A DNA stretch of 64,000 nt, from contig CAWENF010000003.1 in assembly GCA_963810275.1 (NCBI GenBank), positions 115,855-179,854 of the forward strand, written 5' to 3'. Every line of letters starts with the position of its first letter. The stretch's first letter is position 1. This stretch comes from an uncultured archaeon. GTDB taxonomy: Archaea; Thermoproteota; Bathyarchaeia; Bathyarchaeales; Bathycorpusculaceae. The notes beneath the pieces were generated by a model. The model saw only the letters and a program-made list of their open reading frames with translations. It had not been told where the DNA came from and made no database searches. A program made the translations under genes and the position numbers. Below, piece by piece: positions 1-64,000 of the stretch.

Positions 1-87
1 CCGGACGAACTTCGGCTTTTTGTTTCTGGCGCGTGCCCGAACTCTTAGTGCACTACGTGAGGGTGACTGTTTCTTTTCTTCTGTCAT
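1..87 (-). CDS. rpl32e: 50S ribosomal protein L32e (5' part, runs off window)
   Basis: Manual translation MTEEKKQSPSRSALRVRARARNKKPKFVR; follows L6 in the canonical archaeal order. Confidence 0.85.
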   Translation of the reverse strand, partial: MTEEKKQSPSRSALRVRARARNKKPKFVR

Positions 88-632
88 TATGCCATTCCTT
101 CGTTTCTTTCATAGGTGTAAATACCGTCAAGGAAGACACGGGGGTCTTTTCCTCGCACCTTAGTCATCTGCTCAATGTTCGCTGCGGTTTGGCTGACCAA
201 CTCAAGATCAGTACCTTGCAGGATGATGTCATCTGGTTCGAGTTTAACCTTGACGTTTTCGAGGATTTTGATTTTGCGGGGCCTACGTTCGCCTGTAAAG
301 TTTTCGATCAGCAATGCTTTGTCTTCGAGTTTCACAGTAATTGGGAAGTGCGAGAAAACTATTTTCATTTTGTATGTGTAGCCTTTGGTGACGCCAGTTA
401 TCATGTTTTTGATGTGTGAATGGATGGTTCCTACTAGAGCGGCTTCTTTTTTACGTGGCCACTTAGCTGAGATGACCACGTTTTTGTCTTGGCCTTCTAT
501 TGAGATCTGGGCATAAGAAAAGTCGCGGGAGAGGGAGCCTTTTTCGCCTTTAACGTTGATTTTTTTACCCACTACACTTAAAGTTACGTCATCTGGAACT
601 TCAATGGTTCTTGATACTTCTGGAAGCCGCAT
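87..632 (-). CDS. rpl6: 50S ribosomal protein L6
   Basis: KNMITGVTKG, HFPI and DPRVFLDGIY motifs; operon position. Confidence 0.97.
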   Translation of the reverse strand: MRLPEVSRTIEVPDDVTLSVVGKKINVKGEKGSLSRDFSYAQISIEGQDKNVVISAKWPRKKEAALVGTIHSHIKNMITGVTKGYTYKMKIVFSHFPITVKLEDKALLIENFTGERRPRKIKILENVKVKLEPDDIILQGTDLELVSQTAANIEQMTKVRGKDPRVFLDGIYTYERNEGMA

Positions 633-645
633 GAGTTTTATCTCC

Positions 646-1029
646 TTAATACACGAAGGCTAAGAGCCTTCCTCCGATTTTCTTTTCTTCTGCATCTTTG
701 TGAGCTATTACGCCGTTGGAGGTTGAAACAACCATTATGCCTACATCTCTGGAGGGCAAGTAGGTTTTCTCCCAAGCTTCATACTCGTCGGCTTTAACTG
801 CAAAGCGGGGTTTAACTGGGCCGCACTTGTTGATTCTGCCTAGGAGTTGAACCTTGAATTTTCCTTGGCGCCCATCGTCTATGAATTCGAACTCGCCAAT
901 GTAGCCGTTAAGTTGCATGATGCGTAGAACGCGTCCCAAGAGTTTAGATGCTGGGCTAATGATGCATTCTCGTTTGTTCCGTGTTTCGTTATTGAATATG
1001 GTTACGAGACCGTTAGTTAAAGTGTCCAT
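646..1029 (-). CDS. rps8: 30S ribosomal protein S8
   Basis: [18 protein letters not shown] and GGRLLAFVY motifs. Confidence 0.97.
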
Positions 1030-1045
1030 TTTCTTTCATTAGCTC

Positions 1046-1210
1046 CTATTCATATTTCTTGAAACCTAATTTGGGGGCAGCCTCTCTAAAACATGTCCTG
1101 CATAAATATAAATCGTAACGTCTGATGACTGGACCGAACGAGCCGCATCTTACGCATGGACGTGAGCCTTTGCCGTATTTTCTTTGTTTCTTAACTTGCT
1201 GTTTTCCCAT
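1046..1210 (-). CDS. rps14: 30S ribosomal protein S14 (zinc-binding), missed by ORF track
   Basis: Manual translation [54 protein letters not shown] with CxxC..CxxC. Confidence 0.95.
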
Positions 1211-1226
1211 ACAATCACTCTCAGTT

Positions 1227-1769
1227 TTAGACGAGTTCTACTCCTACAGTTTGTTTTATGAAGAGCATGGACTCTTCAGGGGTTAAGACGTGTTTTGGAC
1301 CAATCGGTTTGCTTTGGCGTTTCCGGGTCGTGACACGGTGGCCTGGGCGGTTGACGGTGACGCAGATATCCATACCGAAGATGCCAATTTCAGGGTCATA
1401 TTTGACACCGGGAATCTCTATGTGCTCTTTGAGACCGAAGCTAAAGTTTCCGCGAACATCAAACGAGCGCTTGGACAGTTTATTATCAACCACTGGGAAG
1501 ACCTTCTTTAAGAAGTCAATTGCTTCTTCCCCGCGCAATGTGACAACGACTGCTATGGCTTCTCCTTCTCTGATGCCGAAGTCACGGATGGATTTCTTTG
1601 CACGCTTCTTAACCGGAACTTTGCCAGTAATTTCTTCAAGTACCTTGTTTGCTTTTTCGAGCGGTTCGCCGGATTTGCCAACGTTGAGGTTTACAACGAC
1701 TTTCTCGATGCGGGGTTTACGCATCGGGTGATCTTCCCAAGTTTGGAATATTTGTTCATCAGACAACAC
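1227..1769 (-). CDS. rpl5: 50S ribosomal protein L5
   Basis: [19 protein letters not shown] and [11 protein letters not shown] motifs. Confidence 0.97.
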
Positions 1770-2523
1770 TAAATTCCTCCAACGTGTTAATCATGGGTGA
1801 GGTTTCGCCTATTGAGAAAACAAAGTCCATGATAGTTTGGTACCGTGCGCCTTTGGCGTCTTCGATGAGGACAAGAGCATGTCGGCGTTTCTTATCTTCA
1901 GCTTTTTCGATTTCAACGATTTTACCCATAACACCGATGTTTTTGCCGCCGGTGATTATGGCTAAGTTGCCTTCTTTTGCTTTAAGGGTTGCAACCACCT
2001 GTTTTTCAGGATAGGTTACTTTGAGGGTGTCAAACGTGTCATATGTGACTCCGGTTGGATTTTTAGGGTCTGCGACTTTGACGAGCATTACGGAGCCATC
2101 GTGAACTATCACTTGGACTCCGCCTCTAACTGTATGTTTGTTTTCAACCCGCAAAAGCGAGAAAGTGGATTCTTCCTTGCTAATTGGTGCAGTGTAGAGC
2201 CCTTTGTGTGAAGGCATGACGCGGTAGTGTTTGTCGCTTCCTTGCAGTGAAATAACATCCATTAAACCGACGGGTATGTCGTCTTTTTTGTAAACTTTTC
2301 CGTTTACTATGACATTGCCTTGGTCGATGATTATTTTGCCTTCTTTTCTTGTATCTGCAACACCTAGCATGTCACGTAGAACAAGAGTCAGTGGGACACA
2401 TTTATGTAATGAATGTGAACCTGAAGAGGGCTTCACAACCCACGGTGCCTCTTTTCTGTGAATAGGCCAGAATGCTGGCGCTGGCTTTCGTTTCAGCCTT
2501 GCAGTCTTTCCTTTTCTACCCAA
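1759..2523 (-). CDS. rps4e: 30S ribosomal protein S4e
   Basis: LKRKPAPAFWPI, PVGLMDVI and ITGGKNIG motifs. Confidence 0.97.
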   Translation of the reverse strand: MGRKGKTARLKRKPAPAFWPIHRKEAPWVVKPSSGSHSLHKCVPLTLVLRDMLGVADTRKEGKIIIDQGNVIVNGKVYKKDDIPVGLMDVISLQGSDKHYRVMPSHKGLYTAPISKEESTFSLLRVENKHTVRGGVQVIVHDGSVMLVKVADPKNPTGVTYDTFDTLKVTYPEKQVVATLKAKEGNLAIITGGKNIGVMGKIVEIEKAEDKKRRHALVLIEDAKGARYQTIMDFVFSIGETSPMINTLEEFSVV

Positions 2524-2525
2524 AC

Positions 2526-3032
2526 TTATTGTCCTCCTTCTTCAGAGGTTTCAGCCTCTGTTTCTTCTGCCGTTTTTTTGACGGCTTTTTTAGCGATCGT
2601 CTTCTTTGCTGGTTCTTCAGTCTTAGCTGCCGTCGCTTTTGGTTTTTCTTTCTTTTTCCTCTCTGGAGCAACTTTCCGTCCGAGAATGGTTTCCTTGCGG
2701 TATTTGTCGTCAAGGACTAAGTTGCGGATCTGAACTTTGGATGGATGAACAGCTAAGAAGATGTTGGTTCCATCAACTTTTTCACGGGTTAACCCTTCAA
2801 GGTAGATTCTGTATGCTTTTAGGTCAACACGTGAAACCTTTCCTTCAAAGCCTTTGTTGTCGCCTCGTAGAATGCGCACCGTGTCGCCCTTGCGGACAGG
2901 CAGGGTTTTTGCGCCTTTGGAAACGGCAAGTTCACGTGAGAGCGGTGCAGCCATGCTTTTGTGACGTATGTGAGCTGGAGCGTTGAAGTGCTTCTTTCTC
3001 TGTTTTCCGGGGTCTTTAACTGATTTCTGCAT
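2526..3032 (-). CDS. rpl24: 50S ribosomal protein L24 with Lys/Glu-rich tail
   Basis: PGKQRK..NAPAH and PVRKGDTVRILRG (KOW) motifs. Confidence 0.96.
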   Translation of the reverse strand: MQKSVKDPGKQRKKHFNAPAHIRHKSMAAPLSRELAVSKGAKTLPVRKGDTVRILRGDNKGFEGKVSRVDLKAYRIYLEGLTREKVDGTNIFLAVHPSKVQIRNLVLDDKYRKETILGRKVAPERKKKEKPKATAAKTEEPAKKTIAKKAVKKTAEETEAETSEEGGQ

Positions 3033-3044
3033 TCTTTTTCTCTC

Positions 3045-3488
3045 CTAAACGATTATGCTTGAGGCGCTGGCTATTCTTGGCCATCTCTCAGCTGCTTCTC
3101 TTGCTACGGGGCCTCTAATTTCGGAGCCTTTCATGTCTCCTTCTGGAGTTATAATAACGGCTGCGTTGTCTTCGAATTGTACCCAGACGCCGTCGATTCT
3201 TCGGAATGTTTTGCGTTGGCGAACGATGACTGCTTGGAAGATTTTTTTGCGCATATCAGGTGAGCCTTGGCGTACTGAGACTGTAACTTTGTCCCCGACT
3301 GTGGCTGAAGGGTAACGTCTTAGGCGCCCCTTGTAGCCCATGGCTTGAATGAGACGTAGAACACGTGCACCTGTGTTATCGGCGCATTTCATTTCTGAGC
3401 CTGCCAGTAGGCCACGGCTGAGTTTTTGTCCGTGAGACATCATACCCTTAGCAGTTAGACCTCTTCCTTTTGCTTTAGCTGCACACAT
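3045..3488 (-). CDS. rpl14: 50S ribosomal protein L14
   Basis: CADNTGA, FEDNAAVI and GPVAREAAERWP motifs. Confidence 0.97.
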   Translation of the reverse strand: MCAAKAKGRGLTAKGMMSHGQKLSRGLLAGSEMKCADNTGARVLRLIQAMGYKGRLRRYPSATVGDKVTVSVRQGSPDMRKKIFQAVIVRQRKTFRRIDGVWVQFEDNAAVIITPEGDMKGSEIRGPVAREAAERWPRIASASSIIV

Positions 3489-3489
3489 A

Positions 3490-3810
3490 TTATCGTTCCT
3501 CTCCTACTTTTTCTACTACAACGAAGCTGACCGTTTTGCTGAGTGGTCTGCACTCGGCAATTCTTACACGGTCGCCTTCTTTAACGTCTAAGCATGGAGG
3601 ATTGTGTGATGGGATATGCCCGTGTCTGCGTTCGTAACGCACGAATTTTGAGGAGAATTGCGTGAATTCTCTGTCAACGATAACGGTTTTGTCCATCTTT
3701 GCTGTGTGGACGACGCCTTCTAGGACGCGACCTCTAATTGAGAGAGTGCCGTGAAAGGGGCAGTTGGGGTCGTCACATGTTTTTTTGGGTTGCTTGAAAG
3801 TCATTGACAT
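3490..3810 (-). CDS. rps17: 30S ribosomal protein S17
   Basis: CDDPNCPFHG and ECRPLSKTVSF motifs. Confidence 0.97.
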   Translation of the reverse strand: MSMTFKQPKKTCDDPNCPFHGTLSIRGRVLEGVVHTAKMDKTVIVDREFTQFSSKFVRYERRHGHIPSHNPPCLDVKEGDRVRIAECRPLSKTVSFVVVEKVGEER

Positions 3811-3811
3811 A

Positions 3812-4093
3812 TTACCATAACCTCTTAACAGTTTTCTTAAGCCGATCTTCTGAGCGGCCGACTAAGAGTTTACCGTCAACTTGAACGACTGTACCGTCGC
3901 TGAAAGTGAAATCAAATGCCGCAGCATCTTTTATGACGCTACGAGTTCTGCCTCCGTTCTGAAGTTGGAGAGTGTTTCTGGTTTCACCTACAACTAATCC
4001 GCCTACGCCAACGTAGTCTTCGTTGAGGCTTTGGGCGACTACGGCTTGTGCGCCGATAAATTCGTAGCGGATAATGTCAGGAGTTATTTTCAT
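3812..4093 (-). CDS. rnp1: Ribonuclease P protein subunit 1 (Rpp29/POP4)
   Basis: G.VVGETRNTL and VDGKLLVGRSEDR motifs; conserved position between L29 and S17. Confidence 0.9.
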   Translation of the reverse strand: MKITPDIIRYEFIGAQAVVAQSLNEDYVGVGGLVVGETRNTLQLQNGGRTRSVIKDAAAFDFTFSDGTVVQVDGKLLVGRSEDRLKKTVKRLW

Positions 4094-4374
4094 TAGGAAG
4101 ATTTCTCCTCAGATTTTGCTTGTTTTTTGGGTTTAATAGCTTTCTTTTCGGGGGCTGGCGCTTTGCGTAGCCCGATGTTTTGTTCGTTTTGAACAGTCAG
4201 GATGCGGGCGATGGTTTTACGGATTTGGCGGATACGTGTTGGATTTTCAACAGCACCACCTGCATTGACCATGGTGCGTATACGTGCAAGTTCAGCTCTT
4301 AAGTCGATGAGCCGCTGTTCTCTTGTTTCAGGGGTCATTTCAGCGATTTCTTTCATACGCATAATTGGTGCCAT
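4093..4374 (-). CDS. rpl29: 50S ribosomal protein L29
   Basis: ENPTRIRQIRKTIARILTV motif. Confidence 0.95.
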   Translation of the reverse strand: MAPIMRMKEIAEMTPETREQRLIDLRAELARIRTMVNAGGAVENPTRIRQIRKTIARILTVQNEQNIGLRKAPAPEKKAIKPKKQAKSEEKSS

Positions 4375-5243
4375 TACTGTGTTTCCTCCGCTGGTTTAGC
4401 TTCGGCTTTTGGAATTTCTTCAGCTTTGGGTTCCTCTTTGGGTTTTTCTTGTGTGGCTGGCGCTTCTGGTTCGAGATTTGGTTCTGATTTAGCTGCTGGG
4501 GCTGCTGGGGGTTCTTCTGCTGGAGAGGGCGGGGATGAAGCTGGTGCTTGCTCTGGTGTTGGAGTAGGAATTGGTTCTGGCGCTGGAGCAGCGGCTGGTG
4601 CTGGTGTTGGGGCTGATTCTGCTACAATTTCAATTTCTTCCGGAGTCTCAGGTTCAATAATTTGGACTTTGTCTGGGAAATAGGCGTCCGGAGGCATAAT
4701 TTTGACGCGAACACCAATCATTCCTGGTTTAAGTTGAACGTGTGCCTCAGCGGTTTTCATAGCGCGCAACGCTGGTTCACCACATCGGGGGAAGTCGCCT
4801 GCGCGAAACTTCTCAAAACGAGCTCGCTCGGTTGTTAGTTTGCCGCTGATAACGATTTCTGCGCCTAATGCGCCTGCTTCCATAACTTGGTTTAGTGCCC
4901 AGAATCCTGCACGCCTGAAGTGGACACCTCGCTCAAGAGCAGATGTTACTCGGTTTGCGACGACATGTGCATTGTACTCGGGGACCTCGATTTCTGAGAC
5001 GCTAATTTGCGGGTTGGCAACTTTGAAGTTGCGTTCTAGTGAAGAGGCGAGTTCTTTAATAGTTTCTCCGCCTCTGCCGATAACGATTCCGGGGCGCATA
5101 GCGTAGATGACTACGTGGGTGCCAAGCGGAGTTTTTGAGAGGTTGACTCCGCCATATCCGGCTCTTTCAAGTTTTTTCTGTAAAAACTCGTCGATTTCGG
5201 TACGTTTGATTGATTCTGTTATGAAACGTTTGACTATGCTCAT
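4374..5243 (-). CDS. rps3: 30S ribosomal protein S3 with Pro/Ala/Glu-rich C-terminal extension
   Basis: KH domain RPGIVIGRGG; GAEIVISGKL. Confidence 0.97.
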   Translation of the reverse strand: MSIVKRFITESIKRTEIDEFLQKKLERAGYGGVNLSKTPLGTHVVIYAMRPGIVIGRGGETIKELASSLERNFKVANPQISVSEIEVPEYNAHVVANRVTSALERGVHFRRAGFWALNQVMEAGALGAEIVISGKLTTERARFEKFRAGDFPRCGEPALRAMKTAEAHVQLKPGMIGVRVKIMPPDAYFPDKVQIIEPETPEEIEIVAESAPTPAPAAAPAPEPIPTPTPEQAPASSPPSPAEEPPAAPAAKSEPNLEPEAPATQEKPKEEPKAEEIPKAEAKPAEETQ

Positions 5244-5729
5244 TTACTGCTCTCCTGCGGTGGATTTCTCTTCGAGCACGATTTCCACATGGGTTAAAAT
5301 ATTGTATTTCGGTGATGCTCTGCCGTGTGCTCGGGGGGTATAACGTTTGAGTTTCATGCCCTGATATGCGACTGAGTGCATGATTCTTAGGCGGTCCACA
5401 TCTAAGCCTTTGTTTTCTGCGTTTGCTTGTGCTGCTTGCAGAACACGTAAGATGGCTTGGGCGGTTTTTACTGGGTACCTGCCGACGCAGTTTTTCTGCA
5501 TACCGCCTTTGTGGCCGAGTTTCTTGGTATATCTTGTGTATGGAATCGGTTTCCTCTTCGCGATTACTTCTCGAAGGTATTCTTTTGCTTTAACTAGATC
5601 CATGCTTTTTATGGCTTTAGCGACTTCCCGTGCGGCTTTGTGGGATACTTTTAATTCTCGGCCGCTGGCTTTCGCTGTTTTATCTGGATTAAGCATTTCT
5701 TCGATTATTGAGTATCCCCATTTGGGCAT
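5244..5729 (-). CDS. rpl22: 50S ribosomal protein L22
   Basis: GRYPVK, NAENKGLD and PRAHGRA motifs. Confidence 0.97.
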   Translation of the reverse strand: MPKWGYSIIEEMLNPDKTAKASGRELKVSHKAAREVAKAIKSMDLVKAKEYLREVIAKRKPIPYTRYTKKLGHKGGMQKNCVGRYPVKTAQAILRVLQAAQANAENKGLDVDRLRIMHSVAYQGMKLKRYTPRAHGRASPKYNILTHVEIVLEEKSTAGEQ

Positions 5730-6044
5730 TTTTTATTTCTCCGATGCGCAATCAAACACGTAAAAGCAATTTATATGGCTTTCCGTATCAGAACTAAGAT
5801 TTGACTCTTAACTGACTAAGTGGTGTCCCGGCGAAGGAACTATTCGAACGCGTGAGGTGTGTACAGTTTCACGATTACGTTTACTCTTTTATAGTTTGCC
5901 CAAAAAAAACCGTATAGCCAAGCACTCTTAAACTGGGTACCCCAAGGTGGAAGCCAAAGCTAAAAAGATAGCTGTATGAATTGTAGCTGACATGGGTCTA
6001 CCACAATCGCCTATAAACAACCGTACCCGAGTTTCGTTGGAGAC

Positions 6045-6416
6045 TTGTGTTTGATAAACAACCAAGAAAAAAATGAAGCAGAACCCAAAACTATCCTTCG
6101 TACTCTGCCATATGAAAGTGGTTTCCATTTTAACACAGAAAAAGGTATCTATATCGGCCAAACCGCTAACAGCCTCGAAGACTTCGGTGCAAAACTTAAA
6201 ACTATAGACTCAGGATCGATTGCTTATCACTATTACAGAGGAGATTTCCAGAGATGGATAAGCACAACTTTGGGCGACCAAAAGTTTGCGGATAAGTTAT
6301 GCTTTATTAAAACAGATATCTCTCCTGAGCAGCTTCGAACGGAACTTTTGAAAATGCTGGACAGCCGAATTATTGAATTAAAGAGTTTGGATTGGGTAGA
6401 AAACAAGGGCATATAA
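6045..6416 (+). CDS. DUF5752-like protein
   Basis: GFHF..G.Y.G.TA.SL.DF..SI.YH.YRGDFQRWI..TLGD pattern recalled for this family. Confidence 0.7.
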   Translation: MCLINNQEKNEAEPKTILRTLPYESGFHFNTEKGIYIGQTANSLEDFGAKLKTIDSGSIAYHYYRGDFQRWISTTLGDQKFADKLCFIKTDISPEQLRTELLKMLDSRIIELKSLDWVENKGI

Positions 6417-6562
6417 GTTAGGTTTTGATTTTTTCCATTATTTAGACAGGCTTTTTTAGTTTAAAATCCAAAAGAAAAAATGAGCCATGTTTGCGTCAGC
6501 AGCGATTTAGGCATAACTTAAAGAGCAAGCGCACTCCAAACAGGAGTAGAAGGAACCCACCA

Positions 6563-6853
6563 ATGAAAACTTTAAAAATCGTGAAAAAAATAGCACTCTT
6601 TACTGCCGCTGTATCTTTTGTTTTTGCTGCTGTTGAAGCAATCTTAACCTATTTCGCAATAATAATCATCAATCAAACCACAGAAATCCCCAGTGAATAC
6701 TTGATCATCAACGCTTTGCCCTCGGCGTTGCCATACCTGTTTATCGGAGTAATCGCAGTCGTCGTTGTGGCTTTAACCAGAGAACCCGAAGAACTATCAG
6801 ATGAAGGTCCTCAAGAAGAAGCATTGCCACCAGCTGAAGAGGTTAATGCTTAA
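6563..6853 (+). CDS. Small two-TM membrane protein
   Basis: Two hydrophobic segments and an acidic tail; ATG at 6563. Confidence 0.65.
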   Translation: MKTLKIVKKIALFTAAVSFVFAAVEAILTYFAIIIINQTTEIPSEYLIINALPSALPYLFIGVIAVVVVALTREPEELSDEGPQEEALPPAEEVNA

Positions 6854-6975
6854 CAACTCTTTTTTTTAAGCAATTAATCTCTGCCGATTAAGGAAAGGTA
6901 GGAAGTTTTTGGTGTTTTAGGTAGGCTATTTGGATTAAAAAAGGCAAAAGCCGAGTCTTTCCTTGGGAAAAGAGG

Positions 6976-7431
6976 TTAGGATGGGAGTTGTTTGCCGCAT
7001 TTTGGGCAGTACTGTGCTTCTCCCCCGACGGGATTGCCGCATTGAGGACAGTATTTGGTGGTGGCTTCGTCGACAGGCTGGGAATATGGGGGTTGTTGAT
7101 AGGTGGGTTGGTTTTGGGGATAGATAGGTTGGTATTGGGGTGTGGCTTGAACCGGTTGGTGTGTAAGGGCGAGTATTCCACCGATCAGCGTGATGACGTT
7201 CAGGAGGCTAAGCACAGATAGGACTATAATGTAGATGCCGTACTTCTGGTGCTCCTCAGGTTGAGCCATTAGACGTTGAGCAAACATAATCATCAGTGCG
7301 TTGGCGACAATTATCCAGATGCCTATTAAAACGAAGATCAGGACGACACCTAAGAGTATGCCAAGTATGCCGCCGATTAGGGTGCAGTAGTATGCTGCTG
7401 AGGGCTTGTCAACTGATTGCTGGTTATACAT
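6976..7431 (-). CDS. Membrane protein with Q/P-rich linker and C-terminal zinc ribbon
   Basis: TM helices; CPQCG..CPKCG at the C-terminus. Confidence 0.8.
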   Translation of the reverse strand: MYNQQSVDKPSAAYYCTLIGGILGILLGVVLIFVLIGIWIIVANALMIMFAQRLMAQPEEHQKYGIYIIVLSVLSLLNVITLIGGILALTHQPVQATPQYQPIYPQNQPTYQQPPYSQPVDEATTKYCPQCGNPVGGEAQYCPKCGKQLPS

Positions 7432-7579
7432 GTAAGTTAACCTTGTTGCATTCATTATCCAAGCGCTATGTATAAAAAAATAATGCTTACAAAAATCGCA
7501 TGTATACATACGAGTTTGTTTTGCGATTTGTTTATGTTGCACAAAGCCTCATCCATAAACAGCACGGAGTGTACACTCG

Positions 7580-8644
7580 TTGGCATCCAAAAACGAAAAA
7601 ATTACTATGATGCACGGCGCAGGCGGCACTGTCATGCATGACCTCGTCAAAAACTACGTCGTCAAAGCCTTCGGAGGCATCGGCAACGCAGAAGTCCCCA
7701 TAGAAGCCATGGATGACGCAGCCGTCGTAGGCGACATAGTCATCAAAAGCGACAGCCATGCTGTGAAACCGATCTTTTTCTCTGGAGGCGACATCGGACG
7801 CATCGCCATCTCAGGTACAGTGAATGACATCAGCTGCCTAGGAGCTAAACCATTCGCACTCGCCTGCGGGTTAGTCTTGGAAGAAGGTCTGTTGATATCA
7901 GATTTAGAGCTGGTTCTGGCGAGCATGCGTGAAGCCTGCATCGAAGCCGATGTCGGCATAGTTACAGGAGATACAAAAGTCGTCGAAAAAGGCTCCCTCG
8001 GCGGAATGATCATGAATGTGTCAGGCGTTGGCAAACGCACTCCAGCGCTGGAAAGCAACCTAGCCGTAGTTGAGAAAACACGCAAACTCAAAGCTCGCTG
8101 GACTCTGGATTCGAACTTGGCAGTAGGTGACAAAATTATACTTACAGGCGCAATCGGCGACCATGGCATTGCTGTACTCTCAGCTCAGCAAGGACTAAAG
8201 TTCGGCAGTGAAATTAAATCCGACGTCAAACCCCTCAATGTGATGGTTCAGAAGATGCTGGGTGAAGTCGGAGGGATAGTAGCTATGAAGGACCCCACGC
8301 GAGGCGGCTTGGCAGATGCCCTCAACGAGTGGACAGAAAAAAGCAAAGTGGGAATCCTAACTTACGAAGACAAAATCCCAATCCACAGCGACGTACAGAC
8401 CGCATGCGAGATGCTTGGCTTAGACCCTCTCGAAATCGGCAATGAAGGTAAACTAATCATCGGCGTCGTTCCCGACAAGACGGAGGAGACACTGGAGTTT
8501 TTGAGGCAAACCCCCCAGGGGAAAGAAGCAGAAATAATCGGTGAAGTTACTTCGGCGTTTAATGGTGTTGCTATGCAGACAGTTGTGGGCGGGAAACGTA
8601 TTATTGCACGTCCTGTAGGCGACCCTGTGCCTCGCATCTGTTAA
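7580..8644 (+). CDS. hypE: Hydrogenase maturation carbamoyl dehydratase HypE
   Basis: HGAGG, GDTKVV and DPTRGG motifs; C-terminal PRIC. Confidence 0.97.
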   Translation: MASKNEKITMMHGAGGTVMHDLVKNYVVKAFGGIGNAEVPIEAMDDAAVVGDIVIKSDSHAVKPIFFSGGDIGRIAISGTVNDISCLGAKPFALACGLVLEEGLLISDLELVLASMREACIEADVGIVTGDTKVVEKGSLGGMIMNVSGVGKRTPALESNLAVVEKTRKLKARWTLDSNLAVGDKIILTGAIGDHGIAVLSAQQGLKFGSEIKSDVKPLNVMVQKMLGEVGGIVAMKDPTRGGLADALNEWTEKSKVGILTYEDKIPIHSDVQTACEMLGLDPLEIGNEGKLIIGVVPDKTEETLEFLRQTPQGKEAEIIGEVTSAFNGVAMQTVVGGKRIIARPVGDPVPRIC

Positions 8645-8983
8645 ATACTAATTCCAGTCTTTTTTAGGCATTATTCAATGATATAGCTATTCTTGGGAGC
8701 AATAATAAAAAATATAAGCGTTTTTATCCAAATTGCTTTTGTTATTATAAAAGTGCAGATACATCGTTATTTATTCAACGTATAGCAGTAGATAGCCTCA
8801 AGGATAGCTTAGACGCGGTGGTTCTCTCTTCTATCTTCCTGATTCTCTTTCCTTTCGTTTAAGCCATCTTTTTCATTACTTTGCATTATTTTTACATTTT
8901 TTTTAATTTCAACCGCTAAGTCGACACTAACAATATAATCTTTTGTGCAGTGTGTAAATCTACTTTGGAGAGGGGAAAAAAGT

Positions 8984-9160
8984 ATGGGCGAATATGAACC
9001 TTTACAAGAAATTCCATTAAAAGACAAAAACTACCGAATCGACATAGGGGCATATGGGAGTATCTCTGTGGAGGCACCCACTAAAGAGGAGTGTTTGGAA
9101 CTTTTTCGGGAAGTTACCAGCACCCGCAAAGATACACGCCTCGCTCAAGCCATAAGATAA
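8984..9160 (+). CDS. Small hypothetical protein
   Basis: 58-aa ORF with purine-rich SD-like GAGGGG upstream. Confidence 0.5.
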   Translation: MGEYEPLQEIPLKDKNYRIDIGAYGSISVEAPTKEECLELFREVTSTRKDTRLAQAIR

Positions 9161-9168
9161 AAAGAAAG

Positions 9169-10260
9169 TTAAGTTGCATTAACAACGGCGTTTTTAGCCC
9201 AAACCCGGCAGGTTCCTTCGCTGCTCACCATGCAGGCACCAACGGGTTTAGCGGGGGTACAGGCGTTAAGGAACAGAGGGCACTGGTTGGGTTTTATTTT
9301 TCCGACGATCACGTTATGGCATTGACAACCTGCTTGGATGTCTTTGCCCTGTGCCTCTTTTAAGCCGTATTTTTTGCGTGAATCAAACTTTGAAAGGTTG
9401 GGTTTGAGTTGATAGGCGGAGTTTTCAAGTTTGCCTATGCCACGCCAGCCACCCGCAGAGACATTAAAAGCTTTTTCCATGGCATCAAGGGCTTTTTTGT
9501 TGCCTTCAGCTTTGACTACACGACTGTATTCGTTTTCCAACTTAATATTGCCAGTGCTGCATTGCTTTAGAATCATGTAAATAGACATTAACACGTCATT
9601 GGGTTCGAAGCCTGCCACGACGGTGGGCATGCGGTATCCCTTTGTGAAGAGTTCATAGGGTTTGGTGCCGATTATAGCGCTGACATGCCCGGGGGCGATG
9701 AAACCGTCGATTTGCAGGTCCTCCACACCCAAAAGCAACTCCATTGCAGGTGGAATAAGGCGATGAGATACGAGAAAGCTAAAGTTTTCAGGTAAGTCGC
9801 CAAGCACTTCAATCGCTGTTATGGGGGCGGTTGTTTCAAATCCTACCGCGTGGAATACAAACTCCTTCTGAGGTTCTTGCCGCGCCATTTCCACGGCGTC
9901 ACTGAGTGCGTAAACGACCCGGACATCTGCACCGCCTGCTTTAGCTTCAATAAGCGAAGACTCACTACCAGGTACACGTAGCAAATCACCAAAACAAGTA
10001 AGAACCTTACCTTTTTTGGCTAGCTGCACCGCCTCGTCAATTTCAGAGGCAGGTACAATGCAAACTGGGCAGCCGGGTCCAGCGATGACCTCCACGTTTT
10101 TAGGCAGTAAACTGCGCAGACCAAAATGTGTTATAGTCCACTCGTGTGTACCGCATACATGACAAATTTTAATTCCTCCCGTTTTCGGGGCAACCTGACT
10201 GATTTTCTTAGCGATTTCACGGGCGGTTTCGGGGTTTCTAAAACGCATAGACTCAGACAT
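9169..10260 (-). CDS. hypD: Hydrogenase maturation protein HypD
   Basis: CGTHE, GPGCPVC, GFETT, PGHVS and CMVSSEGTC motifs. Confidence 0.97.
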   Translation of the reverse strand: MSESMRFRNPETAREIAKKISQVAPKTGGIKICHVCGTHEWTITHFGLRSLLPKNVEVIAGPGCPVCIVPASEIDEAVQLAKKGKVLTCFGDLLRVPGSESSLIEAKAGGADVRVVYALSDAVEMARQEPQKEFVFHAVGFETTAPITAIEVLGDLPENFSFLVSHRLIPPAMELLLGVEDLQIDGFIAPGHVSAIIGTKPYELFTKGYRMPTVVAGFEPNDVLMSIYMILKQCSTGNIKLENEYSRVVKAEGNKKALDAMEKAFNVSAGGWRGIGKLENSAYQLKPNLSKFDSRKKYGLKEAQGKDIQAGCQCHNVIVGKIKPNQCPLFLNACTPAKPVGACMVSSEGTCRVWAKNAVVNAT

Positions 10261-10272
10261 AACAAGCCCCGC

Positions 10273-10500
10273 TTATTCTTCTCCTGCGGAAGCTAAAACG
10301 TCATTCCAGAGGCTCAGAGTTTCGAGTGCCTCTTTCTCTTCAAGAACCTGTATTGCGTAGCCTGCATGGACAAGCACGTAGTCACCGAGGTTAGCGTCCA
10401 CAAGCGACACGTTAACGTCTCGCAGCACGCCCCTGCCGAAATCGACTTGGGCTTTTTCACCCTGCAGGGACATGATTTTTGCTGGAATTGCCAGACACAT
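10273..10500 (-). CDS. hypC: Hydrogenase chaperone HypC
   Basis: MCLAIP start; GDYVLVHAGYAI. Confidence 0.96.
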   Translation of the reverse strand: MCLAIPAKIMSLQGEKAQVDFGRGVLRDVNVSLVDANLGDYVLVHAGYAIQVLEEKEALETLSLWNDVLASAGEE

Positions 10501-10549
10501 AAACATCAACCTCTAAAAAAGGGTGTTGGGGCGATAAAAACAGATTGGT

Positions 10550-12847
10550 CTAAATATTGGAAATTGATGCTACGACTGCTTGACCAAAAGAGACGCCCCC
10601 ATCACCCGGCGGAACCTGCTCATGCATAAAGAAACATAGCCGACTTGCTTCGACGGTTTTGCGCATTAGGGTGACGAGAAGCTGGTTACATGCCGCTCCG
10701 CCTGTGAAACCCACGTTTTTTGCTCCGATTTGCCTGGCTTTTTCGACCGCTATTTCTGCTAAACCCTCTGCAATGTAGGCATGAACAGAGTAAGCTAAAT
10801 CCATAGGAGAATAATTCTTCAAGTTAGTGTAAAGCTCTGACAGTAAAAACGTTGTGTCCAGAATGCCACCGCTGATTTTTGGCTCCAGTTTTAAGGTGTC
10901 TTTGCCTTGCAGGGCCGCCGACTCCAGCTTCATCGCAGGTTCGCCCTCGTAGGTACGTTGGAAACAGATGCCTAAAACCGCAGCCGCAGCATCCAAGACT
11001 CGACCGCAACTCGATGTTAGCATTGCGCTTGTACCGCTCCGCAACTGTTGAGCCAGGAGGTTGGCTTCTAAGTCGCCGTGCTGCAGGCACATACTATTTT
11101 GAAGCAACCAAGGGTACACGTTAACGCCTGCCTTATGCAGCATACCCGCAGCCATCCGCAGGGGATAACGGCTAGCCAAGTCTCCACCCAAAAGAGGCTG
11201 CAACTCGAGATGCCCCAGCCGCTCAAAACCCCGCCTGTCCGATTTACAGAGGAGCACTTCGCCGCCCCATGCCTCGCTGCCGAGCCCGTAGCCATAGCCG
11301 TCGCAGGCAACCGCCAAAACCTCATCCAATTCATGCTCAGCCATCAAAGCAGCCGCATGCGCATGATGATGCTGCACCTGCACCAACTCCAAACCGCTAG
11401 TCTCCGCCATCTCTTGAGCGAGGTGGGTAGTATTGAATTTTGGGTGTAAATCGCAGGCGACCATGCTGGGTTGACAGTTGGTTAGGTGCTGGAGGTGCTG
11501 GATGGCTTTCTGGAGGAAGGTTTGGGTTTCGATGTTTTTGACATCACCGATGTGCTGTGTGATAAAGGCTTTGTTGCCTGTTAGGATGGTTGCGGTGTCG
11601 TTGAGTTCACCGCCTAAAGCCACTACGCAGCGATCCGTTTTGCTTTTGAGCCTAATGGGGACTGGAGCATAGCCTCGGCTTCTGCGGATGAAAACTTGCC
11701 GTGTGCCGTGGACGCGCATGACTGAGTCGTCGCATCGGTGGGCAATTCTACGATTATGAAACAGGAAGTAGTCAACCGTTTCGCCGAGGATTTTAAGAGC
11801 TTCGGCATTATCGTTGACTATGGGTTGGTTAGCTGGATTGGCGCTGGTCATAACAAATCCTTGGTCGGTGATTTGGTCGAAGAGCATGTAATGAAGCGCC
11901 GTGTAGGGGAGCATGACACCGATGTTGTGTAGGTTGGGCGCAACCAATGCTGAAAGCTGGTATTGTGGGTTTTTGTTTAGCAGAACAATGGGGCGCTGAG
12001 GCGAAGTGAGCAGCTCCCGCTCTTTTGCGTTGATATATGCGAAACTTTCCGCTGCCTCTAAGCTGCGCGCCATAACTGCAAACGGTTTCTCTTTGCGATG
12101 TTTGGTTTCGCGCAGCTGCAGCAGAGGTTCTTCGAGCATTGTGGAAGCGGCGATGTGGAAGCCCCCATAGCCCTTTACGGCGAGGATTTTACCCTCAGAA
12201 AGCAGTTTGCCCGCCAATCTGACGGGGTCAGCAGTTTCGATTGGGTCGCCGTGGCTGTTGGTTAGGTATGCTTTGGGTCCGCAGGTCGGGTCCGCCACGG
12301 TTTCCGCGTGAAATCGGCGATTTGCTGGGTCTTCATACTCGCCCTGACAGAAGCGGCAGAGGGGGAAGTCACGCACAGTTGTGTTGTCGCGGTCGTAGGG
12401 GAGATGCTCGATTATGGTGAAGCGGGGTCCGCAGTCTGTGCAGGTTATGAAGAAGTAGTTGTGGCGGGTGTTTTTGGGATCTCGGAGTTCTTTGAGGCAT
12501 GTGTTACAGATGGCTATATCTGGGGGTATTACTGAACCGGAGAGTTCGGCGGTTTGGCTGCTCTGTGTAATTGTGAAGTTCCTGTACTGATTTTCACCCG
12601 AAAGCTCGGCTCGAGTTAGATTATAGATCTGTGCAAGCGGAGGCTTCTCTGCATACAACACCGCCGTGAACTCCTCAATAGCCACCTCTGCACCTTCCAA
12701 AACTATTTCGACCCCTGCATCACCCATGTTCCGCACATACCCTGCCAACCCGTTTCTGACAGCTATGCGGTAGATGAAGGGGCGGAACCCGACGCCCTGT
12801 ACGATACCTGAGACAATGAGTTTGACACGCAACCTTGAATCCTTCAC
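10550..12847 (-). CDS. hypF: Carbamoyltransferase HypF (start codon uncertain)
   Basis: GIVQGVGFRPF, zinc fingers, QHHHAH and GDGGVSFGQ motifs. Confidence 0.96.
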   Translation of the reverse strand: MKDSRLRVKLIVSGIVQGVGFRPFIYRIAVRNGLAGYVRNMGDAGVEIVLEGAEVAIEEFTAVLYAEKPPLAQIYNLTRAELSGENQYRNFTITQSSQTAELSGSVIPPDIAICNTCLKELRDPKNTRHNYFFITCTDCGPRFTIIEHLPYDRDNTTVRDFPLCRFCQGEYEDPANRRFHAETVADPTCGPKAYLTNSHGDPIETADPVRLAGKLLSEGKILAVKGYGGFHIAASTMLEEPLLQLRETKHRKEKPFAVMARSLEAAESFAYINAKERELLTSPQRPIVLLNKNPQYQLSALVAPNLHNIGVMLPYTALHYMLFDQITDQGFVMTSANPANQPIVNDNAEALKILGETVDYFLFHNRRIAHRCDDSVMRVHGTRQVFIRRSRGYAPVPIRLKSKTDRCVVALGGELNDTATILTGNKAFITQHIGDVKNIETQTFLQKAIQHLQHLTNCQPSMVACDLHPKFNTTHLAQEMAETSGLELVQVQHHHAHAAALMAEHELDEVLAVACDGYGYGLGSEAWGGEVLLCKSDRRGFERLGHLELQPLLGGDLASRYPLRMAAGMLHKAGVNVYPWLLQNSMCLQHGDLEANLLAQQLRSGTSAMLTSSCGRVLDAAAAVLGICFQRTYEGEPAMKLESAALQGKDTLKLEPKISGGILDTTFLLSELYTNLKNYSPMDLAYSVHAYIAEGLAEIAVEKARQIGAKNVGFTGGAACNQLLVTLMRKTVEASRLCFFMHEQVPPGDGGVSFGQAVVASISNI

Positions 12848-12970
12848 ATTTTTAGAATCCTGTTTTTCTCTTATACGTTTCCCAAAAAGCCTCCAAACCG
12901 TCAAGAATCGGCGACAAAGATGTTAAATATCCTTAAAACAAATAGCTAACCTGATTAAAGAGGAGTAAAC

Positions 12971-13302
12971 ATGGCCATATTTGAAGACTTAATCAGCTTC
13001 ATAACCCAAGGAAGCATATAGGCGGCTTGCCACCTATCGTTCTAATGATCATTCCCCTAATCATCGGGTTAGTCATCGGGTTCTTGGTGAATAAGTTCCT
13101 CAAGTTCGCCCTAATAACTGCAGTCATCGTGATAATCGGTGCATACCTGGGCTTCTACACCCTAAACCTCGACTCTATGGTTAACCTCGCAAAAGAGTAC
13201 GGACCTCTCGCAGTACAGTACGGCACAATACTCGTTGGGATGCTGCCGCTGGGCATCGATTTAGTGGTCGGTTTCATCGTTAGTTTCCTTGTAGCCCGAT
13301 AA
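12971..13302 (+). pseudogene. Small membrane protein (possibly FUN14-like) with apparent 2-nt frameshift near 13016-13020
   Basis: GAGGAG SD then ATG 12971 MAIFEDLISFITQGSI*; removing one TA joins it to GGLPPIVLMIIP of ORF 13027-13302. Confidence 0.65.
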
Positions 13303-13538
13303 GGCGCTGACCGCTTAGGGTTTGGGGCGGCGGGTTTTCCCATTTTACTTTGTAGATAGCTGCTTTTTCTACTCTGAGCCACCTTGGATCGCACAGATAA
13401 TTTGTGACAAGAAATGATAGTACAGCAGAAAACGCTTAATTTACAAATAAGAAAAGCTCACAGAAGATGTTTTCCGCCCTCATTTTCAATCAATAAGGTA
13501 GATAATATAATTAAGTTTCATTGCAGCTAGACAAACAT

Positions 13539-14165
13539 ATGGATTTAATGGATCAATTTAGGTGTCCAATGGGCAGACAGGGTAAAATCGTAGCCAGTTT
13601 AATGAACCGCGCGCACAAGCCGCTCACCACGTGGGGACTCACACACGCCACCATCCAGCTCGATTACACCATTTTGGATGTAGGCTGCGGGGGCGGCAAA
13701 ACCATAAATCGCTTAGCCGAGATGACGCCGCAGGGCAAAGTCTTTGGCGTAGACTACTCAGCCGATATGGTGGAGTACGCCAAAAAACTGAACCGAAAAC
13801 TTGTTGAGCATGGCAGGGTTGAAATCGTGGAGGGCTCAGCAGATAAAACGGGGCAACCTGATGGCTTTTTTGATTTGGTAACGGCGTGTGAAACGTACTA
13901 TTTCTGGCCCAGTCTACCAGCGGCATTTGAGGAAATTCTTCGGGTGCTTAAGCCAAACGGCACGTTCCTGATAATTAGCGAGATGGTAAAAGACGGCGTC
14001 AGTGATGTGAAAAGAGCGGATTTGATTAAGAAGACACATGTGCAACTCGTCAAACTGGACGACATAGTCAGCATGTTAGGTTCGGCAGGGTTTGTAGACG
14101 TGGAAGTTGACCGAAAACCAAATTCGGCATGGAACACAGTTACCGCCAAGAAGCCACCAGCTTAG
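13539..14165 (+). CDS. Class I SAM-dependent methyltransferase
   Basis: ILDVGCGGG motif I; RVLKPNG. Confidence 0.9.
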   Translation: MDLMDQFRCPMGRQGKIVASLMNRAHKPLTTWGLTHATIQLDYTILDVGCGGGKTINRLAEMTPQGKVFGVDYSADMVEYAKKLNRKLVEHGRVEIVEGSADKTGQPDGFFDLVTACETYYFWPSLPAAFEEILRVLKPNGTFLIISEMVKDGVSDVKRADLIKKTHVQLVKLDDIVSMLGSAGFVDVEVDRKPNSAWNTVTAKKPPA

Positions 14166-15700
14166 AGCAACTCTTTGAGGGCTCGTTTTAGCACTTTCCC
14201 CGCTGGACTAAGCGGCAAATCCGCCATAAACTGGACTTCATGGATTGCTTTGTATGGCGCTACCTTTTGGTTAATGTACGCTTTGATTTCTTCTTCGGAC
14301 GCTGAAGCACCGGTTTTGAGAACAACGTAGGCTTTTGGGACTTCGCCCGCTTTAGGGTCTAATTTGCCAACAACGGCACAGAGCTTAACGGCGGGATGCT
14401 CATAGAGAACGTCTTCGAGTTCACGGGGGTAGATGCTGTAACCGTGGTGTTTGATGAGTTCTTTTTTGCGGTCTACGATGTAGTAGTAGCCGTCGCCGTC
14501 GACTCTTGCTACGTCGCCTGTTAAGAGCCAGCCGCCGCGCAGGGCAACAGTGGTTTCTTCGGTGCGTTTCCAGTACCCTTGCATAATCTGGGGTCCTCGA
14601 ACAGCCAGTTCCCCGACTTCGCCTACGCCAAGCGTCACCTCACCCGTTTCCAGATCGACGATTCTGGCTTCCGTTTCGGGTAGCGGCAACCCAATTGAGC
14701 CCACCCGCAACTTCAGAGACCTGTCAACTGGCGAGCAATGCGTAACAGGAGAAGCCTCCGACAAACCATACCCCTCCGCCAAAAAACCACCTGACACAGC
14801 CATGAAATCACGCTGAACCTGAGGTGGCAACGACGAGGCACCCGAAATGCAGACCCGAACTGAAGACAAATCATGCATTTTGAGGTCTGGCTGGGTGAGC
14901 AGCATCTGGTACATGGTGGGTACGCCGCAGAAAACGGTGACTTTGTGGCGGTCGATGGCTTTGAGGGCTTCTGTTGGAGTGAATTTGGGCAGGAGCACCA
15001 TGGTTGCGCCCACGGCTATGGGTAAGGTCATGCTGGTGGTTAAGCCGTAGATGTGGAAAAGCGGCAGAGCTGTGAGGAAGATGTCTGTTGGTTGGGCGTT
15101 TATGGCGGCTGCGAATTGTTGGGCGTTGGCGGCGAGGTTTTGGTGGGTTAGCATGGCGGCTTTTGCTGTGCCTGTTGTTCCGCCTGTGTACTGCAGCGCG
15201 GCCAAATCGTTTGAAGCCACCTCTTGAGCGGCTAAGGAAACTGGAGATAGTTCGGGGAGCCCTGAGAAAGTGGTTGACTCCAACTTTGTGGTTACTACCT
15301 GTTTGAGTGCGGTTTTCTCTTTAACGGCATCGACCAAGGGTTTTAGGCTATCGAGCGTGACAACTACGTGGGTTTCTGAGTCTACGAGTTGGAACTGGAC
15401 TTCGCGTTCTCGATGCTGGGGGCTGATAGCGGTGACGGTTGCGCCTGCTTTTAGGATACCAAAGTAGGCGATTATGAATTGGGGGATGTTTGGGAGGTAA
15501 AGGGCTACCCGGGCGCCTTTCGCTACGCCTAAGCGTCGAAGTGCTTTTGAGAACTGAATGCACAGCGAATCCAAATCCGAATACGAAAGGGTTTGGTCGC
15601 CGTAAACAACCGCCGCCTTGAGCGGGTACCTCTTGGCGCTCTCCTCAAGCAACCCATAAAGAGACGCTGTTGATAAAGCAAGTGACGTTTTTCCTGTCAA
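14162..15700 (-). CDS. Long-chain fatty acid--CoA ligase (AMP-binding)
   Basis: YTGGTTGTAK, EGYGLSE and TGD motifs; terminal GKVLK. Confidence 0.92.
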   Translation of the reverse strand: MTGKTSLALSTASLYGLLEESAKRYPLKAAVVYGDQTLSYSDLDSLCIQFSKALRRLGVAKGARVALYLPNIPQFIIAYFGILKAGATVTAISPQHREREVQFQLVDSETHVVVTLDSLKPLVDAVKEKTALKQVVTTKLESTTFSGLPELSPVSLAAQEVASNDLAALQYTGGTTGTAKAAMLTHQNLAANAQQFAAAINAQPTDIFLTALPLFHIYGLTTSMTLPIAVGATMVLLPKFTPTEALKAIDRHKVTVFCGVPTMYQMLLTQPDLKMHDLSSVRVCISGASSLPPQVQRDFMAVSGGFLAEGYGLSEASPVTHCSPVDRSLKLRVGSIGLPLPETEARIVDLETGEVTLGVGEVGELAVRGPQIMQGYWKRTEETTVALRGGWLLTGDVARVDGDGYYYIVDRKKELIKHHGYSIYPRELEDVLYEHPAVKLCAVVGKLDPKAGEVPKAYVVLKTGASASEEEIKAYINQKVAPYKAIHEVQFMADLPLSPAGKVLKRALKELL

Positions 15701-15813
15701 AGCAACTCAGCAGGCATAAAATGTGCTGTTCAACTAAAAACCTTCCCCATCGCCCCATGCAATTAGCAACAGTTAAATAAACCGCAGAGAAAAAAATAAG
15801 CGGTGAATTTTTC

Positions 15814-16269
15814 GTGACATCTTCAGATAGCAAGGCTGTTATCCGCAGGTTTATTGAAGCCTACAACAACCGAAACCTCGACGTTTTCGACGAATTAGTC
15901 GCCCCCGACTACGTTGACCACACCCATCAGCAGAAAGGGCGGGAGGCGTTTAGGAAGCTGTTCACGTTGGCGTTCGAAGGGTTTCCCGACTGGCATGAGA
16001 GCATCCAAGACATCATCGCCGAGGGGGAAAACGTGTGGGTTAAAGTTAGAGCCACGGGAACACACAGTGGGGACTGGACACTTTTCGGAGTTTCTTTACC
16101 GGCGACGGGTAACAAGGTGGTTATGGATATGGTTTTCATGTTCCGCGTGGTGGACGGCAAATTGGTTGAAGGTGGAGAAGTGGATGACCAAGTGGACTTT
16201 TTCAAGCAGTTGGGGCTGATTGAATACACCGAAAAAGGCAAGAAACTCTTCGCAGAAGCCCAGGGTTAG
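15814..16269 (+). CDS. SnoaL-like ester cyclase (NTF2 fold)
   Basis: FPDW..IQDIIAEGE.V..TGTH..PATG pattern. Confidence 0.85.
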   Translation: MTSSDSKAVIRRFIEAYNNRNLDVFDELVAPDYVDHTHQQKGREAFRKLFTLAFEGFPDWHESIQDIIAEGENVWVKVRATGTHSGDWTLFGVSLPATGNKVVMDMVFMFRVVDGKLVEGGEVDDQVDFFKQLGLIEYTEKGKKLFAEAQG

Positions 16270-16688
16270 GTTTCGGATTCGGGTTCAATTACCACGGCGG
16301 TCCCTGTAGCTGAAAACAGCACCACACCGTTTTGCAAACCCAAATCCGAAGTCTCCACATCTAGCCCTACAATGCCGTTTGCACCCAGAGCAAGCGCACG
16401 TGCCTTTGCGCGTTCTATGGCCTCCCAACGGGCTTTCTCCATCTCCGACGTAAACGCCGTAACTTCACCGCCAGCCATAGACTCAAACCCAGCAATAAAC
16501 TTGCCAAACAACCCACGTGTGCGTGGAGTTAAACCCGTAACTATCCCCAAAACCTTCTTAATTTTGTAACCCGCAACAGTTGGCGTAGTCACCATTAGAA
16601 AATCGTTTAAGGGTGCGCCACATTTTTGGCAGAAACGAGAACCTTCTGGAACAGTATTTCCACACCGGGGGCAAATCAAAATTTTCAC
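16266..16688 (-). CDS. YbjQ/UPF0145 family protein with N-terminal zinc ribbon
   Basis: CPRCG..CQKCG; GANGIVG and ATGTAV motifs. Confidence 0.88.
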   Translation of the reverse strand: MKILICPRCGNTVPEGSRFCQKCGAPLNDFLMVTTPTVAGYKIKKVLGIVTGLTPRTRGLFGKFIAGFESMAGGEVTAFTSEMEKARWEAIERAKARALALGANGIVGLDVETSDLGLQNGVVLFSATGTAVVIEPESET

Positions 16689-16765
16689 CTAAATAACGAT
16701 TTTTTAGATTTCTTTACAAGTTGGCGGTCGCCATCTTTAAGGTTGCTGTAGGCAAGATAGAACTC

Positions 16766-17150
16766 TTAGAGATTTTCCATCTCTTTAGTGTAAGTGAAGG
16801 GGTAAGCCACTACGTCTTTAAGGTTGAAGTTGAGTTTTACCTCGCCTTCGGTTTGACTGAAGAGTTGGCTTTGAGGCTGGTCGGTTAAGATGACTATGAC
16901 TATGTCGCCGACTTGCAGTTTGTCGCCCAATGTTTCGCCGCTGCCGAACTCTTCGCTCAGGTCTACTGCGCCGCCGTACTCGAACACTAGGTATGGATGT
17001 CCGTTGCGGGCTATGGGGTGGCAGGTGAGTTTGGGCACTTGAGTTTCAAAGCGTGCTTTAAGCGCATCAAAAGTCTGTTTGGGGTAGTTGCACGATTAGG
17101 TAGTTGTGCCAAGTTTTGGATTCCTCATCTCGCATCCGGAAGTACTGCAT
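16766..17150 (-). pseudogene. Hypothetical protein with 1-nt frameshift in a T-run (17069-17072)
   Basis: ATG 17150 MQYFRMRDEESKTWHNYLIVQLPQTDF* joins DALKARFETQVPKLT if one T is removed. Confidence 0.6.
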
Positions 17151-17259
17151 CTTAACCACACATATACCGTCTATGATGGCGATAAATATCATTCCCTGCA
17201 TTGAGACGCTGGAAAATCATTTAAGTCAATAAACAGAACACATTTTTGAGGGCAATTTT

Positions 17260-18268
17260 TTGGATAACTGGAAAAACGTGCTCAAAGCTGACCCAACCGA
17301 GTGGCTTCTTGAGAAAGATAATCCTTCAGTACGCTACTTTACGCTAAGAGATATTTTAGAAAAACCAGAAGCCAACGTTGATGGTGCAGAGTCAAAAAAG
17401 GCTATCATGGAAACAGGCAGTGTCCCTAAAATACTCGCTAAAATGCAGGTTGACGGCTACTGGGAAACTCCAGCATCGTTTTACACCGCAAAATACAAAG
17501 GCACCATTTGGCAGCTACTCATTTTGGCAGAACTCGGCGCAGACCCAACTGATGAACGCGTTAAGGAAGCCTGTGAGTTCATTCTGGAAAACAGCCAGCA
17601 CTCTGATAGCGGCGGGTTCGCTATGGCGCGTTCAGAGCGGATGGGCGGCGGCAGAGAAAGCAGCGTCATACCCTGCTTGACAGGAAACATGGTCTACAGC
17701 CTAATCAGGTTGGGTTACCTCAACGACCCCAGAGTGTAGGCGGGTAAACATAAACTGGATAGCCAACTACCAGCGCTTCGACGACGGAGAAGGCAAACCG
17801 AAAGGGAAATTCTATGACCGCTATACGGCTTGCTTTGGCAAACACACCTGCCACATGGGCGCCGCTAAAGCCTTAAAGGCACTCGCCGAAATACCCGAAC
17901 CTCAAAGAAATCCAGAAGTGAAAGCAACCATTGGTGCTGGTGCTGAGTACTTTCTAAAACATCACATCTACAAAAAAAGCCACAACCTCCAAGAAGTGTC
18001 CAAGCCCGGGTGGCTTAAATTCGGATTTCCCCTGATGTACCAAACGGATGCTTTAGAGATTCTGGAAATCCTAACAAAACTCGGCTACAAAGACACGCGA
18101 ATGCAGGAAGCCGTAGATCACGTAGTTTCCAAGCAAACAAACGAGGGCAAATGGTTCCTGGAGAACAGTTTTAACGGTAAATTCCAGACAAATATTGAAC
18201 GCAAAGGTGAAGAGAGCAAATGGGTAACCCTAAAGGCCTTATCAGCGTTGAAACATTACTATTCATGA
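17260..18268 (+). pseudogene. Prenyltransferase/terpene-cyclase-like alpha-alpha toroid protein, disrupted
   Basis: WLLE.DNPSVRYFTL, KYKGTIWQL and SKWVTLKAL in two ORFs; TAG at 17737 plus ~4-nt insertion at 17746-17755. Confidence 0.75.
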
Positions 18269-18278
18269 GGGCGCTAAT

Positions 18279-18737
18279 TTGAGAACTCTTTTAGTTGTTT
18301 ATTCATATCATCACAATAACACCCTAAAGGTCGCGGAAGTTTTCGCTAAAGTCTTTGATACAGAGATAGTTACGCCTCAGCAAACCGACCCTAATGGGCT
18401 CACGGATTATGATTTAGTCGGCTTCGGTGCAGGGATAGACAGCGGCAAACACTACAAGCCCCTACTGGACTTCGCGGACCAACTCCCAAACGCGGCAGGT
18501 AAGAAGGCATTTATCTTCTCCACCAGCGGCGTATCAAACCCCAAGTACCAAACAAAAATTCACACACCACTTCGCGAGACGCTACAGGCTAAGGGCTACG
18601 TGATTGTCAACGAGTTTAACTGCCACGGCTTTAACACGAATAGCTTTCTCAAGTTCTTGGGCGGCATGAACAAAGGCAAACCAGACGAGCAAGACCTTAA
18701 AGCAGCCGTCGAGTTCGCAGAAAACCTGAAAAAATAA
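18279..18737 (+). CDS. Flavodoxin family protein
   Basis: YSYHHNNT.KVA, DLVGFGAGI and AFIFSTSG motifs. Confidence 0.88.
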   Translation: MRTLLVVYSYHHNNTLKVAEVFAKVFDTEIVTPQQTDPNGLTDYDLVGFGAGIDSGKHYKPLLDFADQLPNAAGKKAFIFSTSGVSNPKYQTKIHTPLRETLQAKGYVIVNEFNCHGFNTNSFLKFLGGMNKGKPDEQDLKAAVEFAENLKK

Positions 18738-18740
18738 ATT

Positions 18741-18847
18741 TGGTGCCGGGGGCGGGATTCGAGCCCGCGACTTCTGGCAGTGGGCGTGTGGCCCTGTTGT
18801 CTCCAGATTATGAGTCTGGCGCCCTAGCCAGGCTAGGCTACCCCGGC
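18741..18847 (-). tRNA. tRNA-Met(CAT), elongator type, with 29-nt intron at non-canonical position 45/46; CCA encoded
   Basis: Acceptor GCCGGGG/CCCCGGC, anticodon arm CCAGA-CTCATAA-TCTGG, T arm GCGGG/CCCGC; intron at 18772-18800. Confidence 0.92.
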
Positions 18848-19023
18848 AAACGCCGACACTTCTGCGGCGTCGTGGATGTTTAGTCATAATTGTATGATTT
18901 AAACTTTTAAGGTACATAAACCACTTTGGAGCAGTCAGAGCCAAAACGCAAAAACCTTCTATAAAGATTTTCAACAATAAATTTATTGGATAGTAAAAAC
19001 CGTTCCTATGCAGGTGAATTTGT

Positions 19024-19620
19024 TTGTCTTCAGACAACGATGATTTCCCCGAATGGTACAAAAAACGCCAACGACCAACCAAAGACCCGTTCTTCGGCAA
19101 CATGGACAACATGTTCAAAGAGATGGAGAAAATGATGGATGAAGGTCTCAAGAACTTCACTGAAAAAGTACCTAAAGAATATGTAAAGGAACGTAAGATG
19201 CCTGATGGCAGCACCGTGAAAGAGCTTGGACCGTTTGTTTACGGTTGCAGTATGAAAATTGGAGCTGACGGCAAACCTGAAGTCCAAGAGTTCGGCAACA
19301 TTAAAAAGGGTTTAAAGGGTCCGCCAGAGGTTAAGGAGGAGCGAGAGCCGCTTGTGGATGTTGTGCAAACCGACACAGATGTGCATGTGGTCGCCGAGTT
19401 GCCGGGCGTGGAGAAAACCGACATTAAACTGCACGGCACCGACGAATCAATCGACATCTGCGTGGATACCCCCCAGTACAAATACTACAAAGAAGTGCAG
19501 TTACCCGTTAAAGTCCGTGTAAAAGAAGCTGCCTCCACCTACAAAAACGGCGTGCTAGAAGTGGTTATACCCAAGCTTGAGCTTTCCAAAGACCGCGGGG
19601 AACCAATCAGTGTAGGCTAA
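19024..19620 (+). CDS. hsp20: Archaeal small heat shock protein Hsp20
   Basis: GPFVYG, EREPLVDV, AELPGVEK and YKNGVLEV motifs. Confidence 0.93.
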   Translation: MSSDNDDFPEWYKKRQRPTKDPFFGNMDNMFKEMEKMMDEGLKNFTEKVPKEYVKERKMPDGSTVKELGPFVYGCSMKIGADGKPEVQEFGNIKKGLKGPPEVKEEREPLVDVVQTDTDVHVVAELPGVEKTDIKLHGTDESIDICVDTPQYKYYKEVQLPVKVRVKEAASTYKNGVLEVVIPKLELSKDRGEPISVG

Positions 19621-19662
19621 AAACCTAAATGCACCTCCTTTCTTAAGTTAGCATGTGTACCG

Positions 19663-20073
19663 ATGACTGAGCATTCGGAAAACGAAACCCTCAATAGGGT
19701 ATGCATTGAAGCTAAAGCTGCGGGTAAACTGTCAGGTGAAAATCTAAATCAGCTTTACGAATTATTTGGGCAACGCTTCACCAAAGCCTTGGATGCGGTG
19801 ACGGAAGGAAGGGTGAAAAAGTACATTTTCAAGCCGTCCGGACGTATTGTTTGGATAGTTGTTGGGCGTGAACGGGACTACTTGATTATGCCGGAGGCGG
19901 AGTTCTGTACCTGTGATGACTTCTACTTCCGTGTTTTAGACAAGAAAGTGCATATGTGTTATCATTTGTTGACGCAGAAGATTGCACAGAATCTCGGTTG
20001 GTTTAAAACTTACGAGGAAAGTGACGAATGTTTTAAAATGCTTATGAATGAATGGAAAAAAGCGAATCCTTAA
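19663..20073 (+). CDS. SWIM zinc-finger protein
   Basis: FCTCDDF..CYH signature. Confidence 0.85.
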   Translation: MTEHSENETLNRVCIEAKAAGKLSGENLNQLYELFGQRFTKALDAVTEGRVKKYIFKPSGRIVWIVVGRERDYLIMPEAEFCTCDDFYFRVLDKKVHMCYHLLTQKIAQNLGWFKTYEESDECFKMLMNEWKKANP

Positions 20074-20121
20074 TTATGTAAAAGTACAAGAATAAGGAAT
20101 AAACACACTGAGGAAATAACT

Positions 20122-20241
20122 ATGGACGTTGGCGCATACTTCATAACTCTTCAATATGTCCTTATGGGTTCAGTCGCAGTTGCGTTGGCACTTATTTTCC
20201 TGTACGCATACTACGGCAAAGACGAAGAACCCGAAAAATAA
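20122..20241 (+). CDS. 39-aa single-TM protein (missed by ORF track)
   Basis: TGAGGA SD; MDVGAYFITLQYVLMGSVAVALALIFLYAYYGKDEEPEK; T-rich tract after the stop. Confidence 0.6.
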   Translation: MDVGAYFITLQYVLMGSVAVALALIFLYAYYGKDEEPEK

Positions 20242-20265
20242 CCTAAGGTTTAATTTTCCTCTCTT

Positions 20266-20574
20266 TTAACGTCGTCTATTCAATATTATAAACGCAATTA
20301 TGCTGATTACGGAGATGGCTAAGCTTATAGCTATCAGCCAAGGTAGGTTTGGTCCCGAGCCGAAAACTATGGGTATGGGACCGATGAATATGATTCCGCC
20401 CACACTTCCGCCGCCGAGAAAAACGGAAGCCAAAACAATGACGACGAAGCCAACAAAAACCAAGGCGATCCCCAACATGATTATTGTCCAGATTTTGCCA
20501 GAAAAAGCAAAGCCCGTTTCGTCTTCGTCATCGTAATCGTTAAGGTCATCACTCATACCAGTTGTTACCTCCAC
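20266..20574 (-). CDS. DUF131/TIGR00304 membrane protein
   Basis: GGIIFIGPIPIVFGS motif. Confidence 0.85.
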   Translation of the reverse strand: MEVTTGMSDDLNDYDDEDETGFAFSGKIWTIIMLGIALVFVGFVVIVLASVFLGGGSVGGIIFIGPIPIVFGSGPNLPWLIAISLAISVISIIAFIILNRRR

Positions 20575-20858
20575 AGCAGGTAATAAATCACTAACATAAC
20601 AATCACCAATGACAATGCTAGAATCAGAATTTGTTTAACGGCTTTTTTATCTGTGCCAAAAATTATGGGTATGGGGCCAATCATGATGACGCCTGCAGCG
20701 TGGGTTTCTGTTTTGGTTTTGCATTTGCTCTGACGAGAATAGAGGATAACCATAGCAATTATCACAATTACGATGCCCACAACGACTAAACCTAAACCCA
20801 GTGTATAGAGGACGTCTAAATTTGCCATCCAAACCCTCAAGCAGATTTGAGCCGCCAA
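20565..20858 (-). CDS. DUF131/TIGR00304 membrane protein (tandem paralog)
   Basis: AGVIMIGPIPIIFGTDK motif. Confidence 0.85.
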   Translation of the reverse strand: MAAQICLRVWMANLDVLYTLGLGLVVVGIVIVIIAMVILYSRQSKCKTKTETHAAGVIMIGPIPIIFGTDKKAVKQILILALSLVIVMLVIYYLLWR

Positions 20859-20935
20859 CTGTTATAAACGTAGCCAACCCAAAAGATACACAAAAAATTA
20901 AAAGCGCAAAATCGCTTTAAGGGTGTCGGCGCAAC

Positions 20936-21778
20936 ATGACCACAGAAACCCTCATATATGAAATCCAAGCCAAAAACCCCAAAATTAGCAAAGAAGACAT
21001 TATGACACGTTTAGAGGCAGAGAGAGCCAAATGCGGGGAGCTCTTAGGCGACGAAACTTTGTTGCGGTTGATTGCAGCTAAACTCGGCATAAAGTTGCAG
21101 CAAAACACTTTTGTTAACTGCGGCTCAGGCTCCATCTCGTCTGGACGCCTGTTTGCGGGACTCTATGATGTTAACGTCTCAGGGCGTTTGATGGCGGTTT
21201 TTGCTTCGAAAACTTTTCAGGGGCAGGAAAAATCAGGCAAATTCGCCACGCTCATGCTAGGCGACAGCGACGGATTACTACGGGTGGTGTTATGGAATGA
21301 GAAGGCAGAGTTGGTTGAGCGGGGCGAGTTAAAGGCAGGGCAGAATGTGCGGTTTGTGCATTGTTACACACGCAACGACCGCTATGGTAAAACCGAATTG
21401 CACCTGAGTGACAAGTCCCAAGTTGAAATGCTGCCAGAAGAAAAAAGCCAAAGTTCACCCATTGAGAAGTTCACACAAAAAATCGACAGCTTAAACCCTA
21501 ACTCAGGCAGCGTCCACTTAGTGGGGACAGTTAAGGCGGTTTTGGGCAAAACAGGCTTCACCAGAGGCGATAGCGACGGCGTAGTGATGCGCTTGGCATT
21601 TAGAGATGATTCGGGTGAAGCGGTGGTGGTTGTTTGGAACGAGAAGGTAGATGAGGCGGAAAAGAAGCTTCGAGACGGCAGCAAGCTGCTACTTGTTAAT
21701 GCGCGAGTTAAAGAGGGCAGAAATGGCGGGTTAGAGGTGCATGTGGACTCTAATACTGCTATAGAAGTTCAAAAATAG
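20936..21778 (+). CDS. Replication protein A / OB-fold ssDNA-binding protein
   Basis: Two OB folds (D..G.lRVVLWN and DDSGEAVVVVWN). Confidence 0.85.
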   Translation: MTTETLIYEIQAKNPKISKEDIMTRLEAERAKCGELLGDETLLRLIAAKLGIKLQQNTFVNCGSGSISSGRLFAGLYDVNVSGRLMAVFASKTFQGQEKSGKFATLMLGDSDGLLRVVLWNEKAELVERGELKAGQNVRFVHCYTRNDRYGKTELHLSDKSQVEMLPEEKSQSSPIEKFTQKIDSLNPNSGSVHLVGTVKAVLGKTGFTRGDSDGVVMRLAFRDDSGEAVVVVWNEKVDEAEKKLRDGSKLLLVNARVKEGRNGGLEVHVDSNTAIEVQK

Positions 21779-21952
21779 GATGAAAACAGATTTTATTGGA
21801 TTTTCGAACATGCCTCGGGTATAGATATCACCTTTTGGTCGCAGGAAGATATTTTCACGTTGCATCGCCAGTTTGGAAAACTAAATGCGCTATCTTGCAG
21901 GGAGGATTTTTCTTATAATTTTAAGCACACATAATTAGTACAATGGAACGAG

Positions 21953-22480
21953 TCAGACCTTGTTTTGCTGGTCCTCTTCAAGGTACAGTTTACGTTTACG
22001 CTCATACGGCGGAGGTGCTTCACATTTGGGCTTATAGAGGCGGCGTAAGGTAGCAGCATTGTTTTTCACGCGCTCAAGACGACGTTTAGCGTTCTTAATT
22101 TTTTCTAGTTTTACTAGGTCAGATACTTTACCGAATTTCTCCACCGTCCCATTATCGAGTGTACGTTCGACTTTTATGCAGTCGTCCACCATGCAGTTAG
22201 CCACGCAGGCGCCGCAGTATACGCAAAGGTCCTCGATTAAGCCGACTTCGCCTGTGCCCCAGTACAACGCGTTTGTGGGGCATTTGTCTATGCAGAGCTT
22301 GCACTGTGCGCCGACACAGGTGAATTTATTGATGCTGATTTTGCCGTCTTTGTAGTGTTCCTTGATTCCAGTGGGTTCAAGAAGTTCTTTACGTCTTTTT
22401 TTTCGTTCTTCTTCCTCGCTTACCGCTTCCTCTTCTTCGTTCATTAAGTCGAAAATGGAAGGCGGATTGGACGACGGCAT
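21953..22480 (-). CDS. 4Fe-4S dicluster ferredoxin-like protein
   Basis: CVGAQCKLCIDKCP and CVYCGACVANC. Confidence 0.85.
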   Translation of the reverse strand: MPSSNPPSIFDLMNEEEEAVSEEEERKKRRKELLEPTGIKEHYKDGKISINKFTCVGAQCKLCIDKCPTNALYWGTGEVGLIEDLCVYCGACVANCMVDDCIKVERTLDNGTVEKFGKVSDLVKLEKIKNAKRRLERVKNNAATLRRLYKPKCEAPPPYERKRKLYLEEDQQNKV

Positions 22481-22664
22481 AGATTAGGCTCCAAAGTAGT
22501 TGTGGAATTAAATGCAGTTTTGAATTATAATTACCTTATCCATTCAGTCGGAGTTTTTGAATAGTTAACTGCGGTTTTAGCTTTGCTAAACGCTTGTCTA
22601 AAGTTTATTAAAGCCTGCACATTTCATGGAATTAGTGCTAATTCTATTTTTTTGAGGAAGATGG

Positions 22665-24107
22665 ATGAGTGTATCTGGCTCAAAGGCGATTTTGCCCCAC
22701 AACCGAATCATTTTAGCCACGATCGTTTTAGGCACCCTCATGGGAGCGCTGGACAGCACCATCGTACTTTTAGCGTTTCCAGTCATAAACGACAGTCTCC
22801 ACTCCGACCTCGCCACCTCCATCTGGATAATCTTATCCTACATGCTGGTACTCGCCGTCGCCACCACCCAGATGGGTAGAATCGGCGACAGCTACGGACG
22901 CAGCAAAATCTTCAACTTAGGCTTCATAATCTTCACCGTCGGCTCCCTTCTATGCGGCTTATCCACCCACATTTACCTGCTCATCGCGTTCCGGGTTTTA
23001 CAGGGAACAGGTGGCGCCATTTTGCAGGCGACAAGCGGAGCCATAATCGCGGACGTTTTTCCTCCTAAAACGCGGGGTAGAGCGTACGGGTTTAACGCGT
23101 TGGGGTACACGGCGGGCGCCATGCTTGGCATCATTTTAGGCGGCGTTTTAGCGACTTTTGTGGGGTGGGAGTTTATTTTCTTCATAAACGTCCCCATCGG
23201 CGTGGTCGCAATTGCCATCGGGTTGAAGTACCTAAAGGACGCAGAGAAGACCTACAAAAAGCTGGATTTGGCTGGTATGGGGCTGCTTGCGGCGGCTCTG
23301 GTGCTGCTTACTTTGGGGTTGGTGAATTTTGCTGCTCAGGGCGCAAGCGTCTACAACGTGGCCACGGTGGTGGTGGGTGCTTTGCTGACTCCGGTTTTTG
23401 TGCTCTACGACCGGCGGCTTGAGAATCCCCTCATTGACTTTGAAGCCTTAAAAATTCGGGTGCTGCGTAACGCCATCGCTGCGGCGTTCTTTTTGAGTGT
23501 CGGCTACTTTAGTGTGGTGTTTTTGCTTATCATGTATTTGCAGGGGATACGAGGGTTGTCGCCGCTTGACGCTGCGCTTCTGCTGGTTCCCGGCTACATG
23601 GCAGGCAGCTTTCTAGGACCCATTATGGGCAGACTAAGCGACAGGTACGGCTCACGCGAAATAGCTACGTTAGGCGTGTTCTTTTTGGCTCTTGCCATAC
23701 TGGTTTACTTGACTATGACGCCTACTTCTTCGTTCTACATTGTGCTTTTGGGTTCGGCGGTTTCGGGGTTGGGTACGTCGATGTTTTTCCCCGCCAACAA
23801 CAGTGCTGTCATGGCTAATGCTCGGGCGGGGTCGTTTGGCAGCATCTCGGGTTTGCTGCGCACAGTGCAAAATATTGGGTTGGTGAGTAGTTTTGTGTTG
23901 GCGATTTCGGTTGCTGCTGCTTCTGTTCCCCGTCAGGTGGCGTTTGAGATTTTTGTGGGCACGTCCATCTTGACGGGTGGAGTGAGTAAAGAGTTTTTGC
24001 TGGGCATCCACAACGCCTTCTATGTGTCCATTGCTATACTGACGGTTGCGGGGGTAATGTCGCTTATCAGGGGTAAAGAAGTGCGCAGCAGACTAGCTAA
24101 AGCCTAA
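22665..24107 (+). CDS. MFS transporter (DHA2-type)
   Basis: GRIGDSYGR, GRLSDRYG and WEFIFFINVP motifs. Confidence 0.93.
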   Translation: MSVSGSKAILPHNRIILATIVLGTLMGALDSTIVLLAFPVINDSLHSDLATSIWIILSYMLVLAVATTQMGRIGDSYGRSKIFNLGFIIFTVGSLLCGLSTHIYLLIAFRVLQGTGGAILQATSGAIIADVFPPKTRGRAYGFNALGYTAGAMLGIILGGVLATFVGWEFIFFINVPIGVVAIAIGLKYLKDAEKTYKKLDLAGMGLLAAALVLLTLGLVNFAAQGASVYNVATVVVGALLTPVFVLYDRRLENPLIDFEALKIRVLRNAIAAAFFLSVGYFSVVFLLIMYLQGIRGLSPLDAALLLVPGYMAGSFLGPIMGRLSDRYGSREIATLGVFFLALAILVYLTMTPTSSFYIVLLGSAVSGLGTSMFFPANNSAVMANARAGSFGSISGLLRTVQNIGLVSSFVLAISVAAASVPRQVAFEIFVGTSILTGGVSKEFLLGIHNAFYVSIAILTVAGVMSLIRGKEVRSRLAKA

Positions 24108-24124
24108 ATTTGGCATCCGCCTAA

Positions 24125-25096
24125 ATGTGTACCAATCGGTGCATGAAAGTGGGTAAAGCTAAATTCGGAGTGTTCCTGCCCTTCTATGCCTTCCAAGGCA
24201 ACCCCAACCAGCAGTATCAGCAGCTAAGAAACGTGGTTTTGGAGTGTGAACGACTCGGCTACGACTCGGTTTGGCTGGACGACCACCTCATGTACAGGGA
24301 CGCATCGATTTTGGAGTGCTGGACCACCCTGTCCGCGCTTGCCGCAGCCACCAGCAGGATAAGGTTGGGCACGATGGTTTTATGCAGTGCACACCGCAAC
24401 CCCGCATTGCTTGCAAAGGCGGCGGCGACGCTAGATGTGATTTCGGGCGGTAGGCTGGAGTTCGGGTTAGGCGCAGGCGTGCAGGAGGCGGAGCATCAAG
24501 CGTACGGTTTTGGGTTCCATAGTGGGGAGCGTAGGGTTTCGGAGTTGGGGGAGGCGTTGGAAGTGGTTAGGCGGCTGTGGACGTATCCCAAGGCATCATA
24601 TCAGGGCAGGTACTTCCAGTTGAGGGATGCTGTTTGTGAGCCTAAGCCGTTTCAGAAGCCTCATCCGCCCGTCATTGTGGGTGGTGGAGGAGAAAAGCAC
24701 ACGCTTAAGGTGGCGGCGAAGTACGCTGACCGCTGTGACTGGGGCTTTCTGCCGCTTGATGTGTACAGGCATAAGCAGACGGTGCTACATCAGCATTGCG
24801 AGGCGCTTGGCAGGAACTATCGGAGTATCATGCAGTCTGCTTGGCCCGGCGGACAAATCCTTATGGCAGCTAACCAGTCGGAGTTGGAAGAAAAAATCGC
24901 CAAGTACAAGCCAGAGGGTACCTCGCTTGAATCGTTTAAACAGTACACGCTACTCGGCACACCAAAAGAGTGCCTTCATGGATTTCAAGTCTACGCAGAT
25001 CTTGGGGCATCATACTATATGTTGTACTTTGCGGATTTGCCCAGCGTCGAAGGCTTACGGCTATTCAAAGAAGAGGGCGCGTGCTTGCTCGGCTAA
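24125..25096 (+). CDS. LLM class flavin/F420-dependent oxidoreductase
   Basis: WLDDHL, LDVISGGRLEFGLGAG and PKP.QKPHPP motifs. Confidence 0.9.
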   Translation: MCTNRCMKVGKAKFGVFLPFYAFQGNPNQQYQQLRNVVLECERLGYDSVWLDDHLMYRDASILECWTTLSALAAATSRIRLGTMVLCSAHRNPALLAKAAATLDVISGGRLEFGLGAGVQEAEHQAYGFGFHSGERRVSELGEALEVVRRLWTYPKASYQGRYFQLRDAVCEPKPFQKPHPPVIVGGGGEKHTLKVAAKYADRCDWGFLPLDVYRHKQTVLHQHCEALGRNYRSIMQSAWPGGQILMAANQSELEEKIAKYKPEGTSLESFKQYTLLGTPKECLHGFQVYADLGASYYMLYFADLPSVEGLRLFKEEGACLLG

Positions 25097-25444
25097 AGGT
25101 CCCCTCGCAGAATATGCGCTAACTCGTGAAGCAAGATTTCCTCAAATGTGTGGTAGGGATTTTGGCGAATCAAGAATAATGTAGTCCGCGTCGTCGCTTT
25201 CGTCGCCGTTGAAGATGCAGGCATCCGTCCCCTCAAAAGAGAGAACATACCCCCACTCCTCAATCTCACGAAGTTGGTCTTCTATACAGTCGCGACTCCG
25301 TAGAACATCGTTGAAGTCGCCATCGCTGAGTAGAAGTGCCTTAACCCGTGGGAGGGGTTTGCTACTGATTCTATGCCAAATCTCATACAGCTGCCATTGT
25401 GGAACCTGAGCAGCCTGCAACCTTAACCCTTCAAGCATAACCAT
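25093..25444 (-). pseudogene. Small zincin-like (HExxH) protein split by a 1-nt frameshift near 25172
   Basis: Shifted frame continues DYIILIRQNPYHTFEEILLHELAHILRGDL*. Confidence 0.65.
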
Positions 25445-25589
25445 AAAAAACCGACCGAAAAGCAGATAGGCCTCCAGCTAAGGCAAGACAAATAATAAAG
25501 CAGCTGTTTATGTAGTAAAAGCATTTGCAGTAAACACTACACAACCACAAAAAACTTCAATATATAATTCTAAAAAACAAACATAGTGA

Positions 25590-26201
25590 CTAATGATGTT
25601 TTAGCCAGTCCGCCAGCGTCACCTGATTTGTGTTTCCAGTTTTCTCCAACGAAACAATCCCACGCTCAGAGAGACGTGCAAGAATGCGGTGAGTCTGGAG
25701 TCTGCTCAAGCCTGCTTCGGCTTTTATATATTTTTGCAGATACCGTCCGTCATGAGCTTTTAAGGAGTCTATGACTTTTCGTTCGTCTTTGGTTAGGGTT
25801 TTGGAAATGGATTCGTAGACGTCAACGGCGGGGGCTTGGTGTGCTGAAGCTGCTTCGATTTGGGCTGCGTCTGGTCCGCTTCGGATTTGCGGGTAAACCA
25901 GGTAGTAGCTTATGCCAATTACACCTACAATGGCTATGACGATTAGCACTGCGAACGCAACGCCAAACATGGGCAGCAGGGCATCGGTTGCGGGTGTCGG
26001 CGTAGGGGTTTGTCCCATCATGCCGCCCATTCCACCCATTCCATATCCGGTGTCTCCGTCTCCGCCCCAAATTTGGCTCATCCAACTGTTTGGGTCACTT
26101 TGGCTGGTTTGGGCAAAAACGGCGAAACCTATAGTTGTTGCCGCAATTAAGGCGGCTGCGGCTGTTAATAGAAGGATTAGAAAAAGGTTTACACGCTTCA
26201 T
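25590..26201 (-). CDS. Membrane-anchored winged-helix transcriptional regulator
   Basis: Two TM segments, GMGGMGGMMG loop, C-terminal wHTH (LQKYI..GLSRLQTHRILARLSERGIV). Confidence 0.8.
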   Translation of the reverse strand: MKRVNLFLILLLTAAAALIAATTIGFAVFAQTSQSDPNSWMSQIWGGDGDTGYGMGGMGGMMGQTPTPTPATDALLPMFGVAFAVLIVIAIVGVIGISYYLVYPQIRSGPDAAQIEAASAHQAPAVDVYESISKTLTKDERKVIDSLKAHDGRYLQKYIKAEAGLSRLQTHRILARLSERGIVSLEKTGNTNQVTLADWLKHH

Positions 26202-26359
26202 TTTATATCTAAATTAGACTTATCCCGCATGGATTTAAGGTTTGCAAGAAAAACAACAAAAACTGACCAAAGAAACATATCAAAAAACTGTTTCACACCG
26301 GTTTTAGCCAACATCCAAACAACCCCAACAATATAATACTTTTTGAGGTGAAGACCAAC

Positions 26360-26673
26360 ATGAACACAAACCTAATCCTCGCAATACCCGCAATCGCAGA
26401 AGTCGCTGCCACACTCGTAAGAGTCGGAGCAGTACAACTCGACCAAACGACGACTTTCACGTCTGCATCCACCCAATACACAGGTTCTACCACCTAGCGA
26501 CGCGGGCAACTACCGCAAAATACCAACCAATTGGTGTATATAACGACACATACGCCGATCCAACATAGAGTGATGGACCAGATTGCTACGGTTATGGTTA
26601 AGGCGCAAAAAGCCAGAATCAATCGAACCCCTGCAATTGGGACACCGGATATGGATTTAGAGGCTGCTGGTAA
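26360..26673 (+). pseudogene. Degenerate small secreted-type protein
   Basis: GAGGTGA SD; signal-like MNTNLILAIPAIA; internal stops; GYG/CW-containing end. Confidence 0.4.
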
Positions 26674-26706
26674 AAAAGCAGACTAAATTGTTTTTGTTTT
26701 CCAGTT

Positions 26707-28335
26707 TTATTCTGTGGAGGTTGGCTTGTAACGAGATAAAATGCCTTTGCTAATTTTTGGTGCACGGGGCTTCCAAGCAGCCAAACGCGCTGCCAACTCT
26801 TCGTCGCTTAATTCGACCTTTAGCGTCCGCTTGTGGATGTCGATGGTTATTGTATCGCCATTTTGAATTGCCGCTATTGGTCCGCCTTCGAAGGCTTCTG
26901 GCGCAACGTGACCGATGCTGCCACCTCTGGTTGCTCCACTGAATCTGCCATCAGTGATGAGAGCGACTGATTCGGAAAGTCCCATACCAGCGATGGTTGC
27001 GGTGGGGAATAACATTTCAGGCATGCCGGGGCCGCCTCTGGGTCCCTCATAGCGGATGACGACGACGTCGCCTGCGACTACTTTGCCATCACGGATAGCG
27101 GTTAAGGCTTCGGCTTCGGAGTCGTAGACCTTTGCGGGTCCGGTGTGGTGCATCATTTTCTCCGATACACCTGCTGATTTGATGACTGAGCCTTTTGGCG
27201 CCAAGTTGCCGGTTAGGATTGCAATACCACCTTCTTTGTGGACAGGATCATCAAATGGACGTATGACTTGTCTGTCCAGCACTTGTGCGTTTTTGATATT
27301 TTCGTCAACTGTTTTCAGAGTAACGGTGAGCAAGTCCAAGGCGAGGTTAACTTTAATTTCAGACAAAACAGCAGGAACTCCTCCTGCTGCATCCAAGTCT
27401 TCCATTGCGTTCACGCCGCTTGGAATCATACTGCATATATGCGGGGTTTTCCTGCCCATCTCGTCGAATGCTGAGAGCGGAAGGGTTACGCCTGCTTCTT
27501 TTGCTATTGCGGGCAAGTGCAGAGTGGTGTTGGTTGAGCCGCCCAATGCCATGTCAAGAGCAATTGCGTTTTCGAATGCTTGTTTGGTCAGAATTTGGCT
27601 GGGTTTAAGGTCAGCTTGGACGAGTTTTATGATTTGTTTGCCTGTGGCTCTGGCGAGGCGGTGTTTGTATGCACTTGTTGCCAGCGAAGTTGCACAGTAC
27701 GGCAGTGAAAGGCCGAGGGCTTCGGTCATACAGGCCATTGTATTAGCGGTGAACATGCCGCTGCAGCTTCCGCATGTTGGGCAAGCTTCTGCTTCGAGCT
27801 CTTGGAGTTCAGCTGGGGTCATTTTGCCTGCAACTGCTTGTCCAAGTGCCTCAGGCATGTTGGCGTAGCTGACTTTTCTGCCGCGGTGTCGTCCGGCTGC
27901 CATGGGTCCGCCTGTAACCATTATGGATGGGATGTCGACGCGTGCGGCCGCCATGAGCATGCCCGGGGTGATTTTGTCGCAGTTTGAGATCATGACGAGA
28001 CCGTCTAGGCTATGAGCTTGCAGCATGATTTCTACTGAGTCGGCGATGATTTCTCTTGATGGTAGGCTGTAACGCATGCCCATGTGGCCCATTGCAATGC
28101 CGTCGCAAACAGCTATTGTGTTGAATTCGAAGGGGGTTCCGCCGGCGGCTAGGATGCCTTCTTTGACGGCTTCGCCGATTTGGCGAAGATGTACGTGTCC
28201 CGGGACGATGTTGGTGTAGCTGTTCGCTATGCCGATAAGGGGCTTAGCTAAATCGTCGTCATCTAAACCCAAAGATTTCAAAAGAGCACGATGGGGAGCT
28301 TTCTCGGTTCCAGTTTTAACATTGTCGCTTCTCAA
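26707..28335 (-). CDS. ilvD: Dihydroxy-acid dehydratase
   Basis: [22 protein letters not shown] and TDGRFSG motifs. Confidence 0.97.
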
Positions 28336-28627
28336 ACTAAGTTACCTTCGTAAATGGTTAATCTGAAAATTATTTAGCGGCTGTGACTGTTAAGTTTTGC
28401 TTACCATGCTTTAGGTGCGGTTTGCAGTATTTGGTTTTTTCTTTATATGGATATGATGAATTCTACGGCACCAAAACACTGCAAATGAAGGACGTTGCTT
28501 TTCAGGTTCAAGTCACCTTCCAACGTCTGATGCTGTGTGACGTCGGGTTCTCTTGCCCACGCAAACATACATCCATGTTAAATTCTCCGTCATGCGAGTC
28601 TGGGAGCATTGCGAGAAAACAAAAAAA

Positions 28628-29083
28628 CTAATTCGGTTTTAATGTCTCAGCAAACGCCGCCGCAGCTTTAAGGTCGTCTTCGTTTGGGTGCCCTTTCTGC
28701 AATCCGCCCACTAACTTGAAGGGACCAAAAGTATCAAACCCCGTGCAGTTAAACTCGCCCACAACCATGTAGCCTTTAGCTTGAAGTTTTTCCCGCAGGC
28801 TGCGGTGGAATTTCTCTCCGTTGTTCGGTTGCCCGCTGGTGGAAAAAATAAATGCTTTACCATTCTGAGTTTGGGGCATGTTATCTGCAAACGCTAACAG
28901 GTCTTTGTGAGGTTTACTCATGTAGATGCCTGAGCCGAAACCTACCAAATCGTAGTCTTTGAGATCTGATGGATTTGTCTGCTTGGGCGTCTTCACCTCT
29001 GCGCCTATTACACCAGCGATTGTTTGTGCGACTTTCTGAGTGTTGTTGTGGTGATAAGAGTAACAGACAATGAGCGTTTTCAT
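28628..29083 (-). CDS. Flavodoxin family protein (paralog of 18279-18737)
   Basis: YSYHHNNTQKVA and DLVGFGSGIY motifs. Confidence 0.88.
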   Translation of the reverse strand: MKTLIVCYSYHHNNTQKVAQTIAGVIGAEVKTPKQTNPSDLKDYDLVGFGSGIYMSKPHKDLLAFADNMPQTQNGKAFIFSTSGQPNNGEKFHRSLREKLQAKGYMVVGEFNCTGFDTFGPFKLVGGLQKGHPNEDDLKAAAAFAETLKPN

Positions 29084-29296
29084 GAGACTCAGTCCTAATT
29101 CATTTGGGAAGCTGCCGCCTTAAAAATGCTATCATTAATGGATAGGATTCGTAGCTGCTTTCCAAAAGGTTAGCAGGTGTTTTCTGCATTTTTAGACGAG
29201 TTCGCTTGGATAAAGCAGGCGGTTAACAGGGTTATGCGTAAATATTATATGCGTGCTTTTGCTTCTTCGGTTTGCATTAAGGGTCTGTGGCTTAAT

Positions 29297-30802
29297 TTGT
29301 CTAAAGACGGCACTCGCACCATTGAAGAGATTAATGATAAGATACGAAAAGGCGACGCTCAAGTTTTAACTGCTGAGGAAATGAAAAAACTAGTCGAAAG
29401 CAGCGGCGTAGAAGTCGCCTTCAAAGAAGTAGATGTAGTTACAACTGGCACTTTCGGCGCTATGTGTAGCAGTGGTGCACTTATCAACGTGGGGCACTCA
29501 GATCCACCCATCAAAATCGACCGCGCATGGCTAAACGACGTCGCCGTCACACACCCCGGAGCGGCAGTCGACCTTTTTATCGGTGCCACCAACATGACCG
29601 ATAAGCACAACTATGACTACGGTGGAGGACACGTCATATCTGACCTTGTGTCAGGCAAAGAAGTTGATTTCCGAGCTACAGGGGTAGGCACAGACTGCTA
29701 TCCACGAACCAGCGTCCACACAACCATAACCAAAGACGACCTCAACCAGTTCCAACTCATCAACTTCCGCAACTGCTACCAAAAATACAACTGTGCAGTA
29801 AACGGGAGTGACGAAATCATCTATACGTATATGAGCAAGCTTTTGCCCCGATTCCGCAACGCTACTTTTAGTGGCGCAGGCGAACTCAATCCCTTAATGA
29901 ACGACCCAGACTATGAAACCATTGGGCTGGGCACACGCATTTTTCTTGGAGGCGGACAAGGCTACATCATCGGGGAAGGAACGCAGCACAGCCCCCAAAG
30001 CCAAGATGGAACACTAATGGTGAAAGGCGACGCTAAGAAGATGTCCTCCGAGTTTTTGCAAGGAGCCAGCTTCACTAAGTACGGCACCAGCATGTATGTC
30101 GGACTGGGCATCCCAATCCCTATCCTAAACATGGGAATAGCAAGGAAAACAGCGATTCGAGACAGCGAAATCTTCACCAACATCGTCGACTACAGTGTTC
30201 CCAGACGGGACCGACCTAAATACGGGAAAGTCAGCTATCAAGAACTCAAATCAGGCACCATAAACGTCAACGGAAAAAAAGTCCGCGTTAGCTCACTGAG
30301 CAGCATTAAAATGGCGAAACAAGTCTCCAAAACCCTCAAACAATGGATTGAAGAAGGTAAATTCACCCTTACAGCACCCATCGAGCGGCTCCCCACCAAC
30401 ACCACATTCAAACCAATGCGACAAACCGAGGAAATCCCGTTCGTCGTCAGTGTCATGCATGCCGCCGTCACCTGCACCGAAAACGAGGAAATCCGAGCCA
30501 TCGCAGAACGAATAGTCACCAAATCTGTCAACCACATTGTCGTCATAGATGATGTAGGCAAAATCCGAGGCATCGTCACCTCGTGGGACATCACCCGAGC
30601 CATGGCGGAAGGCAAAAAAGCACTCGCTGACATTGAATCCAAAAACGTGGTGACAGCCAAACCTGATGAGCCATTGGAAATCGCGTCTAAACGAATGGCA
30701 CAGCACAGCATTTCCGCCCTGCCTGTTATAGATATAGAAAAGAAGGTTCTCGGAATCATCACATCTGAAGACGTGTCTAGACTATTGGGGAGAGGAAACT
30801 AA
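29297..30802 (+). CDS. L-aspartate semialdehyde sulfurtransferase (DUF39 + CBS; MA1821-like homocysteine synthase)
   Basis: RTIEEIN.KI, VDVVTTGTFGAMCSSG and LNPLMNDP motifs; two C-terminal CBS domains; TTG start at 29297 preferred. Confidence 0.9.
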   Translation: MSKDGTRTIEEINDKIRKGDAQVLTAEEMKKLVESSGVEVAFKEVDVVTTGTFGAMCSSGALINVGHSDPPIKIDRAWLNDVAVTHPGAAVDLFIGATNMTDKHNYDYGGGHVISDLVSGKEVDFRATGVGTDCYPRTSVHTTITKDDLNQFQLINFRNCYQKYNCAVNGSDEIIYTYMSKLLPRFRNATFSGAGELNPLMNDPDYETIGLGTRIFLGGGQGYIIGEGTQHSPQSQDGTLMVKGDAKKMSSEFLQGASFTKYGTSMYVGLGIPIPILNMGIARKTAIRDSEIFTNIVDYSVPRRDRPKYGKVSYQELKSGTINVNGKKVRVSSLSSIKMAKQVSKTLKQWIEEGKFTLTAPIERLPTNTTFKPMRQTEEIPFVVSVMHAAVTCTENEEIRAIAERIVTKSVNHIVVIDDVGKIRGIVTSWDITRAMAEGKKALADIESKNVVTAKPDEPLEIASKRMAQHSISALPVIDIEKKVLGIITSEDVSRLLGRGN

Positions 30803-31233
30803 TGGGACGACTATATCTCCGCATGAATGAAGAGCAGGTTTCTGAGCCTATAGCCTCGCAAATCATCATCGAGTATAAGGTGCCCATGGCGATTCTTTCA
30901 GCGCATATTAACTCAAAGGGCGGCGAAATTCTCGTTGAAGTGCCAGATGAAATCGAGGACAAAATCGTGGAGGCTTTTCGCAGCCGAGGGGTCATCGTTA
31001 CCGTTCCCAAACTCATCGAAGTGGACAGCGAAAAATGCTTTAGCTGCGGCAGCTGTGTCGCGCTTTGCCCAGTGGAAGCGATCAAAACAACCCGAGACGG
31101 CTCCGTCGAATTTGATAAAGAACGCTGTTTGGGAAACACATGTGGGATTTGTGTTGATGCCTGCCCAGCGCGGGCCATCAAGTCGCTTAAGCCCAACGGC
31201 AATGGGAATGCTAACAGGGACAAAAAAAGTTGA
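30802..31233 (+). CDS. NIL-domain ferredoxin (MA1822-like)
   Basis: NIL-like N-terminus; CFSCGSCVALCP and CGICVDACP. Confidence 0.88.
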   Translation: MGRLYLRMNEEQVSEPIASQIIIEYKVPMAILSAHINSKGGEILVEVPDEIEDKIVEAFRSRGVIVTVPKLIEVDSEKCFSCGSCVALCPVEAIKTTRDGSVEFDKERCLGNTCGICVDACPARAIKSLKPNGNGNANRDKKS

Positions 31234-31931
31234 ACCCCAAACTATTAAGAGAAGCGTTCACCCTAAAGGAAAGCCAATGTACCTTTGTTTCTGACAGCCC
31301 AGAAGCCCTCGAAGTCGCCAAACAATCCATCCATTGCAGCCGCCTTGACCTTGAACTCTACGTGCGAATGAACCCAAAATTCGAGCACACCCTCACGCCC
31401 GTAGATGTTCCTGAAAAGCCGCTTGTCGCCAAACTCATGGCTGAAGCAGCTGTTTTGGCTAAGGTAGGTCCTATGGCGGCAGTGGCGGGCGCTATAGCGG
31501 ACATAGCTGTAGCGGATATGCTCAGAATTGGATGCAAGGTGGCGGTGGTGGAGAACGGCGGCGAAATCATGGCACAAGCCAACCAGCCTGTGGATGTAGC
31601 AGTAGCTGCAGGGGAGGAGCCGCTTTCCAAATGCTTCGGTTTTAGATTAGCAGATTTTCCAATCGCTGTCGCCACTAGTTCCGGTAGGTTTAGCCACGCT
31701 TTCAGCTTCGGCGACGCAGAAGCAGCCATCGTCTTCGGCAAAAACGCATCTTTAGCGGATGCTGCGGCGACTGCGGTGGGTAACGAGGTGAAGGGCGAGG
31801 ACGTGCAGGAGGCGATTCAAGAGGGCATAAAAAGAGCCTTAAGTATTGAAGGAGTCGAGGGGGTAATGATCATCTACCGCGGCGAAGTAGGCACCGCAGG
31901 CAAAATTCCCAAACTTATCAAACTCAGCTAA
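31230..31931 (+). CDS. UPF0280 ApbE-like protein (MA1715-like sulfide assimilation)
   Basis: VGPMAAVAG, ENGGEI, ATSSG..SFG and ADAAATA motifs. Confidence 0.88.
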   Translation: MNPKLLREAFTLKESQCTFVSDSPEALEVAKQSIHCSRLDLELYVRMNPKFEHTLTPVDVPEKPLVAKLMAEAAVLAKVGPMAAVAGAIADIAVADMLRIGCKVAVVENGGEIMAQANQPVDVAVAAGEEPLSKCFGFRLADFPIAVATSSGRFSHAFSFGDAEAAIVFGKNASLADAAATAVGNEVKGEDVQEAIQEGIKRALSIEGVEGVMIIYRGEVGTAGKIPKLIKLS

Positions 31932-32120
31932 GCTGCCCGCTTTGCTCTGCGCCGGTTCTGAGACGCGCCAACCCATTTCCCTAATAGCAGCGTATTTTGT
32001 GTTGTCTTGCCTCAGTAACTACGAACGTAGGTCTCATTAACGGATTCCCTAACTCAAACGCCAAACTACAGCGCGGATTAGCATGGAGGAAATCTGAATC
32101 CTTCCAATCTGCGGACAGCT
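31931..32120 (-). ncRNA. Candidate ~190-nt structured non-coding RNA
   Basis: 10-bp terminal stem, several nested helices with G-U pairs on the minus strand, TATA-like ATTAAATA 29 nt upstream. Confidence 0.5.
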
Positions 32121-32218
32121 ACATAGCCCGAATCGACAAACTATTTAATGAAGGAAAAAACAACATCAATAGAGGCACACAAATACCTTGCCGCTGAGTA
32201 GTACCGCAAACTTGACTC

Positions 32219-32234
32219 CGAAACGCTTATATTT
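32219..32234 (+). promoter_or_regulatory. BRE/TATA promoter of the leader-lysC-aro operon
   Basis: CGAAACG-CTTATATT; predicted TSS ~32256. Confidence 0.65.
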
Positions 32235-32266
32235 TTTGTAAGGTGACTCATTTGCGGGTCGAAGCA

Positions 32267-32353
32267 ATGATATACACATTAGTAATAAGCAGTAACGCAC
32301 TGCAATTTGGCAGCTTCGACTATGGCTTTTATTATTTCGGTTATTTTCCTTAA
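32267..32353 (+). CDS. Phe/Tyr-rich leader peptide (putative attenuator uORF)
   Basis: MIYTLVISSNALQFGSFDYGFYYFGYFP*; 9 of the last 15 codons are Phe/Tyr; followed by hairpin 32354-32391. Confidence 0.8.
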   Translation: MIYTLVISSNALQFGSFDYGFYYFGYFP

Positions 32354-32409
32354 GCCCAGAACGGTCAAAATTTTTGAGTAAAGTTCTGGGCAACAAACGG
32401 GTGTAGCAA

Positions 32410-33654
32410 ATGACGAAACAACTCTCTAAACGTAAACTAGTAGTAAAATTCGGCGGCTCCAGCTTATCTGACCACGAACGCATGCTAAAAGCAGTTATGG
32501 CAGTTGTAAAAGAAGCACAGAAGGGCACGAAACTCGCCGTGGTAGTATCAGCTATGGGCAAAACAACCGATGTGCTTCTAGCCACGGCTAAGAGCACTTC
32601 AAATGGTAAACTCCAAAAACATGAACTCGATGAAATCCTTTCCATGGGCGAACGCACTAGCATGCGCATCTTCGCCACCGCCTTACGCAACAACGGCGTG
32701 GACGCCTGCTACTTCGACCCTATTGATAATAAGTGGCCAATCATCAGTGACGAGGCTTTCCAAAATGCCAATCCAGACCTTAAAGAATGTAGCAAGAAAA
32801 TCAAAGAATACATCCAGCCCTTGGTTGAGGCAGGCACTATACCGGTAATTGCGGGTTTCGTCGGGAAAACTGAGGATGGAAAAATCACCACAATGGGCAG
32901 GGGCGGAAGCGACACCACCGCCTTCATTTTAGCAGAAGGCATAGGTGCAGACCAAGTGGTGCTTGTAACTGACGCAGATGGCATCATGAGCAGTGACCCT
33001 AAAATCATAAAGAACCCGAGGCTTCTGCAAACAATCGACGTTAACACGCTGGTGGGTTTGGCTGATTCAGGAGCGAAATTTATTCACGCCAAGGCGCTTA
33101 AATACAAACCTAAAGCTATCGATGTGAAAGTCATCAGCAACAAGCACGGCGACTTAAGCAAAGACGGCACAATCATCACCGGCGCGTTGGCGTGGGAATT
33201 GAATGCGGAAATAGCTAATCCCTCTTCCGTAGCGGAGATAACCGTTATTGGTAAAGGCTTGTCAGCAAATCCTCAAGTCATAACCGAAATTGTTCAGAAA
33301 GTAAAGCAGAACAGCAGATTACTGGGCATGTCAATGAACACTAACTCCATAATACTCTACGTGCCCCAAACCGACATCATCGACGAACTCTTCGACCAGA
33401 TTCACCAAATCACAATAAACAACAAAGAAACCATCGCCATGGCAGTCAAAAAAGACTTAGTGCTCATCAAAACCAGCGGTGTTGGCTTAGAGGAAACCCA
33501 GGGTCTCATCGGCAAAATCAGCGAGGACCTGCGCGTAAAGGGGATAAACATCAGCGGCATCTTAACCATCACATCCAGTATTTTGCTATTTGTTGATTGG
33601 AATGAGAAAGAGAAAGCGCTAAAGTTAATTAAAAACGCTCTCAGAAATCATTAG
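32410..33654 (+). CDS. lysC: Aspartate kinase
   Basis: VVKFGGSS, VVVSAMGKTTD and MGRGGSDTTA motifs; ACT-like C-terminus. Confidence 0.93.
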   Translation: MTKQLSKRKLVVKFGGSSLSDHERMLKAVMAVVKEAQKGTKLAVVVSAMGKTTDVLLATAKSTSNGKLQKHELDEILSMGERTSMRIFATALRNNGVDACYFDPIDNKWPIISDEAFQNANPDLKECSKKIKEYIQPLVEAGTIPVIAGFVGKTEDGKITTMGRGGSDTTAFILAEGIGADQVVLVTDADGIMSSDPKIIKNPRLLQTIDVNTLVGLADSGAKFIHAKALKYKPKAIDVKVISNKHGDLSKDGTIITGALAWELNAEIANPSSVAEITVIGKGLSANPQVITEIVQKVKQNSRLLGMSMNTNSIILYVPQTDIIDELFDQIHQITINNKETIAMAVKKDLVLIKTSGVGLEETQGLIGKISEDLRVKGINISGILTITSSILLFVDWNEKEKALKLIKNALRNH

Positions 33655-33655
33655 G

Positions 33656-34459
33656 GTGGATGCACAAATGAACGAGGGAAAAATTCGCAGACTTAAAAAA
33701 ATCATTCAGAAAGATAACCGCACCGTAATTGTACCCATGGATCACGGTGTCACCATTGGACCCGTCACTGGCATAGTGAACATGCAAAAAATCACCGACC
33801 AACTAGTCAAAGGAAAAGCCGACGCAATCCTTGTGCATAAAGGCATTGCACGCCGCATCGACGTTGACGGAGCAGGCTTAATCGTTATGCTTTCAGGTGC
33901 ATCCAGCCTCGGACCAAACCCCAACGGCAAAGTTCAAGTCTGCAGCGTTCAAGAAGCAGTTCGGTTGGGCGCGGAGGCAGTTTCTGTTCACATTAACGTA
34001 GGCGCCCAAGATGAAGACAAGATGCTCTGCACTTTGGGTAAGGTGGCAGAGGAATGCGAAGTCTTCGGCATGCCACTTCTGGCTATGATGTACCCGAGGG
34101 GACCCCGAATCACCAACGAACACGCTCCCGAAGTCGTGGCTCACGCAGCCCGCATTGGTGCAGAACTCGGAGCAGATATAATAAAAACCAACTTCACAGG
34201 CAACATAGAAACATTCAAGACAGTAGTAGAAAGCTGTCCCGCCCCAGTAGTCATCGCAGGCGGACCGAAATGCAAAAGCGTCGAAGAAATCTTGCAAACC
34301 ACACATGACGCAATCCAAGCAGGCGCTGCGGGGCTTAGCATCGGCAGAAACATTTTCCAATGCGAAACGCCCACTAATATTACAAGGGCGCTTGCCGCCA
34401 TCGTTCATGAGAAAGCCACCGTGGCGGATGCGCAAAAGTTTTTGGGTGAAAAACTTTGA
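33656..34459 (+). CDS. aroA': 2-amino-3,7-dideoxy-D-threo-hept-6-ulosonate (ADH) synthase
   Basis: VPMDHG, MMYPRG, ELGADIIKT and AGGPK motifs; adjacent to DHQ synthase II. Confidence 0.9.
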   Translation: MDAQMNEGKIRRLKKIIQKDNRTVIVPMDHGVTIGPVTGIVNMQKITDQLVKGKADAILVHKGIARRIDVDGAGLIVMLSGASSLGPNPNGKVQVCSVQEAVRLGAEAVSVHINVGAQDEDKMLCTLGKVAEECEVFGMPLLAMMYPRGPRITNEHAPEVVAHAARIGAELGADIIKTNFTGNIETFKTVVESCPAPVVIAGGPKCKSVEEILQTTHDAIQAGAAGLSIGRNIFQCETPTNITRALAAIVHEKATVADAQKFLGEKL

Positions 34460-35478
34460 AGGAACTCTGGGTAGAAATATTAAAAGAAGACCAGAAAGGC
34501 TCAATGCAAGAGGCAGCTGCACAATTCAGCGACGCTGTTATCGAAGAGAACTCTGTTGTTTTTGTAGCAGCCGACGAACACGTAGCCCTATCGCCGCTTA
34601 CCAAAGAGACCCTTAACGAGCAAAACACAACTGAAAAAATCTTCCGCATAACCATAAGCGATAAAGAATCAGAGAACCTAACAGTTGAAGCTGCACAATT
34701 AGGCGCTAACTACATAATTATCGGATGCGCAAACTGGCGCGTCATCCCACTGGAAAACTTGATTGCCCGAATCAAGGGCAAAAGCAAACTCATCGCTGAA
34801 GTTGCCAGCGCTGAAGAAGCAAAAGTCGCAGTTGAAACCCTAGAATTGGGAACCGACGGCGTACTCCTCAGAACATCAAGCCCCGACGAGCTGATGAAAA
34901 CCGTTTCCATCGTCAAACCCGAAGCGCTCAAACTACAGATGGCAACAGCCAAAATCGTATCTTCCAAACCCATCGGCACAGGTGCACGCGTCTGCGTTGA
35001 CACATGCGACCTAATGACTCAAGGCGAAGGCATGCTGTCAGGCAGCCAAAGCGCCGGGCTCTTCCTAGTCGAAGCTGAAGTAAACGAAAATCCCTATGTC
35101 GCATCACGGCCTTTCCGCGTGAACGCAGGTTCATGCTCTATGTACACGTTAGGGAACCTGCAGACGACAAGGTACCTGCAAGAGTTCAAAGCAGGAGACG
35201 AAGTCATACTCGTTAACCGAGAAGGTAAAACCCGCAAAGCAAACGTGGGTCGCATAAAAATCGAAATCCGTCCCCTCATCCTAATCGAAGCCCAAGCAGA
35301 AGGCAAAATCATCAAGGTTATTCTGCAGAACGCTGAAACCATCCGCGTCGTTACCCCGTCAGGCTCTAAACCCGTTACTGACCTTAAAGCAGGTGACGAA
35401 GTCATCGTGCATTTAGCCGCCAAAGGCGGACGCCACTTCGGAATATCTGTGCCTGACGAAACGGTGATAGAGAAGTGA
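34456..35478 (+). CDS. aroB': 3-dehydroquinate synthase II
   Basis: IPLENLIA, RVCVDT, RPFRVNAG and LQNAETI motifs. Confidence 0.94.
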   Translation: MKELWVEILKEDQKGSMQEAAAQFSDAVIEENSVVFVAADEHVALSPLTKETLNEQNTTEKIFRITISDKESENLTVEAAQLGANYIIIGCANWRVIPLENLIARIKGKSKLIAEVASAEEAKVAVETLELGTDGVLLRTSSPDELMKTVSIVKPEALKLQMATAKIVSSKPIGTGARVCVDTCDLMTQGEGMLSGSQSAGLFLVEAEVNENPYVASRPFRVNAGSCSMYTLGNLQTTRYLQEFKAGDEVILVNREGKTRKANVGRIKIEIRPLILIEAQAEGKIIKVILQNAETIRVVTPSGSKPVTDLKAGDEVIVHLAAKGGRHFGISVPDETVIEK

Positions 35479-36158
35479 TTCCCCAAATCTGCGTCTCGAT
35501 TCTACCTAAAAACACAAACGAAGCATTAGAGTTAATTGTGAAAGCTGAAGCGGAAGGGGCAAACTTTGTTGAGGTACGCATGGACTGCCTAGAAGTAATA
35601 GGTGAACTTGCGAATTTACCTAAAAGCACAAGATGCCCTTTAATTGCTACTAACAAGCTCCCGGATGAAGGTGGCTTCTTTTCAGGTTCCGAAGCAGACC
35701 GTAAACAAATCTTACTTAACGCTGTTAAAAGCGGCTTCCAATATGTGGATGTAGACTTTTGCAGTCCTAACCCAGCGGAAGCAGTTGCATTGTTTAAATC
35801 TTCGGGCGCAAAGGTGGTGGTATCGTACCATAAACCGGACGGCACTCTGCCACATTACGCATTGGAGAAGGTACTAAAAAACCAGCTTGACTCCGGAGCA
35901 GATGTCTGCAAAATCATCACAACCGCCAAAAAAACCGAAGACAACCTGGTAGTTCTACGCTTCATCTCGGAAAACGCAGCAAAAACAAAACTAGTTTGCT
36001 TCTGTATGGGTGAAGCAGGCAAAACCTCAAGGCTGCTCTCACCAGTTTTCGGTGCATTCTTCACTTTCGCCGCGTTGTACACAGCCGCACAAACTGCACC
36101 GGGACAGATGAATATAAAAGAAATGTCCACTGCATACAGAATATTAGGGATAATTTGA
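35475..36158 (+). CDS. aroD: Type I 3-dehydroquinate dehydratase
   Basis: E.RMD, VSYH, GADVCKI, MGE.GKTSR and APGQ motifs. Confidence 0.92.
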   Translation: MIPQICVSILPKNTNEALELIVKAEAEGANFVEVRMDCLEVIGELANLPKSTRCPLIATNKLPDEGGFFSGSEADRKQILLNAVKSGFQYVDVDFCSPNPAEAVALFKSSGAKVVVSYHKPDGTLPHYALEKVLKNQLDSGADVCKIITTAKKTEDNLVVLRFISENAAKTKLVCFCMGEAGKTSRLLSPVFGAFFTFAALYTAAQTAPGQMNIKEMSTAYRILGII

Positions 36159-37015
36159 TGACGATTTCGGGCAAGACACGGGTATGTGGAGTTATAGGAG
36201 ATCCCATTGAGCACTCGCTTAGCCCCATCATGCATAACGCAGCGTTTGAAGCGATGGGACTAAACTACGTGTTTTTAGCGTTTAGGGTGAAGCCTTCCCG
36301 CGTAGCCGAAGCAGTAGACGGCATGCGAGCACTCAACATCCGTGGCTTAAACGTGACTATGCCTCATAAAAAGTTGGTTATGAAGAGCCTTGACCGCATC
36401 GACCTCGCCGCCCAGATAATTCAATCCGTAAACACAATCTTAAACCAGGGAAAACTGCTGTTTGGCTTCAACACTGACGGCGTCGGCGCAGTTAAAGCAC
36501 TCAAAGAAAACGGTGTTGGATTAAAGGGACATAAAGTGCTGCTTTTAGGTGCAGGCGGCGCTGCCAGAGCAATCGCTTATTTAGTAGCCAAAGAAGCAGA
36601 CGAACTCGCTGTGCTTAACCGAACAGCCAAACCCGCTCAGGAACTATCTAAGCTTCTGGAGAAGTCTGTGAACAAAAAAATCGCCTACGGCACCCTCTCC
36701 CAAGCCGACATAGAGCACAACCTACAGGACAGCGACATCTTAATCAACGCCACCTCTGTGGGAATGAAGCCGAAACCAACCGAAAGTCCCGTGCCCGCCG
36801 ATTTGCTGCGCAGAAACCTCGCGGTTATGGATATAGTCTACAACCCGCTGGAAACCCAACTCTTAAAAGACGCAAAAGAAGCAGGCGCACACGTAGTGAA
36901 CGGGGTGGAGATGCTGATTTATCAGGGCGCAGCATCCTTTGAAATCTGGACTGGCAAATCCGCGCCCGTTGAAGTTATGAGGAAGGCAGTGGTAACTCAC
37001 TTACAGAAGGTGTAA
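36155..37015 (+). CDS. aroE: Shikimate dehydrogenase
   Basis: HSLSPIMHN, NVTMPHK, NTDG and GAGGAARA motifs. Confidence 0.96.
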   Translation: MMTISGKTRVCGVIGDPIEHSLSPIMHNAAFEAMGLNYVFLAFRVKPSRVAEAVDGMRALNIRGLNVTMPHKKLVMKSLDRIDLAAQIIQSVNTILNQGKLLFGFNTDGVGAVKALKENGVGLKGHKVLLLGAGGAARAIAYLVAKEADELAVLNRTAKPAQELSKLLEKSVNKKIAYGTLSQADIEHNLQDSDILINATSVGMKPKPTESPVPADLLRRNLAVMDIVYNPLETQLLKDAKEAGAHVVNGVEMLIYQGAASFEIWTGKSAPVEVMRKAVVTHLQKV

Positions 37016-37019
37016 CAGG

Positions 37020-37889
37020 ATGGCGGGTGAAGCTGTGGCGGTGGCGCATGGCGCAGCAACAATCGTAAACGCTATAGCCTTGGGTAGGGGTGCAGCGTTC
37101 GGAGTTGACTTGTATACAAAAGCCGAAGTCAAACTAACAGGGGAATCAGGCGTTTTTGAAGTGGAAATCACTTCCGACCCCAACGAGAGCACTTTGCTAG
37201 TTGAACGTACTGTTGCCCGAGTTCTGGAACACTTCAAAGCCCAAGAACAATACGGTGCCAAAGTCAAAACCACCTCAAACATCCCAGCCGCCCGCGGACT
37301 CAAAAGCAGCAGTGTTGCCGCAAACGCAACAGCCCTTGCTACAATCGCCGCGCTGGAGAAGTCGCTGGACGACATTGAAATCGTCAGAATCGGCGTAGAA
37401 GCCGCATTTGACGCCAAATGCACAATCACAGGCGCCTTTGACGACGCATGCGCATCTTACTTCGGCGGAGCAGTCATAACCGACAACACACGTCGCCAGA
37501 TTCTCAAGCAGCTCAGGCTTCCAAAAAACCTCTCAGTGCTGTTTTGGGTACCCGCCCAGAAAGCATACACTATCAACTCTGACGTTGATCGCCTTCAGAC
37601 AGTTAAGCCACTGGTTGAGTTGGCGTTCGAGAAGGCAATGATGGGCAGCGTCTGGGATGCCCTAACACTCAACGGACTTGTTTACTCGGCGGCTTCGGGT
37701 CAGAACCCCGCCATCGCCATCGATGCACTACAGGCAGGCGCAGTCGCTGCTGGATTATGCGGTAAAGGACCCGCAGTTACCGCCGTCGTCCACTCCGACA
37801 CAGCCGACAAAGTCAAAGCTGCACTCCAAAACTACGAAGGCAACGTTATCGAAGCACAGCTTAACGGCGAAAAAGCCAAGGTGTTCTAA
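37020..37889 (+). CDS. aroK: Archaeal (GHMP) shikimate kinase
   Basis: GAATIVNAIA, GLKSSS and TGAFDDA motifs. Confidence 0.94.
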   Translation: MAGEAVAVAHGAATIVNAIALGRGAAFGVDLYTKAEVKLTGESGVFEVEITSDPNESTLLVERTVARVLEHFKAQEQYGAKVKTTSNIPAARGLKSSSVAANATALATIAALEKSLDDIEIVRIGVEAAFDAKCTITGAFDDACASYFGGAVITDNTRRQILKQLRLPKNLSVLFWVPAQKAYTINSDVDRLQTVKPLVELAFEKAMMGSVWDALTLNGLVYSAASGQNPAIAIDALQAGAVAAGLCGKGPAVTAVVHSDTADKVKAALQNYEGNVIEAQLNGEKAKVF

Positions 37890-37890
37890 A

Positions 37891-39186
37891 ATGACATCAG
37901 TAACCGTCAAAAAAACGGATTGCATCTCTGGCGAAGTGCAAGCTCCTGCCTCAAAGGCTTACACTCAACGCATGGTTATCGCGTCAGCCTTATCCAACGG
38001 AACCTCCAAAGTGGAGAAACCACTGTTTTCCAAAGACACCGAAGCCGCCCTACGCGCAGTAACGGGGTTGGGCGCCAAAGTTGAAGCGGGAGACGGACAA
38101 TGGACGATAACGGGAGTAGCCCAACTGGAAGCCCCCAGCGAACCCATTGATTGCGGCGAATCAGGAGCCACGCTAAGGTTTATAGTACCAGTCGCGGCTT
38201 TGGCAGACGGTGTCTCCACGCTGCTTTTCCATGGCTCAATTGCTCGTCGCCCCATAGAGCCCCTGCTAAACAGCCTCCATGACTTGAATGCAGAGGCATT
38301 TGTTGGCAAGCACTGTGAGGTGGATGCGGTGTTTGTGCAGGGCGGAGGCATTGCAGGTGGAAGAACCGAGATTGCTGGGGATGTTAGTTCACAGTTTATT
38401 TCTGGTTTGACGTTTGCGTGTCCCTTGGCAAAGGCGGATTCTGAGATTGTGCTTACGTCGCCATTAGAGTCGGCCGATTATGTGAAGATGACTCAGACAG
38501 TACTCAGCCAGCACGGCGTCAAAGTTGAAATTGAAGAAAGGCGTCTGCTAATTTCGGGAAATCAACGCTACAAACCCGCAGACGCAACTGTACCTGGAGA
38601 TTTCTCTTCAGCAGCTTTTCTCCTTGCAGCAGCTGCAGTCACTAAATCCAAAGTAAAAGTGGGCAACCTCGATTACGAGGCAGTGCAGGGCGACAAAGCC
38701 ATCGTGGAAATCCTAAAAGAAATGGGTGTAAAAGTTATGGTCACAAGCGACAGCATTGAAGTGGAAGGCACGGGTGAAAAGCTCAGGCACTTCGATATAG
38801 ACGCAAAAAATGTCCCTGACCTTGTCCCCGTACTTGCAGCCCTTGCATGCTACGCAGACGGCACCAGCCACATAACAGGCGCCAAACGGCTTCGCCTCAA
38901 AGAATCCGATCGACTCGCCTCAACGCACTCCGAACTCACCAAAATGGGCGCACAAATCACCATAACCGAAGACGGTTTAACCATCAAAGGCACCAAACTC
39001 CACAGCGCAGTCATAGACCCTCATAACGACCACCGCATAGCAATGGCAGCCGCCGTCGCCGCAATCGGAGCAAAAGGCGAAACCACAATAGAGCACGCAG
39101 AGTGTATCAGAAAGTCTTATCCGCAGTTCTTCCATCACTTAAAGCAATTAGGAGTTGAAGTGGTTGGCGGGAAACTCGATAGGTAA
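37891..39186 (+). CDS. aroA: EPSP synthase
   Basis: PASKAYTQR, SSQFISG, LRLKESDR and DHRIAMA motifs; ATG at 37891. Confidence 0.95.
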   Translation: MTSVTVKKTDCISGEVQAPASKAYTQRMVIASALSNGTSKVEKPLFSKDTEAALRAVTGLGAKVEAGDGQWTITGVAQLEAPSEPIDCGESGATLRFIVPVAALADGVSTLLFHGSIARRPIEPLLNSLHDLNAEAFVGKHCEVDAVFVQGGGIAGGRTEIAGDVSSQFISGLTFACPLAKADSEIVLTSPLESADYVKMTQTVLSQHGVKVEIEERRLLISGNQRYKPADATVPGDFSSAAFLLAAAAVTKSKVKVGNLDYEAVQGDKAIVEILKEMGVKVMVTSDSIEVEGTGEKLRHFDIDAKNVPDLVPVLAALACYADGTSHITGAKRLRLKESDRLASTHSELTKMGAQITITEDGLTIKGTKLHSAVIDPHNDHRIAMAAAVAAIGAKGETTIEHAECIRKSYPQFFHHLKQLGVEVVGGKLDR

Positions 39187-40267
39187 AGAATTCACTGTTA
39201 CAACGTTTGGGGAAAGCCATGGAAGAGTTGTCGGTGTAGTGGTTGACGGCTGCCCCGCAGGTTTGCCCTTAAAAAAAGAAGATTTCCAAGAAGAGCTGGA
39301 TAGGCGCATACCGAACCAGCCTAAAATCGTATCTGCCCGCGTGGAAAAGGACATGGCGCAGATTTTAAGCGGAGTCTTTAACGGCTACACGACGGGCGCA
39401 CCCATCACATTGATGGTGGAAAATAAGGAGACTCAGTCCAGCGACTACGACGCCGTCAAAAACACGCCCCGACCAGCCCACTCTGACTACCCTGCAAGCA
39501 TCCGCTATGGCGGGTTTAATGACCATCGAGGCGGCGGTCGCTTCTCAGGCCGCGTTACAGTCACATTAATCATGGCGGGGGTTGTCGCCAAGAAGCTGCT
39601 AGCAAGATACAACATGGACGTTCTTGCATACACTCAAGCTATCGGACCCGTTAAAAGCCACAAAGAGTTCCTCGCATCAGAAATTCGCAAGAACCGCAAC
39701 GCGGCAGCCACCCGTTGCCCCGACTTGGAGTGTGCAGAGAAGATGGAGGAAGCCATCGTTGCCGCAAAAGAAGCAGGCGACAGCCTCGGCGGAGTCGTAG
39801 AATGCGTTGCACTTAACATTCCTGCTGGTGTTGGTGAACCGCTGTTTGACGCTTTGGATGCGGATTTGGCGAAGGCACTGTTTTGTGTGTCTGCGGTGAA
39901 GGGCGTAGAGTTTGGCGCCGGCTTCAAAGCTGCCGAAATGTGTGGCTCGGAAAACAACGACGCTTTCCTTATGAAAGGTGGCAAGGTAGTGACCGCAACC
40001 GAGAACGCGGGCGGCATCTTAGGCGGTTTGTCAAGCGGCATGCCCATAGTCATCCGCGTCGCCATAAAACCCACACCCTCCATTGCGAAAGAGCAGAAAA
40101 CCGTGGATTTAACCTCTATGCAAGATACCTGCATAACCGTCAAAGGCCGCCATGACCCATGCATTGTACCAAAAGCGGTGCCAGCTATAGAAGCCGCAGT
40201 AGCAGTAACCTTAGTTGACCACTTAATTCGAGTGGGAGAAATCCCCAAAACCCTAAAGGTGTACTAA
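39164..40267 (+). CDS. aroC: Chorismate synthase
   Basis: FGESHG, RGGGRFSGR, KPTPSI and GRHDPC motifs. Confidence 0.97.
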   Translation: MAGNSIGKEFTVTTFGESHGRVVGVVVDGCPAGLPLKKEDFQEELDRRIPNQPKIVSARVEKDMAQILSGVFNGYTTGAPITLMVENKETQSSDYDAVKNTPRPAHSDYPASIRYGGFNDHRGGGRFSGRVTVTLIMAGVVAKKLLARYNMDVLAYTQAIGPVKSHKEFLASEIRKNRNAAATRCPDLECAEKMEEAIVAAKEAGDSLGGVVECVALNIPAGVGEPLFDALDADLAKALFCVSAVKGVEFGAGFKAAEMCGSENNDAFLMKGGKVVTATENAGGILGGLSSGMPIVIRVAIKPTPSIAKEQKTVDLTSMQDTCITVKGRHDPCIVPKAVPAIEAAVAVTLVDHLIRVGEIPKTLKVY

Positions 40268-40268
40268 A

Positions 40269-40529
40269 ATGAGCGAGTTAGATTCGTTACGTGAAAAAAT
40301 CGACGCAGTCGACGACCAAATCCTCCACGACTTCTTGCAACGTGTGAAAATTGCTCGCGCCATCGGCGAACTCAAGAGAAAAGAAGGCAGACCGGTGCAT
40401 GACATCCACCGTGAAACCGAAGTTTTCAAGCGCGCCAGAGAGCGGGCGGAGCTTTTGAAGCTTGACCCTGAAAGAATTGAGCGTATCTACCACGAAATAG
40501 TTAATATGTGCAGCACCGTTCAACAGTAA
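40269..40529 (+). CDS. Chorismate mutase (AroQ type II)
   Basis: LREKIDAVDDQIL..R..IG.LK pattern. Confidence 0.9.
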   Translation: MSELDSLREKIDAVDDQILHDFLQRVKIARAIGELKRKEGRPVHDIHRETEVFKRARERAELLKLDPERIERIYHEIVNMCSTVQQ

Positions 40530-40559
40530 CGTTATCTCTCAACGGGGAGATGTTCCCAG

Positions 40560-41639
40560 ATGCTATATGAAATAAACGAGAAAGCACTCAAACTTGAAAG
40601 TGAAGGTAAAAAAATCGTCCGATTAAATCTTGGCGATCCCGATATGGCTACTCCGCCTGAAATCGTGGAAGCCGCTTATGCTGCAATGAAAGCAGGCAAA
40701 ACCAAGTACAGCAGCAGCTATGGCGAGTTGAGGCTGCGGCAGAAAATCGCTGATATCCATGGTGTTAAGGCAGAAAACGTGGTTATTACACCGGGCTCGA
40801 AGTGGGCTATTTTTTCCACCATGTTTCTCACTCTTAAAAACGGCGGCAACATCATCATCCCAACTCCGTACTGGACCGCTTACGACTTGATTGCGAAGAG
40901 TTTTGGCGCAAAAGTAAAGTTGCTACCAACAAAGATGGAGGATGGCTGGAAAATTGACCCCGCCAAACTTGAGGAACTCATCGACAGCGAGACAAAAATG
41001 ATTCTTCTCAATAACCCAAACAACCCCACCAGCAAAGCCTTCGATGACGCAACACTTGACGCCGTCGTGGAAGTAGCGAAAAGGAAAAAAGTACCCATCC
41101 TTTCAGACGAGGTTTACGGCGCAATTGCCTTCAAAAAAGTCAAAAGCATACTTGACTACGGCGAACTTGACAACAACATCGTCAGCAACGGCTTCTCAAA
41201 AACCTTCACAATGACTGGCTGGCGTGTAGGCTACCTTGTCGCAGACAAAGCCCACATAGACAAAGTCACCAAACTCAACCAAATTACCTTCAACAACGTA
41301 CCCGTCTTCATACAGGAAGCAGCACTCAAAGGCTTAGAACTCCACGCCCAAATCGCAGCCAACATCAAAGCAAAATACAAAACCCGCGCAGACCTCGCAT
41401 CCAAGAAACTCAAAGAAGCAGGTTTCCAATTTACTGAACCAGATGCACCCTTCTACGTGTTCCCCAAAAAAACCGGCTTGGATGGTACCAAATTCACTTT
41501 GGATTTGCTCGACAGCGGCGTTGCAGTTGCTCCTGGCTCAAGCTTCGGTGACCATCCAGAGCACTTCCGCATCAGCTTAACCGCTCCAGACGACCAAATC
41601 GAGTGGGCGATGAATAAAATCTGCGAGGCGGCTCAATGA
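40560..41639 (+). CDS. PLP-dependent aminotransferase class I/II (likely aromatic)
   Basis: NNPNNPT, SDEVY and FSKTFTMTGWRVG motifs; operon context. Confidence 0.9.
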   Translation: MLYEINEKALKLESEGKKIVRLNLGDPDMATPPEIVEAAYAAMKAGKTKYSSSYGELRLRQKIADIHGVKAENVVITPGSKWAIFSTMFLTLKNGGNIIIPTPYWTAYDLIAKSFGAKVKLLPTKMEDGWKIDPAKLEELIDSETKMILLNNPNNPTSKAFDDATLDAVVEVAKRKKVPILSDEVYGAIAFKKVKSILDYGELDNNIVSNGFSKTFTMTGWRVGYLVADKAHIDKVTKLNQITFNNVPVFIQEAALKGLELHAQIAANIKAKYKTRADLASKKLKEAGFQFTEPDAPFYVFPKKTGLDGTKFTLDLLDSGVAVAPGSSFGDHPEHFRISLTAPDDQIEWAMNKICEAAQ

Positions 41640-42508
41640 GGACAGCCGTTCTTGGCGCAGGAAAAATGGGCGTTTGGTTTGCCCGTTTCTGCAAAGAGAA
41701 AGGCGACACCGTAGTTTTAGCTGACCGCAAGCCTGAAAAGCTGGCGAAGTTGAAGGACGAGTTGGGCGTCGAAGTTGCTGATTTCCCAGCCGCAGTCAAG
41801 GAGGCTGACCGAGTCCTTATCTGCGTATCCATATCCTCTTTTGAGGAAACCGTCAAGAAAATCGCTGACTCAGTCCATAAAGGACAGCCAGTTATGGATG
41901 TGTGCTCCATCAAGGAGTATCCAGTTCAAGTTATGCATGAGTACCTCAAGGATGCTTTGGTTTTGGGTACACACCCTGTGTTTGGTCCGGGCAGCAACGG
42001 CGTTGCGCATAAAGCCTACGTGCTAACTCCCACTATGCCTGAAGAAGAAACTTACGCATTACAATACCAAAAATGGCTCGAGAAAGAAGGAGCCAACGTC
42101 TTTGTCATGACCCCAGCCAAGCACGACGAGCTCATGTCCATCATTTTGGGCTTCGCGCACTTCGTGGGGTTAGCTGCCTGCGAAACCCTGCTTGAACAGC
42201 CCGGCTTCGTGGAATCCAAAAAACTCGCTGGAACGACATACCGCATGCTATTCACTCTTGCCGAAGCCGTAGCTATGGAAACCCCTGACTTGTACGCCAA
42301 TGTGCAGACCAAGCTGGCGGGTATGGATAAAATCGAGGAAAAATTCATCTCAAACGCCCAAGCTTGGGTGAACCTTATGAAACAAAAGGACTCTGCTGCC
42401 ATCATGCAACGCATGGACAAGCTCCGAGCTAAACTCGAGAAAGCCGACAAAGAATACGGTAAAAGCTACGAAGTAATGTACAAAATGTTACAGTCAACCG
42501 AGGAATAA
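41636..42508 (+). CDS. tyrA: Prephenate dehydrogenase
   Basis: GAGKMG, DVCSIK, HPVFGP and HDELMS motifs. Confidence 0.92.
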   Translation: MRTAVLGAGKMGVWFARFCKEKGDTVVLADRKPEKLAKLKDELGVEVADFPAAVKEADRVLICVSISSFEETVKKIADSVHKGQPVMDVCSIKEYPVQVMHEYLKDALVLGTHPVFGPGSNGVAHKAYVLTPTMPEEETYALQYQKWLEKEGANVFVMTPAKHDELMSIILGFAHFVGLAACETLLEQPGFVESKKLAGTTYRMLFTLAEAVAMETPDLYANVQTKLAGMDKIEEKFISNAQAWVNLMKQKDSAAIMQRMDKLRAKLEKADKEYGKSYEVMYKMLQSTEE

Positions 42509-42512
42509 GTAA

Positions 42513-43145
42513 ATGGTTAAAACCTTACTTGTAAACTGCTACCAGAACCCCAACGAAATCAACGAACTCAACAACGCCCTAAGCCAGTTTGCCGTATGCA
42601 AAATCGTGCCCTACACCAAAATCGACGCAGACTACCAGATTGGCGAAGACATCGCCGCGGTAGTCATAAGTGGCTCGTACGCTCGAATAACTAATCCAGA
42701 AGACAAATCCCAATACGACGCTATCGAAGAGCTGATCCGTGCCTGTAAGGTGCCGCTTTTGGGGATATGTTTTGGGCATCAGTTGCTTTGCAGGGCTTTT
42801 GGCGCAGAAACCGCAGCGATGCAGACGACTGTCCCTAAAAAATTCGGGCAGGTCAACATCGTACAGACAGGCGACATCTTAAGCCGCTTCCGCAGAGGAC
42901 AGGGGGTGCCGTTGGCGCAGGAACACAAAGATTACGTGATGAAGGGCAGCCTCGAAAAAGCCGGATTTAATCTAATCGCTGACTCGGCAAGCTGTGAGGT
43001 GGAGGCAGTTAAACACAAAGACCACTTGTTCTTTGGCGTGCAGTTTCACCCCGAATGCATCACCATTAACGGCGAAACCCACCCCGAAGGATACCAAATC
43101 ATAGATAATTTCTTTTGCAACAACGTAAAGCGGCTAGGCATCTAA
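42513..43145 (+). CDS. Class I glutamine amidotransferase-like protein
   Basis: PLLGICFGHQ and GVQFHPE motifs. Confidence 0.88.
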   Translation: MVKTLLVNCYQNPNEINELNNALSQFAVCKIVPYTKIDADYQIGEDIAAVVISGSYARITNPEDKSQYDAIEELIRACKVPLLGICFGHQLLCRAFGAETAAMQTTVPKKFGQVNIVQTGDILSRFRRGQGVPLAQEHKDYVMKGSLEKAGFNLIADSASCEVEAVKHKDHLFFGVQFHPECITINGETHPEGYQIIDNFFCNNVKRLGI

Positions 43146-43419
43146 CCGCTTTTCTATTTCTTTCTTTATGCGGGTGTGGCGGCTTTTATGTCACCACAAG
43201 ACTGAGTTTGATTGCGGTTGCTTTTTGGGGTCAGGTTGCATTTCAACGTCTGACGTGGTGTGGTGGCTGGTTTTCTTGCATGCCAACATAGCTATGTTGA
43301 ATCCGCCGCAGTGTGGTCTGGCGACATGTTAACCGTTCTGTAAGTTGGCACCATTTCTTTTCAGTGAATTTGGTAAATTATATAACCGTACAACCGCACC
43401 TGTCACAGGGTAACTTAAC

Positions 43420-44183
43420 TTGCCACCGAAACTACATCATTTTAACATAGTAATTGTAGGCGGTGCGGCATTCGCCATTTTAGGCGGACTTTTAAAAGAG
43501 AAACCAAGTTTACTTGTAACGACTGAAATGTTCTATTGCGAAACCGGCAAAGTGGCAACATTGGATTTTGAAATATCAAACTTTGGAGGTGACGCCAGCG
43601 GCGTAGTCATCAGGGCGTCTTCAGATGCCTTCTCTGAAGCGTCCACCGACAAGTTTGATGTTACAGCAGGCAACACAGTCACACCGTCTCCTGCCAAGTA
43701 ACAGTAAACGACCTAGAAAACAAAGACTACTCAAATCACTTTAACGTACACCGCCGACGGCAACATCTTTAATGGGTTCCAAGGCGACGTGGCAGTTAAC
43801 GCAGTATTCCACGTGGCGCCATCCTTTGAGCTAGTTGATATTCACTGGAAAAACAATGTTAACTGGTTTGAGCACATAGGCAACTTTACGCTACTGTACT
43901 TTAGCATCCAGAGCAACTCTAACTTTGCTGCTGAAGATGCTGAAGTTAAGCTGTCTTTTACGCCAGCAGTCGCTGAGTTAGTAATTAATCCGAGCAGTAC
44001 ACTGATAGCGCGCATAGACCCCAAAGCTACTTCGGGTCCAATTTCAACTGCTGTAGCAGTCCAATGTCAACTGGGCCAGCAGCTTACGGTGCGATAGTTG
44101 GAGAACATCTTATTCAAATAGAACTCTCAATAGAAGGCTACGTGGTAGATACTGCGACAGCAGCCATAGAAGTCAGAGGGTAA
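43420..44183 (+). pseudogene. Fragmented membrane-anchored beta-rich (Ig-like/surface) protein
   Basis: Consecutive ORF fragments 43420-43701 and 43789-44097 of similar composition, ending at TAA 44183. Confidence 0.5.
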
Positions 44184-44200
44184 ACAACCCCGCTTTATTT

Positions 44201-45013
44201 TTAGATAACTCTGGGATAAGAGCCGAGTATTTTTACGAAGGTAGCGTACCTCTCCAGCCCTGCCAACGCTTCAACGCACCGTTTTTCTGTGCGGTGTCCT
44301 TCGAAGTCTACGTAAAAGTTGTATTGCCACGCTGTTGTCTTAGTTGGGCGGCTTTCGATGCGAGTTAGGTTGATGTTGCGACTGGCGAATTCGCCTATGG
44401 AGTTGTAGAGGCTGCCGGGAACGTGTTTTAGGCTGAATATGATGCTGGTTTTGTCGTCGCCTGTGGGTTCGGCGTCTTCGGTGCTGAGGACGAGGAAGCG
44501 GGTGTAGTTGGATGGGTTGTCGGCGATGTCTCGGGCGATGATTTTCATGCCGTAGAGATCGGCGGCTTTTTCGGATGCGATGGCGGCTGCCTTTAGGAGT
44601 TTGCGTTCTTTGATGAGTTTGACGCTGCCTGCGGTGTCGTAGGCTGGGATGACTTCCCAGGGTTGTTTTTGGAGGTAGTTGCGACACTGGCCAAGTGCCT
44701 GGGGATGGGAGTAAACGGTTCGGATGTCGACAATGTCAGCTTCGGGGTTGGCGATTAAGACGTGGGCGAGTTTGATGGCGACTTCCCCGCACACTTTGAG
44801 GTCGTAGCTGAGGAAGAGGTCGTAATTCTGGGTCACGCTGCCCTCAAGGCTGTTCTCAATCGGAACTACGCCATGCGGTGCAGCACCAGTTTTGACAGAT
44901 TCAAAGACGTGGCGAAAGTCTTCACAGGGAACCGCCTCCACTTTGCTGCCGAAAAACTTGAACACAGCCATCTCGCTGTAAGCGCCGCGCTCGCCTTGAT
45001 AGGTTACCTTCAT
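44201..45013 (-). CDS. pheA: Prephenate dehydratase
   Basis: PIENSLEG, SHPQALGQC, NYTRF and LTRIESRP motifs. Confidence 0.95.
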   Translation of the reverse strand: MKVTYQGERGAYSEMAVFKFFGSKVEAVPCEDFRHVFESVKTGAAPHGVVPIENSLEGSVTQNYDLFLSYDLKVCGEVAIKLAHVLIANPEADIVDIRTVYSHPQALGQCRNYLQKQPWEVIPAYDTAGSVKLIKERKLLKAAAIASEKAADLYGMKIIARDIADNPSNYTRFLVLSTEDAEPTGDDKTSIIFSLKHVPGSLYNSIGEFASRNINLTRIESRPTKTTAWQYNFYVDFEGHRTEKRCVEALAGLERYATFVKILGSYPRVI

Positions 45014-46533
45014 TGCTTCTTGCCTTGACGATTCTTAAGCATGCACTTGTTTATACCGTTTATCATTGCTTCCACGGATGCCATGACGATATCTTCTCTT
45101 GCGGCTCTTGCAGAGACCATGTTACCTTGTTCATCTTCAACTTTTATGACGACTTCAGCAACTGCGTTGCTGCCACCCGTAATTGCTTCTAACCTGTATT
45201 CGGATAGGCGAATTTTCTCTTGGCCGCTTGTAAGCTTCTGAATGGCTTTTAGCACTGCATCGACTGGACCGACGCCCGTTTCTGCGGCGACATACTCTTT
45301 GCCATCCAAGGTTAGGCGTACTGAGGCCGTTGGGATTACTTTTATTCCGGTAACGACTGCCATGTCGCATAGGTCAACAATTTTCTCTTCGCCAATCACC
45401 GAACCCATCACTGCTGATGTCAAAGCGATTAAGTCTGCGTCGGTTACCATTTTGCCTTTGTCGCCCAAATCTTTAACGCGTTTGACGATTTCGGCTAGCT
45501 GCACCTCGTTAGGGTGAATGTCAATATCTGCTAGCTCTGCTTGGATACCTCTGGTGCCCGCCAGCTTGCCAGCGACCAGCTTGCGGGTTCTGCCGACCAA
45601 TTCAGGGCTTATTGGCTCAAATGTCAGGGGCTGCTCGGTGACGCCACGAGTGTGGATGCCGCTTTCGTGTGAAAACGCGTTTTCGCCCACGATAGCCTTG
45701 TTCACCTGCACAGGCACACCACTTAAGGATGCGACCATGCGGCTGGTGCTGTACAGCAGCTTAGTGTTAACGTTTGTTTTGTACTTGTAGACCACATGCA
45801 GTGTGGTGACGACTTCTTCTAATGCTGCGTTGCCTGCTCTTTCGCCTAAGCCGTTTATGGCTGTGTGCACCTGCTGTGCGCCTGCTTCGACGGCGGCAAG
45901 GCTGTTGGCGACTGCTAAGCCAAAGTCATCGTGGCAGTGGATGCTAATTGGAACTTTAATGTCCTTTTTCAGGTCTGTGATTAATTCGGCGATGGTTCTG
46001 GGTATCATGCATCCGACGGTATCTGGCACGTTTAGGCTGTCCATGCCTGCGTCTTGGGTAGCTTTGCAGATTTGTTTTAGGAAGGGCAGTTCAGTGCGGG
46101 TTGCATCCATAGGAGAAAACTCGCATTTCACGCCATGTGCCTTAACGTATTCTACTGATTCGACTGCGGAAGCTAAGACCTGCTCAGGGATCATGTTGAC
46201 AGCGTACTTCATCTGCACAGGTGAGGTTGGAATGAAAACGTGCACTAAGTCAACATCGCAGTCCAACGCTGCGTCGATGTCTTTTTTGGTACATCTTGAT
46301 AATCCACAGATTTTGCTGGTTAAGCCGAGTTTTGTGATGTCTTTGACAACACGGCGCTCCCCTTCAGAACTGCTGGGAAAGCCTGCTTCTATGGTGTCCA
46401 CTCCTAGTTTGCTTAGTTGTTGAGCAATTTCGATTTTGTCGTCGGTGGTTAAAGAAACGCCGGGGGTTTGTTCCCCGTCACGCAAAGTTGTATCCAAAAT
46501 ATGGATGGTTCGGTTTTCAGACATTTTTGACAC
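45010..46533 (-). CDS. leuA: 2-isopropylmalate synthase
   Basis: [14 protein letters not shown] and GERAGN motifs; in operon with leuBDC. Confidence 0.85.
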   Translation of the reverse strand: MSKMSENRTIHILDTTLRDGEQTPGVSLTTDDKIEIAQQLSKLGVDTIEAGFPSSSEGERRVVKDITKLGLTSKICGLSRCTKKDIDAALDCDVDLVHVFIPTSPVQMKYAVNMIPEQVLASAVESVEYVKAHGVKCEFSPMDATRTELPFLKQICKATQDAGMDSLNVPDTVGCMIPRTIAELITDLKKDIKVPISIHCHDDFGLAVANSLAAVEAGAQQVHTAINGLGERAGNAALEEVVTTLHVVYKYKTNVNTKLLYSTSRMVASLSGVPVQVNKAIVGENAFSHESGIHTRGVTEQPLTFEPISPELVGRTRKLVAGKLAGTRGIQAELADIDIHPNEVQLAEIVKRVKDLGDKGKMVTDADLIALTSAVMGSVIGEEKIVDLCDMAVVTGIKVIPTASVRLTLDGKEYVAAETGVGPVDAVLKAIQKLTSGQEKIRLSEYRLEAITGGSNAVAEVVIKVEDEQGNMVSARAAREDIVMASVEAMINGINKCMLKNRQGKKQ

Positions 46534-46537
46534 GACG

Positions 46538-47569
46538 TTACTGTGAAGGCATAGCTTCAGCTATAGCTTCAGCCATTCCTACGGTCGTGGCTTTCCCGCC
46601 TAAATCTGCTACGCCTAAACGGTTTTCCAGCACGTAGACAACGCCTTTCTCTATAGCGGCTGCTGCCTGTATGCATTTTTGGTCATTGTACTTTTCGCCC
46701 AGCCACTCCAGCATCAACTTGCCTGAGAGCACCATGGAGAGTGGGTTGGCGGTGTGTTTGCCTGCCCGGTTTGGTGCGGAGCCATGGATGGGTTCGAATA
46801 AGCCAAAGTTGTCTCCGACGTTTGCGCCCGGAGCCATACCTAAACCGCCGACCAGCTGTGCTGCCTCATCAGATAGGATGTCGCCAAACATGTTGCAGGT
46901 ACAGAACACGTCAAACGATTCTGGTTCTTTGATTAGGCGCATTGAGGCTGCGTCAACGTATAGTTCGTTGAATGCGATGTCTGGGTACTCTGTTGCTACT
47001 TGGCGGCATACGTCGCGGAATAAACCGTCGGTTACGCGCATAACGTTTGCTTTGTGGATGGCGGTGACCTTCTTTTTGCCGTTTCTTAGACGGGCCATTT
47101 GGAATGCCTTGTGAGCTATGCGTAAACTGTTCTGACGCGTAATAACACGCATACAAACCGTAGTGTCTTGTCCGATGGCGAACTCTATGCCTTTGTAAAC
47201 GTCTTCAGTGTTCTCGCGCACGAACATCATGTCGATGTTGGGACGGGCTACGTCAACTCCCGGGTAGGTCTTGATAGGGCGCAGATTAGCGTATAGATCA
47301 AAGATGTAGCGTAACTTCACGATAACATCAGCTGCGGATTCACCGACTGGACCTTTCATGCAAGCGTGGCTGTTCTTGATAATCTCGACTGTTGAGGCGG
47401 GAAGTGCGGCGCCCACGGTTTCAAGTGCGATGTCGCCTGCTGGGCATTCTATGATTTTGAACTGCAAATCGAATTTTTTTTCGGCTGCCTGCAGCACTTT
47501 AACTGTGGCTTCGGACAACTCGGGACCGATGCCGTCGCCTGGAATTAGGGATATTTTGTATTCAGTCAT
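46538..47569 (-). CDS. leuB: 3-isopropylmalate dehydrogenase family
   Basis: GDGIGPE, RENTED, NMFGDILSD and EPIHGSAP motifs. Confidence 0.9.
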   Translation of the reverse strand: MTEYKISLIPGDGIGPELSEATVKVLQAAEKKFDLQFKIIECPAGDIALETVGAALPASTVEIIKNSHACMKGPVGESAADVIVKLRYIFDLYANLRPIKTYPGVDVARPNIDMMFVRENTEDVYKGIEFAIGQDTTVCMRVITRQNSLRIAHKAFQMARLRNGKKKVTAIHKANVMRVTDGLFRDVCRQVATEYPDIAFNELYVDAASMRLIKEPESFDVFCTCNMFGDILSDEAAQLVGGLGMAPGANVGDNFGLFEPIHGSAPNRAGKHTANPLSMVLSGKLMLEWLGEKYNDQKCIQAAAAIEKGVVYVLENRLGVADLGGKATTVGMAEAIAEAMPSQ

Positions 47570-48069
47570 TTATTGTTCATTCTCCTGCGTAAATTCTCGA
47601 TCAATCCGCCGTCCGCCAAAATTTCCATAATGAAAGTCGGCAGTTTTTCAACTTGGAACTTTTTGCCGTTTGACAGGTTCTCTATCTTTCCAGCTTCAAA
47701 GTCCACGGCTACATTATCGCCGTTCTTAACCGCAGTTGATATGCCTTTGCATTCAATTACAGGTAAACCAATGTTGATAGCGTTACGGAAAAAGATGCGT
47801 GCAAACGACTCTGCGATGACGCATTTCACTCCGCTATACTTCAATGCCAAGGGTGCCTGTTCACGGCTGGAGCCGCAACCAAAGTTTTTACCTCCAATTA
47901 GGACGATACCGGGTTTTGCTTTGTTCACGAAGTCCTGATCTAAGCTTTCTAGCGCGTGTTTAGCTAAGTCGTAAGGGTCAACCAAGATTAGGTATTTGCC
48001 GGGTAAGATGACGTCGGTGTCGATGTTGTTACCAAACACTATTGTATTAGCTTTTATTTTGCTGTCCAT
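47566..48069 (-). CDS. leuD: 3-isopropylmalate dehydratase small subunit
   Basis: DTDVILPG and NFGCGSSREQA motifs. Confidence 0.93.
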   Translation of the reverse strand: MDSKIKANTIVFGNNIDTDVILPGKYLILVDPYDLAKHALESLDQDFVNKAKPGIVLIGGKNFGCGSSREQAPLALKYSGVKCVIAESFARIFFRNAINIGLPVIECKGISTAVKNGDNVAVDFEAGKIENLSNGKKFQVEKLPTFIMEILADGGLIENLRRRMNNK

Positions 48070-49331
48070 TATGCTTTAACCTCCAGTGGGCTCATGATTT
48101 TGCCAGCTATGGCTGATGCTGCAACGACGGCTGGTGAAGCCAAGTATACGTTGGCTTGGGGGCTGCCCATTCTGCCGATAAAGTTACGGTTCGAACTGGA
48201 TACACATGTTTCGCCCGCTGCCAGCAACCCAATGTGGCCGCCTAAGCAGGGTCCACAAGCGCTGCCGCAAACAATAGCGCCAGAGTCAGCAAAGATTTTT
48301 AGCAATCCTTCTTTGTCAGCTTGCTTCCAAATCTCTTGTGAGGCCGGGATGATTAGGGCTCGGACGCCGTCTTTAACTTTTTTGCCTTTCATGACTTTGG
48401 CGGCTATTTGCAGGTCTTCTAGTCTGCCGTTGGTGCAGCTTCCGACAAATGCTTGGTCGATTGGCACGTTACCTACTTCAGAGATGGGCTTCACGTTGTC
48501 AACTGAACTGGGACACGCAACTTGCGGTTCCATCTTAGACACATCGAATTCCACTGTGCGTTCGTATTCGGCGTCTTTGTCGCTCTGCAGCTTCTTTAGG
48601 TCAGGCAGCTTTTTGACCCTGCCCTCCAGGAATTCTGCGGTGACATCGTCGGGGGCGATTATGCCGTTTTTGGCACCCATCTCCACGGCCATATTGCAAA
48701 CAGTCATTCTGCCTGCTATAGACATGTCTCTAATGGTTGAGCCAGTGAATTCGGCTGCGCGGTAAATGGCGCCGTCCACACCCAAGGTACCGATGACGTT
48801 TAAGATTAGGTCTTTTGGAGTGACGTATTTTTTGAATTTCCCTTTAACGTGAACTTTAATACTTGATGGTACTTTGAACCAGATTTTGCCTGTAGCCATA
48901 ACTGCGGCTGCTTCCGTGCTGCCTATCCCTGTAGCAAATGCTCCGAAAGCGCCGTAGGTACATGTGTGGCTGTCTGCGCCGACAATGACATTGCCTGGGA
49001 GCACGTGTCCGTTTTCTGGCATAACTTGGTGGCAGATGCCGCCGCGGCCCACCTCGTAGAATACGAGTTTCTGGGTTTTGGAGAAGTTACGCATTGTTTT
49101 GTGCAGTTCAGCTGCTTTCACGGATTCAGCGGGAACCTGATGATCTAGTACGACCACTACTTTTTTGTTGTCCCATACTTTTTGGGTGCCTATTTTTTTG
49201 AAGGCTTCTACCGCTAAAGGACCGGTTAAATCGTGTACCATGACTACGTCAACTTTTGCGTCGATGATTTCGTCGGGATGCACACTTTTTTTACCTGAAG
49301 CTTTAGCCAAGATTTTTTCGGTAATATTCAT
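48069..49331 (-). CDS. leuC: 3-isopropylmalate dehydratase large subunit
   Basis: DSHTCT, GSCTNGR, CGPCLG and NRNF motifs. Confidence 0.94.
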   Translation of the reverse strand: MNITEKILAKASGKKSVHPDEIIDAKVDVVMVHDLTGPLAVEAFKKIGTQKVWDNKKVVVVLDHQVPAESVKAAELHKTMRNFSKTQKLVFYEVGRGGICHQVMPENGHVLPGNVIVGADSHTCTYGAFGAFATGIGSTEAAAVMATGKIWFKVPSSIKVHVKGKFKKYVTPKDLILNVIGTLGVDGAIYRAAEFTGSTIRDMSIAGRMTVCNMAVEMGAKNGIIAPDDVTAEFLEGRVKKLPDLKKLQSDKDAEYERTVEFDVSKMEPQVACPSSVDNVKPISEVGNVPIDQAFVGSCTNGRLEDLQIAAKVMKGKKVKDGVRALIIPASQEIWKQADKEGLLKIFADSGAIVCGSACGPCLGGHIGLLAAGETCVSSSNRNFIGRMGSPQANVYLASPAVVAASAIAGKIMSPLEVKA

Positions 49332-49426
49332 TGCAGTTTCTTTCCTTTTATCAAACTAAGTATACATAGGACATTTTCAAATCAAAGGGAAGCGACGTTT
49401 AAGTATTTCCGAGGATGAACCGCTGT

Positions 49427-49942
49427 TTATTCGTCGATTCTTATCGATTTTGCGCCTCTTGCTAAAGCTGTTATACCTGTGCGAGCTAATTCTAAGATTC
49501 CAAAGGCTTTCATCAGGTTTAAGAAAGCATCGATTTTGTCGGGAGTACCAGTGATTTCGACGGTGACGCTGTCAAAAGATACGTCGATTATTCGTCCTCG
49601 GAAGACCTCTACGAAGTTTATGGTGTCGCTGCGTTCTTTGGAGTCGCTAACTTTGACTTTAATTAAGGCGAGTTCGCGCATGACATAGTTGCCCTGCTCC
49701 AGCTCCTCAACTTTTAGTACATCAATTTGTTTAGCTACCTGCTTGACGACTTGATCAATCACTGTTTTTTCGTCTTCGTTTAGGGTGATTGTCATGCGGG
49801 CGATGTCTGCTAGTTCAGTAGGACCAACTGTTATACTTTCGATGTTAAAGTTACGGCGCCTGAACAGGTTGGAAATCATGTGTAGGACACCGGGTTTGTT
49901 TTCAACCAGGACTGATATGATTTTGGCTCTTTCAGATTCCAT
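49427..49942 (-). CDS. ilvN: Acetolactate synthase small subunit
   Basis: ENKPGVL..LFRRRNFNIES and ELARTG motifs; ATG at 49942. Confidence 0.95.
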   Translation of the reverse strand: MESERAKIISVLVENKPGVLHMISNLFRRRNFNIESITVGPTELADIARMTITLNEDEKTVIDQVVKQVAKQIDVLKVEELEQGNYVMRELALIKVKVSDSKERSDTINFVEVFRGRIIDVSFDSVTVEITGTPDKIDAFLNLMKAFGILELARTGITALARGAKSIRIDE

Positions 49943-49943
49943 C

Positions 49944-51650
49944 TTAGTAGTCTCCTGTCTGCTGTGGTAAACCGCATCCCGGTGGCACAAACGGAACCAC
50001 ATCCGTCTCAGAGCCGATTGGGACGTCGATTACTGTTGTAACGTTACTTGACAAAGCCTGCTTAACTGCTTTTTGGAATTCTTCGATGCTGCCGACTCTG
50101 ACGCCCTGTGCGCCGTAAGCCTCCGCCAACTTTACCATATCAGGTGACTTGCCCAATTTGACTGCGTTGTATCGGCGCTCATACAGAGTCCGCTGCCATT
50201 GCGCCACCATACCTAACACCCCGTTGTTCAGCACTATGGCAATGACGGGGATGTCCTCGGTAACGCTGCAAGCTAGCTCCTGCTCGCTCATGATGAAACT
50301 GCCGTCGCCTGCGATGTCCACAACTGTGCGGTCGGGGCATGCGACTTTGGCGCCGATAGCTGCGGGAAAACCGAAGCCCATGGTTCCAAGTCCGCCTGAA
50401 CTGATGAAGGTGCGGGGCTTGATGGCTTGGTAGTACAGCGCCGACCACATTTGGTTTTGACCGACTTCGGTGGTGACTATACCGTTCTCGGGCATCAACT
50501 CACGTAGCGCCATAAGCAAGTGCTTAGGTACAACGTCTCTTGGGCGGTCTTTTAGCAGTGGGCTTAGCTGTTCTTTGGCTTCTTTTACACGTTTAGTCCA
50601 CGCTTTGCCCTCGCCTTTCTGCAGCTTCTCTTTGGTAGCTGAGAGCAGCGCGGATAGGGCTTTCTTTGCGTCCGCCACAATGGGGACGTCGACTTCGATA
50701 TTCTTATTGATTTCTGCATTGTCGATTTCAATGTGGATTTTCTTGGCTTCAGGCGCAAAACTGTCCAGGTTAGCGGTTGCGCGGTCGCCAAAGCGCGTAC
50801 CTACAGCCAGAAGCACGTCTGCTTCTCCGATTAGGCGGTTTGCTGCGGGGTTGCCGTGCATGCCTATGCTGCCCAGCGACAACGGGTGGGTTTCGGGAAA
50901 TGCACCTTTGCCCATGAAAGTGGTTGCGACAGGCGCCATCAGCAAATCAGACATCTCGACTAACTCGTCGCTTGCACCTGATGAGATGACTCCGCCGCCT
51001 GCCAAGAGGATGGGTCTCTCAGCTTTGGCTAATAAATCGGAGGCTTGACTGATTTTTTGAGGTTTAGGCTCAGTTATCAGCTTGTAGCCGCGTAAGCTGA
51101 TTTTGTTAGTGAACTCCACATCAGCGATGTCTGACTGAATGTTTTTGGGCAAATCAATTAGGACTGGGCCTTGCCTGCCTGTGGACGCCAAGTAGAAGGC
51201 GTTGTTGACCATAGCAGGGATTTCACTTATGGTTCGTGGTTGGTAGCTGTATTTGGTTACTGCAGTGGCTATGCCGATTATATCTGCTTCTTGGAAGGCG
51301 TCTTTGCCAATCATATAGGTGGTGTTTACTCCTGTAGAGGGAACTTGCCCGGTTAATGCAACTATGGGGGAGGAGTCCATGTAGGCGTTTGCGATGCCAG
51401 TTACTAGGTTAGTGGCTCCGGGTCCACTCGTTGCCATGCAGACACCGACGCGACCGCTGGCTTTGGCATATCCTTCTGCCTCATGTGCTGCGCACTGTTC
51501 ATGGCGTGCTAGGATGTGGCGGATTTTTTTGTGGCTACATAGTTCATCGTATACGGGGAGGATAGCGCCGCCTAAAATGCCAAAGATTGTGTCAACTTTT
51601 TGTCTTTCAAGGGATTCTAGTAGTGCTTGTGCACCAGTCATTTTAGTCAT
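49944..51650 (-). CDS. ilvB: Acetolactate synthase large subunit
   Basis: RHEQ, TSGPGATN and GDGS..N TPP motifs. Confidence 0.96.
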   Translation of the reverse strand: MTKMTGAQALLESLERQKVDTIFGILGGAILPVYDELCSHKKIRHILARHEQCAAHEAEGYAKASGRVGVCMATSGPGATNLVTGIANAYMDSSPIVALTGQVPSTGVNTTYMIGKDAFQEADIIGIATAVTKYSYQPRTISEIPAMVNNAFYLASTGRQGPVLIDLPKNIQSDIADVEFTNKISLRGYKLITEPKPQKISQASDLLAKAERPILLAGGGVISSGASDELVEMSDLLMAPVATTFMGKGAFPETHPLSLGSIGMHGNPAANRLIGEADVLLAVGTRFGDRATANLDSFAPEAKKIHIEIDNAEINKNIEVDVPIVADAKKALSALLSATKEKLQKGEGKAWTKRVKEAKEQLSPLLKDRPRDVVPKHLLMALRELMPENGIVTTEVGQNQMWSALYYQAIKPRTFISSGGLGTMGFGFPAAIGAKVACPDRTVVDIAGDGSFIMSEQELACSVTEDIPVIAIVLNNGVLGMVAQWQRTLYERRYNAVKLGKSPDMVKLAEAYGAQGVRVGSIEEFQKAVKQALSSNVTTVIDVPIGSETDVVPFVPPGCGLPQQTGDY

Positions 51651-52079
51651 GTCTATTCATGGTCTCCTGTGTGTATTGGTTTAGACTGTCGTCTATTGGA
51701 GAAAAATGTTTTGAAAATTTTTTGCTGATTTCAGAGGGTATTCTGGGCATTTTAGTAGAAGTGTACCCGACGATCCCAGCTATTGAGGTGACGATCCCTC
51801 ATGTCCATACCTCTTAAATCTCCAGTTCTTAAAGCGTAAGGGAATTTTAAATAAAAACATTTTGGTACAATGCTCCGGGGATGTACAGAGACATTGAACT
51901 AAGCCTTCTCAGGGAAACCTTTACGAGAATACTTTAATAATCCTGTAACCCAAAAGCAAGTATTAAACAAACGAAAGCAATGTTTCCGATGCTTGCAGTG
52001 GATTTTGATAGCGCCCAACTAACCAGTTCAACCCATCCGCAATTCTTAACCTTTATTTTGCACCGAAAGTAAACTAAAG

Positions 52080-53136
52080 TTGGCTTTTAGGGGACTTATT
52101 TTGGCGGAAGCAACCATTCTAGGCACAGTCATAGACGTTGCAATCATCGTTGTAGCATTCGTAGTTCTAAACTACGCCAGCAACACCACCATAAACAACG
52201 CCGTCAAAGTCGCCAACATTACCCGCCTCGGAAAAACAGCCGTGGGTTTTACCCTCATCGCCTTTTCCACATCCCTACCCGAATTAACAGTGGCACTAAC
52301 CGCGGCGGCTACGGGCGATGCTTCAATTTCAATCGGCAACGTTCTGGGCTCAAACATATTTAACATCTGTATCGTCGTCGGATTAGCTGGACTACTGCTT
52401 TATTACCTGCACGCGAGGCGCCAACGCAAACAACATACAGAACACAAACACATCCCCCAAAATATCGTGTTCTCACTGGAAAAAACAGAGTTAAACAGCA
52501 TCTACTTCGGTCTATTCATCTCCTCAGTAATCCCACTAGTTTTGATTTTCATTTCAGAAGCGACCTGGGTTGTGGGACTGGTTTTAATAGGCATATTCAT
52601 CGGCTACATGTACCAGCTCTCCAAAGTCCGAATCAACACTCAAACCAACGGAAAAACAACCCCCGAAGACAAAAAAAGACTCAAAAGATACATAGCATCT
52701 AACCGCGGTAGGTGCATTAGGCGTTGTTGGAGGCGCCTATTTCCTTGTAGAATCAGCCGTCAATGTCGCCCAAGCAGCTGGACTGTCAGAAGAAATAATT
52801 GGCGCCACCATAATTGCCTTCGGAACAAGCCTGCCAGAGTTAACCCTAGATTTGAAAGCGATTCTAAGGGGTCATGCGGGGCTAGGAATCGGCGACGTAG
52901 TGGGCAGCAGCTTCATTAACATCACTTTGATTCTGGGGGTCTCCCTTTTGGTACCATTCCTTTTAGGTACAACTATAGCCATATCTGCGGGGGTTTTCCG
53001 TAACCTTTTGTTATTCTCAATTATAGCTAACCTGCTGTTCTGGTACTTCCTCTCCAGAGGACGAATAGGCTACAAAGAAAGCGCCGTTTTCCTTTTCATT
53101 TATGCGCTATTTTTTATCACAACCATAGGACTCTAA
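52080..53136 (+). pseudogene. Na+/Ca2+ exchanger (CaCA family) with frameshift near 52698
   Basis: STSLPEL..GNVLGSN in the first half; GTSLPEL..GDVVGS in the shifted frame. Confidence 0.8.
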
Positions 53137-53156
53137 ACTATAAAAGAAAAGTAGAG

Positions 53157-54674
53157 CTAAGAGGTTTGTTTGCCGTTATAGCTTGTCGCCAACACATTCA
53201 TGCCTGACAAGACAGCTTCTATGCTGGCTTTCACGATGTCCTCCCGCAAGCCCATAGCAGTCACCGTACGGTTGCCTCTCCGTAAGTGTACGACGACTTC
53301 AACCATGGCATCAGTACCGCCCGTTATTGCTTTAACGTCGTACTGCTCCAAGATGATGGGTTCGGTTTCTTTAATGGCATCTTTGACAGCGTTTATAGTG
53401 GCGTCGACGGGTCCGACTCCAATAGCACTGCCCCAAACATCCTTGCCATTGAGCTTCAAACGAACGGAAGCAGTGCTGGTGACTTTGTTACCGCCCACAA
53501 ACGTCATCTCTTGAAGCTGGATGGGTTTCTCTCCACTTAAGCCCATAACGGTCTCTGCAATAGCCAGAACATCGGCATCCATGACGGCTTTGCCCTTGTC
53601 ACCGAGCTCTTTGATCCGCTGCATGACTTCCTTGAACTGCTCCTCGCTTGGTTTTAGTCCCATATTGGCAAGGTCGTTGCGGATAGCGCTACTGCCACTA
53701 TGCTTTCCAGGGGCAATACGGCGTGTGCAGCCGACAAGTTCAGGCGCTATGGGCTCGTACGTAAGCGGGTTAGCCAGCACGCCTTGGGTATGGATCCCTG
53801 ACTCATGTGTGAATGCATTTTCGCCTACTACTGCCTTGTTGGGCTGTGTATGAATGCCTGTTAGTCTGCTTACGAGTTGGCTGGTGCTGTAGAGCAATTC
53901 CGTTTTAATGTTGAGGTCAACCCTGTAAAAAGTCCGCAACGCCACAACAATTTCCTCCAAAGCAGCGTTGCCCGCACGTTCACCTAACCCGTTGACGGTC
54001 GCATGGCATTCCTCAACACCTACGCCCAAGGCAGCGATGCTGTTAGCAACGGCCATACCAAAGTCGTTGTGGCAATGCACCGCCAGAGGCACTTTTATGT
54101 GATCTTTTAGTTTAGTAAAAAACTCTACAGTGCGTTCGGGTGTTAGGTATCCGACTGTGTCGCAGGGTGTTACTCGGTCGCAGCCCGCAGAGACGGCGGT
54201 CTGGAACACCTTTGTGAGATAATCCAAATCCGAGCGGGTTGCGTCCTCCGCCAAAAGCTCGACGATTAAGCCGTGGTCTTTAGCGTACTGCACACAATCC
54301 TCAGTCGATTTTAGCATTTGCTCGCGGTTTTTTCTTAGTTTGCACTCGATATGTAAGTCACTTGTAGGTATAATCATGCTCATGGCAGAGGCGCCGCTTT
54401 TGATTACGGCGTCGATGTCGCCTCGGGTGCCGCGTCCTGCACTGCTGACTTCCGCGCGCAACCCCTGCTTAGCGATTACGCTGATAGATTTCAGCTCGCC
54501 CTCAGATACCGCTGCGAACCCTGCTTCAATAACGTCTACACCGAGTTCGTCGAGTTTCTGGGCAATTCGCAGTTTGTTTTCAGGAACTAATGATACCCCG
54601 GGTGTTTGTTCACCATCGCGCAGGGTGGTGTCTAAAAATTTTATGGTTTTAGGGAAGCGGTTGAATAAAGCAAT
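53157..54674 (-). CDS. cimA: LeuA paralog, probably (R)-citramalate synthase; no canonical in-frame start codon
   Basis: Frame open upstream of the track start through [17 protein letters not shown]; HCHND and GERAGN motifs; ATT at 54674 is a candidate start. Confidence 0.7.
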
Positions 54675-54752
54675 ACCCCATTGTAGGTCACTTCTTATTT
54701 CAAGGGGATAACGGTGGATATAAGAATTATGGTGTCGCGGTTTTGAGCAGCT

Positions 54753-55050
54753 TCACAACCAAGAACCTGAAGCTTCTGTGCCCTTGTTTTTGAGTAAATG
54801 CAATATGCTTTTTGGGCTTTCAACCACCGTTTCCTTGTCTACAGCTAACGTTTCTTCACTAACCTCGACTGATCCTCTGCCTTTGAGGATATAAAAAACA
54901 CGTCTACTGAAATTGTGTCTCTCCTGAGTGATCACCGGGTTTTAGTGTAATGTGGATGATTTCGGCGTCAGGGGAAGTGTAGATTTTTCGGACGTCTACA
55001 CCATGGGGGTTATGGAAGAATTTTGTTTGGGTTACTTTTGCAACTTTCAT
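54753..55050 (-). pseudogene. Cupin-domain protein, multiply frameshifted
   Basis: MKVAKV..NPHGVDVRKIY..HITLKPG then stop; FYILKGRG..SPKSILH in another frame. Confidence 0.7.
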
Positions 55051-55264
55051 AATTTATACGAAGCTAACGTCTGTTATTGAGATTGTCTCGAACATTTAAA
55101 GTTTCAGGATTTGAGGTTGTCAGATTAACCAATTGTTATACTTTAAAATCGTTAAAAAAACTTCAAGTTTCATGACAAAACCCTGAAAAAGCATTAATTT
55201 TATGATTATATGCACTTTAATTACGTTAACTATTTATACATCTAATAAGCAAGATTTATTTTAA

Positions 55265-55378
55265 GATAGTTGCCTAATATTTGGGCAATTGAGGGATACA
55301 TTTGGTATAACCAGCTCTCCCGAGCCGCTTGAGCCTTGTGTCTCCGCCTTCCAGGGCTGCCCAATGTTAGGCACTATC
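55265..55378. ncRNA. Candidate structured RNA or inverted-repeat element
   Basis: ~21-bp bulged terminal stem plus inner helices; TTTATA ~30 nt upstream on the plus strand. Confidence 0.4.
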
Positions 55379-55594
55379 AAATGTAGCTTCTTCATTCGCT
55401 TACTTGGTATTTAAAAATTATTGACATGGAACTGATTAGCGTCTTGGGGAAAAACTCACTGCTCAAAAGCCTGAACATCAAAAATACAAAGCAAAAACGC
55501 AATACTATCCGCGTTTTTTCCATGGATTTTAACCTCAGTACAACCGATTTAGTAGGTAAAAAAGCCCAGTGAAGGATTGATAAGTGGGAGAAAT

Positions 55595-55714
55595 GTTGCC
55601 AGCTTTCCCAGGTTCACGTGGCCGAAGACCACACTACAGCTGGAAACGGAACACGGTTTAACTTCTGAGTTCGGAACGGGATCAGGTGGAACCCGCGCCC
55701 TATGACCGGCAAAC
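55595..55714 (-). rRNA. rrf: 5S rRNA (stand-alone)
   Basis: GATCCCGTTCCGAACTCAGAAGTTAAAC conserved core; paired ends; CTTATAAG TATA 30 nt upstream. Confidence 0.95.
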
Positions 55715-55907
55715 TTGTAGCTAATAAACAGTTGTCCTTATAAGTGTTGCTTTAGCGGGAGCCTTGATTACTAAGGCAACTTTAGGAAAATGTAAGCTTA
55801 ATTTTTAGTTAGATTTCCATTTTTTGGCTACATTCTGCGAATACATAATCTAAAATGCGTTTCCAAAAAACCTTAATAGAGATTTTGTTGAGTAAACTCA
55901 TAATTAA

Positions 55908-56620
55908 TGGAGCAAAACTTTTCTAAAAAGAATGGGGCAACGGTCAACCAGTTGTGTTTAGTCACAGGTAGCATCTGTGTAGCGTGCATTTGAAGATTAA
56001 ATGTTCTCACATTACTACAAACGCATCGCAGCCGAGCGCTGAGGACGGCAGGTCAAGTCAGCCGTGGGAGGGAAATTACATAGACACCCACGCCGACGAC
56101 CTCAATGAACCTTTAGAAAAGTTGTTCGTAGAAGAAGCGGTCCTCGTTGGTCACTCGACGGGTGGGGGAGAAGTCGTCCACTACGTAGCAGAAAGATTCG
56201 CCAAGCTGTCTTGGCGGAGCGCAGTCAATTCTTCAAAGACTTAAGCATGACCTTCTACGGCTACAACCGAGCAGTCGTAGTACTTTCGGATGCGTACGCA
56301 ACGAGTTCTGGCGGCAGAGTAGGATGGGAGGGCTACAGGCAGCTTACTTCTGTATCAAGGCGTTTAGCGAAACCGCTTTCGTAAACAAACTTGGAAAAAT
56401 CGACGTCCCAACCCTTATCCTGCATTGAGACGACGACCAAATTGTACCTATCAACGACTCTGCAAAGCTCTCGGCGAAGCTCATCAGAAACTCTATGCTT
56501 AAAATTTATCCAGGTGCACCGCATGACATGTGCAGGATACTTAAGCGTCCGGTAATCAAGGATCTTTTAGCGTTATTCAAGGCGAATTCAAAGCGGCAGG
56601 CAGCAGCACCAATTATGTAA
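55908..56620 (+). pseudogene. Non-heme chloroperoxidase-like alpha/beta hydrolase, decayed
   Basis: Fragments WGNGQPVVFSH, GRSSQPW, VLVGHSTGGGEV and IDVPTLILH*DDDQIVP..YPGAPH with stops and frameshifts. Confidence 0.8.
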
Positions 56621-56686
56621 ACGTTTCACCGTTCTTTCTTTTTAAAATAGATATTATTTTAGTTGAAAAAGAAGAAAAAGGCTGGT

Positions 56687-59600
56687 TTACCACTGCTTCC
56701 AGGGCAAGTCGTCCATGTACTCGTTTAAGCTACGTATGGCGTTGCCGTTCTGGTTCTTGTGCCGCATAACATCTACCAACGCCTGAGCCAACTGCAGATT
56801 AGTGATCACTGGCACGTTGAATTCGACTGCTTGGCGCCGGATTACGTAGCCGTCGGTGATGATGTCGCTCATGTTGCTTTTACGGTTCGCTATAGGCACG
56901 TTTATGACCAGATCGATTTTGCGTTCCTGCAAGTAGTCCAGTATGTTTGGGGTTACGTCGGGGTCTTTGACTTTATGCAGCACAGTTGTGTGAATACCGT
57001 GCGCTTCAAGCGCTTTAGCTGTGTTTTTAGTTGAATAGATTGTAAAGCCCATCTCTGCAAACGCCTGCGCTATGGAAACTACACGAGCTTTACGTTCAGC
57101 ATCGCCGCCAACACTAATCAGGACTTTGCCACCTTTCGGAGGAATAGTAAACTCAGCGGACTGCAGCGCCTTGCTAAAAGCGTCGGCAAAGTTTTCGCCT
57201 ATGCACGCTACTTCGCCTGTGCTAAGCATCTCAACACCTAAGACGGGGTCGGCTCCGCTGAGGCGCATGAAGCTGAACTGGGGCACTTTAACGCCGACAT
57301 GGGACGCCGTCTGCATAGGGGAGAGCTTGACGCCATCAATTTTTTTTCCAAGCATAGCAAGTGTGGCGAGCTCGATTAGGTTTATGCCTCTGGTTTTGCT
57401 CACAAACGGCATAGAACGCGATGCCCGCAGATTGCATTCGATAACATTAACCACGTCATCCTTGACAAGGTACTGAATATTGTAGGGGCCATGAATATTG
57501 AGCGCTTTAACGATTTTGATCGTTGCAATTTCTATTTCTTTTTGCACTTCTGTCTTGAGCGCTTGGGGCGGGATGGTCATTGTTGCGTCACCGCTGTGCA
57601 CGCCTGCGTTTTCCACGTGCTCCATGATGGCGCCGATTAGGACGTTTTCGCCATCTGAGACGCCGTCCACTTCTACTTCCTTGGCTCTTGTTATGAATTT
57701 ACTGATAACCACGGGATGGTCGCGGCTTACTTTGGCAGCTAAGTTAAGGAAGTTCTCTAATGCAACTTCGTTGTATGCGACGCGCATAGCTGAGCCGGAC
57801 AGTACGTAGCTTGGACGTACCAGTACTGGGTAGCCAATTTTGGTTGCAAACCGTTTCGCTTCGTCTATGGATTGGAGTTTGCTCCAACCTGGCTGGTGGA
57901 TTCCGAGTTGGTCGAGAAGGGCACTGAATTTGCTTCTGTCCTCTGCCAAATCCACGTCCTGCGCAGATGTGCCTAAGATTTTTGCGCCTGCCTCTGAAAG
58001 TGGCATGGAAAGGTTGTTTGGGATTTGTCCGCCCACGCTGGTTATAATGCCCATTGGGCATTCTTTGTCGTAGATGTCTAGGATGCGTTCGACTGAGAGT
58101 TCTTCAAAGTACAGTTTGTCAGATATGTCGTAATCGGTGCTGACAGTTTCGGGGTTGTAGTTGACCATTATGGCTTCTTTTATGCCGTTTTTCTTTAGCG
58201 CCCAAATCGTGTTAACGCCGCACCAGTCAAACTCTACACTGCTACCGATTCGGAAGACACCAGCGCCCAAAACTATGACTTTGCTTTGAGTTTTTGTGAA
58301 CTCGATGTCATCTTCGTCGCCGCCATAGGTCATATATAGGTAGTTGGTTTTAGCTGGCCATTCCGCTGCCAATGTGTCTATTTGCTTCACAACGGGGGTG
58401 ATGCCGTTGTTTTTGCGGAAAGCCCGAATGTTCATCATATCCGTGCATCGACAAACTGCTATTTGTTCATCAGAAAAACCGATGCGTTTAGCCTCGCGGA
58501 TAACTTCAACTGCTTCGTGGTCGGCTAAGTTAAGTTCTTTGAGTTTTTGCTCCACGTTGACGATGTTTTGGATTTTATACAGGAAGAAAGGATCTACGCC
58601 ACTTAAGCGGTAAATCTCTTCTACAGAGAGACCGATTTTGAGGGCTTTGGCAATTTTGTAGAGACGTTCATCTGTGGGGTGCGCCATTTCATCTCTGAGG
58701 TGCGCTTCAGATTCAGGTTCCTCATCTTCGGGGTTACAGACCAAGCCGATTTTTCCCGTGTCCAACATACGAACAGCTTTCTGAAGCGCTTCCTCGAAGC
58801 ATCTGCCGATAGCCATAACTTCTCCGACACTGCGCATCTGCGGTCCGACGTGGCGATCTGCGTTTTTGAATTTTTGAAGGTCCCAGCGAGGGATTTTGAC
58901 GGTTATATAGTCGAGTGCTGGTTCGAAGCAGGCGGTTGTTACTTCGGTGACTTTGTTAACTAGTTCGGGGAGGGTGTAGCCGAGTGTTAGTTTAGTTGCT
59001 ATATAGGCAAGTGGGTAGCCTGTGACTTTGCTGGCTAAAGCAGAGCTACGGGACATTCGTGAGTTGACTTCGATGACGCGGCATTCTTCTGATTTGGGAT
59101 GGAGTGCCCATTGGATGTTGCATTCTCCGACGATGCCAAGACTGCGGATGGCGTTAATAGAAATTGAGCGAATTTGATGGTATTCGCGGTTAGTCATTGT
59201 CTGGCTTGGCGCAACGACTATGCTGTCGCCTGTGTGGATACCCATGGGGTCAAAGTTCTCCATGTTACACACGGTGAGGCAGTTGTCAGCGTAGTCACGC
59301 ATCACTTCGTATTCGACTTCTTTCCAGTGCCCCACATACTCTTCCACGAGCACTTGGCTGATGCGGCTCTGAGCGATTCCGATGGTTGCAATTTCCTTGA
59401 GTTCATTTTGGTTATGAGCAACACCTGCACCTTTACCACCCAAAGTATAAGCAACACGAACCATGACGGGGTAGCCGATTTCATCCGCGATGTCCAAGGC
59501 CTGTTTAACGCTGGTTGCAGCGCAGCTTTTTAGGAATGGAACGCCTGCTTTCTGCATGGCTTGGCGGAACCGTTCTCGGTCACCCGTGTCCTCAATAGCT

Positions 59601-59962
59601 TTAACAGGGGTACCCATCACTTTGACGTTGTACTTCTGCAGTACGCCTTTCTTTTCAAGTTCTAAGCCGCAGTTAAGCGCTGTTTGTCCGCCAAAACCAA
59701 GTAGGATACCGTCGGGGCGTTCTTTTGCGATTACTTTCTCCACGAACTCGGGCGTTACGGGCAAGAGGTATACTTTGCCGCTGAGTCGGGGGTCAGTTTG
59801 GATGGTTGCGATGTTTGGATTAACGATTACAGTTTCAATACCGTCTTCACGCAGAGCTTTTAGGCATTGGCTCCCGCTGTAGTCGAATTCTGCTGCTTCT
59901 CCGATTTTAATGGCGCCGCTGCCCAAGACAAGAACTTTTTTTATCCAGTCAAACTTTGGCAT
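56687..59962 (-). CDS. carB: Carbamoyl-phosphate synthase large subunit
   Basis: GSGAIKIG..EFDYSG; duplicated ATP-grasp; MGS domain. Confidence 0.98.
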   Translation of the reverse strand: MPKFDWIKKVLVLGSGAIKIGEAAEFDYSGSQCLKALREDGIETVIVNPNIATIQTDPRLSGKVYLLPVTPEFVEKVIAKERPDGILLGFGGQTALNCGLELEKKGVLQKYNVKVMGTPVKAIEDTGDRERFRQAMQKAGVPFLKSCAATSVKQALDIADEIGYPVMVRVAYTLGGKGAGVAHNQNELKEIATIGIAQSRISQVLVEEYVGHWKEVEYEVMRDYADNCLTVCNMENFDPMGIHTGDSIVVAPSQTMTNREYHQIRSISINAIRSLGIVGECNIQWALHPKSEECRVIEVNSRMSRSSALASKVTGYPLAYIATKLTLGYTLPELVNKVTEVTTACFEPALDYITVKIPRWDLQKFKNADRHVGPQMRSVGEVMAIGRCFEEALQKAVRMLDTGKIGLVCNPEDEEPESEAHLRDEMAHPTDERLYKIAKALKIGLSVEEIYRLSGVDPFFLYKIQNIVNVEQKLKELNLADHEAVEVIREAKRIGFSDEQIAVCRCTDMMNIRAFRKNNGITPVVKQIDTLAAEWPAKTNYLYMTYGGDEDDIEFTKTQSKVIVLGAGVFRIGSSVEFDWCGVNTIWALKKNGIKEAIMVNYNPETVSTDYDISDKLYFEELSVERILDIYDKECPMGIITSVGGQIPNNLSMPLSEAGAKILGTSAQDVDLAEDRSKFSALLDQLGIHQPGWSKLQSIDEAKRFATKIGYPVLVRPSYVLSGSAMRVAYNEVALENFLNLAAKVSRDHPVVISKFITRAKEVEVDGVSDGENVLIGAIMEHVENAGVHSGDATMTIPPQALKTEVQKEIEIATIKIVKALNIHGPYNIQYLVKDDVVNVIECNLRASRSMPFVSKTRGINLIELATLAMLGKKIDGVKLSPMQTASHVGVKVPQFSFMRLSGADPVLGVEMLSTGEVACIGENFADAFSKALQSAEFTIPPKGGKVLISVGGDAERKARVVSIAQAFAEMGFTIYSTKNTAKALEAHGIHTTVLHKVKDPDVTPNILDYLQERKIDLVINVPIANRKSNMSDIITDGYVIRRQAVEFNVPVITNLQLAQALVDVMRHKNQNGNAIRSLNEYMDDLPWKQW

Positions 59963-59964
59963 AT

Positions 59965-61125
59965 TTATGGCGCCTCCAAGGTTTTTGCGAATTTATCAAA
60001 CAGTAACTCCGTATCAAATGGACCTGGGCACGCTTCAGGGTGCCATTGCACTGCGAACACAGGTTTGGTTTTGTGTTGGACACCTTCAGTTGATTTGTCA
60101 TTGGGATTTAGAAACCATGGTTCTAAAGGTGTGTTTTTAAGTGAGTCCATGTTTATTGCGTACCCGTGGTTTTGGGTGGTTATGTAACAGCGACGGCTTT
60201 CCAAGTCCAGTGCGGGTTGGTTTTGGGCGCGGTGACCAAACTTCATCTTGTAAGTGTCGCCGCCAAGCGCCAAAGCCAAGATTTGGGCGCCAAGACATAT
60301 GCCCATCATCGGTTTTGTCTCGCTGAGTTCACGAATTGCATGGATTGTTTTGAAGCATTTTTTGGGGTCGCCGGGTCCGTTGCTTATGAAAATGCCGTCG
60401 GGTTTGTAGTTTAAGATATCTTGTGCGGATGTGTCGTAGGGGACGCGGACGACGGTTATACCGCGTTTTAAGAGGTTTCTTATGATGCTGGATTTTACTC
60501 CGCAGTCGATTAGTACAACGGTTTTTTTGCCCTCAACTTTGTAGATTAGGGGTTTTTTGACTGAGACTTCTTTGACGAGGTCTGTTTGGTTGGGGTCGGC
60601 GATGTTTCTACTGCTCTGTAAAAGTACGTTAATGTCTGGTTCTTCACCTTCCTCGAAAACCTGCAGAATACCTAGCATGACTCCGCGGGTGCGTAGCTTC
60701 TTGGTTAAACGTCTAGTGTCTACGCCGTAGATGCCGGGAACACCTTCGTCTTCAAGCCATTGGTCTAGAGTGCGGCTGGATGCCCAGTGGAATGGTTCAT
60801 GGCAGAGTTCATGGATGATTATGCCTTGAGGTTGAATATGCGCAGATTCAAAGTAAAGCGGCAGCCCACATTCCATGACTTTGTCTGGAACGCCGTAGTT
60901 GCCGACCATCGGATAAGTGAAAGTTAAAACCTGCCCCTTATACGACGGGTCCGTCAACGCTTCGGGGTAGCCCACCATCTGTGTGGAAAAAACGACTTCA
61001 CCCGAAATTTTTGCTGTTGCACCAAAACCTTTACCGATAAATGACGTTCCGTCTTCGAGAAGCAGAACCGCTTTTTTATTATTTCTGTTGGACGTGCTAT
61101 CTTGTGGAGCCAAAGCCCTATTCAA
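59965..61125 (-). CDS. carA: Carbamoyl-phosphate synthase small subunit
   Basis: LTDPSY, SNGPGDP, GICLG and QWHPE motifs. Confidence 0.97.
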   Translation of the reverse strand: MNRALAPQDSTSNRNNKKAVLLLEDGTSFIGKGFGATAKISGEVVFSTQMVGYPEALTDPSYKGQVLTFTYPMVGNYGVPDKVMECGLPLYFESAHIQPQGIIIHELCHEPFHWASSRTLDQWLEDEGVPGIYGVDTRRLTKKLRTRGVMLGILQVFEEGEEPDINVLLQSSRNIADPNQTDLVKEVSVKKPLIYKVEGKKTVVLIDCGVKSSIIRNLLKRGITVVRVPYDTSAQDILNYKPDGIFISNGPGDPKKCFKTIHAIRELSETKPMMGICLGAQILALALGGDTYKMKFGHRAQNQPALDLESRRCYITTQNHGYAINMDSLKNTPLEPWFLNPNDKSTEGVQHKTKPVFAVQWHPEACPGPFDTELLFDKFAKTLEAP

Positions 61126-61142
61126 CCTATCAGTTTAAATTT

Positions 61143-62639
61143 TTAAGTCTTACTGTTTTGGGGTTTCTCAGCCGAATAATTGTTGACTACAGCGTCTATT
61201 TTATGTTCGGCTTCGCAAAGCGATGTTTTCAGCGCATTTATTGTTTTTGTAAATTCAGCAATGATTTTTTGGTGTTTTTCTATGGATTTGTGCGTCGCTG
61301 TGGGTGATGGTCCGCCTTGAGCCTCATATGAATGGATGATTTTATGTAAATCTGTACATGACGCTAAATCTTGGCTTTTGACTGCCAACTGGAAGCCCGC
61401 TGATTCCAAAGCAGCCTTCTCTAGAAGCTCAGGCGATGCGTCTTTTAGCGTCTTTTTCTGGTCAATAAGCGTCTTGACGAGGGCACCGACGATTTTGTGA
61501 GATATGCGGAAAGCCACTCCGTACTTACTTACCAGCATATTTGCGACTTCGGTTGCTTCCACGAAGCCCTTTGCTGCTTTTTCTTCAATGCCGACGGTTA
61601 TGACTTTTATGTTTGGAACAAGTGCCGTGAATATACGAAGTGACCCTTCCAAGTTGTCTGTTGCTGCCCAAAGCTTCGGCGTAACCTCTTGGAGATCTAA
61701 GTTGTAAGTTGTAGGCAAACTCTTGACAATACCAGCTGCCGCCATGAAATCAGCCAGTGCATAACTAGCTCGGGCACGAATAACCTCAAGCACTTCAGGG
61801 TTCTTTTTCTGCGGCATAATACTGCTGGTGGATGTGAACTCGTCAGGCAACTCGATTGTTCCAAACTCTGCAGAACTCCAGACTATGAGGTCTTCTGCGA
61901 AGCGGCTCAAATTAATTGCCACAAGCGCCAGCGCCGCTTGGGTTTCAACAATGAAGTCCCGGCTACCAACTGCGTCCAGCGAGTTCTCCAACACATCGGC
62001 AAAGCCCAGAAGCTCAGCGGTGCGTGCTCGGTTGATGGGGAAGCTTGTGGTTGCTAATCCACCTGCACCCAACGGGCACAAATTCACCCGCTCGTAGGCG
62101 CTGATTAGGCGTTGCAGGTCCCGCCCCAAAACCTGGACGTGCAGTAGAAGGTAATGGGCGTAGGTTACAGGTTGCGCCGCCTGTAAGTGAGTGTACTCGA
62201 GGATTATGGTGTTTGTGTGCGCTTTGGCTGCTTCTAAGAGCGCTTGCTGCATTGCCGCTATCTGCTCCATTAGCGTGAGCAGTTGAGTTCGGAGTGCCAT
62301 TCGAATCGCGGTGGCTGTTTGGTCGTTTCGGCTCTTGGCAATGTGCAGGTTTCCTCCTACTTCGGGGCCCGTCAGCGCTATAACCGCTTCTTCGACTGCC
62401 ATGTGGATGTCCTCGGCGTTTGGGTCAAGCTCAGAGCTATTCTGCTTTTGGAGTGCAGAAAGAAGTCTACCGCCAACCTCAGGAGCGATGATTTTCTGCT
62501 CGGTGAGCATGGCGACGTGAGCTTTGTTTATGGCTAATACAGAATCAGCTAACCGCGCATCAGCCTTGCGGGAACTACAAAACTGGGCAACGTCAATGCG
62601 GACTTCGCCGAGTCTTCCGCCATGTAGGATCTTTGACAC
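61143..62639 (-). CDS. argH: Argininosuccinate lyase
   Basis: EDIH, SRNDQ, THLQ.AQP and SSIMPQKKNP motifs. Confidence 0.97.
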   Translation of the reverse strand: MSKILHGGRLGEVRIDVAQFCSSRKADARLADSVLAINKAHVAMLTEQKIIAPEVGGRLLSALQKQNSSELDPNAEDIHMAVEEAVIALTGPEVGGNLHIAKSRNDQTATAIRMALRTQLLTLMEQIAAMQQALLEAAKAHTNTIILEYTHLQAAQPVTYAHYLLLHVQVLGRDLQRLISAYERVNLCPLGAGGLATTSFPINRARTAELLGFADVLENSLDAVGSRDFIVETQAALALVAINLSRFAEDLIVWSSAEFGTIELPDEFTSTSSIMPQKKNPEVLEVIRARASYALADFMAAAGIVKSLPTTYNLDLQEVTPKLWAATDNLEGSLRIFTALVPNIKVITVGIEEKAAKGFVEATEVANMLVSKYGVAFRISHKIVGALVKTLIDQKKTLKDASPELLEKAALESAGFQLAVKSQDLASCTDLHKIIHSYEAQGGPSPTATHKSIEKHQKIIAEFTKTINALKTSLCEAEHKIDAVVNNYSAEKPQNSKT

Positions 62640-62656
62640 GCCTTAGCCCTCCCAAA

Positions 62657-63886
62657 CTAGGATTTTTTAGCCTTAGCTTTGGTGTTGGGTTTTTTGTCTG
62701 CAGCTTTTAGCGAGTTGTACATCCGCGACTGCATGCCCCAAATCTCGATGAACCCTTTGCTGTAGCTCTGGTTAAAGCTGGTTTTAATGTTGTAGTTTGC
62801 GAGGTTTTTGTCGTAGAGGCTGTTTGGTGAGTTCCGTCCAATGACGATGAGGCTGCCTTTGAAGAGTTTGAGTTTGACTTCACCGGTGACGTTTTCCTGT
62901 GAGTTGTTGATGTAAGCGTCTAAGTTGTCTTTTAGTGGGTCAACCCAGAGGCCTGCATAGGCAAGGAATCCCCATTCAGCGTCGATTTGCTGCTTGAAGA
63001 GCACCTGGTGACGGGTCATAACCATTTTTTCAAGGTCTTTGTGGGCTTCTAGAATTACGACGGCGGCTGGACACTCGTAGACTTCTCGTGATTTCAAGCC
63101 GACGATGCGGTCTTCAATGTGGTCGATTCTGCCGACGCCGTTTCTTCCAGCAATTTTGTTGACTTCCTCGATTAATGCAAGTGGCTTCATTTTTTTCCCG
63201 TTGACCGAAACGGGCACACCTTGCTTGAAGCCAATGGTAACAACTTCAGGGTTATCTGGTGCTTTTTCGGGTGAAGCAGTCCATTCGTAAGCGTCCTCTG
63301 GTGGTTCATTGTTAGCGTCTTCCAGCAAGCCACACTCTATTGCCCGTCCCCACACGGAGGCATCGATGCTGTATTTTTTGGCGTTCTCAGAGATTGGTAT
63401 GCCTTTCTCTTTGGCGTAGGCGATTTCTTCGTCGCGGGTTAAGCCCCACTCGCGAACAGGAGCGAGAATTTGTTTATCGGTTGCGAGAGCGCCTAGTGTG
63501 ATGTCGAAGCGGACTTGATCGTTTCCACGTCCAGTGCAGCCGTGAACTAAGCCGACTGCGCCTTCTTTTTTGGCGATTTCAACCATCTTCTTGGCAATAA
63601 GTGGCCGAGATAAGCTGGTGCTGATGGGATACTTGCCCTCGTAGAGCGCGTTGGCTTTAATGGCAGGGAAAATGTAGTCCTTGCAGAACTCCTCTTTAGC
63701 GTTAATGCCAAAATGCTTGTACACTCCAAGTTTTTTCGCTTTCTCTGCCGCGGCGTTAAGATCTTCGCCCTGACCCACATCAACCGTGACGGTGATGACT
63801 TCCCCGCTGAGCTTCTCCTGAATATACTTGATGAGGACGGACGTGTCCAGTCCGCCTGAATAAGCTAACACATATTTATCTGCCAA
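62657..63886 (-). CDS. argG: Argininosuccinate synthase
   Basis: LAYSGGLDTS, HGCTGRGNDQVRF and KSREVYE motifs. Confidence 0.98.
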   Translation of the reverse strand: MADKYVLAYSGGLDTSVLIKYIQEKLSGEVITVTVDVGQGEDLNAAAEKAKKLGVYKHFGINAKEEFCKDYIFPAIKANALYEGKYPISTSLSRPLIAKKMVEIAKKEGAVGLVHGCTGRGNDQVRFDITLGALATDKQILAPVREWGLTRDEEIAYAKEKGIPISENAKKYSIDASVWGRAIECGLLEDANNEPPEDAYEWTASPEKAPDNPEVVTIGFKQGVPVSVNGKKMKPLALIEEVNKIAGRNGVGRIDHIEDRIVGLKSREVYECPAAVVILEAHKDLEKMVMTRHQVLFKQQIDAEWGFLAYAGLWVDPLKDNLDAYINNSQENVTGEVKLKLFKGSLIVIGRNSPNSLYDKNLANYNIKTSFNQSYSKGFIEIWGMQSRMYNSLKAADKKPNTKAKAKKS

Positions 63887-64000
63887 CTTGTCCCGTGACC
63901 CCAGTTTTGTTTTTGAATTTGTTTTCCCTTACCTCTTTGGCTGTATTTTTAAAGGTTGTGACTTTTTTGTTACTTAACAAGCTTTAAATGTACCATTTGA

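Follow-up and report, generated by a model that had tools for sequence, protein, structure and literature searches.

The window analyzed, a stretch of 64,000 nucleotides from an archaeon of the class Bathyarchaeia, harbors on its forward strand an operon for aromatic amino acid synthesis that is headed by a lysC-type aspartate kinase gene and preceded by a compact leader region (Table 1). A first-pass annotation had placed an aromatic amino acid operon downstream of this leader, and the Pfam domains agree with that assignment. The gene order was found to be amino acid kinase, DeoC-type aldolase, DHQ synthase II, DHQase I, shikimate dehydrogenase, GHMP kinase (shikimate kinase), EPSP synthase, chorismate synthase, CM_2, class I/II aminotransferase, and prephenate dehydrogenase, with a GATase gene behind. 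The leader contains a short upstream open reading frame (uORF), the tail of which is dominated by Phe and Tyr codons, and two inverted repeats, P1 and P2. The same annotation had reported a BRE/TATA element, a uORF with five Phe and four Tyr residues in its last 15 codons, a perfect 8-bp repeat around the start codon, and a 9-bp stem behind the stop that encloses a T5 tract; all of these proved exact.

Table 1. Features of the lysC-aro leader and operon (positions refer to the window)
Feature	Position	Strand	Basis or remark
BRE/TATA-like promoter, CGAAACGCTTATATTT	32219..32234	+	Read in sequence
P1, 5' arm, GTCGAAGC	32258..32265	+	Forms the very 5' end of the predicted mRNA and is separated from the uORF ATG by 1 nt
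Leader ORF (uORF), 28 codons plus TAA (32351-32353), peptide MIYTLVISSNALQFGSFDYGFYYFGYFP	32267..32353	+	Translation; frame conserved in relatives
Aromatic codon cluster F14 to F27, 5 Phe and 4 Tyr	32306..32347	+	Translation
P1, 3' arm, GCTTCGAC	32313..32320	+	Inside codons Ser16-Phe17-Asp18
P2 hairpin, 9-bp stem GCCCAGAAC (32354-32362)/GTTCTGGGC (32383-32391), 20-nt A/T-rich loop	32354..32391	+	Directly after the uORF stop
T5 tract in the P2 loop	32371..32375	+	T5-T7 in most relatives
Shine-Dalgarno-like GGGTG of lysC, 7 nt after P2	32399..32403	+	GGGTG/GGGGG conserved in the genus
lysC-type aspartate kinase, operon gene 1, start ATG at 32410	32410..33654	+	Pfam AA_kinase, E 3.6e-49
Archaeal-type aromatic amino acid synthesis genes, aldolase to TyrA	33656..42508	+	Pfam

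The F/Y enrichment of the leader exceeds chance. Among the 20,980 short ATG-ORFs of the genome, this uORF is the only one that reaches 8 F/Y in a 12-residue window, and under the same automated uORF rule a score of 5 was obtained for 2 of 232 control upstream regions and a score of 6 for none of them. All Tyr codons of the leader tail are TAT, a codon that represents 35% of the Tyr codons genome-wide, and leader tails were found to favor this rarer Tyr codon. A search of the peptide against Pfam and NCBIfam retrieved no family at E values of up to 10, and the comparison of the leader with Rfam returned only three chance-level matches, far under the gathering scores.

The usual archaeal spacing between the TATA element and the site of initiation places the predicted transcript start at ~32257. 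The uORF would then have a 5' untranslated region (UTR) of ~10 nt, in which a good Shine-Dalgarno sequence is absent. In the genus loci with sufficient upstream sequence, the promoter CCGAAACGCTTATATTTT is conserved, and the distance from the TATA element to the 5' arm of P1 is a constant ~30 nt. The hairpin and promoter motifs each occur a single time in the genome, as judged from a motif search. The codons GTG at 32243 and TTG at 32252 are in frame with the uORF, and the latter had been proposed as a possible start in the first-pass annotation. Use of either codon is unlikely because the spacer preceding the ATG varies by 0 to 7 nt among relatives and the transcript start is predicted to lie downstream of both, and both were rejected on these grounds. 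The variation of this spacer contrasts with the triplet-stepped distance from the ATG to P1: the 5' arm is followed in 35 of 36 loci by a first ATG that lies 42, 45, or 48 nt from the 3' arm.

The arrangement of uORF, P1, and P2 upstream of the lysC-aro operon was present in all of the first 27 orthologous loci and in 56 of 57 further distinct leaders of the genus; one genus leader, L170, is out of frame. Most of the indels that fall in the uORF region when the genus leaders are aligned have lengths divisible by three. In the class Bathyarchaeia, 74 of 106 usable loci possess a uORF of this architecture that is rich in F/Y(/W), a count that combines automatic annotation with cases recognized by eye, and the automated annotation alone identified an F/Y-rich uORF in 68 of 86 loci. 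Families f26 and f35 (32 loci) are without an F/Y uORF, and all 11 loci from three families that belong to other classes of Thermoproteota carry one. Orthologous leaders, the comparison of which had been suggested in the first-pass annotation, were thus found to retain an open F/Y-rich frame despite sequence variation. T-richness alone is insufficient to account for this frame because it stays open even though the N-terminal half of the peptide varies freely and distant families differ in the whole nucleotide sequence. Judging from these sequence data, the uORF appears to be translated.

P1 and P2 are conserved as plus-strand RNA helices. Both were recovered by RNAalifold, and the stem positions were paired in 92.2% of the cells, compared to 23 to 49% when the partner was slid. 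The core pairs of P1 are either invariant or changed to G.U, and compensatory variants of P2 exist in other genera and families. P1-like helices, in which the uORF start region or early codons are paired with aromatic codons, were identified in three other groups. The hairpin begins between -3 and +2 nt from the uORF stop in 63 of 68 loci, and 57 of the 68 pass a rule that additionally requires a fold of ≤-15 kcal/mol, as compared to 109 of 1500 control short ORFs. At least two of the last four uORF codons are aromatic in 64 of the 68 loci. The distance from the hairpin end to the lysC start has a median of 18 nt and does not exceed 21 nt in 64 of the 68.

The Shine-Dalgarno sequence of lysC is located outside the P2 stem, with the gap between them measuring 0 to 9 nt in relatives. 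In the minimum-energy fold of the window, the F/Y tract is paired with the lysC start region, a pairing referred to as "P3." Its probability ranged from 0.04 to 0.67 across 24 genus loci, and its mean was 0.38, versus 0.32 with shuffled start regions; the pairing fell in the top tenth in 4 of 26 genus loci and was no better than shuffled in 22 of the 26. For the lysC start region, an accessibility of 0.36 was predicted; this is an ordinary value, close to the median of 0.39 among 235 control genes and at their 38th percentile. On the basis of these figures, we do not regard masking of the lysC start by the F/Y tract as a selected feature. Modelled ribosome footprints lifted lysC accessibility on average from 0.43 to 0.52. 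In one metatranscriptome run, two contigs of 151 nt fell within lysC, and no contig matched the leader.

We lean toward the reading that the leader peptide is a cis-acting sensor of the Phe- and Tyr-tRNA supply that is read out by P1 and P2, probably in the form of translational attenuation. The sensor part of this reading, namely, slow ribosomes on hungry Phe and Tyr codons, is well supported. The 28-codon peptide encoded in the 5' leader of the lysC-aro mRNA would be translated and would act in cis, and scarcity of Phe or Tyr would hold ribosomes up at the nine aromatic codons in the tail, with the two conserved helices reporting the position of the ribosome. P1 is predicted to join the 5' end of the mRNA and the uORF initiation region to the Ser-Phe-Asp codons that open the aromatic cluster. 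Because the start region would be paired with codons of the cluster, a ribosome on the cluster would leave the uORF start free, and an empty cluster would permit P1 to close it. P2 spans the region from the uORF stop to 18 to 19 nt before the lysC ATG, and since it begins at the stop, any ribosome occupying the final four codons (two are aromatic in the window) would have to melt it. Long occupancy of the cluster would presumably result in more expression of lysC and the downstream operon, and the output is most likely lysC translation initiation or mRNA fate and not a bacterial terminator/antiterminator switch. Of the interpretation given in the first-pass annotation, which saw attenuation-like control by ribosomes stalling on Phe and Tyr codons, the F/Y frame and both helices were confirmed as conserved features, and the regulation and its output step remain inference.

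The same sensor might also cause premature transcription termination, either at the oligo-T tract of the loop or at a hairpin followed by a U-run, and possibly with the participation of FttA/aCPSF1, which could take the role of Rho in archaea. This output is rather unlikely, despite several observations with which it is consistent. The T columns of the P2 loop are at least 90% conserved in the genus alignment and the remaining loop is variable; runs of T≥5 have a density of 7.3 per kb in the 60 nt 3' of genes but of 1.3 per kb on coding sense strands in this genome, and for T≥6 the two densities are 3.6 and 0.34 per kb; and a U3-U6 run follows the hairpin in some other families, immediately 5' of the Shine-Dalgarno sequence. 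However, three or more U directly after the predicted hairpin are present in 7 of 68 loci, and in the window P2 is followed by AACAAACGGG, which bears out the earlier statement that no U-tract lies 3' of the hairpin. Three genus leaders have T3 only or no T-run. Since the loop T-tract is transcribed ahead of the 3' arm, P2 is unable to act on it, and no conserved antiterminator or alternative partner was found for either P2 arm, with P1 and P2 being the only helices recovered. Furthermore, simple coupling models would predict that starvation increases termination, an effect of the wrong sign. Another way of tying the output to starvation would be a hungry-codon frameshift on the U-rich tract, which would carry ribosomes past the stop and through P2 to termination beside the lysC start, so that lysC translation is coupled to starvation. 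In the window, the -1 frame is indeed open from the aromatic tract to a TAG at 32404-32406, 3 nt before the lysC ATG, and it is open in 18 of 26 genus loci. These 18 loci are not independent because they are close kin with a conserved P2, and outside the genus the frame is open in 4 of 42 loci, making frameshifting the hardest of the alternatives to credit.

Other explanations dispense with tRNA sensing. The uORF and hairpins may be constitutive elements that serve mRNA stability, a fixed translation brake, or the synthesis of a small functional peptide. The conserved C-terminal peptide could in principle be the product itself, and a Shine-Dalgarno sequence that is not sequestered by the hairpin fits this proposal, but the enriched codons match the end products of the operon across families with different nucleotide sequences, what is conserved is composition and position and not a peptide motif, with the N-terminal half being variable, and the peptide has no Pfam or NCBIfam match, so that a constitutive role is improbable. 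The conserved tail, which in the genus often has a Pro before the stop, as is the case in the window, is also compatible with a TnaC-like nascent arrest peptide that senses free Phe or Tyr in the ribosome tunnel and stalls at the stop codon. Against this, the last residues vary by group (FP, FN, FE, FK, FF, GP, SF, and others), and aromatic richness is the sole trait common to the families, with no motif that has fixed critical residues; arrest peptides, moreover, do not require many cognate codons. We regard such a peptide as highly unlikely, and the same applies to the idea that the inverted repeats are DNA operators or protein-binding RNA elements with an incidental open frame. Both repeats are palindromic as DNA, and TTCGAA is present in both P1 arms, yet the one-sided stem changes are G.U-compatible on the plus strand, which a DNA palindrome does not predict. 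In addition, the frame and the stop position are conserved, and distant families retain the ORF and hairpin with different sequences.

Leader-peptide attenuation is a textbook bacterial mechanism, and text searches of the accessible literature retrieved no archaeal leader-peptide attenuator. The leader described here shares with the bacterial attenuators pheL-pheA, pheM-pheST, trpL, and hisL a short ORF rich in end-product codons directly upstream of a biosynthetic operon, conserved flanking RNA helices, and the logic of hungry-codon sensing. It differs from them in its archaeal host, in having two helices with no terminator/antiterminator triad (1:2, 2:3, 3:4) found, in a hairpin that abuts the stop and has no trailing U-tract in the window, in its mixed Phe/Tyr (sometimes Trp) codons, and in the ~10-nt predicted 5' UTR without a Shine-Dalgarno sequence. 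In the translational attenuation of ermC, cat, and cmlA, an antibiotic serves as the signal, and the stem of the hairpin contains the Shine-Dalgarno sequence. As in those leaders, a stall near the ORF end would melt a hairpin that adjoins the start region of the regulated gene, and the distances between hairpin and stop, the position of the aromatic codons, and the distance between hairpin and lysC place the stall site as in erm/cat-type systems; here, however, the Shine-Dalgarno sequence is 7 nt beyond the stem, and the presumed signal is tRNA charging. A study on mycobacteria (Canestrari et al., bioRxiv 10.1101/834739) describes polycysteine leaderless short ORFs on which stalled ribosomes alter mRNA structure and control translation of the 3' gene; the stalled ribosome prevents formation of a duplex in which the ribosome-binding site downstream would be sequestered. 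Both systems place a sensory short ORF with many cognate codons near the 5' end, ahead of an operon for the pathway concerned, and they differ in that no sequestration beyond the base-composition level was predicted here. TnaC, an arrest peptide acting with Rho-dependent termination (PMC8429421), is similar in that a ribosome at the ORF end decides the fate of the downstream operon, whereas the present leaders have many cognate codons and no peptide motif common to families.

In this genome, the leader element precedes the lysC-aro operon only, as judged from motif and ORF scans and from the trpE and pheA regions. An enrichment scan of the 20,980 short ORFs revealed no second leader peptide, and a scan for an enriched uORF with hairpin and downstream ORF gave no second candidate; both scans are crude and would miss leaders with two cognate codons only. 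No cognate-rich uORF was seen upstream of trpE or of the gene ahead of pheA.

The proposal that Thermoproteota, namely, Bathyarchaeia together with three or more families from other classes, possess their own ribosome-mediated amino acid attenuation, without a terminator/antiterminator switch, is one on which we are evenly divided. If it is true, archaeal ribosomes serve as amino acid sensors, and leader-peptide sensing is either older than the divergence of bacteria and archaea or has evolved independently, with another effector. Conservation of the candidate extends through an entire class, most of it uncultured, and beyond, and its natural variation suffices to define the parts. It may provide a system for the study of translation feedback on archaeal gene expression, including any role of FttA/aCPSF1, and it offers a searchable signature, in which a uORF of cognate codons has a hairpin at the stop codon and the next start follows at a fixed distance. 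The leader is also carried by Candidatus Bathyarchaeum tardum, where it reads MNSHSTTTLTNSSMFYSFSYFFYN (L025/L164); this archaeon is presumably available as an enrichment culture, and the question is therefore experimentally accessible.

All elements that the first-pass annotation had described in the leader were located in the sequence (see the table), and its claim of an aromatic operon downstream was borne out in gene content by Pfam matches to an amino acid kinase, a DeoC-type aldolase, dehydroquinate synthase II, dehydroquinase I, shikimate dehydrogenase, a GHMP-type kinase, EPSP synthase, chorismate synthase, chorismate mutase, an aminotransferase, and prephenate dehydrogenase. A glutamine amidotransferase gene lies 3' of the prephenate dehydrogenase gene. 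The genome assembly comprises 2.26 Mb in 28 contigs, with a G+C content of 45%. The upstream ORF (uORF) carries 5 Phe and 4 Tyr residues within its last 15 codons, and its predicted transcript start, judged from the TATA position, would leave a 5' UTR of about 10 nt. An Rfam search of the leader region returned no family, only three matches at chance level, and the leader peptide matched no model in Pfam or NCBIfam.

Elements of the leader ahead of the lysC-aro operon (P1 and P2, predicted helices)
Element	Position	Strand	Sequence	Basis
BRE/TATA-like element	32219-32234	+	CGAAACGCTTATATTT	Sequence
uORF, ATG to TAA (stop 32351-32353), 28 codons	32267-32353	+	MIYTLVISSNALQFGSFDYGFYYFGYFP	Sequence, translation
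P1 arms, inverted repeat	32258-32265/32313-32320	+	GTCGAAGC/GCTTCGAC	Sequence
P2 arms, 20-nt loop between	32354-32362/32383-32391	+	GCCCAGAAC/GTTCTGGGC	Sequence
T5 tract inside P2 loop	32371-32375	+		Sequence
GGGTG ahead of lysC ATG (32410)	32399-32403	+		Sequence

Orthologs of the lysC-type kinase were identified in 23 of the 24 other genomes of the genus searched, at 72 to 85% identity, the sole exception being a 65%-complete genome. A comparison with relatives had been proposed in the first-pass annotation, and it revealed a Phe/Tyr (F/Y)-rich uORF of 24 to 29 codons at all 27 loci inspected, namely, the window, the 23 genus orthologs, and three loci belonging to two further families of the order. 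The frame was then found intact in 56 of 57 further distinct genus leaders from named records, a set that overlaps the first one since some records belong to the same species. Related genomes, here and in the other sets, are not independent samples. A 37%-identical kinase paralog situated behind a different gene (three loci) has no F/Y-rich uORF. L170 (positions 453-604) is the only genus leader in which the uORF ATG is out of frame, owing to a 2-nt gap; its kinase match also appears interrupted. As this record is a long-read metagenome assembly, the break may be an assembly indel, or it may reflect real decay of the element.

The window uORF is the only one among the 20,980 short ATG-ORFs of its genome with 8 F/Y within 12 residues, and it ranks 12th for enrichment in any single residue; the hairpin motif and the promoter motif each occur once in the genome. 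For wider surveys, an automated rule considered uORFs of 8 to 32 codons ending at most 140 nt from the gene and scored F/Y/W in the last 13 residues. Because this rule picks the most aromatic ORF of each region, and hence carries a selection bias, the rate in control upstream regions of the same genome is reported: 2 of 232 had a score of 5, and none of the 232 reached 6. Across the class, an ortholog at an E value of ≤1e-90 was present in 96 of 301 genomes; 80 upstream regions were retrieved, giving 107 loci in all, one of which lacks upstream sequence. Automatic annotation was possible for 86 of the 107, with a score of at least 5 in 68 and at least 6 in 66. Six further loci (L070, L072, L083, L088, L095, and L105), outside the length or start-codon filters, were recognized by eye as being of the same kind. 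An F/Y(/W)-rich uORF is thus found in 74 of the 106 usable loci and in all sampled families except two, f26 and f35, which account for all 32 usable loci without it.

Such loci include L085, L089, L092 to L094, L097 to L101, L106, and L108 in genus g78 of f35, and L050, L051, L054, L056 to L058, L074, L075, L077, and L078 in f26. These two families have other elements 45 to 130 nt upstream of the kinase, with near-invariant nucleotides that include third codon positions: ATGGGTGGTCATCTTTACTGGCAT, read MGGHLYWH..., in 12 of 12 g78 loci, and ATGGGTGAYCRTCTTTTCGGTGATGGCGTTTAC, read MGDxLFGDGVY, in most of 10 f26 loci. The kinase open frames are longer in these lineages (about 450 to 500 aa), and the elements might act as a structured RNA or encode either an arrest peptide or a portion of an N-terminal extension. 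Beyond the class, 401 genomes drawn from the phylum contributed 20 loci of other classes. Families f58, f62, and f47 possess an F/Y-rich uORF at each of their 11 loci (e.g., MASEGSRKKVFGFFYGFYFYFYFGP); a hairpin begins at the stop codon in all five from f58 and f62 and in the majority of those from f47. Weak cases were seen in two families, and seven of the 20 loci, from five families, have no F/Y uORF; these seven may be other kinase paralogs.

Comparative evidence points to translation of the uORF. Its N-terminal 14 to 16 codons vary almost freely among genus leaders, and the frame nonetheless stays open; most gaps that the genus alignment shows in the uORF region have a length divisible by three. 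When the start was taken frame-blind, as the first ATG beyond the 5' arm of P1, it lay 42, 45, or 48 nt from the 3' arm at 35 of the 36 family loci; the remaining one is a false hit of the search pattern and has an intact ORF. In contrast, the untranslated spacer ahead of the ATG measures 0, 1, 2, 3, 4, or 7 nt. In the genus alignment, P2 directly follows the stop codon or shares one base with it in every case. Tyr codons in leader tails are 68 TAT versus 49 TAC in the genus and 188 versus 89 overall; the TAT share in long ORFs of the genome is lower, at 35%. Shine-Dalgarno sequences of the uORF are weak or absent in most loci. In one public metatranscriptome run, two 151-nt contigs fall inside lysC and none covers the leader.

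The leader geometry is largely fixed over the 68 annotated loci. At least two of the last four sense codons are aromatic in 64, and in 63 a stable hairpin is predicted to begin at -3 to +2 nt relative to the stop codon end. The gap between stop and lysC start spans 46 to 72 nt, with fold energies from -7.6 to -35.4 kcal/mol (median near -19), and the hairpin ends a median of 18 nt upstream of the start codon (≤21 nt in 64 of 68). A common hairpin rule including a threshold of ≤-15 kcal/mol was satisfied by 57 of the 68 leaders versus 109 of 1500 random short ORFs.

The RNA structures are predictions throughout. RNAalifold on 24 genus leaders returned exactly P1 (7 bp) and P2 (9 bp), the stem cells showing nine one-sided changes, all to G.U, one compensatory change, and two broken pairs. 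This bias towards G.U argues for a plus-strand RNA helix rather than a DNA palindrome. In an alignment of 54 sequences (the window and 53 of the 57 leaders, the near-identical L118, L143, L155, and L169 being left out), 92.2% of 1078 cells pair, versus 23 to 49% when the 3' partner is slid by 1 to 3 columns. Stem sequences are nearly constant in the genus, leaving little covariation: its score was matched by 1 of 500 shuffles, and the count of pairs changed on both sides was equalled by 97 of 500. Between genera and families, P2 exhibits compensatory changes such as GCCCAGGCG/CGTCTGGGC and GCTCAG/CTGAGC. The window leader folds at -44.2 kcal/mol (z = -2.55), an energy equalled by 2 of 200 shuffles. 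P1-like helices of unrelated sequence are predicted in other groups: in f37, part of the 5' UTR is paired with codons for Ala-Ala-Phe; in f30, the uORF's own Shine-Dalgarno sequence GAAGGAGUC with GACUUCUUC (Asp-Phe-Phe); and in three small f1 genera, uORF codons 3 to 6 with Ser-Gly-Tyr-Trp.

The comparisons support well a sensor that would consist of the translated leader, on which ribosomes are slowed at Phe/Tyr and, in some lineages, also Trp codons. An amino acid-sensing leader is, overall, highly probable; the two readings that dispense with amino acid sensing are jointly improbable, and an arrest peptide is very unlikely. An output through translation or mRNA fate is mildly favored. With less confidence than for the sensor, this may take the form of an occupancy switch, which has the right sign, raises no timing problem, and agrees with every conserved distance. 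A ribosome on the aromatic cluster would hold P1 open, so that the uORF start stays available, and one on the last uORF codons would melt the putatively inhibitory P2, which borders the lysC ribosome-binding site on its 5' side; prolonged occupancy would then favor lysC translation or mRNA survival. Modelled ribosome footprints raise lysC accessibility from 0.43 to at most 0.52, with a peak when the A site is 3 to 4 codons before the stop; for lysC itself, a predicted value of 0.36 is unremarkable next to the median of 0.39 among 235 control genes. The aromatic codons might mask the lysC start, but this does not look like a selected feature. Pairing between the start region and these U-rich codons is present in the window fold, with probabilities of 0.04 to 0.67 over 24 genus loci, but it is compositional (0.38 versus 0.32 with shuffled start regions), and just 4 of 26 loci stand out.

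Were the sensing leader instead to act by premature transcription termination, the T-tract in the P2 loop, at least 90% conserved in the genus alignment, would be a candidate signal: in this genome, runs of at least five T occur at 7.3 per kb after genes versus 1.3 in coding sense strands, and runs of at least six at 3.6 versus 0.34. However, the tract is located 5' of the P2 3' arm, and the window has no U-tract 3' of P2, as the first-pass annotation had observed. Moreover, three or more U follow the hairpin in only 7 of 68 loci, and a search for an antiterminator found none; an output by termination is unlikely. Frameshift bypass of the stop is barely credible. In the window, the -1 frame relative to the uORF contains no stop between the aromatic tract and a TAG at 32404-32406, past P2 and 3 nt before the lysC ATG; 18 of 26 genus loci share this feature, compared with 4 of 42 elsewhere.

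The sensor would work like that of bacterial leader-peptide attenuators, whereas their helix triad and hairpin-plus-U terminator are both missing here. In geometry, the leader comes closer to translational attenuation and to the polycysteine short ORFs of mycobacteria, in which stalled ribosomes are reported to block a structure sequestering the ribosome-binding site downstream (10.1101/834739). A limited full-text literature search found no archaeal leader-peptide attenuator.

Over the whole genome, runs of at least five T are 2.5 times rarer than those of A on coding sense strands and are enriched 5- to 10-fold within 60 nt downstream of stop codons, an oligo-T pattern as expected if it served as a termination signal in this archaeon. 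The prephenate dehydratase gene pheA (PDT family) is nearby on the minus strand (44201-46533), behind a 507-aa ORF that is itself directly preceded by a dehydrogenase-like coding sequence; no aromatic-rich uORF was seen ahead of the 507-aa ORF, nor a Trp-rich one before trpE of the trp operon on contig C2. Upstream of the leader and on the same strand as the operon, 29177-31931 encodes a homocysteine-biosynthesis protein (HcyBio and CBS domains), a NIL-domain ferredoxin, and a 233-aa ORF without Pfam match. The intergenic sequence separating these genes from the aro promoter (31932-32218) contains short ORFs only. A minus-strand ORF of 175 aa (32166-32693) overlaps the leader and the lysC start; this frame appears fortuitous, given that its translation is rich in Ser/Arg/Leu/Cys and that a conserved gene occupies the other strand. 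For EPSP synthase, the longest frame (37678-39186) has a TTG start and overlaps the preceding kinase gene by about 210 nt. Its Pfam match starts only at residue 78, and translation probably begins close to where the kinase gene ends.
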